In this document: positions 1 through 64,000 of the stretch, one piece after another
Position numbering within the stretch: the first letter of the stretch is position 1
Layout of the letters: every line of letters begins with the position of its first letter
Position numbers and translations under genes: made by a program
Source of the DNA: a virus
Taxonomy: Duplodnaviria; Caudoviricetes
Direction: 5' to 3' (one strand)
Virus record (IMG/VR): IMGVR_UViG_3300030372_002840
Location: 6,831-70,830 of that record
DNA: 64,000 nt
The notes under the pieces: generated by a model
Told to the model about the DNA's origin: nothing
The model's database searches: none
What the model saw: only the letters and a program-made list of their open reading frames with translations

Positions 1-2
1 CA

Positions 3-3000
3 GCTATTGATGCTGATTATTTAGATGGATCACAACCAGCAAGATTTTTAGATGGACAATGTTGTAATATATTATGTGATGATTTTGAAGCTACTATAAC
101 TAATACTAGTCCTCAAAATGTACATAAAAATAATGATTCAAAAGGTAGTATTAAAATAAATATTACAGGAGGTCAAGGTGATTACACTTATGCTATAAGT
201 TCTCAGGGAGCAGCTATGTCAGATTATGGTATAACAACTGCAAGTGTGTCTTCTGATCAATCAGAATATGAATTTACTGGTATAACATTAAAAGATAAAC
301 TTGAATATCCGTTTAAGATTACAGTTACTGATGCAAATGGTTGTACAAAAGTAGCATATATACAATTAGATAAAGAAACTATTAGTGAACCTGGATTATT
401 GCTAGGATGTACTGATACTGGAGCATTAAATTATGATTCAGGAGCTGATCATAATTCTGGATGTATTTGGTGCAAATTAAATGGTCCTAGAGGAGAAACT
501 TATAAAGGATTAGGATTTGGTTTAACTGACGGATCAACAATTAGAGCATTAGGTGTAGAGTTATTTAATGTACAAAGTTACAAAGTTACTCATGCAACTT
601 CTTCAGGAGCTAGTGACGGTAAAATATTTATTAGAGGAGAAGTTTTTCCTGGTGCAGTAGCAGCAATTGATACAGATGCTGATGCATCATATACAATAAA
701 AAGATATAGTTTAGGAACAGCAGATGATGCTAATAATTTAACTAAAGGTGAAATATTAGCTTTATCAGCATCATCTTCTTTTACAGGTTTATCATCCCCA
801 ACTAAAGAAATAACTGGTTTAGCAAAAGGATGGTATGCAATATCAATTGAAGTTGCAAATTTACCTGCTGCAGCTCAATGTGTAAGTGTATTTAGATATA
901 AAGTAGGATATGGAGGATGTACAGATATAAATGCAAATAATTTTGATTCTTTTGCTAAATACGACAATCAAGGATGTCAATATGATTGTCCTCCAACTAC
1001 AGAACATGTTACAATAGGAAATACAAGAGAAGCATGTATGAAAACAGTTTCTGTTGGATCGCCCCAAGCAGGTGATACAATTAATTGGGTAATTGGAGAT
1101 AGAACAGCTACAGGACCTGGTCCACATTTAGCAATGGCTGAAGAATATGTAACAGTTTATAGAGAAAATTCTAGAACAAAATGTTCTACTAGTGGAGAAA
1201 CATATATAGATGCAACAGATTGTATTGTTGAATCTGCAGAAGTTCCTGGAATGGCTCGAAATTATAATACAGTACAAGGTCAAACTTTATTAGGAACTTT
1301 ATTTTTTGAAGAATTTATAACTTTAAATACTACTAATCAAGGGGGATGTACAAATCCTACAGCTTATAATTTTGATTGTAATGCATTGTGGGATAATGGA
1401 AGTTGTATAGAAACAAGATTTGGATGTACAAGCCCGACAGCAATAAATTACGAACCAAATGCTAATATAGATGATGGCTCATGTTTTGAAGGTATACAAG
1501 GATGTTGTGACATGCAATCTCCAGACTATAATCCTTTAGCAAATATATGTATAGAATGTGGACCGGCAACTTTAGGAGATGATGCTCACATAATAAGTAG
1601 AATAGCTATAGGTAATGTTATAGCTTCAATTGGTCCTCCTTGCGAGGCATCCTTAAATAGTTTTAATGGCGATGCTACTTCTAATGAATTAACACTTCAA
1701 GCTATAGAATTTGCAGCAACTTCGAGTGTAATTCATATACCTCCTGGACTAAAAATTAGAGCGTATAGAATACCAATGGGAGGAAATACTATAGAAGGAT
1801 ATAGTGTAAATAATATACAATTTCCTATGGAAGATAGCGGGTGGCCTGTAGAATGCACATGGACTTTAACAGGTACTGATAGAAGCCCGGTTAATGCTGC
1901 AATGGATAATGGTGGTTATTTAACTTATGTTACTGAAACTGGTGCAATTCTTACAAATAATATAGATCCTAGTAACATATACCAATTAAATAATACAACT
2001 TGGATTGGCGAAGGAAGTGTAGGATATGGTCCTCACATATTAGAAATAACTATACCATCTCCAGGAGGTGGTAAGTATCATGGTAGAGTTTTTGTTAATG
2101 CTCCTAATGGATGCATTGTAAATGGGTTACAACTTACAGGAACAAATTCAGTTGGATGTACAGATCCAACAGCGTCTAATTATAATCCATCAACTTCTTT
2201 AAGTAATTTTGCAGCTGCAAATGTTGGATATGGCGCAAATCAAGCTGATGCACAAGGAGAGTTTTGGTTTCCATATAGACAATTTCCTAATTCTTGGTTT
2301 GACCCAGGATTTACTACAATAGGAGGTGTTTCAAATTCAACTGCTTTAGGTAATACAAATGATGCTGATGATCAATTTGTATGTATTCATCATTATGGAA
2401 ATGGTCCATCAGACTTAGGAAATCAAGGTTTACCGTGTATACCTCCTAATATGTATCGTAAATTAAAATATATTAATAGATGTATAAGTAATGGATCTAT
2501 TAATTGGTTTAATAATCATATTACAGGTAGAGATACTAAATGTGAAGAAAGAAAATTAACTATTATGAGCCTTATCAAATATTTATTAGAAAGACAAGGT
2601 TTAGAGTGCGTATTTAATTGTGCAGATAGTGGTACAAAAGATTTTCATGCAGAAAGTTGTGCAGAAAGATGGGAAGCTGGAGGAAGTAAGGTTTGGGAAT
2701 ATGATAGTACAGGTATGGGTAATAATGATATAATTACAAATGATATTTGGTATTTTGATTTTAGTGAAAATGGAGGTGTTCCGCCTGTATGGCTAGGAGA
2801 CGCTCCTCCTAATTCATATTGGGTATTAGATAGAGTTATACCTGATTCATATGCTCCAAATGATGAGACAAGTCCTTTTGGCGCATCTGCAAAAATTGCA
2901 TGGCATCAATGTGTAGATCAAAAAAACTTTACAGAAACAACAAATTATTTAGATAATTTTTTTAAATTTGCATCTACATATTGTGAAAGCTGTGGTCCTT

Positions 3001-3137
3001 GTCAATATATTCCAGGAAACAGAACAACATTTTTAAAAGCACACCCACCAATAGTGCCTGTTACAAATGTTTCAGATTCTAATTCATTAAGGCTTGGAGG
3101 AATTTCATTAACTCTAGGAGAGGAGGAGTTTAGTTAA
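3..3137 (+). CDS. Large Cys-rich virion/adhesin-like protein with SprB-like and GCTD repeats (5'-truncated by window)
   Basis: The frame of ORF 216..3137 is open back to position 3 (AIDADYLDG...). It has SprB-like GSIKINYTGGQGDYTY and ITVTDANGCT, and six GC(T/C)x-x-x-A-x-N(Y/F)-type repeats. Confidence 0.65.
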   Translation, partial: AIDADYLDGSQPARFLDGQCCNILCDDFEATITNTSPQNVHKNNDSKGSIKINITGGQGDYTYAISSQGAAMSDYGITTASVSSDQSEYEFTGITLKDKLEYPFKITVTDANGCTKVAYIQLDKETISEPGLLLGCTDTGALNYDSGADHNSGCIWCKLNGPRGETYKGLGFGLTDGSTIRALGVELFNVQSYKVTHATSSGASDGKIFIRGEVFPGAVAAIDTDADASYTIKRYSLGTADDANNLTKGEILALSASSSFTGLSSPTKEITGLAKGWYAISIEVANLPAAAQCVSVFRYKVGYGGCTDINANNFDSFAKYDNQGCQYDCPPTTEHVTIGNTREACMKTVSVGSPQAGDTINWVIGDRTATGPGPHLAMAEEYVTVYRENSRTKCSTSGETYIDATDCIVESAEVPGMARNYNTVQGQTLLGTLFFEEFITLNTTNQGGCTNPTAYNFDCNALWDNGSCIETRFGCTSPTAINYEPNANIDDGSCFEGIQGCCDMQSPDYNPLANICIECGPATLGDDAHIISRIAIGNVIASIGPPCEASLNSFNGDATSNELTLQAIEFAATSSVIHIPPGLKIRAYRIPMGGNTIEGYSVNNIQFPMEDSGWPVECTWTLTGTDRSPVNAAMDNGGYLTYVTETGAILTNNIDPSNIYQLNNTTWIGEGSVGYGPHILEITIPSPGGGKYHGRVFVNAPNGCIVNGLQLTGTNSVGCTDPTASNYNPSTSLSNFAAANVGYGANQADAQGEFWFPYRQFPNSWFDPGFTTIGGVSNSTALGNTNDADDQFVCIHHYGNGPSDLGNQGLPCIPPNMYRKLKYINRCISNGSINWFNNHITGRDTKCEERKLTIMSLIKYLLERQGLECVFNCADSGTKDFHAESCAERWEAGGSKVWEYDSTGMGNNDIITNDIWYFDFSENGGVPPVWLGDAPPNSYWVLDRVIPDSYAPNDETSPFGASAKIAWHQCVDQKNFTETTNYLDNFFKFASTYCESCGPCQYIPGNRTTFLKAHPPIVPVTNVSDSNSLRLGGISLTLGEEEFS
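405..2190 (+). repeat. Six protein-level GCTDxxAxN(Y/F) Cys-rich repeats
   Basis: Repeats start at 405 (GCTDTGALNY), 915 (GCTDINANNF), 1344 (GCTNPTAYNF), 1422 (GCTSPTAINY), 1500 (GCCDMQSPDY, divergent) and 2154 (GCTDPTASNY). Confidence 0.85.
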
Positions 3138-3159
3138 TAACAATATAATATAAAATAAA

Positions 3160-4752
3160 ATGGCAGAAATAACGTCTTTACCCACAGTAGGGAAATTAAC
3201 TATAGGTACAAATGATTATCTTCTTGTAGCTAATAGTAGTACAAAAAAAGCTAGGAAATTACAAGCACAATCTTTATTTTCTACGCTAACAACAGTTGGA
3301 ACTAGTAGCGAACAGTTATATATAAATGTAACTAATAGGAATCAAATAAATTTTAAAGGTTTAAAATCAGGGGATACAGATTTATTAACTGTAGCAACAA
3401 CTGATAATAATTTAGTTTTAACTGTATTAGAAGCAGGAATAGATCTTAGTAAAGCTAATAACGCTACATCAGGATTTTTATCATCAGTTCCTTTAGGACA
3501 AGCAACAGGAAAATTGGCAGTAAATAAAGGAGGTACAGGTCTTTCTAGTATTTTAAAAGGTTCTGTGTTATATTCCAATGCTGCAGACACGATAACTACA
3601 ACTACATTAACAACTGATGGTCAACTTTTAATTGGTAATGCAACTTTAGGTTACCCAACTACAGGAACAATTGCAAGTGCAGATGGTACTATTAGTGTTA
3701 CAAATAGTGCAGGTGGTATTGATTTATCTGTAGTTGCTAGTAATAGATTAACTAGTATGTTAAATACAGATAGACATAATATTAATTTAAATGCTATTGC
3801 AGGTACAAGTTTTTTAACTGGTGACGGATCTAATGAAGGTATTACTATAGATACATCTGGTAGAGTATTTGCCGGAGATACTACGCCTACTGTTCCTACT
3901 TTAGCAGCAGGATTGACTATAGGAGGATCTGAAAGTGTAGCTTTAGAATTAGGAAATATAAATCATTATGGAGATAGAACAATAAAATTTGCTAATTCTG
4001 CATCTGGTATAACTGGTATGGAAGGTAAAATTTTAGGAGCCTCTCCTGCAGGAGGAAATGTAGCTGGTGGAGCAGTTCATGTTGAAGCAGGTGCTGGATC
4101 AGGAACTGGGCTTGGTGGTAATTTAATATTACATGCAGGTAATCCAGATTCTAGTACAGGTGGGGCTATTCAATTAAAAACATATACAGGTAAAAATACA
4201 TCAGCTACAGCAATGACTATTACAGCTAGTGGTGCTATAACAAATGCAGGCGCTACTACAATGAGTAGTAGTTTAGCTGTATCAGGAACATCTACATTTA
4301 CAGGCGCTATAACAGCTAGTGGAGGTATTCAACATGCAGCCCCAGTAGTACAAGCAGAAGGTACTTTAACATTAACAAAAGCTACTAATGCAGGTCGAAC
4401 TACAATTTTACCAGATATTAGTGATAATAGGACATTTACTATGCCTGATCCTGCAGCCGCAGGAGAATACTATCATTTAGTTTATTTTGGAACTGGAGCT
4501 GCTGCAGACGGGCATAACATAATTATAAATGGAGTAAATAATGATAATACTACAGGTTTTTATGGAGCTGTAGTACATCATGATACAAATGAAACAGGTC
4601 AGACGTCTACTATAGTATATGGTAGTTCTACTGATGATACAATAACATTAGCTTCTGGAAAAGCTTTTGATTTACATTTCTTAGCTACTAGTACAACTCA
4701 GTACTATATCTGGGGATGGAGTGCAGGCGACACTGCAATAACAATCGCTTAA
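3160..4752 (+). CDS. Tail fibre-like protein
   Basis: 530 aa, G/T/S/A-rich; LAVNKGGTG, DGQLLIGN and Gly-rich GGAVHVEAGAGSGTGLGGNLIL repeats typical of trimeric fibres. Confidence 0.65.
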   Translation: MAEITSLPTVGKLTIGTNDYLLVANSSTKKARKLQAQSLFSTLTTVGTSSEQLYINVTNRNQINFKGLKSGDTDLLTVATTDNNLVLTVLEAGIDLSKANNATSGFLSSVPLGQATGKLAVNKGGTGLSSILKGSVLYSNAADTITTTTLTTDGQLLIGNATLGYPTTGTIASADGTISVTNSAGGIDLSVVASNRLTSMLNTDRHNINLNAIAGTSFLTGDGSNEGITIDTSGRVFAGDTTPTVPTLAAGLTIGGSESVALELGNINHYGDRTIKFANSASGITGMEGKILGASPAGGNVAGGAVHVEAGAGSGTGLGGNLILHAGNPDSSTGGAIQLKTYTGKNTSATAMTITASGAITNAGATTMSSSLAVSGTSTFTGAITASGGIQHAAPVVQAEGTLTLTKATNAGRTTILPDISDNRTFTMPDPAAAGEYYHLVYFGTGAAADGHNIIINGVNNDNTTGFYGAVVHHDTNETGQTSTIVYGSSTDDTITLASGKAFDLHFLATSTTQYYIWGWSAGDTAITIA

Positions 4753-4793
4753 TTAATAACTAACTAATTTATAAAATATTAAAAAACAATTAT

Positions 4794-5207
4794 ATGGCAA
4801 CAACAAAAATTAAAACAACAAATGGTGAACTAGTAGACTTAATGAATGGTTTATTTAGTGTACAGGATCTTAAAGGTAAAGGATTTGCTTTTAAAGTATC
4901 TACTAATATGAGTAAATTACAGAAAGCTTTAGAGCCTGTAGAATTAGCAGGAAAACCAAGCGAAGAGTTTGTAAAATTTGCACAAGATGTACAAAAATTA
5001 CAGCAAATGAAAGATTCTGATGCTATTCAAAAATTAGAAGAAAGTAATCCTGAATTAGTAAGAGCTCGTCAAACACAAATGGACGCAGTCCAAGAGATGT
5101 TAAAAGAAGAAGCAGAAGAAATTGAACTAGAAGTTTTTACAAAAGATTCTTTACCAAATGATATTACAGGTAGACAGATCACCAATTTAGAAAAAATAAT
5201 AATATAA
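4794..5207 (+). CDS. Hypothetical alpha-helical protein (possible fibre chaperone)
   Basis: 137 aa, charged, coiled-coil character, directly after the fibre gene; function inferred from position only. Confidence 0.4.
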   Translation: MATTKIKTTNGELVDLMNGLFSVQDLKGKGFAFKVSTNMSKLQKALEPVELAGKPSEEFVKFAQDVQKLQQMKDSDAIQKLEESNPELVRARQTQMDAVQEMLKEEAEEIELEVFTKDSLPNDITGRQITNLEKIII

Positions 5208-5208
5208 T

Positions 5209-5559
5209 ATGGCAAATAGAACAATTTTAGAAACAAGTATGTCTCGAGTTGCAGCAGATATAGATACGTCTATAGCTCCTTTACCTATCATCATATTTGG
5301 AGATGCAGATCAAAATGCATACTCAGGACCATTTTTTGCATTAACAGCATTAACAAATGCGACACTTGATGTAGATCAGTGTTCAATGGGAGATGATATG
5401 AAAACTAGGACAGGTGCAAATACGTTAGGAACAAATACCACTAACTTTGTTATTCCAAAAGGAGTTACAATTTATGGAGAGTTTAATTCTATTGAATTAG
5501 ATAGTGGTACATTAATAGCTTATTCAAGACCTGGAACAACAGTAACTGTATTGTCGTAA
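5209..5559 (+). CDS. Small beta-rich putative virion protein
   Basis: 116 aa; IPKGVTIYGEFNSIELDSGTLIAY C-terminus of a type common in small marine phage structural proteins. Confidence 0.45.
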   Translation: MANRTILETSMSRVAADIDTSIAPLPIIIFGDADQNAYSGPFFALTALTNATLDVDQCSMGDDMKTRTGANTLGTNTTNFVIPKGVTIYGEFNSIELDSGTLIAYSRPGTTVTVLS

Positions 5560-6290
5560 TGCTTGGATTAGGTACTGCATTAATACGTTTAAGTGGTGCA
5601 CCAGATGATGGTGTATATAAATCTGCCAGTCTTGATGGAACTAACGATTACATACAACTTGGTAATATTGGGACTGTTAGATCTTTTCAAATATGGTTTA
5701 AACCAAATACCACTCTTAACTCAGTAACTTCTACAAGACGAATTGTAGGATTTAATTCTGCTGGTACAGGGTATTTTGGTATTCATATTTCTCAAGCAAC
5801 TGGTTTATTTGCTAATGAGACTATAACTGTATTACCAGGCGCAAATAGTAGAACATCAGATACTCAGCTATTATATTCTACTAATTGGTACCATCTTGTT
5901 ATTGTTTGGGACGGCACAGTGTTTCAAATATATGTAAATGGAGTAAATACTACTGTAAACGATGGTAATAATGGAAGCACTGATACTTTACCTTCATTTA
6001 GTTCGTTAAGAATAGGAACAGATAATAGTTCTACTGTTGATGCTTTTGGTGGGTTAGTAGATGAGATAGCAACTTGGTCTTCATCATTAACAGCATCAGA
6101 AATACTTTCTTTATATAATAGTGGTTATACTCTTGATGCAAGAAATGATTCTGGAAATTATGCAAGTTCTGCAGATCTTACAGGATATTGGAGATGTGAT
6201 GATTCTAATATGTTCGATGTATCTACTAATAGTAATAATGGAACTCCTATAAATGGAGTTGCATTTTCTGATGATACTCCTGCTCAATAA
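5559..6290 (+). CDS. LamG/concanavalin-A-like lectin domain protein
   Basis: SLDGTNDYI, FQIWFKP, WYHLVIVWDG...IYVNG, FGGLVDEIATW, LTASEILSLYN, LTGYWR are LamG hallmarks. Confidence 0.85.
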   Translation: MLGLGTALIRLSGAPDDGVYKSASLDGTNDYIQLGNIGTVRSFQIWFKPNTTLNSVTSTRRIVGFNSAGTGYFGIHISQATGLFANETITVLPGANSRTSDTQLLYSTNWYHLVIVWDGTVFQIYVNGVNTTVNDGNNGSTDTLPSFSSLRIGTDNSSTVDAFGGLVDEIATWSSSLTASEILSLYNSGYTLDARNDSGNYASSADLTGYWRCDDSNMFDVSTNSNNGTPINGVAFSDDTPAQ

Positions 6291-6301
6291 ATATATAAAT
6301 T

Positions 6302-6544
6302 ATGCATGAAAATAATAAATATGTAATATTAACTGCAGTAGAAGCTTCTAGTATAGATTTTTCTAAAGTAAAAGAAACTAGCGCTGACACATTATTTTGG
6401 AATAATGATAATAGTAAAACTTTTGTAAAGTATGAGGGTGATACTCCATCTTTTTTAAGAGGTAAACCAACTTTAACTCAAACTGAAATGATAGAAGAAT
6501 TAGAGAAATCTGAATGGGACATCGATGATGGTAATAATAATTAA
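6302..6544 (+). CDS. Small hypothetical protein (LamG-gene-associated)
   Basis: 80 aa ORF tightly packed in the operon; IDFSKVKETS...KTFVKYEGDTPSFL. Confidence 0.5.
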   Translation: MHENNKYVILTAVEASSIDFSKVKETSADTLFWNNDNSKTFVKYEGDTPSFLRGKPTLTQTEMIEELEKSEWDIDDGNNN

Positions 6545-6547
6545 ACA

Positions 6548-7597
6548 ATGAAAAATATAATAATTTTACTTATATTTGTAAGTAGCCTGTGTAATGCACA
6601 GATAAAAAACTTTTTTAAATATTCTACTTTTTATACTTCAATGAGTATGAATACGTCTTTTGTAGAAAGAGATGATTATATAGCAGTAGATAAAGGGTAT
6701 GAAGATGTTACACAAATAAATCCTTATGATTACAATTTAACTGTAGGGATTAGAAAAATTGCAAGATTTGATTATGAGTACAAAGTTAAGACATGGTATT
6801 ATGGAACTGAAAAAGCTGTTGCTGACAATGTTACTATTGGTAATAGTCTTGGTTGGGAGTATTTACTTAATTTTTCATTTATACGTAATCGTGGTAATAA
6901 GTTTATTGATCAAAATCTTTGGCTTAGATACCTTGGAAATAAATGCGTAACAAAATTACAATACAAAGATAATCAAAGAGTTAATCTTGAATATATATCT
7001 TTTGATACAAGATACAGAATAAACTCAGGAAACTGGGATTTTACAGCGGGTTTAGTGATGAGAGCTCATCCTGCTTACGGCTTTGTACCAATCAGGGATT
7101 TTTGGGTACCAGGCGAATCAACCTTTCAACAATTAGCAGAAGACTTTGGCTATGCCCCTGAACAATGGATTCAAGGTTTTTATGCAAATAATAACTGGTA
7201 TGATGTATCAGGAGGTGATTCTGTTCTTGTTGCAACAAGTAATGATGAGTTCTTCAATCACTATTTTGGAGATGCTGTAGCTAGATTTAATGAAAAAGAA
7301 TTAGAAAAGCTAGGCATACAAAAAGAATTAAGTGCAGTTGTTGGAATTGCATATTATAAATATACTCCTAAGTTTTGGTTACATACTTGGGTGAATGTTT
7401 TACCGTATCATTACGGATTAGATGAATACTCTTATGTTTATGAAAATGGTAAAGATATGTTTGAATGGGATTCAGGTATAATTTTTGGAACTAGAGTAAC
7501 TAAAAATTTAGGCTTATTTGTAGAGGGAACACATATGAAATACTGGGATAAACCAGTATATGAAATGAAATTTGGATTTAACTATTTATTCTTTTAA
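6548..7597 (+). CDS. Outer-membrane beta-barrel protein with Sec signal peptide
   Basis: Signal peptide MKNIIILLIFVSSLCNA|Q; many amphipathic aromatic-girdled strands; C-terminal beta-signal EMKFGFNYLFF ending in Phe. Confidence 0.75.
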   Translation: MKNIIILLIFVSSLCNAQIKNFFKYSTFYTSMSMNTSFVERDDYIAVDKGYEDVTQINPYDYNLTVGIRKIARFDYEYKVKTWYYGTEKAVADNVTIGNSLGWEYLLNFSFIRNRGNKFIDQNLWLRYLGNKCVTKLQYKDNQRVNLEYISFDTRYRINSGNWDFTAGLVMRAHPAYGFVPIRDFWVPGESTFQQLAEDFGYAPEQWIQGFYANNNWYDVSGGDSVLVATSNDEFFNHYFGDAVARFNEKELEKLGIQKELSAVVGIAYYKYTPKFWLHTWVNVLPYHYGLDEYSYVYENGKDMFEWDSGIIFGTRVTKNLGLFVEGTHMKYWDKPVYEMKFGFNYLFF

Positions 7598-7599
7598 TT

Positions 7600-7761
7600 A
7601 TGAAAAAAATACTATTAATATTATTATTATCAACAGGATGCTCAATGCTATTTAATGCAGATAAGTATAATCCTAATCCAACTCCTAAACCTATAGTAGA
7701 AGAAGTTGTAGAAGAACCAATAGTTGAACCAGATACAGTAAAAATTATTATAATAGAATAA
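7600..7761 (+). CDS. Small lipoprotein (53 aa, absent from ORF track)
   Basis: Hand translation MKKILLILLLSTGC SMLFNADKYNPNPTPKPIVEEVVEEPIVEPDTVKIIIIE*; lipobox-like STGC; fills the gap between 7597 and 7763 exactly. Confidence 0.75.
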   Translation: MKKILLILLLSTGCSMLFNADKYNPNPTPKPIVEEVVEEPIVEPDTVKIIIIE

Positions 7762-7762
7762 C

Positions 7763-8563
7763 ATGAAGAAATTATTTATCATACTATTTGCATTTGTTGG
7801 CTCATTTGTCAATGCACAACAATACGATTTTCAAGCTATATGCATGGCATGTGCAGAAGCTAACGGTTATTACTGTGGGGATGATCCTGCTAATTGGACT
7901 CAATATGCACCAAATGGATGTGTTATAAATGAATGGTTAAATGACGGTTGGGAAGACTGTGTAGATGCATCTGATGAAAATGGAGCAGTGCCAACTTCTC
8001 CTGAAGATTGTGTACCACCACCTCCAGAATGTGATACAGTGTATGTAGAAATACCTGTAATAGAATATGAATATATATATGAAACTGATACTATCATAGA
8101 AGAAGTAGAAGTTCCTTTTTATATATATGAAACAATAATACAATTTGACACTATTGTTGAAACAGAGTATATAACAACAGTTGTTATAGATACTGTAATT
8201 GAAGAGATTGAAGTATTTGTACCTGAGTATATATATGTTACTGATACAATATATGCAGATGTATTAGATACTATGTATATAGATGTTATAGAATATGTAG
8301 AAGTAGTTGTATATGATACAATAGTTGAAATAGAAACAGAATATGTAGAAATATTTGTTGTAGATACTGTTATAGAATATGTAGAAGTAATAAATACAGA
8401 GTATATAGATTGTGATTCAGGATTACCATGTAATAGTGGTATGGAAGAAATATTAGATAAATCTAATCAAACAGGTTTAATGTATAATCTTTTAGGGCAG
8501 CCAATAAAACGTCCTGAAAGTATTTATATAGAAGACGGTAAAATAAAATACATATTAAATTAA
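7763..8563 (+). CDS. Secreted protein: signal peptide + LDL-receptor class A-like domain + acidic DT-repeat stalk + T9SS C-terminal sorting domain
   Basis: MKKLFIILFAFVGSFVNA|QQ; CVINEWLNDGWEDCVDASDE; eight D-T-[IVM]; C-terminal SGMEEI...MYNLLGQPIKRPESIYIEDGKIKYILN. Confidence 0.75.
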   Translation: MKKLFIILFAFVGSFVNAQQYDFQAICMACAEANGYYCGDDPANWTQYAPNGCVINEWLNDGWEDCVDASDENGAVPTSPEDCVPPPPECDTVYVEIPVIEYEYIYETDTIIEEVEVPFYIYETIIQFDTIVETEYITTVVIDTVIEEIEVFVPEYIYVTDTIYADVLDTMYIDVIEYVEVVVYDTIVEIETEYVEIFVVDTVIEYVEVINTEYIDCDSGLPCNSGMEEILDKSNQTGLMYNLLGQPIKRPESIYIEDGKIKYILN

Positions 8564-8916
8564 TGTATACATATAAAGCAAAGTTAGATAGAATAATTGA
8601 CGGAGATACAGTAGATGCTCATATAGATTTAGGATTTGATGTTACTATACATAAAAGAATAAGACTTGCAGGTATAGATACTCCAGAATCTAGAACAAGA
8701 GATCTTGAAGAAAAAGCTAAAGGATTAGCTGCAAAAGCAAGATTAGAAGAACTACTAAAAGAAGAAAACTTTGTATTAGAAAGTAAAGAAGTTGGTAAAT
8801 ATGGTAGAGTACTTGGTACTTTACATACATATCCTGAAGGAAATTTACCAGTTAATGTTAATGAAACATTAGTGAAAGAAGGGTATGCAGTAGAATATAA
8901 CGGAGGTAAAAAATAA
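8563..8916 (+). CDS. Thermonuclease (SNase-like) family protein
   Basis: IIDGDTV, IRLAGIDTPES, KYGRVLG, LVKEGYA motifs; no signal peptide. Confidence 0.85.
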   Translation: MYTYKAKLDRIIDGDTVDAHIDLGFDVTIHKRIRLAGIDTPESRTRDLEEKAKGLAAKARLEELLKEENFVLESKEVGKYGRVLGTLHTYPEGNLPVNVNETLVKEGYAVEYNGGKK

Positions 8917-9128
8917 TGAATATATTTAAAGACGACAATAATTGGAATGAAAAAGCTATAATTGGATTTGTAGCTTTTATAATTATGTGTATAATAATGA
9001 TAGCTGACCTTGCTACTGGATGGTATGGATATGATTTAGTAATTAATGAATTTGTTTATGATTCATTTGTTTGGGTTGTTCTTGGATGTTTTGGAATTAG
9101 CGGAGTAGAAAAATTCGCTAAAAAATGA
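8916..9128 (+). CDS. Small two-TM membrane protein (possible holin-like)
   Basis: 70 aa with two hydrophobic segments and basic C-terminus GISGVEKFAKK. Confidence 0.5.
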   Translation: MNIFKDDNNWNEKAIIGFVAFIIMCIIMIADLATGWYGYDLVINEFVYDSFVWVVLGCFGISGVEKFAKK

Positions 9129-10519
9129 GTAACAGCAAACAGGGAAGGTTTATTGGGCTCTATGATTATATATTAAGAGCTACGCCTACTACAAATTATT
9201 ATTTGAAGTGGGATGGAACTAAAGCTGTTTGGGCAGAAGTTTCTGCAGGGTTGTCTTTTCATGGATCTACAGCTGATGGAATATGTACTTATAAAGATGC
9301 TGATGAGATAAGTGTAGAATCTACTTTAACTTATGATGGATCTGCTAGTAATACTTTAACTATAGGATCAAATGATTCTAATACTGCTTCAATAGCTAGA
9401 ACAGATCATTCTGACGGAAATGGTGGTAACTTTGCTATAATATCTGGAGATGCTACTGACGGACAACTTAATATGTCAGGTGGAAATTTATTATTACAAG
9501 GAGGAAAAGGTACTGGAGCAGCGTTTGGTGGAAATATACAGTTTTGGTCAACTAATAGAGGCAGTAGTGGTGTTGCTATAAATACAATAAAACAAATAGC
9601 AGATATTGGATGTACTACTGCTTATACAAGTTTTAAAATATATGAAGCAGCAGGTGCAAGTACTGATGATTATTTTGAAACTAGAGTTGCAGAACATGGA
9701 GCTACAACTTTATTTACAAAAGATAATGCTGCTACGGCCGCACATTTAACTTTAGATGTTGATGGAGATATAGAAATAAATGCTGATGGCGGTACTATAA
9801 CGTTTAAAGATGCTAATGCTTTTTTGGCTAAAATAGATACTGATGGTTTAAGTTTTGTTGACAATACTGGAGCAGGAATTATATTTGAAGGTACTACTGA
9901 TGACGCTTATAATACTACATTAACAGCAGCGGATACTACTAGTTCAAGTAAAACAATAACATTACCAGACGCTACTGGAACAGTGCAGTTACAAGGAGAA
10001 AACACAGGACAGGTAATACATGTTAGTATAAAAGATCCTAACTCGTATTTGTTTTATGCGTATAATGATGATTCTTGGTATAGTGCTGGAAGTGGTACGT
10101 TAGCTATATTAGGAAGCTCTGCAGCACCTAGTGATATATCTAGTGCTAATAGTGAGTACCAAAGTAGAGTAGCTTCTTACACAGCTATAGCTGCGTGCAC
10201 TGTTAAGAAGCTAATATTCACTTTTTATTGGACTTCTAGTGTTGTTAACTCTGCTGATATAGATTTTGCTTTTTCAAAGTTTACACCAATAACAGATGGT
10301 ACAGCAGCAAGTATAACAATGAATGCAATAACAGCGACAGATTGTAATGGTTCTTATACAGAGGTTAAACCTTACTCTAAGACCTTTACATTTTCTGGAG
10401 GTAATGCTACATTAGCTGCTGGAGATTGTTTTGGGTTTCACATGAGAACAACTGGAGGACAAAGTGCGCAAAGGGTTATCCTATATGGAAGCGCGATGTT
10501 ATCTGTAGAATTAACTTAA
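9125..10519 (+). CDS. Tail fibre/spike-like protein
   Basis: 464 aa; GGNLLLQGGKGTGAAFGGNIQF repeat like the one in the 3160 protein, TITLPDATGT fibre motif, beta-sandwich-like C-terminus. Confidence 0.6.
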   Translation: MSNSKQGRFIGLYDYILRATPTTNYYLKWDGTKAVWAEVSAGLSFHGSTADGICTYKDADEISVESTLTYDGSASNTLTIGSNDSNTASIARTDHSDGNGGNFAIISGDATDGQLNMSGGNLLLQGGKGTGAAFGGNIQFWSTNRGSSGVAINTIKQIADIGCTTAYTSFKIYEAAGASTDDYFETRVAEHGATTLFTKDNAATAAHLTLDVDGDIEINADGGTITFKDANAFLAKIDTDGLSFVDNTGAGIIFEGTTDDAYNTTLTAADTTSSSKTITLPDATGTVQLQGENTGQVIHVSIKDPNSYLFYAYNDDSWYSAGSGTLAILGSSAAPSDISSANSEYQSRVASYTAIAACTVKKLIFTFYWTSSVVNSADIDFAFSKFTPITDGTAASITMNAITATDCNGSYTEVKPYSKTFTFSGGNATLAAGDCFGFHMRTTGGQSAQRVILYGSAMLSVELT

Positions 10520-10529
10520 AAATATAATT

Positions 10530-10838
10530 ATGGCATTAGGAAGTAAAACATCAGAAAGAATACACGGAAAAACTGGAGGTGATAAAGCAAAGCTTCAGAC
10601 TAATTATGATGAGGGACATTTAAATACGTTTGTAGATTTAGCAGATCATGGGCAGCCAGAATTTGGAGCTTTAATGCTACAAATAGAAAAAATGCAAGAT
10701 GATATAGACGAATTAAGAAGATATGTGATTAGTAATGAAGTATTAGCAACTCCTGGTGTAGGAGGAGCTTTACCAACAAGGGCTTCAAGAAATAGTGGTG
10801 ATTTGTGGAATGATAGAGGAATAGTAAAAGTAGTATAA
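10530..10838 (+). CDS. Short coiled-coil fibre-like protein
   Basis: Coiled coil LQIEKMQDDIDELRRY followed by LPTRASRNSGDLWNDRGIVKVV, a trimeric fibre-tip-type motif. Confidence 0.45.
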   Translation: MALGSKTSERIHGKTGGDKAKLQTNYDEGHLNTFVDLADHGQPEFGALMLQIEKMQDDIDELRRYVISNEVLATPGVGGALPTRASRNSGDLWNDRGIVKVV

Positions 10839-11179
10839 TGGAAGTATCAGAATTTAAATATGTATCAGTAGGGGAAGGAGCAACAGAAGCTTTGTTTACT
10901 GCATCTATAGATCCTGCAAGTGCAGATCCTAAATTACAAATATATTCATCTACTTTAGAAAGAGTTTTAATATGCAATACAGATAATGAAGATATTACTA
11001 TTACTTTAACAATAACAGATGGAACTAATTCTTTTAATATACTTCAAGGTTGTACAATTCCTACAAGCACTACATTAGATGTTTTAAATGGAGTTCCTTT
11101 TGTATATGATGCAAGATATAGAGTAAATATAACAACAGGTGCTGGACATACTTGTGATGTGCTAGCAAGTAAAAAATAA
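10838..11179 (+). CDS. Small beta-rich putative virion protein
   Basis: 113 aa; VLICNTD...ITITLTITDG...IPTSTTL pattern of small phage beta-sandwich proteins. Confidence 0.45.
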   Translation: MEVSEFKYVSVGEGATEALFTASIDPASADPKLQIYSSTLERVLICNTDNEDITITLTITDGTNSFNILQGCTIPTSTTLDVLNGVPFVYDARYRVNITTGAGHTCDVLASKK

Positions 11180-11184
11180 AAAAA

Positions 11185-11526
11185 ATGGGTAAAGAATTAT
11201 CAGAAGATAGTAAATTTCAAATAAGTATAAAAACATTAGTAGGGATTATAGTTGGTGTAGCTACTGTAATTTCTGCATATTTTGGTTTAATGAGTACTAT
11301 AAATTCTAAATTTGTAGAACTTGAAGATAAAGTTGAACAAGCTTTAGAACTACCTAAACCAGGAACAGGAACCTATATGATCGATATGGGAGATCCTGCA
11401 GCTACACAAACTTGGCCCCCGACAAGAATGGAATTTAACATGAAAGATCAAATGGCTAGGGATAAAATTGATCGTGTAATTAAAGATTTAGAAGAATTAA
11501 AACAAGAATTTAAAACACTTAAATAA
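11185..11526 (+). CDS. Single-TM membrane protein with C-terminal coiled coil
   Basis: TM segment TLVGIIVGVATVISAYFGLM; C-terminal IDRVIKDLEELKQEFKTLK. Confidence 0.55.
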   Translation: MGKELSEDSKFQISIKTLVGIIVGVATVISAYFGLMSTINSKFVELEDKVEQALELPKPGTGTYMIDMGDPAATQTWPPTRMEFNMKDQMARDKIDRVIKDLEELKQEFKTLK

Positions 11527-11527
11527 T

Positions 11528-11908
11528 ATGAAAAAATTTATAACATTTATTGTTTTTTTAATTGTAACGTTTAGTTTTGCACAGGGACAATCATTTTTAG
11601 GAACAGATAATTTTGACAAAGAAACAAGTAGAGGTATTATTGTAGTGGAGTTTTGGGCTAGTTGGAATGACGCTAATTCCCCTGAATGGATTACTAAATT
11701 AAAAGAATGTGAAGTTTATAGAGTTGATATAGGAACACATATGGATCTACAAGCTGAATTTGAAATAACTTCTATACCCACAGTTATTATATTTAATAAT
11801 GGTAATATAGAAGAAACTTTTAATGCAAACATTATGTTTCAATTAGAAGCAGAAAAGAAAGACGTTCAAGCAAAAGTGGACGAAATAATATTAAAACAAT
11901 TTAATTAA
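11528..11908 (+). CDS. Exported thioredoxin-fold protein lacking CxxC
   Basis: Signal peptide ...FSFA|QGQ; VVEFWASWNDAN in place of WCxxC; cis-Pro loop SIPTVIIFNNG retained. Confidence 0.75.
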   Translation: MKKFITFIVFLIVTFSFAQGQSFLGTDNFDKETSRGIIVVEFWASWNDANSPEWITKLKECEVYRVDIGTHMDLQAEFEITSIPTVIIFNNGNIEETFNANIMFQLEAEKKDVQAKVDEIILKQFN

Positions 11909-11919
11909 AAAGAAAAGAT

Positions 11920-12309
11920 ATGGCAACATTAACACCAACACTTACATTAGTAAGTACCGATGCTCTTACTGACTCTTTAAATTTATCTTCAACAGATAGT
12001 TTATCAGTACTAGGAAAATCAAAACGATTTACACATGTATGTTCTGCTACTAAGGCTAATTTATTATTAGCGGCAGATTATACTAAATCATATGTATATT
12101 TAAAAAACAACGACGCTGCTATTGTAATACATATTGGTATGGATACACAAGCAGATGATAGTATAGATGATGATGCTACAGACTTGTTTATAGAATTAGC
12201 AGCTGGAGAGTTTGCATTTTTTCCTTGGTCTTCAACATATAATTTACATGTTGATGCGGCTTCAGGAACACCTACATTAGAGGTAATGATATTTCAAGCA
12301 GCAGCATAA
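11920..12309 (+). CDS. Putative virion protein, paralog A
   Basis: MATLTPTLTLVSTDALTDSL...YVYLKN...GEFAFF; paralogous to the next gene. Confidence 0.55.
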   Translation: MATLTPTLTLVSTDALTDSLNLSSTDSLSVLGKSKRFTHVCSATKANLLLAADYTKSYVYLKNNDAAIVIHIGMDTQADDSIDDDATDLFIELAAGEFAFFPWSSTYNLHVDAASGTPTLEVMIFQAAA

Positions 12310-12341
12310 TAGAATAATAATAATAATAAAATAATAATAAT

Positions 12342-12704
12342 ATGGCGACATTAACACCTACGTTAACTCTGACTAGTACAAATGCTTTGTCAGATAGTTT
12401 AGACGTAACATTTACAGACAGCTTAACAGTAGTAGATCCTTGTGAAATAGCTAAGGTAACAGTACCAGAAGATTCAGATACTACATTAATAGCAGCAGGA
12501 GGATCAGTAGCTCACTATGTATACATTAAAAATCATGATACTGTTAATTTTGTAAGAGTAGAAGATGGTGGAGGAACTAATATATTTGCACGAGTTCATC
12601 CTGGAGAGTTTTGTTTCTTTGCAGAAGCTGTGGGGGAAGGAGTAATAATAGTAGCAGATACGGCTGATTGTATAGTAGAATACGGAGTATTTACTAAAGG
12701 GTAA
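12342..12704 (+). CDS. Putative virion protein, paralog B
   Basis: MATLTPTLTLTSTNALSDSL...YVYIKN...GEFCFF. Confidence 0.55.
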   Translation: MATLTPTLTLTSTNALSDSLDVTFTDSLTVVDPCEIAKVTVPEDSDTTLIAAGGSVAHYVYIKNHDTVNFVRVEDGGGTNIFARVHPGEFCFFAEAVGEGVIIVADTADCIVEYGVFTKG

Positions 12705-12707
12705 TAT

Positions 12708-13202
12708 ATGCAACTTGAAGTTCTTAGAGTATCTAGTGGTGCTGATAGCACTAATGGATTACTATTTCTTTTAGAGAATCATTGTAATGAGACAGACGGA
12801 TCATGGGTTGAAAGAACATTTTTATGCTACACTTTAGAAGATGAATATAGAGAAGATAAAATAAATGGAGAAACAAGAATACCAAAAGGTACCTATAAAT
12901 TGGGGTTTAGGAAAGTTGGTGGGTATACCCAAAGGTATGCTAAAAAATTTCCTGATATTCATAAAGGTATGTTGCATGTTCTTGATGTTCCTGGTTTTGA
13001 GTATATCCTTATTCATTGTGGTAACACTGATGAGCATACTGCAGGTTGTCTTCTTGTCGGAGACTCACAAGAAAACAATCAAATCAAGAAGGACGGTTTT
13101 ATAGGAAGATCTACACAGGCGTATACTAGAATATATCCAAAAATAGCAGAAGCTCTTGAAAAAGGAGATGATGTTACTATAACTTATAAAGATATGGCTT
13201 AA
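12708..13202 (+). CDS. DUF5675-family protein (YkuD/L,D-transpeptidase-like fold; endolysin candidate)
   Basis: STNGLL, CYTLED, ETRIPKGTY, ILIHCGNT...TAGCLLVG (HxGN...GC catalytic pattern). Confidence 0.75.
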   Translation: MQLEVLRVSSGADSTNGLLFLLENHCNETDGSWVERTFLCYTLEDEYREDKINGETRIPKGTYKLGFRKVGGYTQRYAKKFPDIHKGMLHVLDVPGFEYILIHCGNTDEHTAGCLLVGDSQENNQIKKDGFIGRSTQAYTRIYPKIAEALEKGDDVTITYKDMA

Positions 13203-14242
13203 TGAATTATAATGATTCTATAATAATAGGAACACTAAAAAAGTACTATGGGCATCATTTTGATAAAATGTTTGGCCCATGGCGCCTTTATGCTTCTGCT
13301 TATATAGATGCTAATAAATTTAGATATATTTCTACTAATTTAGCACCTGCTTATGATAATATTCCTTTTTTAAATACAGCTAGCGGAAACGTTACTTGGA
13401 CTCCAGGAAAATTAACAATAGTGTCAAGTTCTGCAGAGGATAAAAATACTGACACTGCTGCTGGAGCAAGTAGTATTTTTATATCAGGAGTAGATGAAAA
13501 ATATAGAAAAAGGCAAGAAATTGTAAATCTAAGTGGAAGTAGTACTGTAAATACTTCATATACATATAGATTTTTAAATTCTGCATATGTATATAGAAGT
13601 GGAAATAAAGGAAGTGTAAATAATCTTAATGTGGGTAATATTGATATTTCAACAGGAACTACTCTAGCTTCAAATAGTTTAACTGTTCCTTGGGTTACAA
13701 TACTTAGAGGAGAAGGAAATGCTTCTATGGCAGGGTATGCTTTAGATAGATATGAATCGGTTTATATAACTAAAATTAAACTAAATGCTACTGGAAATGT
13801 TTCTGGGCAATTTAGTATGTGGCTTACTGATAGAGATGCAATATCTGGTGTGGATATGGTAGAAATGCCATATAGAGCTGTAACGTCTACATTTAATACT
13901 ATATCTGGACAAGGAGAAATTATTTTTGAGGAGCCTTATTATATTAAAGATAAAACAATATTTTTTACTGTAGATAAATTAACAAGTAAAAGTTTAATAA
14001 GTATTGAAGCTTGCGGTTTATATAGTAAAGGAGAAGAAGTATATGAAAGAGGTGGTGCTGCAATAACTAATAGGAAAAGAACTGGTGTTCGTGGGTATGT
14101 ACCGACAGATAGAGATGATTATGGTAATGTAATTATAGAAGAAAGTAAAGAAAAATGGCTAACAAAAAATGCAAAGTTAGCTATTAAACATGATACGTTT
14201 TATACTATGACTAAACGTAATAGTAAACGACAAAAAATGTAG
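13202..14242 (+). CDS. Hypothetical, probably structural protein
   Basis: 346 aa; LTIVSSSAED...GASSIFISGVD...EIVNLSG segment typical of marine phage virion proteins; ends in TAG. Confidence 0.4.
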   Translation: MNYNDSIIIGTLKKYYGHHFDKMFGPWRLYASAYIDANKFRYISTNLAPAYDNIPFLNTASGNVTWTPGKLTIVSSSAEDKNTDTAAGASSIFISGVDEKYRKRQEIVNLSGSSTVNTSYTYRFLNSAYVYRSGNKGSVNNLNVGNIDISTGTTLASNSLTVPWVTILRGEGNASMAGYALDRYESVYITKIKLNATGNVSGQFSMWLTDRDAISGVDMVEMPYRAVTSTFNTISGQGEIIFEEPYYIKDKTIFFTVDKLTSKSLISIEACGLYSKGEEVYERGGAAITNRKRTGVRGYVPTDRDDYGNVIIEESKEKWLTKNAKLAIKHDTFYTMTKRNSKRQKM

Positions 14243-14243
14243 T

Positions 14244-14618
14244 ATGATAAAAGGAATAATTAAAAGTTTAGTTGGTAATGCTAGTGAAATACTAGATGAA
14301 GTAATAACAACTGACGAAGAAAGACTTGATGCTAAAAGAAGATTAAAGGAATTAATACTTAATCATCAAGTAGAAATGGAAAGAAATATTAGCGATCGTT
14401 GGAAAGCTGATATGAATTCTGACTCTTGGTTATCCAAGAATGTAAGACCAATGGTGTTAATATTTTTGATAGTTTGCACAATGTTGCTTATCTTTGTAGA
14501 CGCCGGGTTTCTATCTTTTACGGTAGAAGACAAATGGACGGACTTATTACAGTTAACACTGATCACTGTAATAGGTGCGTATTTTGGAGGAAGATCAGTT
14601 GAAAAGTTTAAAAAATAA
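14244..14618 (+). CDS. Holin (GTA-holin 3TM-like family)
   Basis: WKADMNSDSWLSKNVRP signature followed by two hydrophobic segments and YFGGRSVEK. Confidence 0.7.
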   Translation: MIKGIIKSLVGNASEILDEVITTDEERLDAKRRLKELILNHQVEMERNISDRWKADMNSDSWLSKNVRPMVLIFLIVCTMLLIFVDAGFLSFTVEDKWTDLLQLTLITVIGAYFGGRSVEKFKK

Positions 14619-14622
14619 TTAT

Positions 14623-14853
14623 ATGTACGGTAAAAAAATGATGAAAAAAGGAGGCAAGAAGTTTCCTGACTTAACAGGCGATGGTAAAGTAACTAGAGCA
14701 GATGTGTTAAAAGGTAGAGGCGTATTTAAACACGGAGGTATGCATGGAACTATAGGGGCGAAGCCACGCGGAAGTATGATGAAAGCAGGATCTAAAGATC
14801 AAGGATGGGAAGATGCAGTAAAAAGAGCTAAATCTGCAAAAAAACCTAAATAA
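14623..14853 (+). CDS. Small basic protein with EF-hand-like loop
   Basis: Start reassigned to ATG 14623, 4 nt after the holin stop; K-rich, with FPDLTGDGKVTRADVLKGRG and KKGG/FKHGG motifs. Confidence 0.6.
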   Translation: MYGKKMMKKGGKKFPDLTGDGKVTRADVLKGRGVFKHGGMHGTIGAKPRGSMMKAGSKDQGWEDAVKRAKSAKKPK

Positions 14854-14874
14854 ATATTAACCAATTTATATAAA

Positions 14875-16002
14875 ATGACTAAAGACCAAGTTAAGGCTTT
14901 CCTTTCTGAAAAGCCTGGTTACCTTAAAGAAGGAGCCGAACGTTTATCAGAAAAATTAAACTGTAGTGTTGAAACTTGTAAGCATGCTTTAAAAGAAGCA
15001 AGAATAGAAGCAAGAGAAGGCAATACAAATGAGAATGAAAGTGTTATCACTGAATTTCAAACGTTCCTTGACAAAAATGAAATTGCACCTGAAGATGTAA
15101 AGTCTGTTAAATTTTGGCAGACAATGTCTGGTGATCAAAGATTTTCTGTAGTAACAAAAGGAGATGAGGCTAGTAAACATGAGCTTAAAAAAGAAATAGA
15201 AGATTTTGCAGCTCAATACAGTCCTAAAGTATCTAAGATTAAAACTAAGAAACTTACAGACCCTTGCGTATACGAAATATCTTTACCAGATATACATTAT
15301 GGTAAACGAACTGAAGAAACTTTACAAGACCTAGAAGCTAATTTTATGTCTTGTATAGAAGATCTAGTTGAAAAAGCATCAGGACTTGATATAGAAAAAT
15401 TCTTATTACCTATTGGTAATGATGGAATGAATTCTGAAGGTATGCGGAGATCTACTACAAAAGGTACTCCACAAGATGATGTAGCTGACTGGAAAGATAC
15501 TTTTAGAGGTTACTGGCAATTAATGGTAAGGGCTATAGATCATTTAAAAGAAATAGCACCTGTACATGTAATTGTAGTATCTGGTAACCATGACTTTGAA
15601 AGAATGTTCTATGCAGGAGATGTAATATCAGGCTGGTATAAAAATGACAAAAATGTATCAGTAGATAATAGTCTAGAGCAAAGAAAGTATTTTGAGTACG
15701 GAAATAATATGATAATGTTTACCCATGGAGATAAAGAGAAACCTGCTGAAATGCCGCTTATAATGGCAACTGAGCAGCCTCTTATGTTTGCTAGGTGTAA
15801 TTTTAGAGAAGCACACTGTGGTCATTTACATAAAGAAATGGTAAATGAATATAGAGGAATAAAGGTAAGATTTTTACCTTCTATATGCTCTAACGACAGT
15901 TGGCACAAAGGTATGGGCTATGAAGCTAAAAGAACAGCACAAGCACATATCTGGAGTAAGGAGCGAGGTTATGAAGGTTACTTACAAACAAATGTTAAAT
16001 AA
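14875..16002 (+). CDS. Calcineurin-like metallophosphoesterase
   Basis: LPDIHYG, IGNDGMN, SGNHD, FTHGD, HCGHLH motifs; short helical N-terminal extension. Confidence 0.85.
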   Translation: MTKDQVKAFLSEKPGYLKEGAERLSEKLNCSVETCKHALKEARIEAREGNTNENESVITEFQTFLDKNEIAPEDVKSVKFWQTMSGDQRFSVVTKGDEASKHELKKEIEDFAAQYSPKVSKIKTKKLTDPCVYEISLPDIHYGKRTEETLQDLEANFMSCIEDLVEKASGLDIEKFLLPIGNDGMNSEGMRRSTTKGTPQDDVADWKDTFRGYWQLMVRAIDHLKEIAPVHVIVVSGNHDFERMFYAGDVISGWYKNDKNVSVDNSLEQRKYFEYGNNMIMFTHGDKEKPAEMPLIMATEQPLMFARCNFREAHCGHLHKEMVNEYRGIKVRFLPSICSNDSWHKGMGYEAKRTAQAHIWSKERGYEGYLQTNVK

Positions 16003-16004
16003 AT

Positions 16005-16721
16005 ATGACTTTAAATGAAATTGCACATAATATATTAAATTTACTGCGAGGTGGACGACCTAGTCAAAGTGAGCATATTACTTTGGAACAAATTAAGTTT
16101 AATGTAATACATTATAGAGCCATGCTAATCCGAAGGGATTATGCAAGGAATGGTATAATTACAAGACATCTAGAACAAGATTTAGGATGTTTAGAACTAG
16201 AAGATATAAATGCTTCTAAATGTTGTAATTTACCTGTGTCTTGTTCTGTATCTAAAACTAAACTTAAAATACCTAGAACGGTTAGATTTAATTTTCAAGA
16301 AGCAATTACATATGTAGGAGACGTAACAGGATTAAATACTATACCTTTAATAGACAGTCATATGATTAAATATTTGCCTTATGATAAACATACAGCAAAT
16401 AGGTATAAAGCATATATGATTGAGGATTATTTGTATGTATATAATGCAAATGGGCTACAGTTTATTAATGTAAGAGGTATATTTGAAGATCCTATGGATT
16501 TAACACATTTTGATTGTGTAGATGGCCAATGTTATGATGGTAAAAGCCCTTTCCCTATGCCAGCAGATATGATACAAGCTATAACATTAGGAATGGCTGC
16601 TGGAGAGTTACAGTTATTGTCTGGAACATTTAGTGATACTACAACTGATACAATGCAAGATCCTAAAACTAAAAGTGGTTCAGGAAAAGCTCAACAACCT
16701 CAACAAGCTCAACAACAATAA
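16005..16721 (+). CDS. crAss-like tail/neck ring protein
   Basis: MTLNEIAHNILNLLRGG, YLYVYN...INVRGIFEDP, FPMPADM pattern and position upstream of the IHF-like and tail-tube genes. Confidence 0.65.
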   Translation: MTLNEIAHNILNLLRGGRPSQSEHITLEQIKFNVIHYRAMLIRRDYARNGIITRHLEQDLGCLELEDINASKCCNLPVSCSVSKTKLKIPRTVRFNFQEAITYVGDVTGLNTIPLIDSHMIKYLPYDKHTANRYKAYMIEDYLYVYNANGLQFINVRGIFEDPMDLTHFDCVDGQCYDGKSPFPMPADMIQAITLGMAAGELQLLSGTFSDTTTDTMQDPKTKSGSGKAQQPQQAQQQ

Positions 16722-17194
16722 TGTATAATATTAATAATATTTATAATAATTATACTAAGGAGTATAATGATTCTGTAGATAAAAATACATTTAAGAAAAT
16801 TTGTGAAGAGTTTAATATTGAAATTATTGAATCAATATTAGAAGGAGAAACATTTGATATGGGAAATAATTTATCAACTTTATCTGTACGAAGAGTTGAT
16901 AGAGACCCAAGAACACCAAGAGTAGATTGGGGAGAATCTATAAAGTATAGAAAAGAATTAGAATCTAGTGGAGTAGATTTATATAATTCTTCTACAGGAA
17001 AAGGAGAAAAATGGTATATATATTATACTGATAAATTTTATTGCAAATATTATTGGAAAAAAGGTAAATGCCGTATTCCAAATAAATCAGTATATAGATT
17101 CACACCTACAAGAGGACTAAAAGGAAATAAAGAAAAATTGATAAACATACTAAAAACCGACGATTTAGCATATTTAAAATTTAAGAAACAGTAA
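16721..17194 (+). CDS. crAss-like IHF/HU-like protein
   Basis: FKKICEEFN..IIESILEG..FDMG..LSTLSV, VDWGES, WYIYYTD, YRFTPTR; conserved position in the crAss tail module. Confidence 0.65.
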   Translation: MYNINNIYNNYTKEYNDSVDKNTFKKICEEFNIEIIESILEGETFDMGNNLSTLSVRRVDRDPRTPRVDWGESIKYRKELESSGVDLYNSSTGKGEKWYIYYTDKFYCKYYWKKGKCRIPNKSVYRFTPTRGLKGNKEKLINILKTDDLAYLKFKKQ

Positions 17195-17195
17195 A

Positions 17196-17633
17196 ATGGC
17201 AAGTAAATATCACATAACAAAAGACGGTCGTAGAGCAAGAAAAGGTTTGTATTATTATATGAACAGAGCTAAAAAAAGAGGAACTTCTAAATCAGGTAAA
17301 GGAACTGTAACAGATAAAGCATTAAAAGATTCTGCTAAAACTGCAAAGAAAAGGTACGGGGGGTGTGCAGATTGTATGAGGTCTGGAGGATTAAAAAGTC
17401 CTGCATGGCAAAGAAAAGAAGGTAAAAGTCCTAGCGGCGGATTAAATGCAAAAGGACGTGCATCTTTAAAAGCTCAAGGACAAAACATAAAACCACCACA
17501 ACCAGAAGGAGGCTCAAGAAAAAAATCTTTTTGTGCTAGAATGCAAGGTATGAAAAGAAAACTTACAGGTAAAAAGAAAGCAAACGATCCTAATTCAAGA
17601 ATAAATAAATCACTGAGAAAGTGGAAATGTTAA
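17196..17633 (+). CDS. Small very basic protein (widespread marine phage family)
   Basis: K/R-rich; KSPAWQRKEGKSPSGGLNAKGRAS...KKSFCARM...NSRINKSLRKWKC. Confidence 0.55.
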   Translation: MASKYHITKDGRRARKGLYYYMNRAKKRGTSKSGKGTVTDKALKDSAKTAKKRYGGCADCMRSGGLKSPAWQRKEGKSPSGGLNAKGRASLKAQGQNIKPPQPEGGSRKKSFCARMQGMKRKLTGKKKANDPNSRINKSLRKWKC

Positions 17634-17637
17634 AACT

Positions 17638-18615
17638 ATGATTTATAAACAAATATCAAGCAAGGCAATTATTAGAAAGGTTATGAGAGATATTAAGCCT
17701 ACTCATTCTAACTGGATAGATGATGCAGTAGAGTGGATAGGAGAGGCCTTAGAGCACATTGGTGCAAATTCTCAATTAACTATGAAAAAAGTTGTATTGA
17801 CAATAAAAGATCATAAAGCTATATTACCTACTGATTTATATTACATTAATCAAGTAGCAGTTAATAGTACTATGACTTCTGAAGTACAATCTGAATTATT
17901 AACATTAACAACTTTAGTTAAATCTTTAAAAGATGATATTTATACATATCAACAAGATTTAAATGTAATAATGAATGAGACTATAGAAAAAAGGGATGCT
18001 GCTGGTAAAGCAAGATGGTCTGAAAGAATTGAAGAATATGATACTTTATATAAAACAAATGTTAACGAATTGAATGAAATCAATAGTAGGATTATTGTTT
18101 TAGAGGGGATGTTTTTTAACGTTGATGGTCAAGGGGGAAATACTTTAACACCGCTTAAATACGGTACAAGTAGTTTCCCTAAAGCTATTCATTGTGAAGA
18201 TTGCATTAATGAAATATCTAATGCTGCAGATTCTTATATAATAGATAATGATTATATAAAAACTTCTTTTGAGTCAGGAACAGTGTGTTTAACATACATG
18301 GCATTTCCTGTAGACGAAGAATGTTTTCCATTAGTACCAGATGACATTAGTTATAAAGAAGCATTGTTTTGGTATATATTTAAACAAATGTTATTAGGAG
18401 GTTTTGATAAACCTAATAATAGAATAGATTATTCATTTGCAGATCAGAAATGGAATAAGTATTGTTCACAGGCTAGAGCAAATGCTAATTTTCCTAATAT
18501 AGATAAAATGAATAGTTTTATGAATCAGTGGGTTAGATTAATACCAGATTTAAATCAGCACTCAGTAATGTTTGAAAGTTTAGGAGATAGAGAAAATTTA
18601 AATAGATCAATGTAA
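17638..18615 (+). CDS. Tail tubular/ring protein (P22 gp4-like, crAss type)
   Basis: ISSKAIIRKVMRD, WIGEALEHIG, YIKTSFESG.VCLTY.AFPVDEE.FPLVPDD..YKEAL.WYI. Confidence 0.75.
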   Translation: MIYKQISSKAIIRKVMRDIKPTHSNWIDDAVEWIGEALEHIGANSQLTMKKVVLTIKDHKAILPTDLYYINQVAVNSTMTSEVQSELLTLTTLVKSLKDDIYTYQQDLNVIMNETIEKRDAAGKARWSERIEEYDTLYKTNVNELNEINSRIIVLEGMFFNVDGQGGNTLTPLKYGTSSFPKAIHCEDCINEISNAADSYIIDNDYIKTSFESGTVCLTYMAFPVDEECFPLVPDDISYKEALFWYIFKQMLLGGFDKPNNRIDYSFADQKWNKYCSQARANANFPNIDKMNSFMNQWVRLIPDLNQHSVMFESLGDRENLNRSM

Positions 18616-21600
18616 TGGGCAAGTATATAAAAGGATTATTTAAAGACACGTCACATATAGATCAACTAGAAGGTAGTTGGAGGTATGCTAAAAATATAAA
18701 CATACACCCAACAACATCTGCATTATCTAATGAAAGCGGAAATGAAGCAGTAGCTAGAGTTATAAATAATATTGATGAATTTAATTCTGATGGAGGTATA
18801 AATTATAATATATTGCCTCCTGCTTCTATTGTAGTAGGTGCTATAGAAATATCAGATAATCGTATTATTTTATTTATAGTATATGATAGAAGTGTTCCTT
18901 TCTTTGATATGGATATACCAGATCCTGATGGGGGCGATGGAGGTTCTGATTGGACTACAATTTATGGTGATAATGCTGATCCTATATATAATGGCGAAAT
19001 AGGTTTATTTGACAAAGATGTATATACTACATTATATCGTCCAAATATACAAGATTCTAATACTGACATTACAGCTGATATAGGACCTAATCCTGTAGCA
19101 ACTAGATTAGATTTAAATTTTAATAAAGAATATTTTGTTGAAGGTACTTATAAAATTAATCCTGACGGAGAATTATTTGTTTATTGGACAGATGATTTAA
19201 ATCCTCCTAGAGCGTTTAACGTTACTAGACAAGAAAGATGGTTAGCTGAAAATGCAATAACTACACCTACAGATGTTTTATATGGAATAGATCCTACATC
19301 ATCTCCTAATTTACATCATAGAGAAATGTTAAATTTATTTCCTTCTGCAGGTCCTGTACCTCATATTGAGTTGCATGATATTAAAGCAGGTGGTGGATTA
19401 TTAACAGGAGTATATTATATTGCGTTAGCATATGTAGATCAGGATTTAGTTCAAACAAATTATTTAACAGTTGCTAATCCAGTATCTATTGTAGAAGATG
19501 TAGAAGGCGTATTACCTATAGAAAGGTATGACGGAGCAAATCCTAAAACACCATCTGGTAAAGCTATTGCTTGGGAAGTTACAAATGTTAATACAGATTA
19601 CGCATATGTAAGACCAGCTATTATTAGACACATGGATGGGCAAAGAGTAGTATTTAGATTAAATGATATTCCTGTTGCTAACTTAATACAAGGAGGAAGA
19701 AATATAATATCTTTTACAGGTTTAGAAGATTATGCAAACTTAAGTGTAAATGATATTATTATAGATGTTGCAAGTTATGAAACTGCAAAAACAATGAATC
19801 AATTAGACGGAGTATTGTATCTAGGAAATGTACAAGGTAGTAAAGATTTAGGCTATCAAAAATATGCAAACTTTATTAAAGCACACCCTGTTGTTAAAAG
19901 ATTTCCACATTTTGATCCTAGGGAATATTCATTAGATGTTTTAGAAAATGGGTATATAGAAACATCTCCATTTGGTAATCCAACAACTATTTCTCAAGGA
20001 TATAGACATGCTGAAAATATATTTAAATATAAAGGATATCAAAGAGATGAAGTATATGCATTTTATATTGCATTTATATTAAATGATGGTACAGAATCAT
20101 ATGCATATCATATACCAGGAAGAGAGCAATTAAGGATACAAGATAAAGCTGATGGGTGTACTGTATGCCAAGTCCCATCATGGTCTTTAGGGTCAGGTAC
20201 TTCTTGGGAGATACAAGACGGTGATCCTCCTGCTCCTGTTGATGATGATTTTGATGGAATTGATGATGTTACAGGGCTTCCAGTAGTTATACCAACTCCT
20301 AGTGGTATTCAAAATTTATTTTATTGGAATAATATGTGTGGCAGCGGAACAGGATCTCAGTGTATGGAAACACAAGATGCTTTAGCTAGCCCAGTAGTTA
20401 ATATGTCTGACGGAGGTGGTAGAATGTTTCATTTTTATGAAACAAGTTTAATTACATCAACAGAAGATCCTTTAAATAAAGGGGCTAGGAATATGAATTT
20501 TTGGCAAAATTCTACAGAGTTTTATCCGGCTGACGATATTAATGGTCAAAACTGGGAAATCTGGGATGCAGAATTACAAGGATTAGCTCAACAAAGTACA
20601 GTTGAACACGACCAATCAGTAAGTAATGTAGCTAATGGATATAGTAATACTGGATATATTACAAATGTTTTAAGAGGGCAAAGAATAAGACATCATCATT
20701 TTCCATCAAACGAGAATCAGTATTTTAAAACTGTTTTAGGTACATCAAAAGATATGAGTATAATGATTGTACCTTATAAAAGAGAATGGTATACTATGAA
20801 TTATGCATGGTGTAGTAATCAAAGTTTTTCAAGTACTTTTACTGGACAAAGTATAGAAAATGCATTAAAAGTTAGTACTGCTGAACCTAATCTTCCTCCT
20901 GATTTTACTGGAAGCGATGATCCGGATGCTTCTGATTATAATCCAAATTATGGAGGAACACAACCTTATATAGATAATGATGCTGATGGTATAGATGATA
21001 ATGGAAATGGACCGATTCCTTACGGTTATGGACCTCCTGCAGATTTATCAAGTTACGGATATGAATATAGTATTCAAGGTAGTACTTATGCAGAACAATT
21101 TTTAAATATGCTAGGAGCTGGTCCGGGCAATAAATTCTTTATGTTTTCTAGATTTGGTCCAGATAGAGGAGCCACTCCATTTTTAGGAGAATATCCACAA
21201 GTAGGAGAAACTATTGAAGTAGTATTTATTAGCCATAGTAATTACTATGATACATTTTCATTTCCAGATACTCCAGGTGCTTATGCAGATTATAATGAAG
21301 TGGATTATCGAAGAATAGCAGGCTCTTATGAACCTGCTGACATGTATGGATCAGATATAACAGCTGATGATTTAAGAATAGGATTTGGAGGGCCATGTGG
21401 TGGACCAACTGTAGTAACAGAATTTGCTACAGGATGTACAAAAGCAGGAGATTTTTATTTACAAGGAGGAGATAGTGTTTTTGGAATTAAAACTGAATTA
21501 GATTGCCATGCAGAGGGAGATAATACTGGTGCTGTAAGTGATAATCAAGTAGATGGTAATTGGTACTTTCCGTTAGGGTGTTTAAGAAAACCTAATATAA

Positions 21601-24600
21601 CATTTGGAGGTCCTGTTTTAACAGGTTATGGATGTAACTCAGCTTATCCATATCCAAAATTAAGAAAATTAAATAATGGTCAGCCTGCAGTAGCAGATTG
21701 GTTAGGTGTATATCCTTTTAGATTTGAAAGATGTACAGATAAGAAAAAATGTACAGTAGTTTTTGCAGAGCAAGGATATGTTATTGTTCATCGTACTAAT
21801 ACATCACATGATGGAACAGGAACAGTTAATACTAATATGCCTGATATAGCAGTAACTCCTCTTGGAGTAAATAATGCATCAAGTTATGTAGGATGGATTG
21901 CTTGGGCTAAAGGACACAATGAGATAAAAGGAGTTATTTCTCATGATGTACAAGCATTAGGAATACAATTTGAAGATATAAAAGTTCCACCAGAAGTTTG
22001 GGAAAAAAGTCAAGGGTTTAGAATTTATTACGCAAAAAGAAACCATGAAGACAAAAGAATAGTAGGGCAAAATTTAGTTAATCCTTATGCTCCTACATGG
22101 GATACAGTATATCCTGCATGTGCAAGTCCTTCAACTTTAGGGGGATCTTTATCTTTTACAGGAGATATACCTGATGGTCAAAACTACAATAGAATGTGGG
22201 TTAATTGGCCTTATGCTACATCAAGTTATGCATATCCTTCAATTAGATGGTTTGGAACAGATAGAACAGAGTACCAAGCATTTGGACTCCATGACTTTCA
22301 TTTAATGCGAACTAAAAGAACATTAGCTTCGTCAACACATATTAAAGTAGAATATGCAGTAGAGATGTTTCCTATTACAGGTCCGGGATTTGTACATAAT
22401 TGTTGGTATGAAAATTTTGGAGATGACCCTTGTTCAGATGAAGTAAATAATCCTGAAAATCCTATGTTTGGAATACCTGTTGGTTCTCACGGAGGCGCTC
22501 CCTGTATACCTATACCTCCTGGTGCTCAAGACTGTACATCTTTATGTTTAGAGGACGGAATTGTAAATAGCATGCTTGTAGGTATGCATTACTATTCTCC
22601 AAACCAACCTACATCTGGTGCACTTGGTGGGGGTACAAATGGATTAAGTATGTACAATTGGCTAATTGGAATAAATGGTCCTTTTCCTAGATTTTCAGAT
22701 CTAAACAGAGTATTAAAAGAAAGATGTAAAACATATTTAAGAGGTGATAGTATATATAATGGTAGACAATTAGGGTTTGGTTACAAAACATATAATGATT
22801 TTGGAGAAAGTCATGCATCATTTTTACTACATGAAAATAGTACATTACGAGCATTTAAACCTGAAGAGTCTTGGGGAGATGCAGATGATCCAACTTATCC
22901 TGGCTGGTTAAGATTAGCAGATAAAGATGTTTGGTTTCAAGCAGTAGATATGGATGGTGAAAAGTTACCTAAACCAGTTTATTATTTATCTAATTTACAT
23001 GCATTTAGATTAGACATGTATAATTCTATAGATACACAAAATTTAGTTTGGACTGGTTATGAAGTTACAGGATCTGAGTATAAAAGATTTTGGGTAGATG
23101 AAGATGGTGCACCCGTAATTAGTAATAGCGAGGGACAAGCTTTATTAGCTAATACTATAAATCCTGATACAATAGTAGAAGAAGAAATAGATGATGATGG
23201 CACTGTAATTACAGCAGCTTATGGGGGAGATCCATTTTCTTATGATGATCTTGGAGATGGTACTAAACAAACAGGTAGTACTGAAAATGGAGATATTGTA
23301 ACTAAATTTAAAACTGCTCATGTATTTGGAGGAGATACATATATTGCTAGGTATGGATATAGAAAACATCTGCGTCCTAATTTAGCTCCTATGGAAAATG
23401 TTGTAGGTGTACAATTTTTAGGGCATGATATACGAATACTATATGATATAATTGTTGAATCTACAGACAATATTAATTTTAGGCACATGGAAGATAGAAC
23501 TACAAGTTATTATCCAGGTGCTCCTGCAAAAGATGTATTAGATTTAGATAACGATATAGATTTAACGGGTACAGGTAAAATAAAATATAATGATGATTAC
23601 AATGCATTAAATGATGTAGGACATACTGCGCCATTACCTTTACAAGTTGCACAACCATCTAATTTTCCTACTAGAGTAATAAGAAGTACAAAGTCAGATG
23701 ACACTACTTTAATAGATGCTTTTAGAGTATTTTTAGTTACAGATTTTAAAGACTTACCTAAAAATAGGGGAGACTTATGGAAAATATCTGTATTTAATAA
23801 CCTATTGTATTTACATATGCAAGACACGTTATACAAAACGCAAGGTAAACAAACAATGCAGTTAGGTGATGGCTCTGAAGCTTTTGTTGGTAGTGGAAAT
23901 ATATTTGCTCAGGATCCTGTAGAACTAGTACAAACAGAATCAGGTCATGGAGGATTACAATCTCAATGGTCTACCTGTGTAACTAAATATGGGTATTTCT
24001 ATGTAGACCAAAAAAATAGAAGAGTTTTTATGGCTACTGATAGTATAACAGATATTGGTATACTAGGGCTAGAAAAATGGTTTAGTACTAATTTAGCTTA
24101 TGAGTTAGAATATTTTGGTAAAAGAAACTTTGATGATAATCCATTATCATTTAGTTTTCTTTCTGTTTGGGATGAAGAATTCCAAAGAGTAATATTAACT
24201 AAAAGAGAAATAGCGCCAACTGAAACGTTTTCTAAAGCCTGGAGAGCTTGGCAAAGTGGTACTGTAGATGCTGAACATGGAGCAATTAAATATGATCCAA
24301 ACGATGATAATTTTTATTGGTCAGACGATGGAGAAACATGGGAACTATTAAATATTGATCTAGTTAATGGATCTTTAAATACTTTATATAACAAAGATCC
24401 ATTTTTTGTAGAAAAGGGTTGGAGTGTATCTTACTATCCTAAACTTAATGTATGGGTATCATTTCACGATTATTGGCCATATAGATATTTAACTACATCA
24501 ACAGATATATATTCGTTAAGATCGTATGTTCCAGGTATAATAGATAATGATTATGATGATTCTAAATATTGGTTACATAGATTAATATGGAGACATAATA

Positions 24601-25277
24601 TTCCATATAATAAAGGAAATTTTTATACTGATGAAATAGATGAGCACCCTTTAGCTGAACATACTCCTTATAGTTATGATTCTCAATGCGAAGTAATACA
24701 TAATCAAGGTGCAAATCTATCTAAACTATTTCATAATTTTAGTTTTATTACTGATGTATACCAACAAAGACAAATAACTTATGGCAATGAATCAGACTTT
24801 TTAGATAATTTAACGTCTATTAAATTAGATACTCCTGGTATAACTTCTTTTATTTTATATAATACATATCAGTGCTCAGGTCAAATAGTAGTAGAAGAAC
24901 TTGTTAATGCAAGAAGGAATGGAAAAGAATGGTATATAAATAAATTCAGAGACTTTACTACAAGTGCAGTTTCAGTAATAAGTGGCGGAGGTAACTCTTC
25001 TAATTATTACGACCAATTCTTTTATGATGATGGAAATGCTATTACTCCAGGAGGCTTACCTACACCAGCAGGTGTATCCCAAGATAACAGTAGAGCAATG
25101 TTATATTCAACTGGGGCTGATGAATTTATTGCAGCTTCAACATCATTTGGCATATCTAACCCTAAAAAATTCGTAGATAAATACCTAGCAATTAGATTAA
25201 TTATTAGTAATAGTGCTAATAATTTAGTAAATTTGTACTCCACAGAAGTGGGAGTCCGTAAATTCCTAAGACAATGA
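18615..25277 (+). CDS. Tail stabilization/muzzle protein (P22 gp10-like, crAss type) with large insertion
   Basis: KGLFKD, VYWTDDLNPPR, GGGLLTGVYYIALAY, KGYQRDEVYAFYIAF, FGGDTYI, SQWS...YGYFYVD, WVSFHDY motifs; 2220 aa. Confidence 0.8.
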   Translation: MGKYIKGLFKDTSHIDQLEGSWRYAKNINIHPTTSALSNESGNEAVARVINNIDEFNSDGGINYNILPPASIVVGAIEISDNRIILFIVYDRSVPFFDMDIPDPDGGDGGSDWTTIYGDNADPIYNGEIGLFDKDVYTTLYRPNIQDSNTDITADIGPNPVATRLDLNFNKEYFVEGTYKINPDGELFVYWTDDLNPPRAFNVTRQERWLAENAITTPTDVLYGIDPTSSPNLHHREMLNLFPSAGPVPHIELHDIKAGGGLLTGVYYIALAYVDQDLVQTNYLTVANPVSIVEDVEGVLPIERYDGANPKTPSGKAIAWEVTNVNTDYAYVRPAIIRHMDGQRVVFRLNDIPVANLIQGGRNIISFTGLEDYANLSVNDIIIDVASYETAKTMNQLDGVLYLGNVQGSKDLGYQKYANFIKAHPVVKRFPHFDPREYSLDVLENGYIETSPFGNPTTISQGYRHAENIFKYKGYQRDEVYAFYIAFILNDGTESYAYHIPGREQLRIQDKADGCTVCQVPSWSLGSGTSWEIQDGDPPAPVDDDFDGIDDVTGLPVVIPTPSGIQNLFYWNNMCGSGTGSQCMETQDALASPVVNMSDGGGRMFHFYETSLITSTEDPLNKGARNMNFWQNSTEFYPADDINGQNWEIWDAELQGLAQQSTVEHDQSVSNVANGYSNTGYITNVLRGQRIRHHHFPSNENQYFKTVLGTSKDMSIMIVPYKREWYTMNYAWCSNQSFSSTFTGQSIENALKVSTAEPNLPPDFTGSDDPDASDYNPNYGGTQPYIDNDADGIDDNGNGPIPYGYGPPADLSSYGYEYSIQGSTYAEQFLNMLGAGPGNKFFMFSRFGPDRGATPFLGEYPQVGETIEVVFISHSNYYDTFSFPDTPGAYADYNEVDYRRIAGSYEPADMYGSDITADDLRIGFGGPCGGPTVVTEFATGCTKAGDFYLQGGDSVFGIKTELDCHAEGDNTGAVSDNQVDGNWYFPLGCLRKPNITFGGPVLTGYGCNSAYPYPKLRKLNNGQPAVADWLGVYPFRFERCTDKKKCTVVFAEQGYVIVHRTNTSHDGTGTVNTNMPDIAVTPLGVNNASSYVGWIAWAKGHNEIKGVISHDVQALGIQFEDIKVPPEVWEKSQGFRIYYAKRNHEDKRIVGQNLVNPYAPTWDTVYPACASPSTLGGSLSFTGDIPDGQNYNRMWVNWPYATSSYAYPSIRWFGTDRTEYQAFGLHDFHLMRTKRTLASSTHIKVEYAVEMFPITGPGFVHNCWYENFGDDPCSDEVNNPENPMFGIPVGSHGGAPCIPIPPGAQDCTSLCLEDGIVNSMLVGMHYYSPNQPTSGALGGGTNGLSMYNWLIGINGPFPRFSDLNRVLKERCKTYLRGDSIYNGRQLGFGYKTYNDFGESHASFLLHENSTLRAFKPEESWGDADDPTYPGWLRLADKDVWFQAVDMDGEKLPKPVYYLSNLHAFRLDMYNSIDTQNLVWTGYEVTGSEYKRFWVDEDGAPVISNSEGQALLANTINPDTIVEEEIDDDGTVITAAYGGDPFSYDDLGDGTKQTGSTENGDIVTKFKTAHVFGGDTYIARYGYRKHLRPNLAPMENVVGVQFLGHDIRILYDIIVESTDNINFRHMEDRTTSYYPGAPAKDVLDLDNDIDLTGTGKIKYNDDYNALNDVGHTAPLPLQVAQPSNFPTRVIRSTKSDDTTLIDAFRVFLVTDFKDLPKNRGDLWKISVFNNLLYLHMQDTLYKTQGKQTMQLGDGSEAFVGSGNIFAQDPVELVQTESGHGGLQSQWSTCVTKYGYFYVDQKNRRVFMATDSITDIGILGLEKWFSTNLAYELEYFGKRNFDDNPLSFSFLSVWDEEFQRVILTKREIAPTETFSKAWRAWQSGTVDAEHGAIKYDPNDDNFYWSDDGETWELLNIDLVNGSLNTLYNKDPFFVEKGWSVSYYPKLNVWVSFHDYWPYRYLTTSTDIYSLRSYVPGIIDNDYDDSKYWLHRLIWRHNIPYNKGNFYTDEIDEHPLAEHTPYSYDSQCEVIHNQGANLSKLFHNFSFITDVYQQRQITYGNESDFLDNLTSIKLDTPGITSFILYNTYQCSGQIVVEELVNARRNGKEWYINKFRDFTTSAVSVISGGGNSSNYYDQFFYDDGNAITPGGLPTPAGVSQDNSRAMLYSTGADEFIAASTSFGISNPKKFVDKYLAIRLIISNSANNLVNLYSTEVGVRKFLRQ

Positions 25278-28200
25278 TAAAGAAAAAACTCATAAAAAAG
25301 AAGGGTAAAAAACGCCCTATAAAGAAAAAACTTATAAGAAGATATAATACAGGAGGTATGTATCAACCCCAGTTACCTGCTAGTATGATGCCTATACAAA
25401 ATATTGTATATGAGCAGACTGATCCTAATTATCTTGATCAATATGAGCAGGGTTTAGATGCTGCAGATCAACAAAGTAGAACTTGGAGGCAACAGACAAT
25501 GCAGCAACAACAACAACAAGATGCTAATACAGCTCAATTTGCAGGTCAGTTACAAAAATTAGCTCAGTTAGATCAAGCACAGCAACTTGGTAGTAAAGCT
25601 ACAGATTTTGTAAAAGATCTTTTTGGTAAAAAACCAGGAGTTTCACCAGCACCTACAGGTCCATTATCTATAGGGGATTTACAATCAATGACAGGAGGTG
25701 CTCCTGTAGGTCCAAGTTTAGCAAATCCTACTGCGGGTATGGATCTAGGTTTAGATTTTTCAAGTAAATTACCAGGAGCAGGAGCTTCACCAGGTTTAAA
25801 TTTGCAAACAACTAATGTTCAAGATTATGTATCAAAAGGATTGCAAGATAATATAACTGGAGGAGCAAGTAATCTTACATCAACAGCTTCTCAAACAGGT
25901 AAAAGTTTTTTAGGGACAGGTAAAGAGTTTGCCCAAACAAAGGTGGGGGGTAGTTTGACAAGTGCTCTTAAAAATCCTATGTTATATACTATGGGTGCAC
26001 AACTTATAGGAGGCGCAATATCTAAAAAGGCTGATGACTTTGATCCAACTACATTTACAGGAAAAGAAAAAACAGGTAGAATGTTAAGTCAAGCAGGTCA
26101 ATGGGCAAGTGTAGGATCTGCATTAGGTCCATTAGGTACTTTAGCAGGTGGTATTGGTGGTGCTATTTTTGGTGCTGCTAGTGGAAAAAAGATGGCAAAG
26201 CAAGCTCAAGCAAGAGAAAGAGAAGTGCAAAAACAAAGAGGAAGAGCATTAGCAAATATGGGAATGGCTCAATCTCAAATGAAAGAATATAGCGGATACG
26301 ATTTAGGTATGGGGTATGCAAGAATGGGAGGTAAAAGATTATATCAAAAAGGCGGAAAAGGTAAAGGATTAGAAAAGTTAATATATGATCAATACGGTAA
26401 ACCTATAACAGCAACTACAGGATATACAGACTCTAAGAAAAAGGCTTTTCATTCTGATATAGGTACTTATCATCCGATGGCTATAGGTACTATTCTATCT
26501 AAAGAAGATAGAACTCTTATGAGGAATGCTATTCTAAAAGAAAAAGGACGGTTTTATAAGGGGAAAAAGAAAGAATTTGTTGGAGGAAGTCTAGATAATA
26601 CTATTGATTACTATTCAAGGAAGGGAGATATTTATCCTAATGACCCGGGGCCAGATGGTAGCTATCGTCCTAATTATACTGTTGAGGAAAGTTATAAAAC
26701 AGTAGGTGAAATTTTGAAAGATCCAGAGGAGGAAAATTATGATGAGCGAACAATGGGGAAAATAAAAATACCTAGACGTATTAAAAGAAATTATAAAACT
26801 GGAGGACCAGATGAAAAAAGACTAATCAGAAATATGCAACATACAATTCCTTTAAATGCTAGAACTTTACTTGAAAGTATGTCAGGGATTGAATCTGATA
26901 TAACAGAAGATGATTTAACAGGTAGACAAAAAAGAAAATTACAAGAAGTAGTAAGAAAAAATTTATCTGAAGGAAAAAATATAATTGAGTATACTGATTT
27001 TGATGATATGGGGACAAAGGATTTAGGATGGGCTGAAACAGATGAAAGTGATACTCTAAGTGATATAACAAAAAAATCTCTTACAGATCCTGCGTATAAT
27101 TTAAAAACTACACTAGGACAAGCTAATATTAAAATTGTTCCTAGAGAAGATGGATCAGCAAAAATGGATACAATAGTTACAGATTCATATGACTTTAATA
27201 ATGCTAAAAAAATTCAGCAAGATATGGCAAGTAGGGGGCTGACTAAAAAAGAAAAGTTTAATGAAATATTAAAAAAAGATAACAAAAGTGTATTTGGTAA
27301 ACTTAGAGAAATGGCTGCTGCATTTGGTCCTAAGGCAGGAGAGGGTAGAGATGTAAAAATTAACATAAGTGATGATGCAAGATATGGAGGACTAAGAAAT
27401 ATGTACAAAGGAGGAGGATTTGATTTTAATGTAAATCAAGAACGTCAACGACTAAAAGATTATGATGCACCAGGCGGAACAGCTGATAAATATCAAAAAA
27501 TGGCTACTCAACCTTGGAGTGAGCAGTTAGACGATATACAAACAGCACTAACTGTAGGAGGAATGACTCCTGTAATTGGAGCAGGAGCAGATCTTCTTAA
27601 TACTGGTGTATCTGGGGTTAGAACTTTAACTAATTTGTTTAGTGGAAATATTGATAATGCAAAAAAACATGCTGTAAATACAGGTGTTAATGCATTAACA
27701 ACAGTTCCTATGCTAGGGCAAGGAGTTGCAGGTGGTAAATTAGCACAGACTATTTATAAAGGAGGAGCTAAACAATTAGATAATTTAACAAATGCTAAAA
27801 ATTTAAAACAAGGAGTATCAGCTGCTACTACAAATATTGTTGATCCTTTTATAAAAGCTTCAAAAGGTGATCCATTATATACTACAAAAGCATTAGGTAA
27901 AACACTAAAAGGAGAGAAACTGTTAGGTATAGATACAGATATTAACCCTGGACCAGTAGGATTTCCTTTAATGACTAGCCCTGATGTTCAAGGACCTATG
28001 CCTCGACAACTAGGTAGAATGGGAGGCCAACGACTGCAAGGAGGAATAGCTAAACCTTTGCCTGGTGGAGCTACTAAATTTATAGGTAGAAGCCATGAAC
28101 AAGGTGGTATTATGGTAGATCCTATGACTGAAGTAGAAGGAGGCGAAACTATGGATAAAGTAAACTTTGGTAAAGGAGGTAAAAAAGATTATTTCTTTTC

Positions 28201-30007
28201 TAGTTATTTAAAACTAGGAGGTAGATCTTTTGCAGATAGGCACGAAGCTATGGTAAAGTCAGGAGCATCTCAAACAGAAATTGATGCATTAGCTGATATG
28301 CAAGAAAAAACAGCAGGTAGAAAAAAGATGCGTTTAGGAGGAAAAAGAAAGTTATATAAGCGAGGAGGATATCCTTTTTATAATAATGACATAAATTCTC
28401 CTGATACTCCATTTTATACTACTTCACATAACCCTGATGGAGAAAGAGGTAATAGTGTTATTTATTATTACTACGATCCTAATGATGTTAATTCTGAAAA
28501 AACATTTACATCTGAGGCAGCTATGAAAGAGCATATGAAAGGGACAGGAACAACTGCTTATTTTCCAAATACAGCGAATAATTTAGGTGAGAACCCTTCT
28601 TATAATTTTCCAGTACAAGATACATCATCAGACGATTCAGGCTCAGATGATCCAGGCTCAGGTACTAGTGAAGAAGAGTTGAAATTTCAACAACAAACTG
28701 GCATTGATTCAAGTAATCCAGATTATTTTTATTTCTTTAGACAATGGCAACAAGGAGAGTATGAAGGTGATATAAATGATGGATCTGAAGACGATTTTTC
28801 TGAAGATGATTCAGGTACAGATAGTCCAGGTGCAGCATGGGAAGGGTTATATAATAATCTAAAAATGAATGATGTAGAGCCTTATTTAGAAGAGATTAGA
28901 CAATTAACAGGATTAGAAGATTTTGATTTTAAAAATCCTGAACATGTTAAAAACCTACAGACAAGGTTAACGGGAGATCCTGATGAAGAAGGATTTATTA
29001 CAGGAGAAGAAGGAGAGTACATTGGAAAAGAAGGAAAAAAATCTGTTAACTTTGCAGGTATAGATGGTAAATTTGGTACAGATACATTTGAAGCTTTAAA
29101 GCTTATGCTTGACAATCAAGAAGATGATGAGCCTGTAGATGATGAACCTACGGATGATACCCCTAAAGAAGATGATAAAAAAGTTGATCTTAATGAAGAT
29201 AAAAAAGAATCAGAGGTAAACATGGATTTCAAAAAGCCTTTCCCTTGGCATAAAGTTGCAGCGGGAGTAGGAATGGGTATACAAATGCTACCAGCTATTG
29301 CAGCTATGAGATCTAAACCTGATTACATGGCCGCTCCTGGAGAAGTACCAAAAACTCATTTAGATAGAGTAAGGTTTGATGATGCACGAGCAGCAAATCA
29401 AAGAGAGCTTAGAGGTATGGGTAGATTTATAGAGCAAAGTGGTTTAGGCCCTGGAGGTATAGCTGCTAAAATGGCTGCATACGAAAAGAGTAATCAGCAG
29501 GAAGCTAAAATTGGTGCAATGGAAAAACGACAAAATGCAGCTATAGCTAATCAAGAAGCAGGTATGAATCAAAAAGCAGCTATGCAAAATGTTAAAAACA
29601 GAATGTATGTTAATGAATTTAATACTGGAGCAAGAGCAGCCACTAAAGATAGAAAATTAAGTGGATTAGATACGATGGCTAAAAACGTTGCAGGTATGAC
29701 TAAAGATTTATTAGCTTATAAAAGTCAACAAGATTTAGCAAGAGCTGTTGCTGGTAATACAGGTGTAAATGAAAGATTTTGGGAAATAGAAACTGCATTT
29801 AGAAAAGCTAATCCTAATTTATCACCTGGTACTGAAGACTACAATAACGCATTAACTCAATATACTACCTATCATACAAATCAATCTCAACAATTAGTTA
29901 ATAATGTTGAAAATCAAACTGATAATCAAGACGCAGATAATGCTAGATATGGAGGATACAAAAGAAATAGAAAAAAACTAAAACGTAAAAAACAAATTTA
30001 TGGCTAA
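25274..30007 (+). CDS. Virion cargo/ejection protein, modular, punctuated by basic GG motifs
   Basis: Follows the muzzle gene; Gly zipper, GRSHEQGGI...EVEGGE motif, pre-toxin-TG-like segment, acidic region, C-terminal helical region. Confidence 0.6.
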   Translation: MIKKKLIKKKGKKRPIKKKLIRRYNTGGMYQPQLPASMMPIQNIVYEQTDPNYLDQYEQGLDAADQQSRTWRQQTMQQQQQQDANTAQFAGQLQKLAQLDQAQQLGSKATDFVKDLFGKKPGVSPAPTGPLSIGDLQSMTGGAPVGPSLANPTAGMDLGLDFSSKLPGAGASPGLNLQTTNVQDYVSKGLQDNITGGASNLTSTASQTGKSFLGTGKEFAQTKVGGSLTSALKNPMLYTMGAQLIGGAISKKADDFDPTTFTGKEKTGRMLSQAGQWASVGSALGPLGTLAGGIGGAIFGAASGKKMAKQAQAREREVQKQRGRALANMGMAQSQMKEYSGYDLGMGYARMGGKRLYQKGGKGKGLEKLIYDQYGKPITATTGYTDSKKKAFHSDIGTYHPMAIGTILSKEDRTLMRNAILKEKGRFYKGKKKEFVGGSLDNTIDYYSRKGDIYPNDPGPDGSYRPNYTVEESYKTVGEILKDPEEENYDERTMGKIKIPRRIKRNYKTGGPDEKRLIRNMQHTIPLNARTLLESMSGIESDITEDDLTGRQKRKLQEVVRKNLSEGKNIIEYTDFDDMGTKDLGWAETDESDTLSDITKKSLTDPAYNLKTTLGQANIKIVPREDGSAKMDTIVTDSYDFNNAKKIQQDMASRGLTKKEKFNEILKKDNKSVFGKLREMAAAFGPKAGEGRDVKINISDDARYGGLRNMYKGGGFDFNVNQERQRLKDYDAPGGTADKYQKMATQPWSEQLDDIQTALTVGGMTPVIGAGADLLNTGVSGVRTLTNLFSGNIDNAKKHAVNTGVNALTTVPMLGQGVAGGKLAQTIYKGGAKQLDNLTNAKNLKQGVSAATTNIVDPFIKASKGDPLYTTKALGKTLKGEKLLGIDTDINPGPVGFPLMTSPDVQGPMPRQLGRMGGQRLQGGIAKPLPGGATKFIGRSHEQGGIMVDPMTEVEGGETMDKVNFGKGGKKDYFFSSYLKLGGRSFADRHEAMVKSGASQTEIDALADMQEKTAGRKKMRLGGKRKLYKRGGYPFYNNDINSPDTPFYTTSHNPDGERGNSVIYYYYDPNDVNSEKTFTSEAAMKEHMKGTGTTAYFPNTANNLGENPSYNFPVQDTSSDDSGSDDPGSGTSEEELKFQQQTGIDSSNPDYFYFFRQWQQGEYEGDINDGSEDDFSEDDSGTDSPGAAWEGLYNNLKMNDVEPYLEEIRQLTGLEDFDFKNPEHVKNLQTRLTGDPDEEGFITGEEGEYIGKEGKKSVNFAGIDGKFGTDTFEALKLMLDNQEDDEPVDDEPTDDTPKEDDKKVDLNEDKKESEVNMDFKKPFPWHKVAAGVGMGIQMLPAIAAMRSKPDYMAAPGEVPKTHLDRVRFDDARAANQRELRGMGRFIEQSGLGPGGIAAKMAAYEKSNQQEAKIGAMEKRQNAAIANQEAGMNQKAAMQNVKNRMYVNEFNTGARAATKDRKLSGLDTMAKNVAGMTKDLLAYKSQQDLARAVAGNTGVNERFWEIETAFRKANPNLSPGTEDYNNALTQYTTYHTNQSQQLVNNVENQTDNQDADNARYGGYKRNRKKLKRKKQIYG
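25343..29956 (+). repeat. Seven protein-level R-x-GG / Y-x-x-GG motifs
   Basis: YNTGG 25343; ARMGGKRLYQKGG 26318; YKTGG 26792; ARYGGLRNMYKGGG 27377; GRMGGQRLQGG 28013; MRLGGKRKLYKRGG 28328; ARYGG 29942. Confidence 0.8.
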
Positions 30008-32126
30008 TAAATATAGTAGATATCAACTACAACCTTATGTAAGTCAATACGTAGACCCCCAACGAGTAAAAATTGCACAAACATTAAGAGATAGATGGGA
30101 TAAAAATAAAATGCAATATGATTTATTAAATCGTACTGCAAATTCTATGAATGTTTTAGATGGGGATAGACATCATAAAGAAGCAGCTGTAGACAATATT
30201 AATTCTACATTTAAAGATACTATTAGCGCAAATAATTTTGAAAATGCGGGAACTGTAGTATCTAATGCAGTAACAGATTGGCAAGGTAATGAAGCATTAA
30301 ATGCATCTAGGCAATCATATGCTAATTGGGAAACAGACCAAAAAGTAAAAATGGAATTAAGAGCTAAAGGACAAACTGTACTTTTTGATAAAGTATATGT
30401 TAGGGACGCTCAAGGTAATATCCAATACGATGAAAATAACCAACCTATGATGATGGATGCTGGGCAAACGCACAGTTCTTATGAAGTAGATCCTAATACA
30501 GGAGAAGTTCGTACTAATATATTTACAGGAACTTCAGAAGCACAATTAAATTATTCAGCCAAAATGGAAGAAATGCTACAAAATATTGCAGAAGATCCTG
30601 TATATTTGCAAAGTTATAATTTAGTTGAGCAAGATATATTAGGGTATATGGCATACGGAACTGAAATTGGCGAAGAAAAAGTAAAAAGAATTGTAAATGC
30701 TTTACAAGGCGCCTATTTAGATTCTAGCGAAGGAAGACAGCAATTAAGGAAGTTAACTGAATTAGATATAAATAGCGCTACAGGGCAAAATTTTACGCAA
30801 GAAGAAGCTTTAAATGTAATAGGGCAACAAATGCAGGCTATAGGATCTAAACAAGTTGGTAAGAAGTTACAGTATATGAAAAATGATTACTTTTTTAAAC
30901 AATTAGATAATATGCAAGAGACTAGTAGTCAGTTAGAATTAACTTCTGTTAGAAGAAACGTTGTTCAAAATAGTAAACCTATAACAGCTTTAGATATTCT
31001 AAAGAATAAGGATGGTATATTAAAAGATAAGTATTTTAAAGATGATGGTAGCGGTAATTACAATTTTAGTAATTCTTTTATGCGTGAGTCTGGACTTGCT
31101 AATGTGCCAATAACAGAAGAAAACATAGAAACAATACTAACAGATATTGCTGCTCAATTAGACGTAGATATAGATGCTGCGGGCGGAGATGTAAATAAAG
31201 TAGAACAAGCTAAATTAAAAGCAAATAGAGATGCTTATGTAGCTAATTTACTTTTAAAGAATAAAGAACACAGATACGCAGTAGATTCTAATGGGCAAGC
31301 TTATTTTAAAAATGATAAAGAATTTTTACAATCATTATCTGATGCTCAAAAAGCATATACACATTTTGTAGAAAAGATGTATGTACCAAATCAAGGATAT
31401 CAAACATATGTAGCAAATCAAGTACATCAAGGTACATTTGATGGAGTGCCTTGGATAGTAAGAAATAGTAAAGGCCAATTTAGTCAAAGTAAATCTGAAT
31501 CAATAGATTTCTTAGCAGATTTATATAGAAGAGGAGGAGGTAGCGGTAAAGGCAAAAACGCAACTAGAGCTGCAATTGAAGCTGCATTAAGAGATCCAAA
31601 AAATATTTCAGCCCCTGGATTTACAGCTGGTGGTCGAACTCCAGGTTCTCATATAATAACAGTGCAAGTTCCTGCAAATAGAGAGCAAGGTACTAAAGCT
31701 TTTTCAGTAGAAATAGAAGTAGGGGGAACTAGAGATGGTGAACAAGCATTTAGTAAGAGTCACGAAATAATGAATAACTTGCGAAATCATAACTACAATC
31801 AAACTACATCAGTTGAATTAGGATTAACTAGAATAGACGGAGATGTGCCAGTTATGCAAGTAGGTAATTATTCGTATGAGTTTAATCCTAAAACTAGAAC
31901 TATAGAACCTATACTAAACATAGATTATTACAAAGTAGTAGATGGAAAAGTATCTCAAGATATTTATAAATCTGTTGGACCTACAAATGCTTCTAATCCA
32001 AGTCAGTGGAGAGGCATGCATTTAATAGATTCATTAATGGAAGCTGAAATGCAAGGCTTTATGAGATCAACTTCTTACATGAACTATTTAAATGCTGCAA
32101 AATTAAGTAGTAGCGGACTTACATAA
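30000..32126 (+). CDS. Virion cargo/ejection protein
   Basis: MANKYSRYQLQPYVSQYVDP N-terminus typical of the second crAss-like cargo protein; mostly helical; lies between cargo 1 and the RNAP. Confidence 0.55.
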   Translation: MANKYSRYQLQPYVSQYVDPQRVKIAQTLRDRWDKNKMQYDLLNRTANSMNVLDGDRHHKEAAVDNINSTFKDTISANNFENAGTVVSNAVTDWQGNEALNASRQSYANWETDQKVKMELRAKGQTVLFDKVYVRDAQGNIQYDENNQPMMMDAGQTHSSYEVDPNTGEVRTNIFTGTSEAQLNYSAKMEEMLQNIAEDPVYLQSYNLVEQDILGYMAYGTEIGEEKVKRIVNALQGAYLDSSEGRQQLRKLTELDINSATGQNFTQEEALNVIGQQMQAIGSKQVGKKLQYMKNDYFFKQLDNMQETSSQLELTSVRRNVVQNSKPITALDILKNKDGILKDKYFKDDGSGNYNFSNSFMRESGLANVPITEENIETILTDIAAQLDVDIDAAGGDVNKVEQAKLKANRDAYVANLLLKNKEHRYAVDSNGQAYFKNDKEFLQSLSDAQKAYTHFVEKMYVPNQGYQTYVANQVHQGTFDGVPWIVRNSKGQFSQSKSESIDFLADLYRRGGGSGKGKNATRAAIEAALRDPKNISAPGFTAGGRTPGSHIITVQVPANREQGTKAFSVEIEVGGTRDGEQAFSKSHEIMNNLRNHNYNQTTSVELGLTRIDGDVPVMQVGNYSYEFNPKTRTIEPILNIDYYKVVDGKVSQDIYKSVGPTNASNPSQWRGMHLIDSLMEAEMQGFMRSTSYMNYLNAAKLSSSGLT

Positions 32127-32137
32127 AACTAAATTAT

Positions 32138-35100
32138 ATGGCTGAGGAATTAACACCTGATTTAACAAATTTTTCTACTACAGAAGAACTTCCTGTAGAT
32201 AATCAACTTACTGAACAAGAAGAAGAAAAAAAAGAAGATATATCTCCTGATATATCCTCTTACGCTCCTGTAGCTAGAATTAAAGGCCAGTCGGCAATAA
32301 AAGAAATGTCTCCTACACCTTTAGGTAATTTAGGTTTAGGGTTAGGAGATTCTAAATGGGATTTTCATAGAAAACATGAGGGGCTTACATTAGAGCAAGC
32401 AGTAGATATTAATGAAACTAGAGGAAGACGTCAAAGTAAAGGCGACAAGTGGGCCAATGGTATGCTTAAAGCTTTAGGTAAAACAGGCACAAATCTTGTT
32501 GGAGGTACAATAGGTGCTATTTATGGGGCGGCTTCTGGTTTATATAATTTAGAATTTGATAAAGTATTTAATAACTCATTTGCAAATAGTTTAGATAATA
32601 TAAATGAATGGATGGATAACAAGCTTCCTAATTATTATACTAAATATGAAAGAGAGGCAGAGTTTTGGAGAAGAGCGGGAACTGCTAATTTTTGGTCTGA
32701 TCAATTTATGAATGGTATGAGTTTTGTTGCTGGTGCAGCATTAACAGAAATGGCTTGGGTTTATGCTACAGGTTTAACATTTGGAGCAGCAGCGCCAATA
32801 GCAGCGGCTGCACATGCAAGAAACATGGCTCGTCTAAAAAGAATATTTAAAGTAGCAGATAGAGGAGCAGATGCTAATAAGTTAAAGGAACTAACAAGGG
32901 CTGCTCAACAAACTACCTTATTAAGACAAGGAGGAAACCTTATGAGGCAAATCTATACAGGAGCTGGATATGAAGCTGGTGTTGAAGCTAGAGGGCATTA
33001 TGATCATTTAAAACAAGCTCTAATAGATAAAGCAAAACTAGAAAATGGGGGTAAAGAATTGTCTGAAACAGAACTTGAGAAAATAGAAAAAGTAGCTAGA
33101 GCAAGTTCTAATGGTGTATTTACAGGTAATTTACTTCTTGTTGGAGGAGGTAATATGTTAATGCTTAGTAAACTATATGGACCAGGTCATGCAATAAAAA
33201 AAGGATGGAATAAGGCTATGTCTTCTATTATACCTGGATTTGGAAAAGGTGTTAGAGTAGCAGGTAAAGGAGCTAGTAAAAAAGCGCAAGCTGCATATAA
33301 AACAAGTCGTTTAGGACAAGCTTTAGGAGTACCACAAAAAGCACAAGAATTTATAAACAAAGGATTATCTAGAACTAAAGCAGCATTAAAAGTTCCTTTG
33401 TATGAAGGGTTTGTAGAAGAAGGTGGGCAATCTGTAATTGATAAAGCTGCATATAATTACAATATGTTAAAGTATGGGCCTGAGGGTCAAAAAACTGCCG
33501 TTTCTTTGTTAGAAGCTACTAGACAGGCTGGTATGGAAACTTATGGTAGTGATGATGGTATGACTGAGGTAATGTTAGGATTTTTAATAGGTGCAATTGG
33601 TTTACCTGGAGCTAGTGGAAGTCTTACAAATATACAGCAACAATTGAAAGACGTTGGAGCAAGAGAAGATCTACAAGATTTTATGGCTGACTACTACAAT
33701 AAAAATGTTGATTTATTAGCCGCTTTAAAATCTCAGGGCGAGTTTATGACTGAAACACAAGAACTATCTAATTTAATGGACCATGCCATGGCTGAAGGTA
33801 ATTTAGCCGCTTGGAAAGATCTTGAAAACGACCAGTTATTTTCATATGTAAAATCAAAAATAATGAGTGGTCAGTTTGCAGATATTGTAGAAGATGCAGA
33901 ATCACTTAGAAACTTAAGTGATGAACAATTTATGGAATTGTTTGATTACAATAAAGAAGATTTTAAAAGTTCAGCAGACATATCAAAAAGAAAAAATAAA
34001 GTTGCAGATGATGTTATAAAAAGAGCAAACAAAATCAAGGAAGGTTTTGATGCAGTAGATGGAATGTTTGACTTTGGTAAAGAAAAGTGGACTAATGAAG
34101 AAGCTAAAAAGTTAAGAGAGAGTATGGCGCACTCGTTATCAGTAATTGAAAACGTGTCAGAGAGAGAAAAAGCATTAACTTACGCACTAGCAGAATTAAC
34201 AGGTGGTAGAGTTGTAGAGTCACAAGATACTAAAAATAAAGGAGCTGCAAGGACTATAGTATACGGTGAAGGGGAAAATTCAAAATCGTTTACATTAAGT
34301 GATTTTAGCAGTTCTACTGATTTACATAATTATAAAAAATATCAAAAAGTATTAAAAGATATTGACTCTGGAAAAATGAAAGAATCTCCTATTCCAGGCA
34401 AGTCTATAGAAGAGGCTAGAGCAATTATAGCAGATACTTTAGAACAATTAAGGGTTAGAATTGATCAGTTTGCAGGTAGCCCAGAAGTAGATATAACAGA
34501 ATTAACAGCAGAAGAATTAGATTTATTATCAGCCTTTTTACCGCAAATGGAAGAATGGGGACAAAACGATCCTGCAGGATATGGTAAAAATCTTAAAGAA
34601 GCTCTTCAGTTAATTAAAGATCTTAGACATTTACGTGCTAGAAGACATGAGTTTATTGGAAACTTTAATAATCTTATGTATGGTCCTAAAGTTGCGAGAG
34701 ATCAGCATTTACAAGAAATAGAAAGATATATTGAAGATATAAAAAATGAAGAAGGTGTAGAAGGATTAATGGACCCTGAAGCTAGAGAACTATTTCAAAA
34801 ATTTGGTCCTAATGCTAAATTTAAAGTTAATGATAAATTCTATAGATTTACTCCCGAAGGTATATTGTATGAAGATGGAGATAAAAATCAAACTCCTGTA
34901 GATCCTAGTATTCTTAGAGGTATTGCAGAACAAGATATTATAACTACAGAAAAAGAAAAAGCAACTAAATTATTAGATGCGTTAAAAAAGCTAAAAGAAA
35001 AGAAAGGAGAAAAGATTAAAGAGCTGCATAACAAAATAGCTGAAGAAGAAGAAAAGATTTTACAATATCTTATAGAGCTTGAAGAAGAGTATGAAGGATT

Positions 35101-38100
35101 TAAACAAGATACTAAGGGAAGATATAGAAAGGATGGTAAGTTTATATCTAGCAAAAAAGTACAAGAACTTAAAGAATTCCACACAGTATTAAATGAGCTT
35201 ATAAAAGAAAGTGAACTTGCTATTAAAGAAACTCAAGAGCTTGTAGATGAAATTGTAGCACAACAAGATTATATAACTGAACTTGTAGAAAAACATTATG
35301 ATCCAGAGCAAGGAATATTTACTATGGACTTTGATGCTACTTATGAACTAAGTAAACAAGTTCGTATGACTGGGGCTGAATTACTAGGATTACCTATTAT
35401 AGGTGATATGGAATCAGGAAAGTCTTTACAAGAACCTGCAGACCACATAAAAAAATCTAAAGAAATTATAGATGGTATAAATGAGGTTGTAGATGCTGCA
35501 AAAACAAATATAGCAATACTACAAGAAAAAATCTTTGAATTAAAACAGACTAGAAATGATCTAGAACAAATTCTTATACGTAAACTAAAAGAAGCTGAAT
35601 CTGGTCTTCAGTCTGTACAAGGTAAAACTTTGGATGAGATTTATGTAAATAATGTAAGCAATGCTGATAAAACCGTAGCAGTATTAGAAGCTCAGGAAGA
35701 AGAGGATGGAGTTCCGCAAGAGCAAAGAAAATCTACACCATTACGTCGGTTATTAAATATAATATATGAAACTGGAGGTAAAGGATTAACTACTTTTTCT
35801 GAGTACAGAACTTTTATAGAAGATAATCCAGGTATATTAGATCCTTTAGATGTGTATTTACAAGATGTATTTAAAGTAAATAACGCTTTAAATGATGCTA
35901 ACTTTTTAAAACAAGAACTAGATTTATTAGATAATGAAATATCTAATATTAAAAATCTTATAAATGAAATTAGATCTGACCAAGGTAATGAAGCAGATGC
36001 AGATCAAACAATACAACTAGCTAATAGTGTAATAGAAGCAGGCAGATTCCAAACTATAATGGATGAGTTAACAGAGTTAATGTTAGAGCTAGAAGAGGAA
36101 ATTTTAAAACCTATTGCAAATAAAGATGATGATAGTGCAGATCCTAGTGATCCTAAACCATCAGATACTACTACTGATCCTAATCCTCCTACAGACGGGA
36201 ACAATACTAATAACGATAAAAATACAGAAAAAGACAATAAAAGATTGTACACAATGTCTGTAGAGTCTCCTTATTTATACTCTTCTACAACAGGTATGCA
36301 TAATACACATTTAGAAAGATATAGAATATTAGGTGCAAAGAAAAGTAGGACTACAGACGAAGAAAAAGAATATAAACACCATAAAAATCAATTAAAATTT
36401 TATAGAGCATTAAATGCTTATCATCCTTATAGAGTTAAAAAGGGTAGTAAACAAGCTACTGTAAGTTTAATGGCTGTATCTGCTAATGATTTAAACGACC
36501 CTAATTTAGATCCTAGAATTAAAGAGGCTTTAAAAGATAGTTTTTATAATGAAGATACTGGTAAATTTGATGATACAGGTTCTATGGATGCTCAAAAAGC
36601 AGACATTAAACTTGTTATGGTTTATACTAATTCTGGTCAACCTTATTTAGTAACAGAAAAAGGTAAGAATTCTAATAAGGGTACTGTTGCCTTTACATCT
36701 GCAAAACGTTCAACTACTGAACTAGAAACTGAAGATGGACAAGTAAGCAGATTTTCTAATCCATTAGAAAGACCTCAAGAAGAATACGATGCCTTAGTAG
36801 AAGAAAAATCAAATGCATGGGCACAATGGAGAGCAAATACATTAAATAAAAATTATGAAGATGGTGTATCTGTATTAAATAAAATATACAGAATAAATGA
36901 GGTTAGTGTAGGAATGCCAAATTTCCAAGAAAACAAATTGTTTCCAGCTAAAGGTAGAGTAGGTCAGACAAATTTAGATCAAGTAGATTTAAAAATTGCA
37001 AAAAACGTAAATAAAACTACAGGAAGAGCTACTATAACTTTAGGTAAAAAAGGTAAAGCTAGATCCTTAGATGTAAATCCAGGTTTTGTATATGTAGAAA
37101 AAAATGGAGGTTATATACCATTTAAGGTTAGAACATTAGAATCTTCTGAAGCAGATAATGTAACTAATATTCTTAGAAAAATAGCTGAAAATAGAGCACA
37201 AGCTACTAAAGAGGCTGAAGAACAAGGATTAAAAGGTGCAGAAAAAACAAATTATATAAAAGATAGGCTACATATAGTTGAAGGAGTAGATCTTGAAATA
37301 CCTGATTTAATACGACAAGTAAGAAATGTTGTATTTATGGGTAATGTTACCTCTAAAAATAAAGATCATTACAAACCAGAGTACAGACTTAGCTATGATA
37401 GAAATAAAAAAGGATACTTATATGGCTTAGATGGTTTTATTAGTAATCAACAGTTGGTAAAAAATGATGCAAAAGCAATTGCAGAGTTTAAAAATTTCTT
37501 ATTGACTAAGTATCATCAAGTTGATGCGGCTATGGTTAATGCTTCTAGAACAAAAGAAAAAGGAAAGAAAGCTACATCTAATCCGTATACACACTTAGTT
37601 TTAGATAATAACTTGAATGTGAATCAAGAAAAAACTAAAACATATAAAAACTATGTTGAGTATTTATTAGAAAATGAAGGTAGAGATACAGCGCCTCCTT
37701 TGCAAGTATCTGTCCCTCAAGATGATGAAGGTATAGAAGCACCTCAATTTAAGTATAGAAAAGTAATGTTTGATGCAAATCAACCTACTAAACGAAGTAC
37801 AGCCCCTGTATTAACGCCAGAGGATACTAGTATTGCAAATGAAACTATAGGAGATGAAGCTATAGAGGGTGCTCATCCTACACAAACAGAATCTTTACAA
37901 TTATTTACACCTGTTTTAAATTTATTAGGAGAACAGAAAGCTTACACATTACCTTCAACTCCTGATTTTCCTAACGGTATCAAAATAACTCCTATTATTG
38001 TAGACGGTAAAGTTACTGGGCATAAGGCTATACTAAACTACTTTCAAATAGATCCTACTAATCCTATGATTGAATCTACTTTCCCTAAAGGATTGACTTG

Positions 38101-41100
38101 GGATCAAACAATAAATTTACTTAAAAAAGATTTTGCAGAATATAAACAAGATCCGTGGACAGTAGGATTTGAAGATTTCTTAGCTTTTAAATATCACGCA
38201 GATATGAACTTAGAGCAAGAAAAAGAAAATTATACACTTACTGACGAGCAAATTGAAAGAGATGAAGAGTTACCTTCTGAAGATCCTTCTCCAACGCCAT
38301 CTACAAATGAAAATATAGATGAAACTTCTAGCAGTACAACAGATTTAAGTGATTTAATTTCAGAAAATACAGAGCCTTCAGAAGTCGATGTAACAGACGC
38401 AGATAACTTTATGGATGATTTTGATCCAGAGGGAGATGTAAACTTAGATGACGAGGCTGACATGGCCTATGTAGATAGTATAGAAGTACAGAATAGAGAT
38501 AATCAGCAACTAATAGATGAAATTAAAAATGCTACTAGAATGTTGCCTTGGAACGAAATAATTAAGGTCATAGGCGTTATTAATAGAAATAATAGAAGAA
38601 GCTATGGTCGTGTATTAGGGCACGGTAAAACTCTTGTATCTACTATAGGTCCCGGAGGTGTAGCATATCATGAAACATTCCATCAAGTATCTTTATATAT
38701 ACTTTCTAAAGAGTCTAGAGAGGGTATGTATTCAGCTGTTAAAAATTTAAAAGGAAAGGGCAGACCAGGATTTGGAAAGGAGATGAAATCTTTTAAAGAT
38801 TTTACAAATAGAGAAGCAGAAGAATGGTTAGCAGAAGAGTTTAGAAAATACATACTAAGTAATGGTACACGTGATTTAACAAAATACGAGACTGCAGAAA
38901 AAGGGTTTTTCAAAAGAATTTTTGATTTAATTAAAAACTTTTTAAGAACACATCTTGGGCTAAGTAATACATTACAACCTGATCCGTCTATGGCAGAAGT
39001 TCAAAGATTATTTGAAAACATTAATGCAGGTAAATATGCAGAGTCTAAACCGGATACCAGAAATGATTTAGACGCAGTAGCAGAAATGGCTATACTAGAA
39101 GGTAAATCTGCAACAGATTCTGTTGAGTTAATGAATAATATATCTATGTATTTAGGAAAACAGTTATTTAACGACAATCCTATAACTAGCGCAGATATAG
39201 AATTACTAACAGATCCTACACGTAAACAGGAATTTAGCAGAACTTTAAAATTAAAATATACAGAATCTATAAAAGATCTTAAAAAAGATTTATATCAATT
39301 AGCTGCAATTGCTAAAAAGAAAGGTAATATAACGTTATACGCTAATCTAGTAAAAGATTTAAGGTATATACAAGATAATACTAGATACTTATTTAGACAG
39401 CATAGAAACTTTATAATGCAGTTTGGATTAGATTATAATATAGAAATGGATGACGTGGCGTTAGAGCAAGATAGATCTAAAGATGTATATAATATATTAG
39501 ACTCTTTTAACTTTTCTACTGTAACTAATGCAAATCCTTTAATTAAATTAATGATAGGAACCTTACCTGGAGAAAGAAGCCAGGTTACAGGATTACCATC
39601 TGTAGTAGATTATACTAAGACTATGAACTTTTTAAAAGAAAAGTTAACAAATACAACTACTATTAGTCAGCAGATTGAAGTATTAAAAGCATTAGAACCT
39701 AATCGTCCTTATATTACAGAGCTATTAAAAAGATTAGGAGATATAGGTAATACAGGTACAATGTCTTACGACGAACTTAAGACACATAATTTATTTGCAC
39801 AAGAATTTACAACTACTAAAAATAAATTTATAACTTATTTAATAGATGAAAGAGGAAACTTTCACCCTATAGATTCTAATAAACAACAAATTAATGGTAT
39901 TATAGGTAGACAGTGGAAAAGTAATTTAATGGCTAAGATAGGCACCATGCTTAAACAAGAAGATGGTGTAAATGTTATTGACTTAGATTACAAAATACCT
40001 ATTAAAAGTTTAGGTGTAAAATTATCTATACGAGATCTACAAAATAATCCTAAGAAACTTAAAGAAATTCAAGGGCCTGCCTTAATAGATTTTTATAGTG
40101 CTATGGGTATTACATTTAGTAACCCAGATGCCTTATTAGATAATAATAATAAATTAAACGAAGAAAGTTTACCTGTTATTTTAACAGATACATTTTCATG
40201 GATTATAAGTCAATTAGACGACAATACAAAAGACTCAGATTTATTTAGTAGAGATCATTTAAATATAACTACAAAGCTTGGAAAGTTAATAGAAGCAGAG
40301 TTATTACATAATGATACAGTTGTAGAATTAAGACATTTTACGCCAGAAGGAAAGCCGGTATATGGTATTACGTTGCATAACTATATGAGTATGGTGCTTT
40401 CTGATTTAAATAAAGGAATATTGCCTAGACATTTAGAAGGAAATCCACATGCATTAAATTCTCTTTTAATAAAGCATTCTCAACAAGGAGGACAAACTAG
40501 TATAAATGTTATACAAGGTTTAGACACTAGGAATTCTAAACAGGGCTCTTTAACATCTAAATTAAGTCCTGGAGATAGGTTAGCTATTATGGCAAATTCT
40601 TTACTGCAAAAAAATCCAATATCGTCTTTATTAAGAACAGCTGATGGTAAAACAGAATACGGAATAACTCTTCCAGAATCTACACCTTCTAATATTTTAA
40701 AAGCAAATAAAATATATAAAGGGTACTTTAAAGATGAACTGCAATTAGCTAGAAATTTAAATGCTGATGGTATAGGATCTGATGTAAATTATTTTAGAAA
40801 TGAAGCGCAAGGTTTAAGAATTTTTGATTCTATTGTAAATATACCAAGCGAAACTAAGCAACATAAGCTATTTAAAGCAGACTTAACTAAAGCTTTAAAT
40901 GGTACTATGAATGTTGACGAGTTTATGGAATCTAACGGGGACTATGTTGCAGGATTAACTAGAAAGTATTTAAAAAAGGAAGCTAAAACTATTAGGGAAC
41001 TGTTACATAAAAACAGAATTATAGAAGATGTAAGTTTAGTAAATAATGGATTAGACCCACAATTACTACAAAAACTATTTAATTTAGATGGACCTGCACC

Positions 41101-44100
41101 TAAAACTTTATCTCAAAACCAAGTAAATAAAATAGCAGAAGCAATAGCATTACGTACATTTATAGGACATAATGAACAATTAAAAGTTTTATTTGGGGAT
41201 CCTGCTTTTTACAAAGCATTGTACAAAAGAACCAAAGGATTAATAGGTACAAAGAAATTTGCTAGAGTAGATAATGCAATAGACAATTGGCTTAATCAAC
41301 CTGAATTCCGTAGATGGGATGGTAAAGAAGCAAATGGAACATTTAATGTATCAGTAAGTGCAGATCCTGTAACAACAGTAGATGATGCATATTATATTGA
41401 ACTAATAAGATACTTAGGAAAAGAAAAGGCTGATAAGTATACAAATATAGAAGAAGCTGATGCACAAGCATATGCTTCTATGGACTTTTACAGAGAGTTT
41501 TTAATAAGAGTAGGTGATTGGAGTCAAGCTCAGGAAGATTTATTTCAAGAAATAATGAGTAATCCTGATGCAGTAGTACCATCAAAAACTTTATTTGAAA
41601 CATTCCCTGTTTTAAAACCTCAGTATTTTGGACCACAGATTACAAATAATCCTATATATGCTCCATATTTTATGAAGTTATCATTAGCACCTATATTCCC
41701 GCAAATGGCAACTGTAAATGGAGAACGTACTCAGCTAGCAGATCTTATAGAGGATATGAATAATACTCAAACAGATATTAAAATATTCCCAACAGGTGTT
41801 AAAGTAGGACATAGAGTAGGTAAAAATGGTAAAGCACCTAATTTTTATAATAAAGATGGTAGTATAGCTAAAATAGAACCAAATTTAAGATCTATTCTTG
41901 ATTTTAAATATATGGGAATACAAGTAGATATATCCCCAAAACCTAAAACTACATCAACTGTAGGGACACAAGCACGTACACACTTATTAGCTAATATGTA
42001 TAATGGGGGAGTACCTGTAGATTTTGATAATGGGATTAATGAATGGAACTTATTAACAGAAAAGCAGAAAAACGAAGAGTCTCCAGTTTACAAATTAACT
42101 CAAGAATATAAAAGATTACACTCTGAATTAGTAAATAGATCTAAAAATAGAATATTAGATAGATTTAATTTAGTACAAGAAGGTAATAAATATAAACTTA
42201 AGGATGGAGATTTAAAAAGCTTTACAGAATTTATACAAGAGGAAATAGCTAGTAGGCAATGGCCAGAAAATATTGCAGCCGGTGTTAATTTTTTGTTAAA
42301 GCAAAATCAATCAGAAGCAGTATTTGATATACTAGTCAATAAAGATAGAATAGAAAGTTTATTATTTTCTATTATAGGTAATAATGTAGTAACACAAAAA
42401 TTTAAAGGAGATTTACGAGTACAAACTGCATCTACCGGTTTTGAAACAACCTTAAGAGCAGTTAAACAAAAAGCTGGTAAACAGTATAATATAGGTAGCC
42501 CATTAAAATTCTACAGAAAAGAGGATGCTGGTATAGGGTCATCTAAAACATTAGGTATGGAAGTTTTAATGCCACATTACTTTAAAGAGTACTTTGGTGT
42601 TGATATGGAAATAAGACCTGATGGTATATATAATAAACAAGGAGAAAAGGTAGGAGATCAATCTTTACTAGAAGTTATAGGGTTCCGTATACCAACTGAT
42701 GGGCTTCATTCTATTGAATTCATAAAAGTAAAAGGATTCTTACCTGAAAAATCAGGTTCGCAAATTGTAGTACCAGCAGAGCTAGTAACTAAATCTGGAT
42801 CTGACTTTGATATTGATAAATTAACATTATACTTCCCTGCATATAGAATTGACGGAAGAGGTAAAATAAGAAAAAAAGAATATTTAGAAGGAGCTGTAGA
42901 TGAAAATGGATATGCAACTGAAAAAACTTTGCAAAAATTTTATGACGATAAATATGGCCCTACTTTAAACTTTATAAAAGATTTAGATAGAGAATTAACT
43001 GAGGCTAAACGTTATAGAAGAGAAGATAAATATACTGGTCTTGGTGATGCTGTAGATAGATTAATGGTAGCAATATTTGCAGAAAAAGCATTTAGTGATG
43101 AAGAAATGAAGGTGCTTGAAAATACTTTTAATGCAGATAAAAATTTATCTGAAGATAAAAGATTAGATTCTATAGTAAATCAATATAAAGAATTACAAAA
43201 AAGAGTAAAAGATATACCTACATTTACACAGTTTAAAAAAGAAAACAAAGAAAAAACTATTGAACAGTTAAATGACAAAGGAGCTATACAAAATAGAATA
43301 ATGGATATATCTAAAATGATATTAGAAGATGCTAATTCATATGAGCAGTTACTATCTCCTATAGGTGTAGACATTCTAAAAAAACATGTTACAAGGCTAA
43401 GAGAACTCAATCCAAAGTTAGACCCAGGCTCTCCTAGTTACGCAGAATTAATATCCTTAGCACACGTATTAAAAACAGGGACATCTTTCTGGTCAGGACA
43501 AGCAGGCCTGGGAATAGCAGCTGTAAATTCTACACACGTAGTTAAATCTCAGCAAGCAGGATTATTTATACCTGCTAACACTACAGTAGAATCAGCAGGA
43601 GAATCATATAAACCTAGTATAAACTTTGCAGGATTTGACGCATCTAGTAATGGAGGTGAAATAAGTTTAGCTAGACAATATGCAATAAATGAAAAAGGAC
43701 AAAACTCAGATGAACTTATAACTGGTATAATGTCTGAACTTGTAAATGCATATGTAGATGTAGCAGATGATCCATTTATATTTGATTTAAATGCTGTACC
43801 AGAAGCTAGTAATGCAATGTTCTTTTTAATTAGAGCAGGGGTTCCTACAGATAAAGTATTTACATTTTTAAATCAGCCTATAATAAGAGATTATTTTACA
43901 ACATTAAAAGATAGTAGCAGTAAATTTTTAGAAATAAAAGGAGCTAATGTGTCTAAACGTAAAGTTAGAGATTATATAGCTAGCTTATATACTGAGAAAC
44001 TAAATGGGAAAGCATCTCCTACTAGAACAATGTTTACATTAGCTCAATTAGAATCTATGGTAGGTATAGATGTATCTAAAATGTCTCCACAACAAGCTGC

Positions 44101-46198
44101 AGATCAGTTACAAATATTAAAAGACTTTTTGCAATATGATGCGGTAGGTAGCAAACTAAGTACATTAGTAAATGCACAGTCGTTTGATACTAATCCTTCT
44201 AAAGGAAGACATCACACAGATTTAATGCTAGCAAAAGAGTCTGAAATTATGGAATCAGGTTATTTTGGTAATGCTGATAAAATATATGGGCTAACACATG
44301 TAGGAGCATTTAGAAATACTACTGCAGAGTCAAAGAATATGTTTAATATGTTCTTTATAACTAGTCAATTAAAAAATACAACTCCTTTAGAAAATATTAA
44401 AAAGGTATTTACAAATCAAAGTATAGTGTATCCAGAAAAAGATAGAATATATGGAATGCGAGAAGCAGAAAATGATTTTATTACTGCAGCACTGCAAGGC
44501 TTAATGCGAACAACTGATGCTTCTGGTAAACGTGTAAATGTTGGATCTATATATAATAGGATAGATGAACTGTTTATGGGACCTAATAGTTTACCTGTAA
44601 GGTTGCAAAAACTACAGCAGGATCCTAGAATGAAGAAAAATCCATTTATAGAAGGATTAATACCCATTATAACTAAAGAAGTAAATGATACAAACAATTT
44701 ACAGTACATGTCTAAAATATTAAGTACATACGAAAGTAATGTATTGTATGATGCGTTTATGGAACTGCCTATAACAGTACAAAATGATTTAATAGACTTT
44801 GCTATATTACAATCTGGTATATCTACTACACCACAATCTTTCTTAAGTATAATACCTAATGATATATATGCTGCAAGAGCTGTAGAAGTTATTAAAATAC
44901 TAAGAAAACGTAATAAATTACCTAATTTAGATAACTTTTATAACAATTTCTGGAAAAATAATGCAGAAAATGCAAGAATAGTACCTAGATTACCTCGTAA
45001 TTTTACTAGAGTATATAAAGGAAAACAATTTCCTAAAATACCTGCAGGTCATGCATTTAATCAATTCCCGTTTGTATCTATATCTAGAGAAGTAATTACA
45101 GATCCTAAAGAAAGAAAGGAAAGAATAGCAAAAGGGAGGACACTGCCTAAAAAAATTGTATTGTTTCAAAGAGTAGACGGTAATTGGGTAGAAGTTGATA
45201 AAATGGGTAATGGTAGATTTTTAAAAGAATATCCACCTACACAAGAAAAGTCTTTATTAGACAAAAATACTACAGTAAATACAGGATTAGCACAACTGCG
45301 TGCTAATGAAAAAGATCCATTACCGTCCGGGTATACAACAAATGTACAAAATGGGTTAAGAGATGAAAGAATAAAGTTTATAGCGGCAAATAAAGGAGTA
45401 TTAAGAACTCAAAGATATGAACTAGAGGATGGTACTACTATTCCAATAGCTAATCGGGGGCAGATACAAGTAAAGGATTTGAATACTAATGAAAAAAAGG
45501 CTAACTTTGCAAACAGATTAGGTTTTAGCGGAGGATGGGATGCATTAGTAAAAGCTATAAATGGAGGTATATATCCTATATCACCAAAATGGTTATCTAA
45601 TCCTAATTGGAAGTTAGATTTATTTGATGTCGGTATTCCTACAGTAATGGAAAATACTAACAGCAGTATAGATCCAAACACAGCTGTATCTTTTAATACT
45701 ATATCAATAGATGCACTTGGAGGATTTGCATCTAAAGACCCTACAGGAGGAGCAATAGGAAGAGAATTGTATAATAGCTATTCATCACTAATTGTACAAC
45801 AAATAGAAGCAGGTAATAAAACGTTTGTAATACCATTAATGCCAGGAAGTGGTATGATTGCCATTAGAGCAGCATTAGCTGTACAAAGAACAAACCCCGG
45901 TGTAAAAATAATAGGAGTACAATCTTTTAATGGAATAGAAGCTACATATCCTGAAGAATTTAAATCTGAGTTTAGAATGATTGCTAACAGATTAAAATCT
46001 AATGGGAATACAATAGTTACAAGAGGTAAAAAATACATTCAGGTAACAAATAAAGCTGCAAGATCTAAAGCGCATAAGAGTAGAGATCAGTTTATAAATG
46101 CTAACACAAAGAATTCTATAAATATGCCTTTTGAGGATGCTAAAGAAATTGCAAGAATTAAAGAAAACAATAAAAAGAAAAGTGAAAACTGTAATTAA
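32138..46198 (+). CDS. Giant virion-packaged multidomain RNA polymerase (4686 aa; N-terminal membrane/coiled-coil region, zincin, two-barrel RNAP, C-terminal SLOG)
   Basis: KSGSDFDIDKL (DFDID aa 3556-3560, nt 42803-42817), EADAQAY, GFRIPTDGLHS, LVNAYVDVADD; HETFH...EEWLAEEF zincin at aa 2178. Confidence 0.9.
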   Translation: MAEELTPDLTNFSTTEELPVDNQLTEQEEEKKEDISPDISSYAPVARIKGQSAIKEMSPTPLGNLGLGLGDSKWDFHRKHEGLTLEQAVDINETRGRRQSKGDKWANGMLKALGKTGTNLVGGTIGAIYGAASGLYNLEFDKVFNNSFANSLDNINEWMDNKLPNYYTKYEREAEFWRRAGTANFWSDQFMNGMSFVAGAALTEMAWVYATGLTFGAAAPIAAAAHARNMARLKRIFKVADRGADANKLKELTRAAQQTTLLRQGGNLMRQIYTGAGYEAGVEARGHYDHLKQALIDKAKLENGGKELSETELEKIEKVARASSNGVFTGNLLLVGGGNMLMLSKLYGPGHAIKKGWNKAMSSIIPGFGKGVRVAGKGASKKAQAAYKTSRLGQALGVPQKAQEFINKGLSRTKAALKVPLYEGFVEEGGQSVIDKAAYNYNMLKYGPEGQKTAVSLLEATRQAGMETYGSDDGMTEVMLGFLIGAIGLPGASGSLTNIQQQLKDVGAREDLQDFMADYYNKNVDLLAALKSQGEFMTETQELSNLMDHAMAEGNLAAWKDLENDQLFSYVKSKIMSGQFADIVEDAESLRNLSDEQFMELFDYNKEDFKSSADISKRKNKVADDVIKRANKIKEGFDAVDGMFDFGKEKWTNEEAKKLRESMAHSLSVIENVSEREKALTYALAELTGGRVVESQDTKNKGAARTIVYGEGENSKSFTLSDFSSSTDLHNYKKYQKVLKDIDSGKMKESPIPGKSIEEARAIIADTLEQLRVRIDQFAGSPEVDITELTAEELDLLSAFLPQMEEWGQNDPAGYGKNLKEALQLIKDLRHLRARRHEFIGNFNNLMYGPKVARDQHLQEIERYIEDIKNEEGVEGLMDPEARELFQKFGPNAKFKVNDKFYRFTPEGILYEDGDKNQTPVDPSILRGIAEQDIITTEKEKATKLLDALKKLKEKKGEKIKELHNKIAEEEEKILQYLIELEEEYEGFKQDTKGRYRKDGKFISSKKVQELKEFHTVLNELIKESELAIKETQELVDEIVAQQDYITELVEKHYDPEQGIFTMDFDATYELSKQVRMTGAELLGLPIIGDMESGKSLQEPADHIKKSKEIIDGINEVVDAAKTNIAILQEKIFELKQTRNDLEQILIRKLKEAESGLQSVQGKTLDEIYVNNVSNADKTVAVLEAQEEEDGVPQEQRKSTPLRRLLNIIYETGGKGLTTFSEYRTFIEDNPGILDPLDVYLQDVFKVNNALNDANFLKQELDLLDNEISNIKNLINEIRSDQGNEADADQTIQLANSVIEAGRFQTIMDELTELMLELEEEILKPIANKDDDSADPSDPKPSDTTTDPNPPTDGNNTNNDKNTEKDNKRLYTMSVESPYLYSSTTGMHNTHLERYRILGAKKSRTTDEEKEYKHHKNQLKFYRALNAYHPYRVKKGSKQATVSLMAVSANDLNDPNLDPRIKEALKDSFYNEDTGKFDDTGSMDAQKADIKLVMVYTNSGQPYLVTEKGKNSNKGTVAFTSAKRSTTELETEDGQVSRFSNPLERPQEEYDALVEEKSNAWAQWRANTLNKNYEDGVSVLNKIYRINEVSVGMPNFQENKLFPAKGRVGQTNLDQVDLKIAKNVNKTTGRATITLGKKGKARSLDVNPGFVYVEKNGGYIPFKVRTLESSEADNVTNILRKIAENRAQATKEAEEQGLKGAEKTNYIKDRLHIVEGVDLEIPDLIRQVRNVVFMGNVTSKNKDHYKPEYRLSYDRNKKGYLYGLDGFISNQQLVKNDAKAIAEFKNFLLTKYHQVDAAMVNASRTKEKGKKATSNPYTHLVLDNNLNVNQEKTKTYKNYVEYLLENEGRDTAPPLQVSVPQDDEGIEAPQFKYRKVMFDANQPTKRSTAPVLTPEDTSIANETIGDEAIEGAHPTQTESLQLFTPVLNLLGEQKAYTLPSTPDFPNGIKITPIIVDGKVTGHKAILNYFQIDPTNPMIESTFPKGLTWDQTINLLKKDFAEYKQDPWTVGFEDFLAFKYHADMNLEQEKENYTLTDEQIERDEELPSEDPSPTPSTNENIDETSSSTTDLSDLISENTEPSEVDVTDADNFMDDFDPEGDVNLDDEADMAYVDSIEVQNRDNQQLIDEIKNATRMLPWNEIIKVIGVINRNNRRSYGRVLGHGKTLVSTIGPGGVAYHETFHQVSLYILSKESREGMYSAVKNLKGKGRPGFGKEMKSFKDFTNREAEEWLAEEFRKYILSNGTRDLTKYETAEKGFFKRIFDLIKNFLRTHLGLSNTLQPDPSMAEVQRLFENINAGKYAESKPDTRNDLDAVAEMAILEGKSATDSVELMNNISMYLGKQLFNDNPITSADIELLTDPTRKQEFSRTLKLKYTESIKDLKKDLYQLAAIAKKKGNITLYANLVKDLRYIQDNTRYLFRQHRNFIMQFGLDYNIEMDDVALEQDRSKDVYNILDSFNFSTVTNANPLIKLMIGTLPGERSQVTGLPSVVDYTKTMNFLKEKLTNTTTISQQIEVLKALEPNRPYITELLKRLGDIGNTGTMSYDELKTHNLFAQEFTTTKNKFITYLIDERGNFHPIDSNKQQINGIIGRQWKSNLMAKIGTMLKQEDGVNVIDLDYKIPIKSLGVKLSIRDLQNNPKKLKEIQGPALIDFYSAMGITFSNPDALLDNNNKLNEESLPVILTDTFSWIISQLDDNTKDSDLFSRDHLNITTKLGKLIEAELLHNDTVVELRHFTPEGKPVYGITLHNYMSMVLSDLNKGILPRHLEGNPHALNSLLIKHSQQGGQTSINVIQGLDTRNSKQGSLTSKLSPGDRLAIMANSLLQKNPISSLLRTADGKTEYGITLPESTPSNILKANKIYKGYFKDELQLARNLNADGIGSDVNYFRNEAQGLRIFDSIVNIPSETKQHKLFKADLTKALNGTMNVDEFMESNGDYVAGLTRKYLKKEAKTIRELLHKNRIIEDVSLVNNGLDPQLLQKLFNLDGPAPKTLSQNQVNKIAEAIALRTFIGHNEQLKVLFGDPAFYKALYKRTKGLIGTKKFARVDNAIDNWLNQPEFRRWDGKEANGTFNVSVSADPVTTVDDAYYIELIRYLGKEKADKYTNIEEADAQAYASMDFYREFLIRVGDWSQAQEDLFQEIMSNPDAVVPSKTLFETFPVLKPQYFGPQITNNPIYAPYFMKLSLAPIFPQMATVNGERTQLADLIEDMNNTQTDIKIFPTGVKVGHRVGKNGKAPNFYNKDGSIAKIEPNLRSILDFKYMGIQVDISPKPKTTSTVGTQARTHLLANMYNGGVPVDFDNGINEWNLLTEKQKNEESPVYKLTQEYKRLHSELVNRSKNRILDRFNLVQEGNKYKLKDGDLKSFTEFIQEEIASRQWPENIAAGVNFLLKQNQSEAVFDILVNKDRIESLLFSIIGNNVVTQKFKGDLRVQTASTGFETTLRAVKQKAGKQYNIGSPLKFYRKEDAGIGSSKTLGMEVLMPHYFKEYFGVDMEIRPDGIYNKQGEKVGDQSLLEVIGFRIPTDGLHSIEFIKVKGFLPEKSGSQIVVPAELVTKSGSDFDIDKLTLYFPAYRIDGRGKIRKKEYLEGAVDENGYATEKTLQKFYDDKYGPTLNFIKDLDRELTEAKRYRREDKYTGLGDAVDRLMVAIFAEKAFSDEEMKVLENTFNADKNLSEDKRLDSIVNQYKELQKRVKDIPTFTQFKKENKEKTIEQLNDKGAIQNRIMDISKMILEDANSYEQLLSPIGVDILKKHVTRLRELNPKLDPGSPSYAELISLAHVLKTGTSFWSGQAGLGIAAVNSTHVVKSQQAGLFIPANTTVESAGESYKPSINFAGFDASSNGGEISLARQYAINEKGQNSDELITGIMSELVNAYVDVADDPFIFDLNAVPEASNAMFFLIRAGVPTDKVFTFLNQPIIRDYFTTLKDSSSKFLEIKGANVSKRKVRDYIASLYTEKLNGKASPTRTMFTLAQLESMVGIDVSKMSPQQAADQLQILKDFLQYDAVGSKLSTLVNAQSFDTNPSKGRHHTDLMLAKESEIMESGYFGNADKIYGLTHVGAFRNTTAESKNMFNMFFITSQLKNTTPLENIKKVFTNQSIVYPEKDRIYGMREAENDFITAALQGLMRTTDASGKRVNVGSIYNRIDELFMGPNSLPVRLQKLQQDPRMKKNPFIEGLIPIITKEVNDTNNLQYMSKILSTYESNVLYDAFMELPITVQNDLIDFAILQSGISTTPQSFLSIIPNDIYAARAVEVIKILRKRNKLPNLDNFYNNFWKNNAENARIVPRLPRNFTRVYKGKQFPKIPAGHAFNQFPFVSISREVITDPKERKERIAKGRTLPKKIVLFQRVDGNWVEVDKMGNGRFLKEYPPTQEKSLLDKNTTVNTGLAQLRANEKDPLPSGYTTNVQNGLRDERIKFIAANKGVLRTQRYELEDGTTIPIANRGQIQVKDLNTNEKKANFANRLGFSGGWDALVKAINGGIYPISPKWLSNPNWKLDLFDVGIPTVMENTNSSIDPNTAVSFNTISIDALGGFASKDPTGGAIGRELYNSYSSLIVQQIEAGNKTFVIPLMPGSGMIAIRAALAVQRTNPGVKIIGVQSFNGIEATYPEEFKSEFRMIANRLKSNGNTIVTRGKKYIQVTNKAARSKAHKSRDQFINANTKNSINMPFEDAKEIARIKENNKKKSENCN

Positions 46199-46200
46199 TT

Positions 46201-49200
46201 ATGGCGTGTAAAGTAATATATAATTCAAGTAACAATGTAACAGATGTATTTGCAGATAATGGTGCTCCATCTATATTGTGGCAAGATCTAAAAGAACTAG
46301 TAGGTAATGGAGATACTGCATACGACAATTATGTAAGAACACAAACAAAAGCATTTAAATCATTAGAAAAAACTCCTTTAGATTTAGATGTTAATAACGA
46401 ACCTACAATACAATTTGTTGTAGATAATATGCCTCCAATTACACCTGTTTCTAAAGAAGCACTAGCTGTTGTTGAAGAAGAAGTTGTAAAAACAGATAAA
46501 TTAGATCTTGCAATGAAAAACTTCTTATCTCAAATAGGAGTTAGTTTAAAAGTAGTTGACCAAGTAACAGACAGGGACGGAAATCCAATGTCGTCAATTG
46601 CTATTGCTGATATGTTAAGAAAGGTAGTAGAAATTGCAAATGGGAAAGCTGATATAACAACACTCCCTGAAGAAGCAGCCCACTTTTTAGTAGAAATATT
46701 AGAAAAAACAGGAAATCCATTATTTAATTCTATGTATAATAGTGTTCCTAACTATAATATATACGCTCAAACTATAGAAGATTATAAAGATAGAAAGGAT
46801 TACCAAGGAAATGACCATAAGCTACGAAAAGAAGCTATGGCTAAAGTAATTGCTCAAAAGGTAGTAGATAAATTTAATGTAGAAGAAGATCAATCTACTA
46901 TGGGTAGAATTGGTAGATGGATGGATAAAGTTATACAAGCATTAAAGAAAATGTTTGGATTAAATACCTCTTTTGATGATGCTGCATTTGAACTATTAAA
47001 TGTAGAAGCAAATAAATATAAAAATGCTGCCAGCGAGATCCAAAGTAATGAAATATATGAACAGGCAGATTTAGGAGGAAAAGAACAAGATAGAGTTGTA
47101 AATGCTTTTAAAGTTGACCACAAGGCCCTTAGAAAGCAAATGATTGATAAAACAGATATACCTGGACTTGAAGTTATAAAAGAATTTACAGAAGGTGAGC
47201 AGTTAGAAAGGTATGTATATACTGACCCTGAAACGGGGGAAAAGAAAACTGTAACAAATCGTACAACAGATGACAGCAATAGATCTTTTATAAAATTTGT
47301 AAGAGATATATTAAAAAAGGACCCTTTACAGATAAACTCTACGGAAAAAAGTTTATTTACAAGAAACCAGGGAACCGTATTGCATGGCGTATATCAAAAC
47401 CTGGTAGAAAACTTTGCATCGGGAAAAGCTTTTAAACATGTACAATTAGATAATGTCCATAATGAAAAAATAAGAAGCTTAGATAATATCAAGAATAACA
47501 CACCGGGATTTGAACTAATGCCTGATAGAGGTAATGTATATAAAAATGCATCATGGGTTAATATGAGAGCAGGTATTAGAGATGTATTAAAAACTATAGA
47601 CAAAAAACAAAGTGAAATAAATTCTAAAGGAACTGCTAAAATTCTAACAGAGGTACAAATATACGACCCTAAAGAAGACAAAGCGGGTACAATAGACATG
47701 GTAGTAGTATATTCTGATGGTAGTGTTGCAATATATGATTGGAAAAATTTTATAAACCCATATAGTGATTATGTTACTAAACCAGGAGAAAAGGCTCAAT
47801 TAATAAAAGGATTTACAGATGCTAAAATAGATGGGTGGAATACTCAAATTGGGATTTATAGAAATATGCTAAAGAAAAGATTTAATGTAGATAATTTTAG
47901 AGAGCTGCGTATTATACCTGTGCATGTACAATTTAATACTCCTAACTGGAAAGATGGAGATTACACACCTAGTAGAAAAATTGAAGCATTGTACATGGGT
48001 AATAAAGGAGAATACGGAAATGAATTCTTAAGACAAATTTCTGTAGCAGGAGAAAAAGTTGGATACGAAGGTATAGATAAACTTATAAGAAAGTTACGTA
48101 AACGACGAGATAAAATACAAGAGTCGTTAAGAAATATAAAAGGGAAAAGAATAGATTTAGCAAAAACAAAAAGGTCCTTAAAAACACTTAATGATCAAAT
48201 TCAAAGATTAATTGTAGATAAAGATTTATTAGACGTTTTAAGAGAAGCAGGTAATAATGCAGCTATAACATCTGAGCATGCGGGAATTATGGACGAGTCA
48301 GATCCTAACTTTATATCTGCGACTGTATTAAGAAATGCATTGCAAGATTCAAAAATGTTTGATGTGATTGTAGCAGAGTCTCAAGATTATATAGATAAAC
48401 TAGTAAGAGATTTACCCCCAAAAGAAGCATTAGATACAAAAGCTGCATTTAATAAAGCAGCTCAAACTGTTAGAAATCACGGAGAAGTTATAAAGCAAGC
48501 ATTATTTAATAGAGCAATAGCTTTAGGGGAAAAATATGATGAGAATTTAAAAGTAAAACCTAAGCAATTAGGGTCTTGGTCTAAACTATTTACACAAATG
48601 TCTCAAATAGATCATCCAATATTTAGAACAGCTTATAGAGAAATAAATCATTCTTTTAATAAAACAAAAGCAATTACTGATGGTATATATGAAGATATAC
48701 AAAAGCTTTTAAAAGCTATAGAAGAGACTGGTATGTCTAAGGAAGATGCATATAAACTTATGATCAAAGATACTATTAAAAATGGTAAAGTAGTGTCAAG
48801 AGGATTAGTAGGTAAATACAGCGCTAAATTTTTAGACGAATTAGAAAAAAGAAAAGAGAGTGGAAAACCTGAAGATATAAAATGGATAAAAGATAATTTT
48901 AAGATTAGGGAAAATGCATATGATCAATTTATACAAAACAAAAAATTTATAGAAGAACAAGAAGTTATAAATAAAGAGGCATATAGGACTACAGATGCAG
49001 CTGGAAAAGAAATTATCGAGGCAAAAAAAGAGAAAGCGATAGATCTTGCTATGAAGAAGTGGGATGAAAAAAATAATGTATGGAAACATGACAGCGCTTG
49101 GCTAAATGAAAATACTTTTAGATATTTAGAACCTAAAGAACCATCAAAACATTTTAGTAAAGAATATAATGCGTTAAAAGCAAATCCAGAAGTATTTGCC

Positions 49201-51219
49201 TTTTATGAATATTATACACAACTAAATCAAAAAATGAGAAGAGATTCTGGATTAGATATTAATAGAACTTTTATAGCTAATAGAAGAGAAGGAGTTATGG
49301 ATACTGTTATAAATAGAGGCTTTAATATGTCTGAACTAGCAGAATCTATATCAAGTGCATTTTTAGTACATTCAGAAGAAGAAACTCATTATGTTACAGA
49401 TGAACACGGTAAACGAATAAGTAGTATTCCTGTTTTATTTATAAATCCTTTAAGAGATTCTAAAAATAATATAGATCCAAGTTTGAAATCTGTAGACTTA
49501 GGACAATCGTTATATTTATTAGCTAATAGTGTATATAACCATAAACATATGTCAGAAATAGAAGCTAATTTATTAACATTATCAGATTATTTAGCTGAAC
49601 TTGGGCATACTACTACAGACAGAGCGGGAAATATTATATATGAAGGTGGAGAACAGGTAACTACAGATGTTACAGATGCTGCTACAACAGATTTATATGA
49701 AACATTCTTAAAGTATTATTTGTATGGGCAAAAAATACAAACAGAAGATAAAGTAGGGCCTGGTGGTATAAGTTTAATTAAGACTGTAAAAACTCTTAAA
49801 TCAATATATTCTGCAAAAGTATTAGGTTTTGCAATTGCACCAGCTATAGCAGCAAGACTTGTGGGTGGAATTAATATGTGGATAGAAACAATAGATGGTT
49901 TTAACTACAACAAAAAACAAATGCGTGCAGCACAAAAAATGTTAGTAACAAATAACAGAGCATTTAATGCATTTGTTAATTATTTTGATCCGTATCAACA
50001 AGGACTAACATGGAAGAAAGCAAATGATTTATCTATGAAATCTGTATCTGGAATGTTAGATTTAAACCATTTATATCTACCATTAAGAGCTGCAGATGAA
50101 AATATGGATGCTATTGTAACCGTGGCTATGGCCATGAATCATGGTATAGATCCTGAAACAGGAAACTTAGAAAGATTAGAAGATTTACCACCAGATACAA
50201 AATCTATGTGGGACTCATTTCAAGAAAATTTAAATGATAACGAACATATTCTTATAAACAATCTTACACAGGATGCATATGAAGATTTTAGGCTAAGGGT
50301 AAAAGAAGTGATGGGAGGAATTAAAGGTGCTATGGATGAACAAAATATTGTTGCCATAGATACATCTTTAATAGGTGATGCATTTATGCACTTTAAAAGC
50401 TGGATGCCTAAATTAGCAGAAGAAAGATTTATGCCAATTGGGTATAATCGTACTTTAAAAGCATTAGAAGAAGGTAGATATATAGGATTTTTTAAAGGAT
50501 CCAGCAGTGGTAGAAACATGATACTTTCTGAAGTAGGATTTAATGCAATACTAAAACATAATGCACAGCGTGGAATAGATGCTATATTAAGTTTAGCTAT
50601 GTTAAGAAAATGGACAACTAATCCAGCAGAAAGATTAAGATTAATAGAAAAAAATAAGTGGGGTCCTGGAGATCAAGCACGGTACGAAAAAAGAGTAGAG
50701 TCTTTAGATGCCGAGTTTGAGGCATGGAAAAAGAATTTGCCTGAAGGAGATCCTGCAAGAAATGTATCTAGAAAACAATTTTTAGCAATGCGTCAAAGAT
50801 CTGTACGACGTACATTAGCAGAGCTTAGAGCTATACTAGGATTAATGGCAGCTGCCGTAGCAATGGGAGTAGGTGTAGGCCCTGATGATGAAAAATGGCA
50901 TCGAAAATCTTGGGCAAGTAGAAAATTACATTTAATACTAACTAGAACAACACAAGAATTAGGATTTATGTTAAATCCTCTTGATATGGCATCTATGCTA
51001 CGTGGAGGTATACCATTAATAGGTTTATTCTCAGACTTAGCAAAAGTTGGTACAAATGGTATAAGTGAAATGGGGGAATTATTAGGAATAATAAAAGAAA
51101 ATCCAAGAGATAAAAGTCCTTTCTTCTATCATACAGTAAAGTTTGTTCCTGGATTTAATCAATTGAATAGAATGGTAGAATTTAACGATGCTGGAATGTT
51201 AGTCCCAGCAGTTCGTTAA
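46201..51219 (+). CDS. Large virion cargo protein with degenerate zincin and PD-(D/E)XK nuclease domain
   Basis: LPEEAAHF...EAMAKVIA; GTVLH...TEVQIYD...AGTIDMVVVYSDGSVAIYDWK...QIGIY; hydrophobic helical C-terminus. Confidence 0.7.
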   Translation: MACKVIYNSSNNVTDVFADNGAPSILWQDLKELVGNGDTAYDNYVRTQTKAFKSLEKTPLDLDVNNEPTIQFVVDNMPPITPVSKEALAVVEEEVVKTDKLDLAMKNFLSQIGVSLKVVDQVTDRDGNPMSSIAIADMLRKVVEIANGKADITTLPEEAAHFLVEILEKTGNPLFNSMYNSVPNYNIYAQTIEDYKDRKDYQGNDHKLRKEAMAKVIAQKVVDKFNVEEDQSTMGRIGRWMDKVIQALKKMFGLNTSFDDAAFELLNVEANKYKNAASEIQSNEIYEQADLGGKEQDRVVNAFKVDHKALRKQMIDKTDIPGLEVIKEFTEGEQLERYVYTDPETGEKKTVTNRTTDDSNRSFIKFVRDILKKDPLQINSTEKSLFTRNQGTVLHGVYQNLVENFASGKAFKHVQLDNVHNEKIRSLDNIKNNTPGFELMPDRGNVYKNASWVNMRAGIRDVLKTIDKKQSEINSKGTAKILTEVQIYDPKEDKAGTIDMVVVYSDGSVAIYDWKNFINPYSDYVTKPGEKAQLIKGFTDAKIDGWNTQIGIYRNMLKKRFNVDNFRELRIIPVHVQFNTPNWKDGDYTPSRKIEALYMGNKGEYGNEFLRQISVAGEKVGYEGIDKLIRKLRKRRDKIQESLRNIKGKRIDLAKTKRSLKTLNDQIQRLIVDKDLLDVLREAGNNAAITSEHAGIMDESDPNFISATVLRNALQDSKMFDVIVAESQDYIDKLVRDLPPKEALDTKAAFNKAAQTVRNHGEVIKQALFNRAIALGEKYDENLKVKPKQLGSWSKLFTQMSQIDHPIFRTAYREINHSFNKTKAITDGIYEDIQKLLKAIEETGMSKEDAYKLMIKDTIKNGKVVSRGLVGKYSAKFLDELEKRKESGKPEDIKWIKDNFKIRENAYDQFIQNKKFIEEQEVINKEAYRTTDAAGKEIIEAKKEKAIDLAMKKWDEKNNVWKHDSAWLNENTFRYLEPKEPSKHFSKEYNALKANPEVFAFYEYYTQLNQKMRRDSGLDINRTFIANRREGVMDTVINRGFNMSELAESISSAFLVHSEEETHYVTDEHGKRISSIPVLFINPLRDSKNNIDPSLKSVDLGQSLYLLANSVYNHKHMSEIEANLLTLSDYLAELGHTTTDRAGNIIYEGGEQVTTDVTDAATTDLYETFLKYYLYGQKIQTEDKVGPGGISLIKTVKTLKSIYSAKVLGFAIAPAIAARLVGGINMWIETIDGFNYNKKQMRAAQKMLVTNNRAFNAFVNYFDPYQQGLTWKKANDLSMKSVSGMLDLNHLYLPLRAADENMDAIVTVAMAMNHGIDPETGNLERLEDLPPDTKSMWDSFQENLNDNEHILINNLTQDAYEDFRLRVKEVMGGIKGAMDEQNIVAIDTSLIGDAFMHFKSWMPKLAEERFMPIGYNRTLKALEEGRYIGFFKGSSSGRNMILSEVGFNAILKHNAQRGIDAILSLAMLRKWTTNPAERLRLIEKNKWGPGDQARYEKRVESLDAEFEAWKKNLPEGDPARNVSRKQFLAMRQRSVRRTLAELRAILGLMAAAVAMGVGVGPDDEKWHRKSWASRKLHLILTRTTQELGFMLNPLDMASMLRGGIPLIGLFSDLAKVGTNGISEMGELLGIIKENPRDKSPFFYHTVKFVPGFNQLNRMVEFNDAGMLVPAVR

Positions 51220-51225
51220 AAATAT

Positions 51226-51600
51226 TTATTTTTTATAGTGATCATTTAAAGCTTTAATGCTGCTTATTGGTCGTCCGTTTATATTAACGTGTCCTCCCAA
51301 CTCTAAAGTTTCTTTAAAGCTTTCATAATCCTCATCAACATCTCTATCCTCAATCGCCATAAGTAACAGCATCAAGTATCCAATTAAATCATTTACTGTA
51401 TCTTCAGTTGCATCGTAAATTCCTTTGTTTTTAATGCGCATTAACTTATCATCTATGCGTGCACATAAAGAGTCAATAGCATTAGCTTGGCTGAAGATGT
51501 TAGCTGGATTCAAGGCGCTGTTACCGTAGGCTTTATTTTTAGATTTTAATAGATCTGTGATTTCTTTAGTTTTTTTATCTAGTTTTTTTGAAAAAGTCAT
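51226..51600 (-). CDS. DUF1599 / nucleotide-modification-associated alpha-helical protein
   Basis: LLKSKNKAYGNS, RIDDKLMRI, EDTVNDLIGY. Confidence 0.7.
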   Translation of the reverse strand: MTFSKKLDKKTKEITDLLKSKNKAYGNSALNPANIFSQANAIDSLCARIDDKLMRIKNKGIYDATEDTVNDLIGYLMLLLMAIEDRDVDEDYESFKETLELGGHVNINGRPISSIKALNDHYKK

Positions 51601-52346
51601 TACAAATAATATTTAGGGTTAAAAATTTCATTAGAATCAATAATACTATATAATTCCGCATCATCATCTAACTTTATATCTAAAGTGTTTTCTAGCATTA
51701 GTTTTCTTTTCTCACTTTTAAATATTATTTGTCCTAATTGACTGGTAATATCTAATCCGTGAAATTTTAATATATCTTCTTTGTATTTAGCTGTTAATTT
51801 TGAATACTCTCCGTTTATAAATTTTTTGTAATTCGTAGTGTGTCTTTTTGGAACATCAAATAAAAACATTATAAATTCCATATTCTCATCAGGAACATAG
51901 CTATCTATATAATTACTAAACTCTTTAACTGCTGCTTCAAATTTATGAAACAAAGGATCTCCACTCCACCTATAAAGTAATGCAATGCATCCTTCATGGT
52001 CAGGGACTCCTATAAAGCAATTAATTAATAAATTATCATAAAAATATAGTTTACGCTCTCCTCCTAACATAGGAAGTGCAAATAATGTTGATTTTGTACG
52101 TTCTGCTATTAAAAGTTCATATAAAATTATATCGCTAACAAAATTCTGTTTAATAATATTAACTTTATAACTTTTGTTTTTAATAGAAATAGTTTGCTCT
52201 AAGGCTATAACTTTGTCGTCAGGGAGCTCTAGAGAAACTATTTTATTTTTATACTTATGAACCTTAATAGACCTAGTACCACCAGTAACTTTTATAGTTC
52301 TAGCATTAGTAGGGTTTAAGATAATTTTGTCACATTTAACTGCCAT
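51600..52346 (-). CDS. Conserved crAss-like hypothetical protein
   Basis: FALPML...LLYRWS...MFLFDVP...KFINGEYSK...LDDDAELYS C-terminal region resembles a family recurrent in Bacteroidota phages. Confidence 0.5.
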   Translation of the reverse strand: MAVKCDKIILNPTNARTIKVTGGTRSIKVHKYKNKIVSLELPDDKVIALEQTISIKNKSYKVNIIKQNFVSDIILYELLIAERTKSTLFALPMLGGERKLYFYDNLLINCFIGVPDHEGCIALLYRWSGDPLFHKFEAAVKEFSNYIDSYVPDENMEFIMFLFDVPKRHTTNYKKFINGEYSKLTAKYKEDILKFHGLDITSQLGQIIFKSEKRKLMLENTLDIKLDDDAELYSIIDSNEIFNPKYYL

Positions 52347-53112
52347 AAGTAATATTTAAGTGTTTTATATCATTAACAACAAGTGAACCTGCTAAGTCCA
52401 CACCAATAGCATTTTTGACTTGATCGTAAGTTTTTAAGATATGTACAAGTTTGAATGTTTCAGTAAATTTACAAACTCCTTCATAGTATCCAAATTTTTC
52501 TACGTATTTCTCAATAGCTATCTTCTCAAAACCGGACCTAGCTTTCTTTAAAAGTTTATCTGCAGTTTTTGGTCCCAATTTAGGGATACCAACTATACCA
52601 TCTGTAGCATCACCCATTAATGTTTGTTTCCAAAGGAATCGATTAGCTTCTAACTTTGAAGTCTTTACAAATTCATTTGTTCTAAAATTAAAATGTGTGC
52701 CTGCTACTTGATATAGTACATCCTTGTCAGGACTGCATATAATAGTTCCGCTTGGTTTTGAATGTACTGCAACAAGATCATCGGCTTCAAGTCCAGAGAC
52801 ATGCTCCATTTTCCAATCTTGCTGTACATATTCTCGTAAAGCATAAAATATAGGAGGTTTAGAACCACCTTTTCTATTATACTTGTAAGATTTAGTTTCT
52901 GCTACTTTATATCTAAAACATTTAGATAATGTTAGAAACCCAGCAAATCTGCTAGTTCCACACATATGTAACATATGAAATAATCTACTATTTATACCTT
53001 GAATAGCCTCTTCTAATGTTGGCTTACCCATTTCGTAATATAATAAACTATCAGCATCTATTAATGCAATTGGGCCATTATCTGGCAATTGCAATACATC
53101 TAGTTCTTCCAT
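52336..53112 (-). CDS. 5'-3' exonuclease (T7 gp6/FEN-like)
   Basis: LIDADSLLY, YKYNR, LEADDLV, SPDKDVLYQ, LMGDATDGIVGIPKLGPKTA; start reassigned to ATG 53112 because the upstream extension lies in a structured element. Confidence 0.88.
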   Translation of the reverse strand: MEELDVLQLPDNGPIALIDADSLLYYEMGKPTLEEAIQGINSRLFHMLHMCGTSRFAGFLTLSKCFRYKVAETKSYKYNRKGGSKPPIFYALREYVQQDWKMEHVSGLEADDLVAVHSKPSGTIICSPDKDVLYQVAGTHFNFRTNEFVKTSKLEANRFLWKQTLMGDATDGIVGIPKLGPKTADKLLKKARSGFEKIAIEKYVEKFGYYEGVCKFTETFKLVHILKTYDQVKNAIGVDLAGSLVVNDIKHLNITYGS

Positions 53113-53125
53113 ATTTTTTAAATTA

Positions 53126-53217
53126 AAGAAAGGGGGGAATGTGGGCATGTGATGCGTTTCAACGGTTATTCACACTTTTCACTAGTAACGCTTGGCCGTT
53201 CACAATTCCCCTTTCTT
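53126..53217 (-). ncRNA. Candidate structured cis-regulatory RNA upstream of the exonuclease
   Basis: 10-bp perfect closing helix AAGAAAGGGG/CCCCUUUCUU plus 6 more bp; inner AACGG/CCGUU and GCGUU/AACGC pairings. Confidence 0.5.
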
Positions 53218-53224
53218 ATTAATA

Positions 53225-54403
53225 TTAAAGCTGAGTTAATTCCGTAACTTCTTTGCTGGTTTTTTCAGATTTCTCTTTATAATCAGCAACAATTTGTTTA
53301 CGCATCTCAGCCCATTCTTCATCTGTTTTAGCTGCATAAGTAGAACTATGATATATAGATCCATTTACACCTGCCAACGAAGAGTGTACAAAATATTGAA
53401 GACATCTAGCTGCACCTGTTTCATCATCAGGTACTGCACCAATATGCATTGGGTCTACAAATATATTATGTATCTCACCACTTATAGAGTCAATATATTC
53501 TAATCCACCAAAGTGAAGACCTTTAACACATGATACACGATCATTAGTGTTAACATAGTCCCAACCAGGTAAACGATGAGTACAACCAACTTTTATAAAG
53601 TGACATGGTTTAGCATAACCATTAGTCCCTTCACAAAAGAAAGCATCACCACTTGAACCCATAATAGCGGGTTGAAATAGTCTATCTTCTACATGTTCTG
53701 GTAATCCATCTGACTCTATTTCACCAGTGTCAACATTAAAAGTTCTTTTGTACCTTGGTACTTCGTGAACTTCACCGTCTTCACTTTCTTGAAATTTAGT
53801 CATGATTTCAGTAGATACTTTATATCCATTTAATAAACCTTCTTTGGTTATCTTCATTTGATACATAGTAGCTCTTCTTTCAGCAACTTCTTCGCTTAGG
53901 CCTTTCTCTTCCATTAATTCTTTCTTTAATGTAGGGTGAACATACCTAAGATTAATATAGTTAAAGAATCTTTCGCAAAATTCTTTTCCCCAGCCTTTCT
54001 TCATTTTAGTGCGAAGAACAGGGTTTCTTAACCATCTAGTCCACATTTTAACTAGCGGCATAAAATCTAATCCTTTGTCCATAGACTCATAGATTCTTTC
54101 TACCAATGCTTCTGGCATAGGTATAGACGATACTACACCATTATGTTGTAAGAAGAACTCACCTGTACTTTTATTTACATGAATGTGTTCACACTTATCT
54201 TGAACGGTTTTAGTATAATCTTGAATAGTCAAAGGCTCAAAAGTGTCTATTATACTTTTATATGCCTCCATAGTTTGAGCTTCATTAGCTTTATCAGCAA
54301 GCTCTAACATTTTTGCATAGACTTCTTTGTTGAAGTCTACGCAAAATGTCTTATCTCCATAAGATCCTGAGATCTTATCATCAATTACATTTATTGAAAT
54401 CAT
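53225..54403 (-). CDS. rIIB: rIIB-like protein
   Basis: WTRWLRNP, KVGCTHRLP, CVKGLHFGGLEY, FVDPMHIGAVPDD...RCLQY; ATGA-coupled downstream of rIIA. Confidence 0.75.
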   Translation of the reverse strand: MISINVIDDKISGSYGDKTFCVDFNKEVYAKMLELADKANEAQTMEAYKSIIDTFEPLTIQDYTKTVQDKCEHIHVNKSTGEFFLQHNGVVSSIPMPEALVERIYESMDKGLDFMPLVKMWTRWLRNPVLRTKMKKGWGKEFCERFFNYINLRYVHPTLKKELMEEKGLSEEVAERRATMYQMKITKEGLLNGYKVSTEIMTKFQESEDGEVHEVPRYKRTFNVDTGEIESDGLPEHVEDRLFQPAIMGSSGDAFFCEGTNGYAKPCHFIKVGCTHRLPGWDYVNTNDRVSCVKGLHFGGLEYIDSISGEIHNIFVDPMHIGAVPDDETGAARCLQYFVHSSLAGVNGSIYHSSTYAAKTDEEWAEMRKQIVADYKEKSEKTSKEVTELTQL

Positions 54404-57216
54404 TTGTTATTTTTGTTTAAAATTAATAAATTTATAGGTGGTTTCCAACCTAATCTTTGTTTATATTTAAGATAATCATTTAGCTGTTTTGAATAATCAT
54501 CACCTGTATCAGAATCTTGTATTGAAGATTTAATATCGTCCATTCCATCAAGAAATACAGATATAGGTTCTAAGTATAACAACAAATCTTCATAAGCTAT
54601 AATCATATCTTTATCTATAACACTATTACATGTTACATCTGTAAATACAAACAGCTCTTTAGACTTAGCAGTGATAGCATCTGGGTCATCCTGATTTAAA
54701 GAGTCAAGAAATTTATGAAATTCTATCATTTTATTAAACATCTTCATTTGAGGCTTATCTAACCAATTCTTAATTGAATAAGTTCCTGTTGTAGAATGAC
54801 GATATTCTGTAATTTCTTTATAATTATCATACATCTCTTTATTGACAAGTTTCATCTTTTCCATAAAATCAGCATTTTCAAATCGCATACAATAACCAGT
54901 ATACCATCTTATAATAGCAGGATCTACAGAAACATGATTATCATCAGTAGCTGTATAAAAGAATTCATCAATATGCTTACAGTTAGGGTTAGATGCCATA
55001 TGTTTGGCTGTCTTCGCATTAACTCTAAGTAATTGAGGTCTATCCCAATCTAGCTTTTGATTCTTAGTCCAACAATCATTAGGTTCATCACCATAATAAG
55101 ATCTAACAGGAGGATATTCCCAAAAATATACAGGATTATCATCTTGATCATCATAAGCACTTCTATTAGTACTCCATACTTGCTTATGAGTAGGATTCTG
55201 AAGTTCAAGAATATTAGCAGCTAGTATTAATGATCCTTCATCTTCTGTAGTACCATAATATGTAGTAGTTTCAGTATTCATAAGGTCAGAGGTTCTAGGC
55301 TCTACTTTATCCCAAATGTATCCAGATTCGCTTCTACCGCTAGAATAACGACCTTTAGTACATTGACGTAGGGTATATGCTACCATACGCTCTTGTATCT
55401 TACGTCGCTCCTCAGCGCTCATATGAGACATTGCAGCTACTTCCTCTCTTTGTTTAGCTATTTTCTTAAATTCTGTTAACCAGTCATCTTCTACTTCAAT
55501 ATCTTCATAATATTTAACACGACTAGACTTACGAAGTTCAGCAAATAAAGCTTTTACTCTATTTTTTTCTTTAGTATAAGCATCCATTTGCTTCTGTCTG
55601 TCTGTGTCATCAACTATTCCACCTATTGCAGCAATTCTTTCAGTATCAGTACCGTCGTGTTCAGATATAACATATATAGTTTCACCTTCTTGTAGTTTTC
55701 TGATAGCATATGCATCTTTCTTCCAACTATAATTAGTTTCTAGTTCTTTTATATATATATTATGGTCCTTATGTCCAAAACTGTCCCAATTCTCAAGCTT
55801 TTCTCTTTTAACAGTTTCTTTCTTAGTACTCCAATCTTTATCAATCCAAATCTTTTTAATATCTGTCTTTTTACCAAAGACTTTATTAAACTGACCAAAT
55901 TTAAGATCTGTATTACCAGGAAAATGAGGAGATAGCATATCCTTGTCAACTATACTTGATAATTTACCAAGAACAGTATCAGAACCTGCATCATTCATAA
56001 CAGTTCTACACTTATGCATCCAATCTACAACATCAGTTTCTTGCATTTCATTCTGAACAATCTCACTAGCTTCTATACCTGCACGATTAATTAGTTCCTG
56101 CACATACTTCTTAGTAGCTTCATTCCATATAACCTTTTCACGGGACGGAGTTACATCCACACCCTCTTGAAGAACAATTTCTTCACCAGTGTCTGGATCT
56201 CTCATCACTTGTCTCATAGGACATTTAAATGCAATAGCACCCCATAAACCTTCCATCTCTAATTCTCTAAAATTAATATGGCCGTAGTTAATACCTGTAG
56301 TAGCGTTTTCATCTTTTACTATTACAATGTGGGGTCTACTAAATACATAACTGTCAGAAATAATAAGATTCTTAGAGTTATGCAATACTTCAGCATGAAA
56401 GTTTTTTTCATCCTCATCACCATCTTCATCGATGACAGTAAAATTGACATTATCAATATAAAGTAATTGTTCTTCAACAGCATCTTGAAACCGAGAACGA
56501 TTGTGCCTCTTTACTCCAAAACTCACTTCAGTATAGTTATAATTATTTACCTCTTCATAGTATACCTTAGTACCATCTGAAAATATTATAAAAGGATTTT
56601 CTTTACCAGTTTCTAAATTAAACTTAGGTATAATAAAATCTGTTTTATAGTTGTAACAATTACATTTAAACTTTCTACCATTATGTACAGTTTCTATAGT
56701 ATAGAAATCAACGCCTGTTGAGAGTGCGACTTTTGCACCCAGCCCAAATGCGCCAAAATTCTCGCTAGTATTTCTTTTCGTAGAATAACCTAGCTCTAGA
56801 ATTCCTTCCATTCTTCTATCACCTATACCAACACCTTGGTCTTTGACAGTAAATGTATCACAAAAGCCTGTCCCTTTATTCTCTTTGTATAGAAGATAGA
56901 CTTTAGTTTCTGTTGTATTTAAATGTGACAAGTTATAATATGAAAGATCAAAGTTACTATCTACGTAAGCTTCTCCTTCCCGCTTTATATAGTAGTCGTC
57001 GACTTTCTTTGTCCCTTTCAATATTTCTATAGCCATTTCTTTCTCACGTTGAGAGTCACATGCATTTGTAGTTAACTCCCTAACCGTTGATGGGATAGGC
57101 TGAGAATATTGAGAAGCTTGAAGAATATCAAAGACTAGCTTTTCAGCGCCTTTATTTATTTTCTTCTTAACACCCTCTTGTCCTTGGATGTCGCGATCAA
57201 TAGTTTTAATACTCAT
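54400..57216 (-). CDS. rIIA: rIIA-like protein (N-terminal GHKL ATPase)
   Basis: YSQPIPSTVRELTTNACDS, VKDQGVGIG, GYSTKRNTSENFGAFGLGAK, VDVTPSRE. Confidence 0.8.
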   Translation of the reverse strand: MSIKTIDRDIQGQEGVKKKINKGAEKLVFDILQASQYSQPIPSTVRELTTNACDSQREKEMAIEILKGTKKVDDYYIKREGEAYVDSNFDLSYYNLSHLNTTETKVYLLYKENKGTGFCDTFTVKDQGVGIGDRRMEGILELGYSTKRNTSENFGAFGLGAKVALSTGVDFYTIETVHNGRKFKCNCYNYKTDFIIPKFNLETGKENPFIIFSDGTKVYYEEVNNYNYTEVSFGVKRHNRSRFQDAVEEQLLYIDNVNFTVIDEDGDEDEKNFHAEVLHNSKNLIISDSYVFSRPHIVIVKDENATTGINYGHINFRELEMEGLWGAIAFKCPMRQVMRDPDTGEEIVLQEGVDVTPSREKVIWNEATKKYVQELINRAGIEASEIVQNEMQETDVVDWMHKCRTVMNDAGSDTVLGKLSSIVDKDMLSPHFPGNTDLKFGQFNKVFGKKTDIKKIWIDKDWSTKKETVKREKLENWDSFGHKDHNIYIKELETNYSWKKDAYAIRKLQEGETIYVISEHDGTDTERIAAIGGIVDDTDRQKQMDAYTKEKNRVKALFAELRKSSRVKYYEDIEVEDDWLTEFKKIAKQREEVAAMSHMSAEERRKIQERMVAYTLRQCTKGRYSSGRSESGYIWDKVEPRTSDLMNTETTTYYGTTEDEGSLILAANILELQNPTHKQVWSTNRSAYDDQDDNPVYFWEYPPVRSYYGDEPNDCWTKNQKLDWDRPQLLRVNAKTAKHMASNPNCKHIDEFFYTATDDNHVSVDPAIIRWYTGYCMRFENADFMEKMKLVNKEMYDNYKEITEYRHSTTGTYSIKNWLDKPQMKMFNKMIEFHKFLDSLNQDDPDAITAKSKELFVFTDVTCNSVIDKDMIIAYEDLLLYLEPISVFLDGMDDIKSSIQDSDTGDDYSKQLNDYLKYKQRLGWKPPINLLILNKNNK

Positions 57217-57559
57217 TTTTTATAAATTTTAATAGTTTTTTGTAATATTTTTTCTGTTCTGTAACTAGCTCCCATTCCTTTGCAGGATGAATTCTATTTT
57301 TAACAGTATATCCGTAGATATAAGAGGTTGAAGGCAAACCTTCCTGCAACCTTTCTCCATACCAGTCTCTTTGCTTAGAGGTATAAAAGTGATTAGGGAA
57401 TTCCCAATAATATAGTATCCACCCATTAGCTCTATTCTTACGTTGTTTAAATGCTCCCATATAATGACAGCTAGAACCGTAAGATACTCTAATCAAATCG
57501 CCTGGCGTTAACCGCTCTGCCCATTCGTGGACAGGAGTGGTTGACTCCATGTGATTCAT
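57206..57559 (-). CDS. Hypothetical protein
   Basis: 117 aa ORF that fills the operon with small overlaps; no recognised motif. Confidence 0.5.
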   Translation of the reverse strand: MNHMESTTPVHEWAERLTPGDLIRVSYGSSCHYMGAFKQRKNRANGWILYYWEFPNHFYTSKQRDWYGERLQEGLPSTSYIYGYTVKNRIHPAKEWELVTEQKKYYKKLLKFIKNEY

Positions 57560-57560
57560 T

Positions 57561-58013
57561 TCATAAATTTTTAATTATTTCTATAGTTTCGAGTACCTGT
57601 TTTTGATTTTTAGGTACAAAGAGTTTGCAATCAGGATTAGTTTCCATTAAAAGCTTCTTAAACATTTTCCACTTAAGTGGGAATCTGTCATTAGCATAAC
57701 CTTTACATTCTATAATCCAGTCACGTTTAGGGCAAAGAAAGTCAGGCGTATATGTTATTGCTCTAACCTTTTCTTCTCCTCTATTTCTATATCCTTTTGT
57801 TGATTGTTGATAAGCATCTGAAGTATAATAGAATCCATCAAGAAGTGTGTATTTTTCACTTTCGTATTCTTGTTTAATACCAGCTTCTTTTAGCTTTCTA
57901 TAAGTAAATGCTTCTAATTTTGATCTAAATTTTATTCCGTCTACTTCTGTTTTCTTACTCTGTATCTTTCCTTTCTTCCGTTTTCTGGTTTTTGATCTCG
58001 CGTATCTTTTCAT
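57561..58013 (-). CDS. PD-(D/E)XK endonuclease (T7 endonuclease I / Holliday-junction resolvase-like)
   Basis: DGIKFRSKLE, YESEKY, ITYTPDF, IIECKG. Confidence 0.8.
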   Translation of the reverse strand: MKRYARSKTRKRKKGKIQSKKTEVDGIKFRSKLEAFTYRKLKEAGIKQEYESEKYTLLDGFYYTSDAYQQSTKGYRNRGEEKVRAITYTPDFLCPKRDWIIECKGYANDRFPLKWKMFKKLLMETNPDCKLFVPKNQKQVLETIEIIKNL

Positions 58014-58968
58014 ATATAAATGTTTTTACTTTTTCAAACCCATGAACGACAATGGCGTCAGATATGTCCTTTGCACCCCAATCACTTGGGATATATAGAT
58101 TATCTAATTGATATTCACGACATATCTTTTTAGCCATTGCCTGTCCGGGGGTATCATTATCGTAAAAGATAATTACTTTTTTAAATCTGTTTAACAACAA
58201 CTGCATTTGCACTCTGCTGGGTACTTGCATTTCGGACTGCAACGCAACTCCGCACAATTGCATGGCGAACAGGCACATAACATCCTTAAGGGAAGATGTA
58301 ATATAAAGGAGCTCACCCTTATCAGGAAGTTGATTGTAGCCCTGTATGATTTTTTTATTAGTGTTGCTAAACCACTTAAGATCTGTTTCATAAGGCGCAT
58401 AAAGTTTAAATTTGTTACCGAACCTAAAGGCATAAGTTATTGTTTTACAAGAGAATCTGCTCTCGTTAATCCAATAGTAGTCTATGGGCTCAACTGCAAA
58501 GGTAGTTAAAATTTCCTTAGTTAATCCAAATTTCATCCAAAATATTGCATCTTTAGTATACCACGGCCTCCTTTTCTTTTTGATTACAGTGACTTTTTTG
58601 TCAATCTCTTGTTTACCATACAGTTTAGGAGTCTTGGATTGCACTATTCCATTCGTACTTGCCAGTTTAAGATTAAAATCAGTGCTAATTCTAATTAAAG
58701 CTTCAGTAAATGTAACACCATACTTAAATTGAACATAACCAAAACAATTAAATGTGTGGTCTGGGTATCCAAAATCTTTGTATAGTAAATTACCATTATA
58801 GTTAACAATAGAAGCTGAAGGTCTTTTATCTTCTCTCAGCTCACTGCAAAACTTTTTATTAAGCTCTATAAATCTAGGACAATAAAATTTAAATATATCA
58901 AACTCTGTTATTTTTTCTAATATTACATCTGTATGTAATATATCATTACTTGGTCTTGATGTTATCAT
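57955..58968 (-). CDS. dnaG: DNA primase (DnaG-like, crAss type)
   Basis: CSELREDKRPS...YKDFG...NCF N-terminal domain, Toprim LYITSSLKDVM...FYDNDTPG, KDISD; start reassigned to ATG 58968. Confidence 0.82.
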   Translation of the reverse strand: MITSRPSNDILHTDVILEKITEFDIFKFYCPRFIELNKKFCSELREDKRPSASIVNYNGNLLYKDFGYPDHTFNCFGYVQFKYGVTFTEALIRISTDFNLKLASTNGIVQSKTPKLYGKQEIDKKVTVIKKKRRPWYTKDAIFWMKFGLTKEILTTFAVEPIDYYWINESRFSCKTITYAFRFGNKFKLYAPYETDLKWFSNTNKKIIQGYNQLPDKGELLYITSSLKDVMCLFAMQLCGVALQSEMQVPSRVQMQLLLNRFKKVIIFYDNDTPGQAMAKKICREYQLDNLYIPSDWGAKDISDAIVVHGFEKVKTFIYEKIREIKNQKTEERKDTE

Positions 58969-58984
58969 ATCTATGTGTGTTAAT

Positions 58985-59099
58985 AAGAAAAAGGAGACAC
59001 CTTGGGGCTCTGCTTCCATTATTTCCGCTACCCAGGTCCATAACGTCAGTGTCATGATTAACGTAGACTCCGCATTCTTCAGAGAATCCCCTATTTCTT
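58985..59099 (-). ncRNA. Candidate switchable structured RNA immediately 5' of primase
   Basis: 14-position closing helix with one mismatch; competing GGGG/CCCC + CUCUG/CAGAG helix; hairpin CAUGAC/GUUAUG. Confidence 0.45.
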
Positions 59100-59100
59100 T

Positions 59101-59210
59101 ATAGTAAGTAAAGGATGAGTAAGCACCCTTTACTGTAAACTAAATTTATTAGCTGGTTTATTATGTCCTTGCGGGCCAGCCAATAACTCCTTCTTACTAA
59201 GGCTTACTAT
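59101..59210 (-). ncRNA. Candidate four-way-junction RNA with loop-loop kissing
   Basis: P1 8 bp, P2 4 bp with loop AGUAAG, P3 11 bp, P4 10 bp with loop CUUACU; G.U pairs favour the minus strand. Confidence 0.6.
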
Positions 59211-59217
59211 TATCCCG

Positions 59218-59991
59218 CTAGTTTGAAAATGGTAATTCTTCAGTATTATTACTATCTACTCCCCACTCTTCATTCTCGTCAGAATCTGGAGTAACTACTG
59301 CTAATACTGGTTTGAATTCACCCCACTGAAGATCTGTATTGAACTCAGCGTTAAATGCACCATACTCGTCATTTAATGCTTTTACAAATAAATCATCTCT
59401 TTGTGGCTTAACTCTACCAAACACTCTAGTATAGACTTGTTGATATTTACCATCTTTAACACCAATTAATAATCTAACTTTGTTATCTTTCAAAGCAGTA
59501 ACTAATTGTTTTAGCTCTGTGACATCACCTGTTACTATTTTATCAATAGTATCAAAGTATACATTGTCACCAGGAGCAACATTAGCCCATGCCTTAACAA
59601 AGTTAATTAATGTTTCTTCGCCAGTAAATGCTTTTCTAGATGTTTCAGGCTTTTGCCACCAGTCGTAGCTAGGAGTATCTTCACTCCATGTACCTTGACC
59701 TGTAGCATTTAACCATTGAAACTTACCAGTCTTGCTAGTTCTGTGCTTATTCTGCATTAAAATTTCTAATCTAGTTGTTAGATCTTCATTTTTAACCCAA
59801 AATACTAGTTTAAAGTAATCTTCACCATTTAATTCTAAATGATAGTTAGGTTCTTGTTTAACTTTTATATCCATTTTATGCAATTCATCCATTGTAGGAT
59901 TAACTGCCATGATATTAAAATTACTTAAACCAGAATAGCTTTTAATACTATTCATTACCTCTTCGTTTGAATTGTTGCTGTTTATAGCCAT
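59218..59991 (-). CDS. crAss-like putative ssDNA-binding protein
   Basis: YSGLSNFNIMAVNPT, KTGKFQW, acidic C-terminal tail ending EELPFSN; position between the AAA ATPase block and primase. Confidence 0.6.
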   Translation of the reverse strand: MAINSNNSNEEVMNSIKSYSGLSNFNIMAVNPTMDELHKMDIKVKQEPNYHLELNGEDYFKLVFWVKNEDLTTRLEILMQNKHRTSKTGKFQWLNATGQGTWSEDTPSYDWWQKPETSRKAFTGEETLINFVKAWANVAPGDNVYFDTIDKIVTGDVTELKQLVTALKDNKVRLLIGVKDGKYQQVYTRVFGRVKPQRDDLFVKALNDEYGAFNAEFNTDLQWGEFKPVLAVVTPDSDENEEWGVDSNNTEELPFSN

Positions 59992-60011
59992 TTTATATAA
60001 ATTTTTTAATA

Positions 60012-60443
60012 TTAATAATCTTGTTCATTGTACGTATCTGCTCTATCTTCTAAATCAATAGTTTCTCTAATTACGGACTCGTGCTCTATTTCAGAGACCT
60101 GCTCAGATGTTCCAAACTCTTGAATCTGATCTTGAGCATCCATCATTTGTCTGCCTTTCATCTCTTCATCAATAGCTTCTATTAAATCTACCTGTCCAGG
60201 TAATACATCTGGATTAGTATCATCTATAAAGTTAAAAGATAACTTCTTAACTCGTTTAGCTTTTTTACCTTTTAATGATGGGTGATCAAACATTTGTTTA
60301 ACTTCCCATGCTTGTAAATCATACTTAACTTTGATACCAGTTCTATCTATACCGTTTTCTAGATCTTCTAAGACCATTGATACAGTAATAGTAGCAGGAG
60401 TTGTACCTTTCTCCTGTTGCGGATTGTTTCTCATTTCAACCAT
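60012..60443 (-). CDS. Conserved hypothetical protein
   Basis: ITVSMVLEDLENG...MFDHPSLKGKK followed by an acidic tail. Confidence 0.5.
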   Translation of the reverse strand: MVEMRNNPQQEKGTTPATITVSMVLEDLENGIDRTGIKVKYDLQAWEVKQMFDHPSLKGKKAKRVKKLSFNFIDDTNPDVLPGQVDLIEAIDEEMKGRQMMDAQDQIQEFGTSEQVSEIEHESVIRETIDLEDRADTYNEQDY

Positions 60444-60461
60444 TTCTAATAATTTTAAGTG

Positions 60462-61160
60462 TTAATCAATAAATATTTGTTTCCAATCAAGAGTCATATC
60501 TTGTCCCTTGAGGTGATCACAACGTGACCCTGCGACTATATCTCCTTGAGAATTAAATGAAATTTTAGTTTCATCATTATCTCTGTAGATATAACCAATA
60601 GCGTCAGCATTAGCACATGTTATCTGCTTAATCTTACCTGTTAAATCAAGATCTTTAGAAGAGACTTCTTTCCCTTTCTTATCAATCATCTTGTCTTTTA
60701 GGTGACCAACCAATATAACATGGTCTGCCAACATGTTTAACCTGTCCATCCATTTCTTAAATGCCATTCTAAGATATAAATAGCCAGCACCGTTAGGCAA
60801 TGATAGCACTGAGGTACCTTTGTTATCTTTATCAAAGTTTTTACCCATAGGTGTATTTTGATAAATCTTTTTACCTTCATGCTCGCACCACTCTTCAAGC
60901 TTTGTGACTGTATCTACAGCTACATACTTATACGGTTTCTTGTTTTGCATAATTGCTTTACCGACCTCTGCTAGTTGTCCTAGATTAGTAGCTTTTACTT
61001 TTAAAGCTTCAACCATATCAGAACCTTCTTCAAGATCTATAATTAAACAGCCTTCTAATTTACTTAGTGCTGTTGTTTTGCCTATCTTAGGCGGGCCATA
61101 AATGACCATGTTTTTGGGAGACTTACGTAAAGCCTTCACTTTAGTTTTTGGTAATTCCAT
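60462..61160 (-). CDS. AAA_24/Sak4-like ATPase
   Basis: IYGPPKIGKTT Walker A, IIDLEEG, VAVDTVT, ILVGH, ADAIGY. Confidence 0.82.
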   Translation of the reverse strand: MELPKTKVKALRKSPKNMVIYGPPKIGKTTALSKLEGCLIIDLEEGSDMVEALKVKATNLGQLAEVGKAIMQNKKPYKYVAVDTVTKLEEWCEHEGKKIYQNTPMGKNFDKDNKGTSVLSLPNGAGYLYLRMAFKKWMDRLNMLADHVILVGHLKDKMIDKKGKEVSSKDLDLTGKIKQITCANADAIGYIYRDNDETKISFNSQGDIVAGSRCDHLKGQDMTLDWKQIFID

Positions 61161-61161
61161 G

Positions 61162-62016
61162 TTAAAATATATATCTAATTGTGTTCCAAGGTATCACTTC
61201 ACTGTGAACAGCTCGGAACCGGTTAATTAATTCTCCTTTTATACGAGATTTGTACCTAATATTTTTACCTCCATATTGAGATATCTTAGGTTCTTGCCAT
61301 TGTGATGTCCATAAATCATCTTCTGCTTTAGGGTTATCTGTTAAGTTATATATATGTCTATTTTCATTATGTGTTAAAAATATACACTCAGCCAGTACTT
61401 GGTCTTTATAACTAACATAATCGTTAACCATTTCAAACAGTTCTCTATAATCTTTAAGCCATCCATTATATATAATAATAGGGCTGTAGTTTATATGTAC
61501 ATCATAACCTGCATCAATAAAAGCATCAATAGCTTTAATACGATCTATAATTTTAGATGTATTAGGCTCATGTATGTCAGCTTTATGCTGAGGCATAAGA
61601 CTAAATCTAATTCTAATTTTACCTTGAGGATCAAATGCTGTAAGGTCAGGGTTTACATATTTAGTTGCAAAACTACCCATAGCTGTCTCATGGTCTCTAA
61701 AGAATTTAAATATCTGTTGCCACTCGTGATACTTAGCATGAAGAGCAAAGTCTTCGTTGCAACTAATATCATAAGTTATATAACTTTTATGTGTTTGATT
61801 AGGTTTTTTAACTTCAGTAAACCAAGCATGATTGTTTATAGATGTTAATATATCTGCTGTATTTTTAGCTACTGATAAACCTACAGGTTTATTACGCTTC
61901 ATATAGCAATAAGAACAATTATATAAACAACCATGCCCAAAACTTGGGGATATATAATCTGTTGATCTACCTGATTCTCGTATTTTAAAAGATTTTCTAT
62001 TTACTTTTTGTATCAT
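61162..62016 (-). CDS. splB: Spore photoproduct lyase (radical SAM)
   Basis: GCLYNCSYCY (C30-C34-C37), SCNED (C86, equivalent of the H-donor Cys), FATK, RIRFSL, EPNTS...DRI...AGY...SPII, YGG..IRY. Confidence 0.85.
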   Translation of the reverse strand: MIQKVNRKSFKIRESGRSTDYISPSFGHGCLYNCSYCYMKRNKPVGLSVAKNTADILTSINNHAWFTEVKKPNQTHKSYITYDISCNEDFALHAKYHEWQQIFKFFRDHETAMGSFATKYVNPDLTAFDPQGKIRIRFSLMPQHKADIHEPNTSKIIDRIKAIDAFIDAGYDVHINYSPIIIYNGWLKDYRELFEMVNDYVSYKDQVLAECIFLTHNENRHIYNLTDNPKAEDDLWTSQWQEPKISQYGGKNIRYKSRIKGELINRFRAVHSEVIPWNTIRYIF

Positions 62017-62951
62017 CTTTCTTGTATTGTAAAGGTTGACATCTCTGCTTCATAAGGTATCATACCTAATAAACCATCACGATTTTTTTCTACATGACAT
62101 GCTAGTAATCCTACAGGATCCTCATCGCAATATGTCTTAGTAATTCCATATATATCGTAAGGTCTATTTAGTATCATAACTACATGTGCATCTTGGCCAA
62201 TGCTGTCACCGCCAAACAAATCTGTCAAGAGTGGCTGATATTGATTTTTAGCTCTGTGCTCTTGTTCAATGTTTCTGTTTAACTGAGATAGTAATATATT
62301 AATGACATCCATTCTAGCTTGCATCCACATACAACCTTTAGAAATTTCATTTAATTTCTGTAGTTCTGTGTGCTCACTAGATCCTCTAATTAATCTAGAG
62401 TGGTCAAATATATTTACAACTGTAGCTTTAGGCCTATTTAAAAATACATTCTCATTTGTTTGTTTAATGTACTCCATTGTTCTAGGAATACTATTAAAAT
62501 ATATAGGATATTTTCTAAACTTATCAACACGTTTGGCATAACTTTTGAAGTCTTCTTCGTTAAGCCTTGCCTCAACTGATAGTAATTCTAATATCTCTTT
62601 CTTAACTTCTTTTGATGCACTACGCATAATCTGCTGATAACCAGGCATCTCGAAACTCCAATACAATGTTATTATTTCTTTGCCTTGATTTTGATCTAGC
62701 ACATCAAATACTAGCTGATTACTAAATGCAGATTTACCAACACCTGGTCTACCAGCTATTACATACATCTTACCTCTTTGTAATCCACCCAATAAATTTT
62801 TATTAAGTCTTGGCCATTTTGTAGGATACACATCTCTGTTCCCGTGCATAGCCGACTTTACAATAGATATAGATTTATCTACTGCACTGTTGATAGGTTG
62901 AAAACCTCTCTCTCTTAAGAAATCAAAGTTTCCTTGTGATACGTCTGTCAT
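62013..62951 (-). CDS. dnaB: Replicative DnaB-like helicase
   Basis: IAGRPGVGKS, SFEM, IFDH, LSQLNRNIE, DSIGQDAHVV, HVEKNRDG; start at ATG 62951 preferred over 62981. Confidence 0.9.
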   Translation of the reverse strand: MTDVSQGNFDFLRERGFQPINSAVDKSISIVKSAMHGNRDVYPTKWPRLNKNLLGGLQRGKMYVIAGRPGVGKSAFSNQLVFDVLDQNQGKEIITLYWSFEMPGYQQIMRSASKEVKKEILELLSVEARLNEEDFKSYAKRVDKFRKYPIYFNSIPRTMEYIKQTNENVFLNRPKATVVNIFDHSRLIRGSSEHTELQKLNEISKGCMWMQARMDVINILLSQLNRNIEQEHRAKNQYQPLLTDLFGGDSIGQDAHVVMILNRPYDIYGITKTYCDEDPVGLLACHVEKNRDGLLGMIPYEAEMSTFTIQER

Positions 62952-63468
62952 CTTTAGTGTCATTAATGTTAATATCTTCATACTTTTCCCAAGTACAATT
63001 GTTTATCCATGTTTCAAAGTTCTGCATATAACCTAAATTATGTTGCTCACTTTCTAATTGTGTTTTTAAACACCGCATAATAAACTTATGCATGTGTGGC
63101 TTACCAGAAACAATCTTTTTGTATTTGTTTCTTGCTTTCTTATTGCTTGCAGCTTTAGGATTCTGAGCTCTTAGCACTCTAACACCTCTAGCAGACTCTA
63201 CCTTAAATGGGTATGCATCTACAAGCTCAGTAAACATAGAATCAAAATCAGTTACAAATAAGTCCCTAAACTTTTGTTGTACAACATGTTTAGTCTCGTC
63301 ATTTTTATCTAGTACAACCCACCCATCTACTTCTAATCTAGGTGATACACGTAAAGAGATCTTCTCTAAATAAGAAAATCCCTTTCTATGTAATATGTAC
63401 AGATAAACAAAATCATCAGGAGTTAAATGCGCATCTTCTAATAAAGCCAAATCGATTTGTATTGTCAT
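62923..63468 (-). CDS. Hypothetical replication-associated protein (helicase loader/organiser-like)
   Basis: 181 aa overlapping the dnaB start; FTELVDAYPFKV...YMQNFETWINNCTWEKY resembles the C-termini of phage replisome organisers. Confidence 0.45.
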   Translation of the reverse strand: MTIQIDLALLEDAHLTPDDFVYLYILHRKGFSYLEKISLRVSPRLEVDGWVVLDKNDETKHVVQQKFRDLFVTDFDSMFTELVDAYPFKVESARGVRVLRAQNPKAASNKKARNKYKKIVSGKPHMHKFIMRCLKTQLESEQHNLGYMQNFETWINNCTWEKYEDININDTKDDRRITRKL

Positions 63469-63998
63469 TTTATGTCTGTTAAGTTATCAATCCAGTTCAC
63501 GTTAGTTAAACCTTTAACTGACGACTTTAACCACTTTTCTTCTTGAGTATCTTTTATATATAAGACAACTATAGTTCCAGTTTTATCTTCTTGGAACCTT
63601 AGCAACCTACCGACTCGTTGAATCATAGTCAAAGATTTGCTTGTTAATCCACATATAATACCCATATCTGCATCAGGCACATCAAAACCTTGATTTAATG
63701 CTTTTGTAGAACATAATACTTTTACTTTATTAGTTCTAAAAGACAATAATGCAAGATCTTTCTGTTTTTTAGTTCTCTTGGAGTGATAAGCCATAGCTAA
63801 GTCACCTAATGAATCTGATATTTTATCAGTAAATTCGTTAGCGCCTGCAAAGGTAAGAATTTTACTAGTTAATTTAGAAAAAACTATCTTTTTAATAGTA
63901 TCTATTTTATTAATAGCAAAATCAACAACAGCTTTACGTTGTCTTATAGCTTTATAAAACAATACAGCCCATTGCTTTTCATGCCCACCAACATTACT
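63465..63998 (-). CDS. Superfamily II helicase, C-terminal part (5'-truncated by window)
   Basis: KILTFA, YHSK, VLCSTKALNQGFDVPDAD, MIQRVGRLLR (motifs IV-VI); frame open to the window edge. Confidence 0.85.
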   Translation of the reverse strand, partial: SNVGGHEKQWAVLFYKAIRQRKAVVDFAINKIDTIKKIVFSKLTSKILTFAGANEFTDKISDSLGDLAMAYHSKRTKKQKDLALLSFRTNKVKVLCSTKALNQGFDVPDADMGIICGLTSKSLTMIQRVGRLLRFQEDKTGTIVVLYIKDTQEEKWLKSSVKGLTNVNWIDNLTDIK

Positions 63999-64000
63999 GC

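Follow-up and report, generated by a model that had tools for sequence, protein, structure and literature searches.

The open reading frame at positions 7763..8563 (+ strand) of the window, the 64,000-nucleotide stretch of viral DNA analysed here, encodes a protein of 266 amino acids. An LDL-receptor class A (LDLa)-like module near its N-terminus is followed by an acidic repeat stalk and a short C-terminal unit, and a gene for a predicted outer-membrane barrel lies upstream. The features of the locus are summarized in Table 1.

Table 1. Features of the locus, with their positions in the window and the basis of each assignment
Feature	Positions	Strand	Residues	Basis
Outer-membrane beta-barrel gene, with signal peptide and terminal Phe	6548..7597	+	349 aa	AF2 and fold search
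Accessory lipoprotein gene between barrel and LDLa genes, lipobox L-S-T-G-C	7600..7761	+	53 aa	Sequence
Predicted Sec signal peptide, putative cleavage between A18 and Q19	7763..7816	+	aa 1-18	Sequence read directly, site judged by eye
LDLa-like module; six Cys (C27, C30, C38, C53, C66, C83), N60 at canonical C4	7841..8011	+	aa C27-C83	Profile matches only LDLa-type; AF2 fold
Subfamily-specific insert between C2 and C3, invariant N-W-T-Q-Y core	7877..7918	+	aa G39-G52	Alignment
Ca2+-cage core; predicted ligands W58 (O), D61, W63 (O), D65, D71, E72	7934..7978	+	aa W58-E72	Sequence pattern and conservation
Acidic, beta-prone repeat stalk, eight D-T-[V/I/M] units	8030..8407	+	aa C90-I215	Composition and sequon count
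C-terminal unit; C217-x5-C223 loop, short helix, beta-hairpin	8408..8560	+	aa 216-266	Alignment, AF2

In the LDLa protein a Gln directly follows the predicted signal-peptide cleavage site, and this residue (Q19) is conserved in at least 90% of the aligned homologues. The predicted cleavage site of the barrel protein, between A17 and Q18, is of the same type. Both agree with the Bacteroidetes Q-rule, according to which a Gln follows the signal-peptidase I cleavage site (PMC5837995). The LDLa protein is extremely acidic (55 acidic versus 5 basic residues, pI ~4). Searches of PHROGs and NCBIfam returned no match for this protein or for the barrel, and no paper linking LDLa to phages, Flavobacteria, or T9SS was found in the literature.

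The LDLa-type head and its prokaryotic relatives

LDLa modules are textbook modules of animal receptors. In the phage protein, aa 58-72 read W58-x-x-D61-G62-x-x-D65-C66-x-D68-x-S70-D71-E72, which is the LDLa Ca2+-cage pattern that the initial annotation had described. All six cage residues of PF00057 (W58, D61, W63, D65, D71, and E72) are present, and we take them to correspond to those of LDLR module 5 (1AJJ). Residues C27, C30, C38, C53, N60, D61, D65, C66, D71, E72, and C83 were invariant in alignments of 24 and of 74 homologues; the Asn at the position of the fourth canonical Cys, likewise noticed at the outset, occurs in 190 of 193 non-redundant family members. Given this invariance, the LDLa pattern is not a product of chance. 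Judging from the cage residues, the head may well bind Ca2+.

PF00057 was the top Pfam match of the window protein, as expected by the initial annotation. Its scores, however, were 19 bits for the whole protein and 21.9-22.6 bits for the domain alone, below the gathering score of 24.1 bits, and the match spans only positions 13-35 of the 37 profile positions, that is, the C-terminal half of the model. The same family was the best Pfam match in 64 of 74 members, again with scores below gathering. The canonical six-Cys spacing (C1-C3, C2-C5, C4-C6) is not present, as C4 is Asn and C6 is displaced. When the family profile was compared to all PDB sequences, LDLa-type modules were the only matches (best E 2.5e-4). 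The proposed structure prediction also bore out the fold: AF2 modelled the head with a pLDDT of 84-93, and the Foldseek list for this model consisted almost entirely of LDLa modules. In VIA, the third VLDLR repeat (LA3) was placed on aa 27-75 with a Z of 3.3 and an rmsd of 2.1 A (39/39 residues aligned), and 1AJJ with a Z of 2.9 and an rmsd of 2.4 A (36/37 residues). Overall, whole LDLa modules of 36-39 residues were matched by Foldseek and VIA at an rmsd of 2.1-2.5 A with Z-scores of 2.5-3.3, which are low, as expected for modules of ~40 residues, and were obtained with a predicted model as query. The head is a real but divergent LDLa-type module.

A search of 1.84 billion representatives with hmmsearch linked the head to insert-bearing modules in cellular proteins with E-values down to 1e-36. 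Relatives that have the insert and six Cys exceed the PF00057 gathering score (P0130 with 26.1 bits over one stretch, P0157 with 30.4 bits, and P0123 with 54.5 bits over three modules). Insert-bearing modules occur in T9SS type A proteins of Flavobacteriales (MDA9836043.1 cluster) and Candidatus Neomarinimicrobiota (MBC8196514.1 cluster) and in Crocinitomicaceae MAGs, and share the insert and the cage with the phage module. Those of Flavobacteriales are ~60% identical to the phage module and also have the C4-to-Asn exchange, the initial C-x-x-C, and the shifted last Cys. Whereas these cellular cargo proteins are multidomain proteins of 700-1200 aa (with Kazal, PKD, and dockerin domains) and end in a recognizable Por_Secre_tail CTD, the phage protein ends in the stalk and tail. 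In a tree that included Flavobacteriales and eukaryotic modules, as had been suggested, the prokaryotic modules split from the eukaryotic repeats at 99/100 support, and the window module paired with the Flavobacteriales protein P0152 at 100/95. The head thus belongs to a marine prokaryotic, insert-bearing LDLa subfamily; with prokaryotic nearest relatives that carry the insert, the original designation as a eukaryote-type domain does not hold.

Compared to eukaryotic LDLa repeats (LDLR module 5, 1AJJ; VLDLR LA1-3), the module retains the cage pattern with all six ligand positions, the Cys positions of C1-C3 and C2-C5, the aromatic residue before the cage, and the predicted fold. It differs in the Asn at C4, a C6 moved 11 residues downstream, a new Cys 3 residues before C1, and the 14-aa insert between C2 and C3, and it is present only once, N-terminally, in a phage protein. 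The insert, 12-14 aa long in the prokaryotic subfamily, was found in all prokaryotic and phage modules and was absent from the eukaryotic LDLa repeats compared.

The exchange of C4 is strictly coupled to the other two Cys changes. In all 20 modules with a Cys at C4, the extra Cys is absent and C6 follows 2-5 aa past the D-E, whereas all 40 modules of the N- or G-type have the C-x-x-C and a C6 7-12 aa past the D-E (40/40 vs 0/20). Owing to the extra Cys ahead of C1, the window module still totals six. Because of this perfect covariation, the third disulfide was probably rewired; its loss, the initial assumption, is unlikely. The predicted pairs are C30-C53 (C1-C3) and C38-C66 (C2-C5), which would be kept, and C27-C83 in place of C4-C6. 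A Zn-ribbon reading of the C-x-x-C, for which a weak Zn_ribbon_10 match (E 0.03-0.1) was the sole support, was rejected in view of the export of the protein and of the covariation between the C-x-x-C and the loss of C4.

Acidic stalk, C-terminal tail, and sorting

The repeat region contains 33 acidic residues and no basic residue, and its composition suggests a stalk. AF2 left it practically unpredicted (pLDDT ~25). Each of its eight D-T-[V/I/M] units conforms to the sequon of exported proteins, D-[S/T]-[A/I/L/V/M/T], defined for Bacteroidota O-glycosylation (PMC12871550). The mean number of sequons was 8.1 over 193 members, compared to 0.9 in shuffles. The repeat number differs among homologues, with D and T as the invariant repeat residues. 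The general O-glycosylation system in the host periplasm would be expected to modify the eight units.

In the tail, C217 and C223 are invariant across the aligned homologues, and AF2 predicted one helix and a two-strand hairpin for the last ~45 aa (pLDDT ~75). Over 56 aa, the tail is 52-59% identical to the tails of cellular proteins. The stalk-tail unit was found behind LRR, SprB, or other heads in proteins P0412-P0417 and at loci L089-L100 and L106. One of these loci (L095) is cellular, with MetRS, MBOAT, and AlgX-like genes, and no viral contig was found to encode P0416, a cellular relative of 697 aa. The marine Bacteroidota-like proteins of this group (P0412-P0417; L090, L095, L096, L098, and L106) share with the phage protein the C-D-T start, the D-T-[IV] repeats, the Cys loop, the tail, the signal peptides of the Q-rule type, and a comparable GC content (0.29-0.36), but instead of LDLa they carry LRR, SprB repeats, LamG, or other Cys-rich modules as heads. 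Since stalk and tail also terminate these cellular signal-peptide proteins with other heads, the phage protein represents a host protein type of head, stalk, and anchor, copied in minimal form, and the C-terminal unit of ~50 aa most likely serves as a signal through which the host machinery sorts or anchors the protein. The same parts are used by marine Flavobacteriales for surface-type proteins of their own; the phage protein is no eukaryotic import.

Among 401 sampled Flavobacteriales genomes, the window's own tail was not detected and the tail profile gave one weak match; nor was the tail found in three MAGs bearing an LDLa-like module. An LDLa-stalk-tail gene is also present in a contractile-tail phage (L124), where the barrel does not accompany it.

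The initial annotation had regarded the protein as T9SS cargo displaying its head at the tip of a stalk on the host surface. The signal peptide and the position of the module N-terminal to the predicted stalk are in line with the second part of this claim, while the surface location itself is presumed. As for the first part, the tail would be a minimal or lineage-specific C-terminal signal, with which the host T9SS would carry the protein across the outer membrane and fix it on the surface. Like type A CTDs (PF18962 / TIGR04183), the tail stands at the C-terminus behind cargo domains in exported proteins of Bacteroidota. Its motif Y-N-L-L-G-Q followed by G-I-Y-I-x-x-G-K is similar to the final strands of type A CTDs, and hhalign against six real CTDs aligned 15 columns at this motif, albeit with a probability of 2.9%. 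Language-model look-alikes of the tail were Por_Secre_tail and DUF6383 clusters, at scores of only 0.77-0.79, which are in the chance range. Furthermore, stalk and tail take the place of the CTD in cellular proteins with SprB-repeat and LRR heads typical of T9SS cargo, and modules related to the LDLa head are found in genuine type A cargo of the T9SS. However, the window protein matched no T9SS sorting model (PF18962, NCBIfam) at E≤10, and none of 75 members matched PF18962 or the TIGR04183-type/NCBIfam type A and type B models at E≤1. Published T9SS CTDs are 7-strand 3+4 sandwiches (PMC11285876), whereas the tail, about half as long, is predicted as a helix and one hairpin and not as an Ig-like 3+4 beta-sandwich of 70-100 aa. 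In addition, a T9SS substrate would not need a dedicated phage barrel. True T9SS cargo therefore appears a rather doubtful assignment. Some host sorting route, possibly T9SS, stays plausible, as stalk and tail terminate cellular cargo-like proteins.

The upstream barrel and other neighbouring genes

By tblastn, the barrel was located upstream of the LDLa gene in all 80 fetched viral loci; the upstream ORF was resolved in 75 loci, and the gap was ≤4 nt in 51 of these. Its AF2 model is all-beta (pLDDT 74, pTM 0.71), and the fold matches were exclusively outer-membrane barrels, namely the EstA autotransporter barrel (Z 11.0), OmpG (10.8), and NanC (10.5). No Pfam family matched. The barrel is conserved at 52-98% identity across the phage lineage and was found in 0/401 sampled Flavobacteriales genomes. 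Fused barrel-stalk forms did not occur among the longer proteins, and no phage-type barrel adjoins the cellular genes with the same tail. From its synteny with the LDLa gene, we infer that the barrel probably acts as an export channel or anchor for the LDLa-stalk protein.

More specific identities of the barrel were considered and rejected. PorV reached a Z of only 8.0 and ranked amid many generic barrels; the language-model neighbours, an autotransporter or Phage_OMP, had a score of 0.93, which is in the chance range; and hhalign gave no sign of kinship with the gene that precedes a cellular stalk protein, this gene being AlgX-like. Phage-encoded outer-membrane barrels among late or structural genes are known from lambda Lom, and cyanophage Phage_OMP (PF24653) is a similar case. 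In contrast to both, the barrel of the window matches no Pfam barrel family and is strictly paired with an exported stalk protein.

The lipoprotein gene was detected in just 6 of 80 loci, and the two main genes abut in many loci. The pair lies in a late block on the structural side, next to a holin-like gene (70 aa, 2 TM) that is conserved in 49/80 loci, and signatures of endolysins or spanins were not detected in the neighbourhood.

Host and proposed role of the exported protein

The virion RNAP region and the helicase match crAss-like phages of Bacteroides and Cellulophaga. Among the INPHARED phages, these two regions alone gave crAss-like matches; megablast of positions 6000-12000 found nothing, and tblastn with the LDLa protein, the barrel, and a 938-aa replication-side protein gave no match. 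The phage lineage comprises 224 viral contigs. The DNA is present in marine plankton metagenomes from at least five studies, and among the public runs listed as containing it none is of RNA. Based on the RNAP and helicase matches, the Q-rule sites in both exported proteins, and the sequon enrichment (8 vs 0.9), we place the host in the phylum Bacteroidota. The host probably belongs to the Flavobacteriales, although the tail appeared weakly in only one of the sampled genomes of this order.

Taking these results together, we consider it fairly probable that a marine crAss-like phage here encodes an envelope protein that is exported through Sec and has a rewired Ca2+-binding LDLa head, an O-glycosylated acidic stalk, a tail read by the host, and the upstream phage barrel as its partner. 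The head would bind Ca2+ and, in common with other LDLa modules, offer an acidic and aromatic pocket to a basic ligand, in this case at the envelope of the cell, and the barrel, encoded directly upstream, would serve as export channel or anchor. The Pfam score below gathering and the low Z-scores on a predicted model weigh against the assignment of the head, and the cellular same-tail genes and phage L124, which lack the barrel, against the partnership.

Alternatively, the protein might reside in the periplasm or at the inner face of the outer membrane, where LDLa would be a Ca2+- and disulfide-stabilised cap without a ligand role and the pair would remodel the envelope or aid lysis, for example by late destabilisation of the outer membrane. 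The extreme acidity of the protein and the position of the genes in the late block beside the holin-like gene are compatible with this location, and O-glycoproteins of Bacteroidota are mostly periplasmic or periplasm-facing (PMC12871550). Yet in cellular proteins this stalk and tail follow LRR and SprB-type heads, which are typical modules of surface adhesins, the neighbourhood is devoid of endolysin and spanin signatures, and the invariant aromatic and acidic pocket residues would also be expected of a binding site; we regard this alternative as unlikely. Far less probable still is a convergent resemblance, with an acidic D-x-D-x-S-D-E Ca2+ motif in an unrelated Cys-rich fold: despite the Pfam score below gathering, the match to only the C-terminal half of the model, and the structural Z of at most 3.3, a continuous sequence series (E 1e-36 to 1e-15) leads to six-Cys modules above the PF00057 gathering score, aa 27-75 can be superposed with complete LDLa modules, N-terminal half included, and the PDB sequence matches are all, and the fold matches almost all, of the LDLa type.

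For the envelope protein that we favour, the likeliest role is to alter the surface of the infected cell, for example by receptor masking, exclusion of other phages, or adhesion. The head might be a decoy or a ligand-binding head, as the initial annotation had supposed. More tentatively, stalk and ~50-aa tail could represent an undescribed sorting or anchoring signal of uncultured marine Flavobacteriales, either a minimal T9SS signal or one that works by way of a dedicated barrel, which was captured together with the rewired LDLa head by at least two kinds of phage (crAss-like and contractile-tail). The crAss-like phages would then have added the barrel and would display a Ca2+-dependent binding module on the cells they infect, with superinfection exclusion and adhesion as examples of its use.

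The results point to a sizeable marine prokaryotic LDLa subfamily, including a natural variant in which one of three disulfides was apparently moved rather than lost. The rewired module is a clean case for the evolution of small disulfide- and Ca2+-stabilised modules. Furthermore, in an abundant lineage of marine phages, an exported protein consists entirely of host-type parts and is coupled to an outer-membrane barrel found only in phages. How phages of Bacteroidota change the envelope of their hosts can be tested in this system, which also yields a candidate for a new C-terminal sorting unit in uncultured Flavobacteriales.

Layout of the protein and LDLa identity of its head

The IMG/VR virus record from which the window is taken is 70.8 kb long, and the window covers most of it. 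Judged from its sequence, the source is a marine crAss-like phage, since residues 3300–4000 of the 4686-aa ORF share 24–28% identity with the putative virion RNA polymerase of crAss001 and its relatives, including Cellulophaga phages, and the best matches of the DnaB-type helicase are crAss-like phages. Known hosts of crAss-like phages are Bacteroidota (PMC10136315). The LDLa gene encodes a protein of five parts, whose mature form carries 55 acidic versus 5 basic residues (pI ~4).

Features of the LDLa gene, its product and other genes in the window
Feature	Position (strand)	Length or residues	Remarks
Barrel gene	6548–7597 (+)	349 aa	upstream of the LDLa gene; signal peptide, C-terminal Phe
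Lipoprotein gene	7600–7761	53 aa	between barrel and LDLa genes; lipobox L-S-T-G-C
LDLa gene	7763–8563 (+)	266 aa	
Signal peptide			hydrophobic; predicted cleavage between A18 and Q19
Cys-rich domain		aa 27–90	
LDLa stretch	7841–8011	aa 27–83	
Linker			short, Pro-rich; after the Cys-rich domain
Stalk		125 aa	almost only I, V, Y, E, T, D; eight D-T-[V/I/M] units
Tail (C-terminal piece)		~50 aa	C-x5-C loop
C90	8030–8032		
C217	8411–8413		
C223	8429–8431		
Endonuclease gene	8563–8916		staphylococcal-nuclease-like; PF00565, phrog_452
Holin-like gene	8916–9128	70 aa	two TM; next after the endonuclease gene
Large ORF	32138–46198	4686 aa	
Spore-photoproduct-lyase-like gene	61162–62016 (-)		PF20903, E 1.7e-24; phage replication module

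The initial annotation had recognized an LDLa pattern with asparagine in place of the fourth cysteine, and this pattern is real. The calcium-cage pattern reads W58-x-x-D61-G-x-x-D65-C66-x-D68-x-S70-D71-E72; N60, at the fourth-Cys position, is found in 190 of 193 non-redundant members. Alignments of 24 and of 74 members show no variation at C27, C30, C38, C53, N60, D61, D65, C66, D71, E72, or C83. Clustered at 90%, the family counts 1252 unnamed proteins, every one from a marine metagenome, and the gene is present on 224 viral contigs. Three more invariant cysteines (C90, C217, and C223) flank the stalk and bring the mature protein to nine. A loop probably joins C217 and C223; C90 would then either lack a partner or be free to close the stalk as a hairpin.

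PF00057 (LDLa) was the top Pfam match of the phage protein, but with 19–22.6 bits it stayed below the gathering score of 24.1 and covered profile positions 13–35 of 37 only; a sub-threshold match was likewise obtained for 64 of 74 members. A search of all PDB sequences with the domain profile A2 returned 45 sequences, every one LDLa-type (best E 2.5e-4), among them VLDLR, LRP1, LRP2, LDLR, CD320, the glucosidase II beta subunit, and enteropeptidase.

An AlphaFold2 model built from a 75-sequence alignment predicted an LDLa-like fold for the head (pLDDT 84–93). Nearly every Foldseek match was an LDLa module; the E-values were not significant, which is to be expected for a module of ~40 residues. 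With whole modules superposed by VIA-align, the predicted head (aa 27–75) matched VLDLR LA3 (Z 3.3, rmsd 2.1 Å, 39/39 residues) and LDLR module 5 (1AJJ; Z 2.9, rmsd 2.4 Å, 36/37 residues). The six positions known to coordinate Ca2+ in 1AJJ all have counterparts here (W58 O, D61, W63 O, D65, D71, and E72).

A prokaryotic module with a rearranged cysteine pattern

When A2 was run with hmmsearch on 1.84 billion representative proteins, 196 matched. The strong ones (E 1e-48 to 1e-10) go beyond the phage family and include long multidomain cellular proteins with the same module and the same 12–14-residue insert between C2 and C3, whose core is N-W-T-x-Y; weaker, many-stretch matches were animal LDLa-repeat proteins (Ptychodera, a crab). 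The insert-bearing modules exist in two forms. The C-type has the canonical six cysteines, and a single such module already suffices to exceed the PF00057 gathering score (homologs P0130, 26.1 bits; P0157, 30.4; P0123, with three modules, 54.5). In Candidatus Neomarinimicrobiota it is carried by proteins annotated as T9SS type A sorting-domain proteins, which also have dockerin and Por_Secre_tail domains. The N-type, to which the phage module belongs, also occurs in Flavobacteriales and Crocinitomicaceae proteins, often with a genuine T9SS C-terminal sorting domain (CTD). A Gly-type variant was seen in P0193 (1027 aa; TARA contigs of ~10 kb), which has many C-T-D-x-x-A-x-N-Y-N repeats and lacks a signal peptide.

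In a maximum-likelihood tree of the modules, which is rough because of its 57 columns, all insert-bearing modules were set apart from the animal repeats (99/100), those of the N-type clustered (92/89), and the phage module was sister to that of a Flavobacteriales T9SS protein (100/95). By its insert and this grouping, the module belongs to a marine prokaryotic LDLa subfamily and is not the "eukaryote-type" domain originally proposed. The module was most likely exchanged with Flavobacteriales.

The suggestion that one disulfide is lost probably does not hold either. In the non-redundant set of insert-bearing modules, C4 is present in 20 and absent from 40, with Asn or rarely Gly in its place. 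Each of the 20 lacks a cysteine at the third position before C1, and its C6 follows the D-E pair by 2–5 residues; each of the 40 has that extra cysteine, giving C-x-x-C, and its last cysteine follows D-E by 7–12 residues. Six cysteines are thus retained in both forms. Given this covariation, the simplest reading is that C4–C6 was swapped for a C27–C83 pair clamping both ends of the module.

Origin of stalk and tail, and the type IX secretion question

Among longer proteins, a search revealed signal-peptide proteins of 481–778 aa that share the C-D-T start, the D-T-[IV] repeats, the Cys loop, and the tail; no fusion of stalk-tail to the barrel was found. Their heads are LRR, LamG, SprB repeats, or small Cys-rich modules, and one is annotated as an SprB repeat protein of a Flavobacteriales MAG. 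A metagenome scan confirmed 321 stalk-tail loci, of which 80 were kept; the majority are the phage gene and several are cellular. One cellular 23.8-kb contig (L095) encodes methionyl-tRNA synthetase, MBOAT, an AlgX-like gene, a phosphorylase, and a Kelch protein; in another locus (L090) the gene adjoins tRNA synthetase and RpiB-like genes. Cellular and phage proteins share 52–59% identity across the last 56 residues, the cellular contigs have a GC content of 0.29–0.36 versus 0.32 for the phage, and their signal peptides end in Gln. The phage-type barrel gene is absent beside them. Stalk and tail are thus host-type parts. The unit is rare or lineage-restricted, with one weak match in 401 sampled Flavobacteriales genomes.

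The D-T-[IVM] units fit the Bacteroidota O-glycosylation sequon (PMC12871550), with an enrichment of 8.1 versus 0.9 in shuffles. Within each repeat D and T do not vary, and the number of repeats ranges from 1 to more than 10. In two cellular loci (L095:2637–6318 and L106:2527–6261), an MBOAT (AlgI-like) and AlgX-like acetyltransferase gene pair is directly followed by a stalk-tail protein. A second short tail type, G-F-x-L-x-I-Y-[DN]-D-G ... K-K-Y-L-I-K (P0128, P0151, L098:3–530), is found at the C-terminus of further signal-peptide proteins from the same low-GC marine lineage, some with an LDLa-like module; a similar mini-tail ends a 215-aa Flavobacteriales protein (L169:991–1638).

The designation as T9SS cargo was not borne out. 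The phage protein matched neither PF18962 nor NCBIfam T9SS models at E≤10, and none of 75 family members did at E≤1. Aligned by hhalign with six genuine CTDs, the family C-terminus gave 15 columns only, around Y-N-L-x-G-Q (probability 2.9%), and Atlas look-alikes of the tail (Por_Secre_tail and DUF6383 clusters, 0.77–0.79) lie in the chance range. Published T9SS CTDs are 7-strand sandwiches (PMC11285876), whereas the tail is predicted as one helix and one hairpin (pLDDT ~75). Dependence on T9SS is considered less likely than not.

Genomic neighbourhood and proposed role

The barrel gene was found in all 80 fetched viral loci. The upstream ORF was resolved in 75, with a gap to the LDLa gene of ≤4 nt in 51; in the others, one or two small genes intervene, such as the lipoprotein gene here, whose product has a D-T-V sequon in its acidic tail and which was detected in 6/80 loci only. 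The holin-like protein (80–90% identity in 49/80 loci) is usually encoded just downstream of the LDLa gene. AlphaFold2 predicted the 349-aa protein as an all-beta barrel with one 24-residue helix (pLDDT 74, pTM 0.71). Its structural neighbours are all 12–14-strand outer-membrane barrels, none standing out (Z-scores: EstA autotransporter barrel 11.0, OmpG 10.8, OpcA 10.6, NanC 10.5, Tsx 10.4, FapF 8.2, PorV 8.0). A Pfam search assigned no family. There are only close homologs among its 400 relatives, the Atlas clusters consist of viral sequences to 100%, and the barrel was not found in 401 sampled Flavobacteriales genomes.

In a different, contractile-tail phage (L124:1226–1834), a 203-aa LDLa-stalk-tail gene lies between tail-tube and tape-measure-like genes, with a tail-sheath gene also nearby. 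No barrel gene accompanies this copy, and the D-T sequon is missing from most of its V-I-E-Y repeats. The barrel is thus a lineage-specific addition and not universally required.

Building on the observed architecture, conservation, homology links, and synteny, we propose the following route. Sec would export both the 266-aa protein and the barrel, which both appear to obey the Q-rule. The barrel would insert into the outer membrane, while the 266-aa protein would be oxidised and loaded with Ca2+, which is plentiful in seawater, and its stalk O-glycosylated in the periplasm. The tail may then direct the protein into sorting or anchoring by the host, the phage barrel acting as the channel or the anchor, and the LDLa head would present the usual acidic and aromatic pocket to a basic ligand. 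Surface display is a tentative reading, slightly short of an even chance; that the protein instead has its role in the periplasm appears less likely than not.

Bacterial LDLa domains are already known to domain databases. Among the papers searched, none links LDLa domains to phages, Flavobacteria, or T9SS. Apparently undescribed so far are the insert-bearing subfamily with its disulfide-rewired form, the occurrence of the subfamily in phages, and the stalk-plus-tail unit shared by phage and cellular proteins. For the phage protein, receptor masking or exclusion, adhesion, and destabilisation of the envelope are candidate roles.

What the first reader, a model, noticed from the sequence alone, without database searches (positions are those of the whole stretch)
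59101..59210. Intergenic four-way-junction RNA with complementary kissing loops between ssb and primase
Seen (minus strand): P1 AUAGUAAG(59210-59203)/CUUACUAU(59108-59101); P2 CCUU-[AGUAAG]-AAGG (59202-59189); P3 UUAUUGGCUGG/CCAGCUAAUAA, 11 bp (59186-59146), with an internal CC-GCAA-GG; P4 GUAAAGGGUG-[CUUACU]-CAUCCUUUAC (59133-59108). The P2 loop AGUAAG is the exact complement of the P4 loop CUUACU. The non-Watson-Crick pairs in P3 and P4 are G.U only on the coding strand. It lies in one of just two gaps over 100 nt in 64 kb. I cannot match it to a riboswitch or ribozyme class I know. Inference: a new ncRNA or cis-regulator, or a structured ssDNA replication origin/primase site.
Basis: partly seen in the sequence, partly recalled or inferred. 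Interest (0 to 1): 0.8.

Follow-up and report, generated by a model that had tools for sequence, protein, structure and literature searches.

The report
New pseudoknotted kissing-loop RNA in phage
The gap between an SSB-like gene and the primase gene of an uncultured marine crAss-like phage holds a real, evolutionarily maintained RNA fold (a pseudoknot plus two hairpins with complementary loops) that matches no catalogued RNA family. It is one of several interchangeable structured RNA modules that related phages carry at this same spot.

Summary
The helices exist exactly where reported, on the minus (coding) strand. Seven further distinct copies, four subtypes in all, occur in related marine phage contigs. 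Across them P2, P3 and P4 keep pairing through compensatory changes: 93% of cells paired, 17 pairs changed on both sides, 0 of 500 shuffles as good. The two 6-nt loops AGUAAG and CUUACU are invariant and complementary.

Three corrections:
- P1, and hence the four-way junction, is specific to the window's subtype.
- The "CC-GCAA-GG" mini-hairpin is better read as one strand of an H-type pseudoknot. GCGGG, which starts in the stop codon, pairs with CCCGC directly 3' of the P3 5' strand. This pairing covaries.
- The true gap is 249 nt, because primase starts at ATG 58968.

All 15 non-Watson-Crick pairs are G.U and none is A.C, so the fold belongs to the coding strand. Rfam gives no hit at E<=10, and it is not a tRNA.

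Most relatives have no gap here, because the stop overlaps the ATG. Others carry simple hairpins or other covarying modules (B, C, D, G, H). The element is therefore accessory, which argues against an essential origin.

The phage shares synteny with phi14:2, whose replication module is transcribed early by the virion RNA polymerase.

Best reading: a new cis-acting structured RNA module that punctuates the early operon. Its function is inferred, not shown. The scan has not noted this element on other DNA.

The parts
59101..59218 (-). Module A: the whole conserved RNA fold (leader, P1, P2, P3, P4)
   Evidence: Covariance-model hit 59082-59223, 182 bits; pair counts
59214..59218 (-). Pseudoknot PK1, 5' strand GCGGG. 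Its first G is the last base of the upstream gene's TAG stop.
   Evidence: 5/5 pairs in all 8 copies. 3 of 5 pairs change on both sides (GCGGG/CCCGC, GCAGG/CCUGC, GGGGA/UCCCC, GGGGG/CCCCC). Not part of the search model.
59171..59175 (-). Pseudoknot PK1, 3' strand CCCGC, directly 3' of the P3 5' strand (0-nt linker, H-type geometry)
59203..59210 (-). P1 5' strand AUAGUAAG (holds the first AGUAAG). Pairs with 59101-59108.
   Evidence: 8/8 here and in L002 (one G.U), 6/8 in L101, absent in the L140 and L027 types. 68% of cells paired.
59101..59108 (-). P1 3' strand CUUACUAU (holds the second CUUACU)
59189..59202 (-). P2 hairpin: 4-bp stem, invariant loop AGUAAG (59198-59193)
   Evidence: 100% paired, 2 of 4 pairs change on both sides (CCUU/AAGG, CCUU/AGGG, ACAU/AUGU, ACAU/GUGU)
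59146..59186 (-). P3 hairpin: 11-bp stem, 19-nt loop holding the PK1 3' strand
   Evidence: 6 of 11 pairs change on both sides. The stem sequence is wholly replaced in L101 while the loop is kept.
59108..59133 (-). P4 hairpin: 10-11-bp stem, invariant loop CUUACU (59123-59118), complementary to the P2 loop
   Evidence: 100% paired, 4 of 10 pairs change on both sides, G.U at two positions
58985..59099 (-). Module G: a separate stem-closed element (GGGGAU...GUCUCC followed by U5) between module A and the primase start
   Evidence: Family members in L102, L115 and L138. In L002/L101 module A is followed by a different module instead.
57955..58968 (-). Primase gene with corrected start (ATG 58968-58966). 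The ORF's first 29 codons, back to 59055, run through module G and are not conserved.
   Evidence: Toprim and PHROG primase hits. Homologue alignments start at residue 30-31.
59218..59991 (-). Upstream 257-aa gene, the 'ssb' of the finding. SSB-like identity is only weakly indicated.
   Evidence: No Pfam or PHROG hit. Atlas lead to DUF669. AF2 pLDDT 60; best structural match the SSB-like PrgE, Z 6.0, rmsd 9.4.

Best explanation
Module A is a roughly 118-nt structured RNA domain of the phage's replication-operon transcript.

Shown:
- It folds as an H-type pseudoknot. Leader GCGGG pairs with the first five bases of the P3 loop and can stack on P3.
- The short P2 hairpin sits in pseudoknot loop 1, and a downstream P4 hairpin follows.
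- The P2 and P4 loops are invariant and perfectly complementary.

Inferred:
- The loops kiss, tying P4 to the pseudoknot in one compact fold.
- The fold acts in cis as intercistronic punctuation. It uncouples primase from the upstream SSB-like cistron, which in most relatives is coupled to primase through an overlapping stop/start. It would also set their relative expression.
- The likely means is a barrier that protects the upstream message's 3' end from exonucleases and/or damps read-through.

This element occupies the same niche that simple hairpin-plus-U-tract elements fill at this junction in other relatives, including phi14:2. It is accessory and exchangeable, and is swapped with other structured modules by recombination.
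For: - Structure: covariation in P2, P3, P4 and PK1, loops invariant. PK1 was not in the search model, so its 100% pairing with 3 covarying pairs is independent of the model.
- Strand: 15 G.U and 0 A.C cells. The minus strand folds better than the plus strand.
- Energy: the four-way fold scores -31.1 kcal/mol. Duplexes PK1 (-8.3) and L2/L4 (-4.0) would add to it. The nested MFE is -35.5.
- Niche:
  - 50 of 77 viral loci have a gap <= 15 nt with stop/ATG overlap. 13 have 60-99-nt hairpin-type gaps and 14 have >= 100 nt.
  - phi14:2 has a 49-nt hairpin followed by UAAUUUU at the syntenic junction.
  - All modules lie in the sense orientation.
- Modularity:
  - Combinations A+G (window), A+B (L002, L101), A+H (L140) and D+C+A (L027 type).
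  - Module D is itself a covarying family of 18 sequences.
- Transcription context: in phi14:2 the replication module is the early class, made by the virion RNA polymerase, and early intergenic regions give abundant stable RNAs (bioRxiv 10.1101/2020.03.07.982082).
Against: - There are no expression, end-mapping or stability data for this phage.
- P4 is followed by a U-tract only in the L140 and L027 subtypes, not in the window. Its stem base is A/U-rich, so it is a poor intrinsic terminator. The terminator scan found nothing here.
- A simple hairpin would suffice as a decay barrier, so the elaborate conserved tertiary design hints at a more specific role.
- The element's position relative to the stop codon and to the primase start differs between subtypes.
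- The kissing interaction has no covariation support, because the loops never vary.
- There are only 8 sequences in 4 subtypes, and the alignment was fitted to P2-P4.
Confidence: 0.42

Rival explanations
1. Autonomous stable non-coding RNA. The module is processed out of the early transcript and acts in trans. Possible roles are a decoy against host defence, a tRNA-like or polymerase-binding RNA, or a new self-cleaving ribozyme that cuts the polycistronic RNA.
For: - The module is compact and self-contained. It is gained and lost as a unit and combined freely with other modules.
- The invariant loops plus a covarying pseudoknot make a design more elaborate than a barrier needs.
- phi14:2 makes abundant, persistent non-coding RNAs from early intergenic regions. 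One of those regions encodes a tmRNA.
- From my own knowledge, arrays of different small structured RNAs in phage DNA recall the clustering of self-cleaving ribozymes.
Against: - Apart from the two loops, which pair with each other, and the G/C runs of PK1, almost no unpaired nucleotides are conserved. That is unlike ribozyme or aptamer cores.
- No known ribozyme or other Rfam family matches at E <= 10.
- No promoter or defined ends could be identified.
Confidence: 0.25
2. Regulated switch. The leader/P3 region alternates between the pseudoknotted fold and a nested helix that consumes the P3 5' strand, in response to a ligand, a protein (for example the upstream SSB-like protein, as T4 gp32 binds its pseudoknot operator) or the terminating ribosome. 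This would tune primase expression or termination.
For: - The nested MFE of the window, L140 and L123 copies pairs the leader plus UAAU with the P3 5' strand plus the C-run, instead of forming P3.
- In L140 that helix is followed by UUAAUUUUU.
- The PK1 5' strand begins in the stop codon, so a terminating ribosome must melt it.
- In the L027 type the module ends 18 nt before the primase AUG.
Against: - The alternative helix is not consistently supported by covariation. L101's 13-bp P3 dominates its fold.
- In the window, L002, L101 and L140 another module lies between A and the primase start, so A is not a fixed expression platform.
- No conserved ligand-pocket nucleotides are seen.
Confidence: 0.13
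3. Single-stranded DNA signal. The minus-strand DNA folds into three hairpins that serve as a priming or origin signal, like G4-type or ssi sites, or expose single-stranded template for the virion RNA polymerase.
For: - There are three hairpins next to the primase gene.
- Strand-specific wobble pairs would also fit ssDNA of the same strand.
- The phi14:2 virion polymerase prefers single-stranded templates, and no promoter motif is known for it.
Against: - The element is absent from most related phages and from four near-complete relatives, so it is not an essential origin.
- The GC-skew turn lies elsewhere.
- A covarying pseudoknot and G.U pairs are typical of RNA.
- For transcription of this operon the template is the other strand, where every G.U becomes an A.C mismatch.
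Confidence: 0.08
4. DNA-level repeat: an inverted-repeat protein-binding site (AGTAAG ... CTTACT), a miniature mobile element, or chance palindromes in A+T-rich DNA.
For: - Four copies of the hexamer lie within 106 nt, arranged two direct plus two inverted.
- The element is distributed in a mosaic pattern.
Against: - Stems covary while loops stay fixed, the reverse of terminal inverted repeats.
- It is single-copy in its genome and always in one orientation.
- Spacing between the two conserved hexamers varies from 73 to 82 nt.
- Only two of the four hexamers are conserved across subtypes.
- 0 of 500 shuffles match the pairing.
Confidence: 0.04

Closest known systems
Intercistronic hairpin elements of phage operons (simple hairpin plus U-tract at the same junction in relatives and in phi14:2; more broadly, T7 RNase III sites and 3' stabiliser hairpins, from my own knowledge)
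   Same: Same genomic niche: sense strand, between two genes of one operon. Some subtypes have a U-tract after the last hairpin.
   Different: Module A is a multi-helix pseudoknotted fold with invariant complementary loops, not a single hairpin. In the window there is no U-tract after P4. No processing or termination has been shown.
   Same: Two hairpin loops with Watson-Crick complementarity flank a central helix. In the window subtype the topology is cloverleaf-like (P1 to P4).
   Different: No Rfam or ARAGORN match. Stem lengths are unlike tRNA. No conserved ligand pocket is seen. Whether the kiss is intra- or intermolecular is unknown.
H-type pseudoknots with stacked stems, for example the T4 gene 32 operator pseudoknot and exonuclease-resistant viral RNAs whose 5' end is tucked into the fold (from my own knowledge)
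   Same: The leader pairs with the loop of the next hairpin with a 0-1-nt linker. The third loop is A-rich in the window type. It lies next to an SSB-like gene.
   Different: It lies downstream, not upstream, of the SSB-like gene. A hairpin is embedded in loop 1. No protein binding or nuclease resistance has been tested.
Abundant early-region non-coding RNAs of Cellulophaga phage phi14:2 (bioRxiv 10.1101/2020.03.07.982082)
   Same: Same phage group and the same early replication-module strand. The RNAs are structured and their function is not established.
   Different: No sequence similarity to module A (R2 search of L254/L255). They lie at other positions, and one region is a tmRNA gene.

Membership tests
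Any Rfam 15 family (including riboswitches, hammerhead, twister, pistol, hatchet, HDV-like, pRNA, marine IMES motifs) | Covariance-model match at or near the gathering score | tested here: not met
   0 hits at E <= 10 on window 58500-59700. 0 hits at E <= 1 on ten related loci that carry the sister modules.
tRNA / tmRNA | Cloverleaf with canonical arm lengths and conserved D and T loop nucleotides | tested here: not met
   ARAGORN finds none in the window. P3 and P4 stems are 11 bp. P1 is not conserved.
Intrinsic (factor-independent) terminator | G+C-rich stem immediately followed by a U-tract | tested here: not met
   No terminator-like site at 59101-59218. The window's P4 is followed by UUACUAU, and its stem base is A/U-rich. 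A U-tract is present only in the L140 and L027 subtypes.
H-type pseudoknot | Bases 5' of a hairpin pair with that hairpin's loop, with a short or absent linker between the stems and the pairing maintained in evolution | tested here: met
   PK1 is 100% paired in 8 copies, and 3 of 5 pairs change on both sides. The linker is 0-1 nt in all subtypes.
Kissing-loop complex | Complementary hairpin loops | tested here: met
   AGUAAG and CUUACU are 6/6 complementary in all 8 copies. The duplex scores -4.0 kcal/mol.
Kissing-loop complex | Loop-loop pairing shown by compensatory change or by probing | tested here: inconclusive
   All six loop pairs never vary. Scans for P4 stems with any other loop found only unrelated palindromes.
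Riboswitch / ribozyme core | A set of invariant unpaired nucleotides in junctions that form a pocket or active site | tested here: inconclusive
   Invariant positions are almost all in L2, L4, PK1 and the inner P4 stem, and the junctions vary. With only 4 subtypes, absence of a core cannot be proven. Activity is not testable here.
Miniature mobile element (MITE-like) | Conserved terminal inverted repeats, several copies, either orientation | tested here: not met
   Single copy in its genome. Stems covary rather than being conserved. All copies are in the sense orientation.
Replication origin / ssDNA priming signal | Conserved presence among related genomes; initiation mapped to the site | tested here: not met
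   Conserved presence fails. The element is absent in most relatives and no skew turn lies here. Initiation mapping is not testable with these tools.

The most novel reading that the evidence does not exclude
The SSB-like/primase junction of marine crAss-like phages is a cassette site for a whole set of undescribed functional RNA classes: A, B, C, D, G, H and a roughly 330-nt element in L107. Module A would be an autonomous RNA with a specific activity. One candidate activity is a new self-cleaving ribozyme. Another is a regulator, such as a terminator, antiterminator or template-loading signal, tailored to the QDE-1-like virion RNA polymerase that transcribes this early operon. No regulatory signals are known for that polymerase.
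Probability: 0.15. Interest if true: 0.85.

Novelty: new variant of a known kind. Interest (0 to 1): 0.6.

Why it matters
crAss-like phages are among the most abundant viruses. Their early genes are transcribed by an unusual virion-borne polymerase for which no promoter, terminator or RNA signal is known. Here a specific junction of that early operon carries structured RNAs under clear selection. Module A has a pseudoknot-plus-kissing-loop design, and module D is widespread. None of them is in Rfam. They are concrete, testable candidates for how these phages control or protect early transcripts, or for new functional RNA classes. The modular swapping also shows that RNA domains, like protein genes, are exchanged as cassettes between related phages.

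Tried and rejected
- Rfam at permissive thresholds on the window and ten related loci: nothing.
- ARAGORN on the window: nothing.
- blastn of 2 kb against GenBank phages: no match.
- P4-hairpin pattern in IMG/VR: only the window type and the L027 type, plus chance hits.
- L2...P4 pattern in 185,579 prokaryote genomes: 0.
- Covariance models R1 and R2 over about 0.9 Mb of related loci, over phi14:2 (first 32 kb) and (R1 only) over four near-complete relatives: no copy beyond the eight.
- P4 stems with any loop, to look for loop covariation: only unrelated perfect palindromes.
- P1 as a family feature: rejected, 68% paired. A/U-only alternatives in other subtypes, such as AUUAAU/AUUAAU, are too likely by chance to count.
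- The CC-GCAA-GG mini-hairpin holds in the window and L101 (CC/GG to CU/AG) but not in the L027, L123 or L140 types.
- AGTAAG depletion in the window (24 against 55 expected): not pursued. The hexamer contains TAA, and dinucleotide shuffles ignore coding constraints.
- Sigma-70-type promoter scan: not enriched (66 found, 55.5 expected), nothing notable here.
- An AACTT-AGTAAG-AAGTT hairpin in some loci lies inside the primase coding region, so it is chance.
- Similarity between phi14:2 non-coding regions and the modules: only 11-16-nt chance matches.
- Identity of the upstream protein:
  - Pfam, PHROGs and PDB sequence searches were empty.
  - Foldseek gave nothing at E <= 0.001.
  - VIA gave only a weak SSB-like top hit.
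  - tblastn against phi14:2 g035 gave no match.
- Literature searches for crAss-like structured RNAs: nothing relevant.

Full report
**What is in the sequence**

On the minus strand the upstream 257-aa gene ends with TAG at 59220-59218. The next called ORF (57955-59055) is a Toprim/PHROG primase. Thermodynamics alone is modest. The minus strand gives z = -2.44 and the plus strand gives z = -1.19. Rfam gives no hit at E <= 10, and there is no tRNA or tmRNA.

**The gap is larger than it looks, and it is an insertion**

The upstream protein has 195 relatives in IMG/VR and 239 in metagenome contigs, many from ocean surveys such as Tara.
- In these loci the primase alignment begins at residue 30-31 of the window's ORF. 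That is ATG 58968-58966, so the true gap is 58969-59217, 249 nt.
- In 50 of 77 viral loci and 40 of 73 metagenome loci the stop of the upstream gene overlaps or abuts the primase ATG.
- 13 viral and 19 metagenome loci have 60-99-nt gaps, made of simple G-rich/C-rich hairpins followed by U-tracts or slightly elaborated versions.
- 14 loci in each set have >= 100 nt.

The long gaps are mosaics of discrete stem-closed modules:
- A+G in the window and L001.
- A+B in L002 (99% identical upstream protein) and in L101.
- A+H in L140.
- D+C+A in the L027 type.
- C+D, E+D, D alone and B alone elsewhere.
- L107 has a 689-nt gap.

Module H is the element at window 53149-53224, in front of the exonuclease gene. 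Modules therefore also move between sites. None of the modules hits Rfam.

**Module A is a conserved fold**

A covariance model built from the window and L002 found exactly eight distinct copies (E 1e-39 to 2.5e-8) in 461 kb, and nothing else of significance. A second model built from all eight found no more in about 0.9 Mb. The eight copies fall into four subtypes: window/L001/L002, L101, L140, and L027/L125/L123/L082.

Pair counts on their alignment:
- 93.3% of cells pair, against 81.1 +/- 1.3% in shuffles.
- 17 pairs change on both sides, and 0 of 500 shuffles reach this.
- Partners slid by 1-3 columns pair at only 41-50%.

Per helix:

| Helix | Pairs | Pairs changed on both sides | Cells paired |
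|---|---|---|---|
| P2 | 4 | 2 | 100% |
| P3 | 11 | 6 | 94% |
| P4 | 10 | 4 | 100% |
| P1 | 7 | 2 | 68% (window subtype only) |

In L101 the P3 stem sequence is entirely different, while the P3 loop is kept almost letter for letter. The alignment was fitted to P2-P4, which inflates their pairing somewhat. The hand alignment gives the same pairs.

Five bases starting in the stop codon (GCGGG, 59218-59214) are complementary to CCCGC (59175-59171), the first five bases of the P3 loop.
- The pairing is kept in every copy with compensating changes: GCAGG/CCUGC in L101, GGGGA/UCCCC in the L027 type, GGGGG/CCCCC in L140.
- This gives 100% pairing, with 3 of 5 pairs changed on both sides. These columns were not in the model, so the result is independent of it.
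- The 3' strand follows the P3 5' strand with a 0-1-nt linker. The distance from the G-run to L2 is fixed at 20 nt.
- This is the geometry of an H-type pseudoknot with stacked stems and P2 in loop 1.
- Nested MFE predictions instead extend the leader helix at the expense of P3 in some copies. A conformational alternative therefore cannot be excluded.

**Kissing loops**

L2 and L4 are invariant in all eight copies, while the stems under them change. That invariance, with 6/6 complementarity, is strong circumstantial evidence. It is not proof, because there is no covariation. Two IMG/VR scans for P4-type stems carrying any loop found only unrelated palindromes. In the window subtype both hexamers are duplicated, the second pair forming P1. 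L101 has lost the first AGUAAG, so P1 is dispensable.

**RNA or DNA, and which strand**

Among 285 scored cells there are 15 G.U pairs and no A.C. On the other strand all 15 would be mismatches. The fold therefore belongs to the coding strand. Several observations favour RNA over a DNA signal:
- The pseudoknot covaries.
- All modules lie in the sense orientation.
- The element is absent from most relatives, and from four near-complete related genomes.
- It is single-copy in its own genome.
- The GC-skew turn is at 51-52 kb, where the gene strand switches.

An ssDNA role for the same strand cannot be strictly excluded.

**Context**

- Its genome has the same order: DnaB, Sak4-like, a hypothetical gene, a 49-nt hairpin gap, then primase.
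- Its primase is 27% identical to the window's (E 9e-32).
- In phi14:2 the whole replication module is the early class, transcribed by the rifampicin-resistant virion polymerase.
- No promoter motif was found for that polymerase.
- Two early intergenic regions yield abundant, persistent RNAs of unknown function (bioRxiv 10.1101/2020.03.07.982082).

By inference the window's minus-strand cluster is the early operon of a marine crAss-like phage.

The 'ssb' label rests only on position after the AAA_24/Sak4-like gene plus weak leads:
- An Atlas neighbour cluster has DUF669 in 25% of its members.
- The AF2 model (pLDDT 60) has as best structural match the SSB-like PrgE, at Z 6.0 and rmsd 9.4.
- OB-fold ssDNA binders appear at Z 2.5-2.8.

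**Sister modules**

Module D was checked as a control for the claim that this is a hot spot of structured RNAs.
- It has 18 distinct sequences, and 10 of 14 predicted pairs show compensatory changes around a conserved GGUUAUACUUUG core.
- It also occurs at a second site about 3.3 kb downstream in more distant relatives.

**Interpretation**

Shown:
- A conserved, strand-specific, pseudoknotted RNA-type fold with invariant complementary loops.
- It is accessory and modular, and it has no catalogued family.

Inferred: it acts in cis on the early polycistronic RNA as punctuation between a presumably abundant SSB-like product and primase. It fills the niche that simple hairpins fill in relatives (confidence about 0.4).

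Rivals:
- An autonomous ncRNA, possibly a ribozyme or decoy: 0.25.
- A regulated switch: 0.13.
- An ssDNA priming or template signal: 0.08.
- A DNA repeat or chance: 0.04.

The main weakness of the favoured reading is that the design is more elaborate than a barrier requires. That is why the novel case is kept open.

**Novelty**

This is a new RNA motif. The general kind is known (structured intercistronic phage RNA; pseudoknot plus loop-loop contact), but the family and its architecture are not catalogued. The scan's earlier notes show nothing like it on other DNA.

Noticed in passing
window 58985-59099 (-); L102, L115, L138: Module G, between module A and the primase start, is a separate family. 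It has a closing helix GGGGAU/GUCUCC followed by U5 and a shared inner motif CACUGNCGYUAUGGA. Relatives in three other contigs sit at the same junction. The called primase ORF's first 29 codons run through it and are spurious.
   Followed up: partly
window 53149-53224 (-); L140:2916-3000: Module H, in front of the exonuclease gene, has a close look-alike in L140. There it sits in front of primase, right after module A. Modules therefore move between junctions.
   Followed up: partly
L191:2868-2966, L047:6081-6179 and 16 others (alignment A6): Module D is a widespread, strongly covarying RNA motif of this phage group. 10 of 14 pairs are compensatory around a conserved GGUUAUACUUUG core. It has no Rfam match and occurs at two different sites of the replication module.
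   Followed up: partly
L107:841-1529: A 689-nt gap at the same junction holds modules C and B plus a roughly 330-nt element closed by AAGGUUACUG/CAGUAACCUU. It is unexamined, and could be a larger ncRNA or intron-like element.
   Followed up: no
L254:4031-4500 (Cellulophaga phage phi14:2, NC_021806): ARAGORN calls a tmRNA gene (tag peptide GSSVQKLAMVA*) inside the long g004-g006 intergenic region. The phi14:2 transcription study reports abundant, persistent 'long non-coding RNAs' of unknown function from this area. The record carries no tmRNA annotation there.
   Followed up: partly
L003, L011, L015, L017, L027, L051, L107 (module C, e.g. L191:2762-2875): Module C (GAGGAGUGCUCGNCGUAAGUAG ... 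GCAUGUGAGAGCUCCUC) has long conserved single-stranded stretches and a variable insert. It looks more like a functional RNA core than module A does. It has no Rfam hit.
   Followed up: no
window 59218-59220; L001, L002, L101: The upstream gene ends in TAG only in the module-A window/L101 subtypes and in TAA elsewhere. The G of TAG is the first base of the pseudoknot stem.
   Followed up: no

Follow-up and report, generated by a model that had tools for sequence, protein, structure and literature searches.

Viruses can encode enzymes that mend the UV damage of their own genomes after entry, such as T4 endonuclease V (DenV) and the virus photolyases, and DenV is expressed from the very damaged genome that it repairs. 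Reports of the spore photoproduct (SP) concern DNA that was dry, frozen, in A-form or bound by SASP, and the literature ties it to dry or desiccated DNA as well as to spores, with their A-form DNA, dehydration, dipicolinic acid and SASP binding. Its lyases include SplB of Bacillus subtilis and the related enzyme of Geobacillus thermodenitrificans (structures 4FHC and 4FHD), which belong to the equivalog family TIGR04070 and for which the roles of individual residues were taken from the Geobacillus structure paper (PMC3467042). A further family, TIGR03886 (lyase_spl_fam), includes proteins of non-sporulating bacteria such as Myxococcus, Curtobacterium, Methylobacterium, Hymenobacteraceae and Trueperaceae. 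From phages, gp53 of Pseudomonas phage M6 has been described as a radical SAM isomerase with the fold of spore photoproduct lyase (SPL), acting on glycinyl-thymine in the course of thymidine hypermodification (PMC8989533). No publication on phage-encoded SPL-family enzymes was found in the literature searched.

Here we analysed a stretch of 64,000 nucleotides (in the following, the window) from a 70,830-bp IMG/VR virus record with an estimated completeness of 81%, which encodes a short SPL-family protein on its minus strand (Table 1). A sequence-only reading of the window had described the gene as a spore photoproduct lyase embedded in the replication operon of a phage, and most of this description agreed with the coordinates: the ORF contains both CLYNCSYCY and SCNED, its ATG (62016-62014) shares bases with the stop codon of the DnaB-like ORF in an ATGA at positions 62013-62016, and a single nucleotide separates its stop codon (61164-61162) from the ATG of the next ORF, the AAA ATPase of that reading. 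The location in a replication/recombination operon was likewise borne out by the DnaB-like and Sak4-like neighbours and by the rest of the minus-strand block, which comprises an SNF2-type helicase C-terminus, a Toprim primase, a DUF1064 resolvase, rIIA-like and rIIB-like genes and a 5'-3' exonuclease. The N-terminal extension of the Bacillus enzyme, noted as missing, is indeed absent, as the alignments begin at profile position 63-65 and at Geobacillus residue 68, and upstream of the ATG only 11 further codons are open.

Table 1 Features of the SPL-family gene and its immediate neighbours in the window.
Feature	Position	Strand	Description
SPL-family ORF	61162..62016	-	284-aa radical SAM protein, short SPL family member without N-terminal domain (PF20903; closest NCBIfam TIGR03886)
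CLYNCSYCY codons	61903..61929	-	residues 30-38; [4Fe-4S] ligands C30, C34, C37, plus Y36 and Y38
SCNED codons	61750..61764	-	residues 85-89; C86 corresponds to Geobacillus Cys140, D89 to SAM-binding Asp143
Beta-hairpin codons (predicted)	61252..61296	-	residues 241-255; tip Q247-Y248; invariant R254-Y255
DnaB-like replicative helicase gene	62013..62981	-	PF03796, 113.7 bits; phrog_19
Sak4-like / AAA_24 ATPase (single-strand annealing type)	60462..61160	-	PF13479, 94.1 bits; phrog_124

Profile searches placed the protein in the Pfam family PF20903 (SPL) with 86.8 bits, well above the gathering threshold of 27 and covering profile positions 65-337 of 338. The best-matching family was TIGR03886 with 311.2 bits over positions 63-346, below its cut-off of 437.55, and the SplB equivalog TIGR04070 (photo_TT_lyase) gave 82.2 bits over positions 65-337 against a cut-off of 400. 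The score below the TIGR03886 cut-off can be attributed to the absence of profile positions 1-62; full-length proteins of Rufibacter, a Trueperaceae MAG and Myxococcus reached 490-600 bits on the same profile. While the radical SAM profile PF04055 on its own matched weakly (17.4 bits, cut-off 29.5), assignment to the radical SAM superfamily follows from C30, C34 and C37 together with a barrel fold in the model that resembles radical SAM structures. The name spore photoproduct lyase given by the sequence-only reading was thus appropriate with regard to fold and Pfam family (TM 0.88 and PF20903), but not with regard to orthology: on these profile scores, the window protein is a member of the TIGR03886-like branch and not an orthologue of Bacillus SplB.

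AlphaFold2 modelling with 62 homologues gave a mean pLDDT of 96.1, and comparison of the model with known structures using Foldseek returned the SPL structures 4FHE, 4FHF and 4FHC at TMq 0.87-0.88 and an rmsd of about 2.5 Å, with other radical SAM enzymes at a TM of 0.55 or less; as modelled, the fold is specifically SPL-like. In addition to the radical SAM partial TIM barrel (TMq 0.88), the phage protein shares with SplB the CxxxCxYC-Y motif, the hydrogen-donor cysteine, both tyrosines, the SAM-binding D/K/S, the dihydrothymine contacts R/E/Y and a tyrosine-tipped hairpin (Table 2). In contrast, it is 22% identical to SplB, lacks about 61-67 N-terminal residues, i.e. most of the alpha/beta domain with its four-stranded sheet and three helices, carries neither Arg273 nor Lys309 at the aligned columns, and is encoded in a replication operon instead of a sporulation regulon.

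Table 2 Residues of Geobacillus SPL (roles from PMC3467042) and their counterparts in the phage protein, mapped by profile alignment to 4FHC over the whole protein; PDB chain numbers equal native numbers + 27.
Role	Geobacillus	Phage
[4Fe-4S] ligands	C90, C94, C97	C30, C34, C37
Cluster environment	Y96	Y36
Proposed radical relay	Y98	Y38
H-atom donor	C140	C86
SAM binding	D143, K174, S195	D89, K119, S139
5'-dihydrothymine contacts	R193, E268, Y339	R137, E210, Y282
Loop holding 3'-thymine	S76-K77-P78-S79	S15-G16-R17-S18
Hairpin tip	R304-Y305	Q247-Y248

Conservation within the marine phage clade followed this map closely. CLYNCSYCY was invariant in all 121 phage-clade proteins, as were C86 and D89 of SCNED, and the proposed radical relay (Cys140, Tyr98 and Tyr96 in Geobacillus) is accordingly represented by C86, Y38 and Y36 throughout. 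The counterparts of the lesion-base contacts were similarly constant (R137 and E210 in 121/121 proteins, Y282 in 120/121), Q247 was present in 114/121, and the other mapped residues that were counted were invariant or nearly so. Over 62 diverse family members, K119, R137, E210 and Y282 were at least 90% conserved. The column of the hydrogen-donor cysteine varies in the wider family, and in Clostridium SPL this cysteine is located elsewhere in the sequence (PMC3467042). In the model, strands 241-245 and 251-255 form a hairpin with an aromatic tip, in which Y248 corresponds to Tyr305 and Arg304 is replaced by Q247. Arg273 and Lys309, which contact the intra-lesion phosphate in Geobacillus, align with T215 and N252 in the profile alignment, with H216, K251 and the invariant R254 close by.

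As both the catalytic and the thymine-binding residues are kept, the protein probably serves the phage in light-independent DNA repair, a function that we regard as probable from sequence and model. In particular, we favour with moderate confidence a stand-alone SPL-fold radical SAM DNA lyase that would reverse SP-type thymine adducts in phage DNA, since the Fe-S/SAM site, the Cys-Tyr relay, the three dihydrothymine-contacting side chains and the tyrosine-tipped hairpin are all retained. In such a scheme, the virion would acquire lesions in sunlit water, which is the step with the least support. After infection, the gene would be transcribed jointly with dnaB and sak4 and the enzyme made early together with the replication proteins, whereupon it would bind phage DNA and flip out two thymines joined by a methylene bridge, as 5-thyminyl-5,6-dihydrothymine or a closely similar adduct. 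The 5'-deoxyadenosyl radical would abstract the C6 hydrogen, the bridge would then break, and return of a hydrogen atom by C86 would yield two thymines again, with no need of light or excision. The proposed logic of own-genome UV repair would be analogous to that of T4 DenV and virus photolyases, although these are a glycosylase/lyase and flavin photolyases, respectively, and unrelated to a radical SAM enzyme in fold and chemistry. Searches of the window's record and of four complete relatives gave no match to photolyase (PF00875) or T4 endonuclease V (PF03013).

Several points stand against this reading. For the TIGR03886 branch, long or short, no member has a demonstrated substrate, the aligned columns have lost the phosphate-contacting Arg273 and Lys309, and the adjacent paralogues of cells, described below, together with a tandem pair of short paralogues in one marine phage lineage, suggest different specificities rather than plain SP repair. 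In the literature searched, we found no report of spore photoproduct in hydrated packaged phage DNA. Transcription data consisted of two 151-nt contigs inside the gene from one metatranscriptome, which may derive from DNA and are too little for a claim.

A genome scan using an alignment of 8 closer sequences yielded 589 relatives. Cellular proteins with 41-50% identity and the same conserved residues occurred in Hymenobacteraceae (Rufibacter, Pontibacter, Adhaeribacter), in Spirosoma and related Cytophagales and in Mucilaginibacter, and further in Methylobacterium, Curtobacterium, Microbispora, Myxococcus, Trueperaceae and a Pleurocapsa MAG. Most cellular relatives possess at least 54 extra N-terminal residues, and many of the bacteria with full-length relatives are non-sporeformers. 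Short forms are also found in cells, namely in Legionella, Odyssella and other Paracaedibacteraceae, Rickettsiaceae, Cesiribacter and Neolewinella; a prophage origin of these was considered and rejected, the Legionella and Odyssella genes being located in ordinary chromosomal contexts. In a tree rooted on TIGR04070-type paralogues, a quick search that leaves the deep order unsettled, the long cellular forms constituted one clade (SH-aLRT 99), while the short forms were distributed over several deep lineages including the marine phage clade, which falls outside the long clade. Three Curtobacterium loci (L151, L154, L156) are placed inside the long clade. For the non-sporulating Curtobacterium aetherium, UVC-dependent up-regulation of a protein named 'spore photoproduct lyase family protein' has been reported (PMC12029717); this is the product name of TIGR03886, and the C. 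aetherium protein was matched by name only.

Around the cellular homologues, the genes in the 35 loci examined were diverse apart from a TIGR04070-type paralogue, ranging from a short-chain dehydrogenase, cytochrome c peroxidase and M28 peptidase to a DinB-fold protein and Usp, and a repair operon was not apparent. A search for LexA boxes, with patterns for three types of consensus and covering the upstream regions of 76 cellular genes, gave one match versus about 0.4 to 1 expected, which is at chance level and therefore provides no signal. An SOS-regulated 'splB' has been described (PMC3323433), which may belong to another radical SAM family. In 6 of the 35 loci (from Rufibacter, Pontibacter, Catalimonadaceae, Cyclobacteriaceae, Trueperaceae and Terriglobia), however, the TIGR03886-type gene adjoins a second SPL-family gene scoring 315-324 bits on TIGR04070; the Rufibacter pair occupies L085:4533-5612 and L085:5806-6849. 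As genes of both types coexist, the two branches are unlikely to be interchangeable or simple substitutes for one another.

This arrangement bears on an alternative that shares the chemistry of the favoured reading and differs in the lesion, in that enzymes of the TIGR03886-like branch would act on an SP-related adduct that those of the SplB branch repair poorly. Candidates are an inter-strand or non-adjacent 5-thyminyl-5,6-dihydrothymine, which has been reported from DNA that is dry or in A-form, and an analogue containing cytosine or uracil. The side-by-side paralogues of the six lineages would fit such a division of labour, as would the tandem short paralogues, one without the hydrogen-donor cysteine, on the marine phage contigs L168 and L169, together with the changes at the Arg273 and Lys309 columns and the loss of the N-terminal domain. 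A passage in a review (PMC3231322, citing its reference 40) also mentions high inter-strand photoproduct yields in A-DNA. On the other hand, R137, E210 and Y282 as well as the loop S15-G16-R17-S18 are conserved as expected for a canonical thymine pair, and adjacent paralogues could be explained equally well by a heterodimer or by different regulation. We consider a different lesion possible, though doubtful.

A second alternative is DNA base modification, in which the enzyme would build or tailor a modified thymine against restriction in the manner of M6 gp53. Both are phage-encoded SPL-fold radical SAM enzymes, gp53, for which SPL served as the model, has thymine derivatives in DNA as its substrates (PMC8989533), and the SPL gene of the window is part of a DNA-metabolism module in which several adjoining ORFs have no family assignment. 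However, gp53 has 480 aa, is encoded inside a kinase/transferase/PLP cluster that is lacking here, and shows no significant sequence similarity to the window protein, the resemblance being limited to 22 residues around the Fe-S motif (BLASTP E 0.03). The 5-hmdU DNA kinase (PF18748) was absent from five complete relatives and the record of the window, and the amino acid:DNA transferase (PF18724) from four complete relatives, whereas both families were recovered from M6, the positive control. Moreover, the SPL gene relocates alone and without a fixed partner, relatives with 41-50% identity reside in ordinary bacterial chromosomes, and the residues binding an unmodified dihydrothymine/thymine pair are conserved. 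Given the lack of gp53 likeness and partner genes, the occurrence of relatives in cells and the conservation of the contacts to the thymine pair, a role in modification is quite unlikely. Very unlikely is a non-DNA target such as a nucleotide, small metabolite or host protein, as for an anti-defence or metabolic radical SAM enzyme merely of SPL fold, because the protein retains the beta-hairpin with its tyrosine tip and the residues by which the DNA enzyme contacts thymine, and SPL itself is the closest fold by a wide margin, even though the short form of other phages is surrounded by anti-defence-like genes (Acb2/Tad1 hairpin, Macro, dGTP diphosphohydrolase-like).

Reversal of SP-type adducts in phage DNA remains the reading we prefer, and marine viral contigs frequently carry the gene proposed to serve it. 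The window protein matched more than 3,500 protein clusters (90% identity), the best 120 of which were 71-100% identical and mostly 284-287 aa in length; 667 matches were obtained among 1.84 billion cluster representatives at 50% identity, and 454 stretches in IMG/VR. Several of the best 120 clusters bear Tara names. Pairwise dN/dS values against 11 viral homologues ranged from 0.09 to 0.15, and judged by these comparisons the gene is under purifying selection.

The position of the gene varied among phages. It was located between dnaB and sak4 in the window and in ten further loci (L001-L006, L049, L060, L063, L065), directly after rIIA in others (including L011, L020 and L022), after a DUF1064 gene in a third group (including L013 and L031), and between an SNF2 helicase gene and a 181-aa ORF in L007 and L061. 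In all cases it was on the strand of the replication module, and a constant partner was absent. Comparison of L007 with the window revealed 78% identity for the SPL proteins versus 27% for DnaB and 32% for the primase, and the L007 gene groups with the window gene in the tree (SH-aLRT 99). In one seawater contig, the start of sak4 was joined straight to the end of dnaB, with exactly the SPL ORF missing. The varied sites, the decoupling of SPL similarity from the phage backbone and the SPL-less seawater contig led us to the conclusion that the gene acts like a one-gene cassette that divergent marine crAss-like phages exchange. Repeats bracketing the SPL gene in the window were limited to short, chance-level ones.

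The phage itself, which is uncultured, is crAss-like, as follows from the Crass_capsid major capsid protein in its record and from two giant ORFs (2220 and 4686 aa); a crAss-type capsid gene is also present in a complete 129-kb record (G003). Near-identical DNA was present in marine, marine plankton and seawater metagenomes from several studies. The known hosts of crAss-like phages are Bacteroidota, and together with the marine plankton source this makes the non-sporulating host assumed in the sequence-only reading a reasonable inference. No tRNA genes that could serve as a host clue were found within the window. A tblastn search of the protein against deposited phage genomes (50,697 records) gave a single weak match with 25.8% identity in a gut phage, megablast of 9 kb against deposited phage records gave none, and a cultured phage carrying a close relative was not found among the deposited phage records searched.

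In surface seawater, sunlight counts as a main cause of the inactivation of viruses, whose recovery is commonly attributed to photolyase and excision repair of the host. That phages carry an abundant, mobile and conserved gene for a putative light-independent SPL-type lyase implies a class of lesions in virus DNA that is uncounted in current viral decay models. A further-reaching proposal, which we consider unlikely, is that the short lyases would form an old, chiefly virus-borne lineage repairing photolesions peculiar to very densely packed DNA, for example SP-type bridges that link non-adjacent thymines or, within the capsid, adjoining duplex segments, that SP-type damage would account for a significant share of the virus decay driven by sunlight in surface waters of the ocean, and that the paralogues co-occurring in some bacteria and some phages would split intrastrand from other SP-type lesions between them. 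Being a 284-aa SPL-fold enzyme without the N-terminal domain, the phage protein is also a natural probe of the role of this domain and of the substrate range of the TIGR03886 branch.

The replication block of the crAss-like phage in the window ends with rIIA-like and rIIB-like genes, and in many relatives the short gene of the spore photoproduct lyase (SPL) family lies immediately after rIIA. Inspection of the seawater metagenome X18 revealed one contig in which the start of sak4 is fused to the end of dnaB and precisely the SPL open reading frame is missing (window 61133-62016); this contig stems either from natural variation in the presence of the gene or from a relative that has the other gene order. 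The seawater metatranscriptome X20 contained two 151-nt contigs identical to the interior of the SPL gene (window 61244-61519), while almost nothing else within window 57000-64000 was covered. These contigs hint weakly at expression of the gene, carry-over DNA being the other possible source.

A tandem pair of short SPL-family genes, spaced by approximately 450 nt, is present on each of two marine phage contigs, L168 (105 kb) and L169 (83 kb). One paralogue (287 aa) shares 52% identity with the window protein and is devoid of the H-donor cysteine (DIGNGEDF), while its partner (284 aa) is 73% identical. Proteins of the phage clade (284 aa, 69-72% identity) were also detected in two contigs filed under metagenome-assembled genomes (MAGs) named 'Rickettsiales bacterium' and 'Bacteroidetes bacterium UBA10404'. 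Both proteins cluster with viral contigs in the tree. The two contigs are probably of phage origin and were sorted into MAG bins.

Short SPL-family genes were also observed in other genomic settings. In Candidatus Odyssella thessalonicensis, such a gene is located just downstream of an S-adenosylmethionine synthetase gene, which encodes the enzyme that produces the cofactor of the SPL-family protein. On another phage contig with giant ORFs (L170), it is flanked on one side by a gene of the Acb2/Tad1-hairpin family, a family of anti-CBASS/Thoeris sponges, and on the opposite side by genes that match a dGTP diphosphohydrolase-like domain and, weakly, a Macro domain.

Beyond phages, a TIGR03886-type gene is adjoined by a TIGR04070-type (SplB-like) gene in six non-sporulating bacteria or MAGs, namely Rufibacter, Pontibacter, Catalimonadaceae, Cyclobacteriaceae, Trueperaceae and Terriglobia.

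Location of SPL-family genes and of the rII-like genes of the window phage
Feature	Location	Remarks
rIIA-like gene	window 54400-57216	938 aa, HATPase_c_3
rIIB-like gene	window 53225-54403	
Tandem short SPL-family pair	L168:6557-8725	
Tandem short SPL-family pair	L169:1558-3726	
Phage-clade SPL in MAG-filed contigs	L083, L084	L083: contig CBDHFF010000001.1, 120 kb
S-adenosylmethionine synthetase and short SPL-family genes	L173:5297-7876	Candidatus Odyssella thessalonicensis
Short SPL-family gene and neighbours	L170:6552-10036	
TIGR04070-type / TIGR03886-type pair	L085:4533-5612 (-) beside L085:5806-6849 (+)	
Further TIGR04070-type / TIGR03886-type pairs	L094, L103, L112, L143, L158
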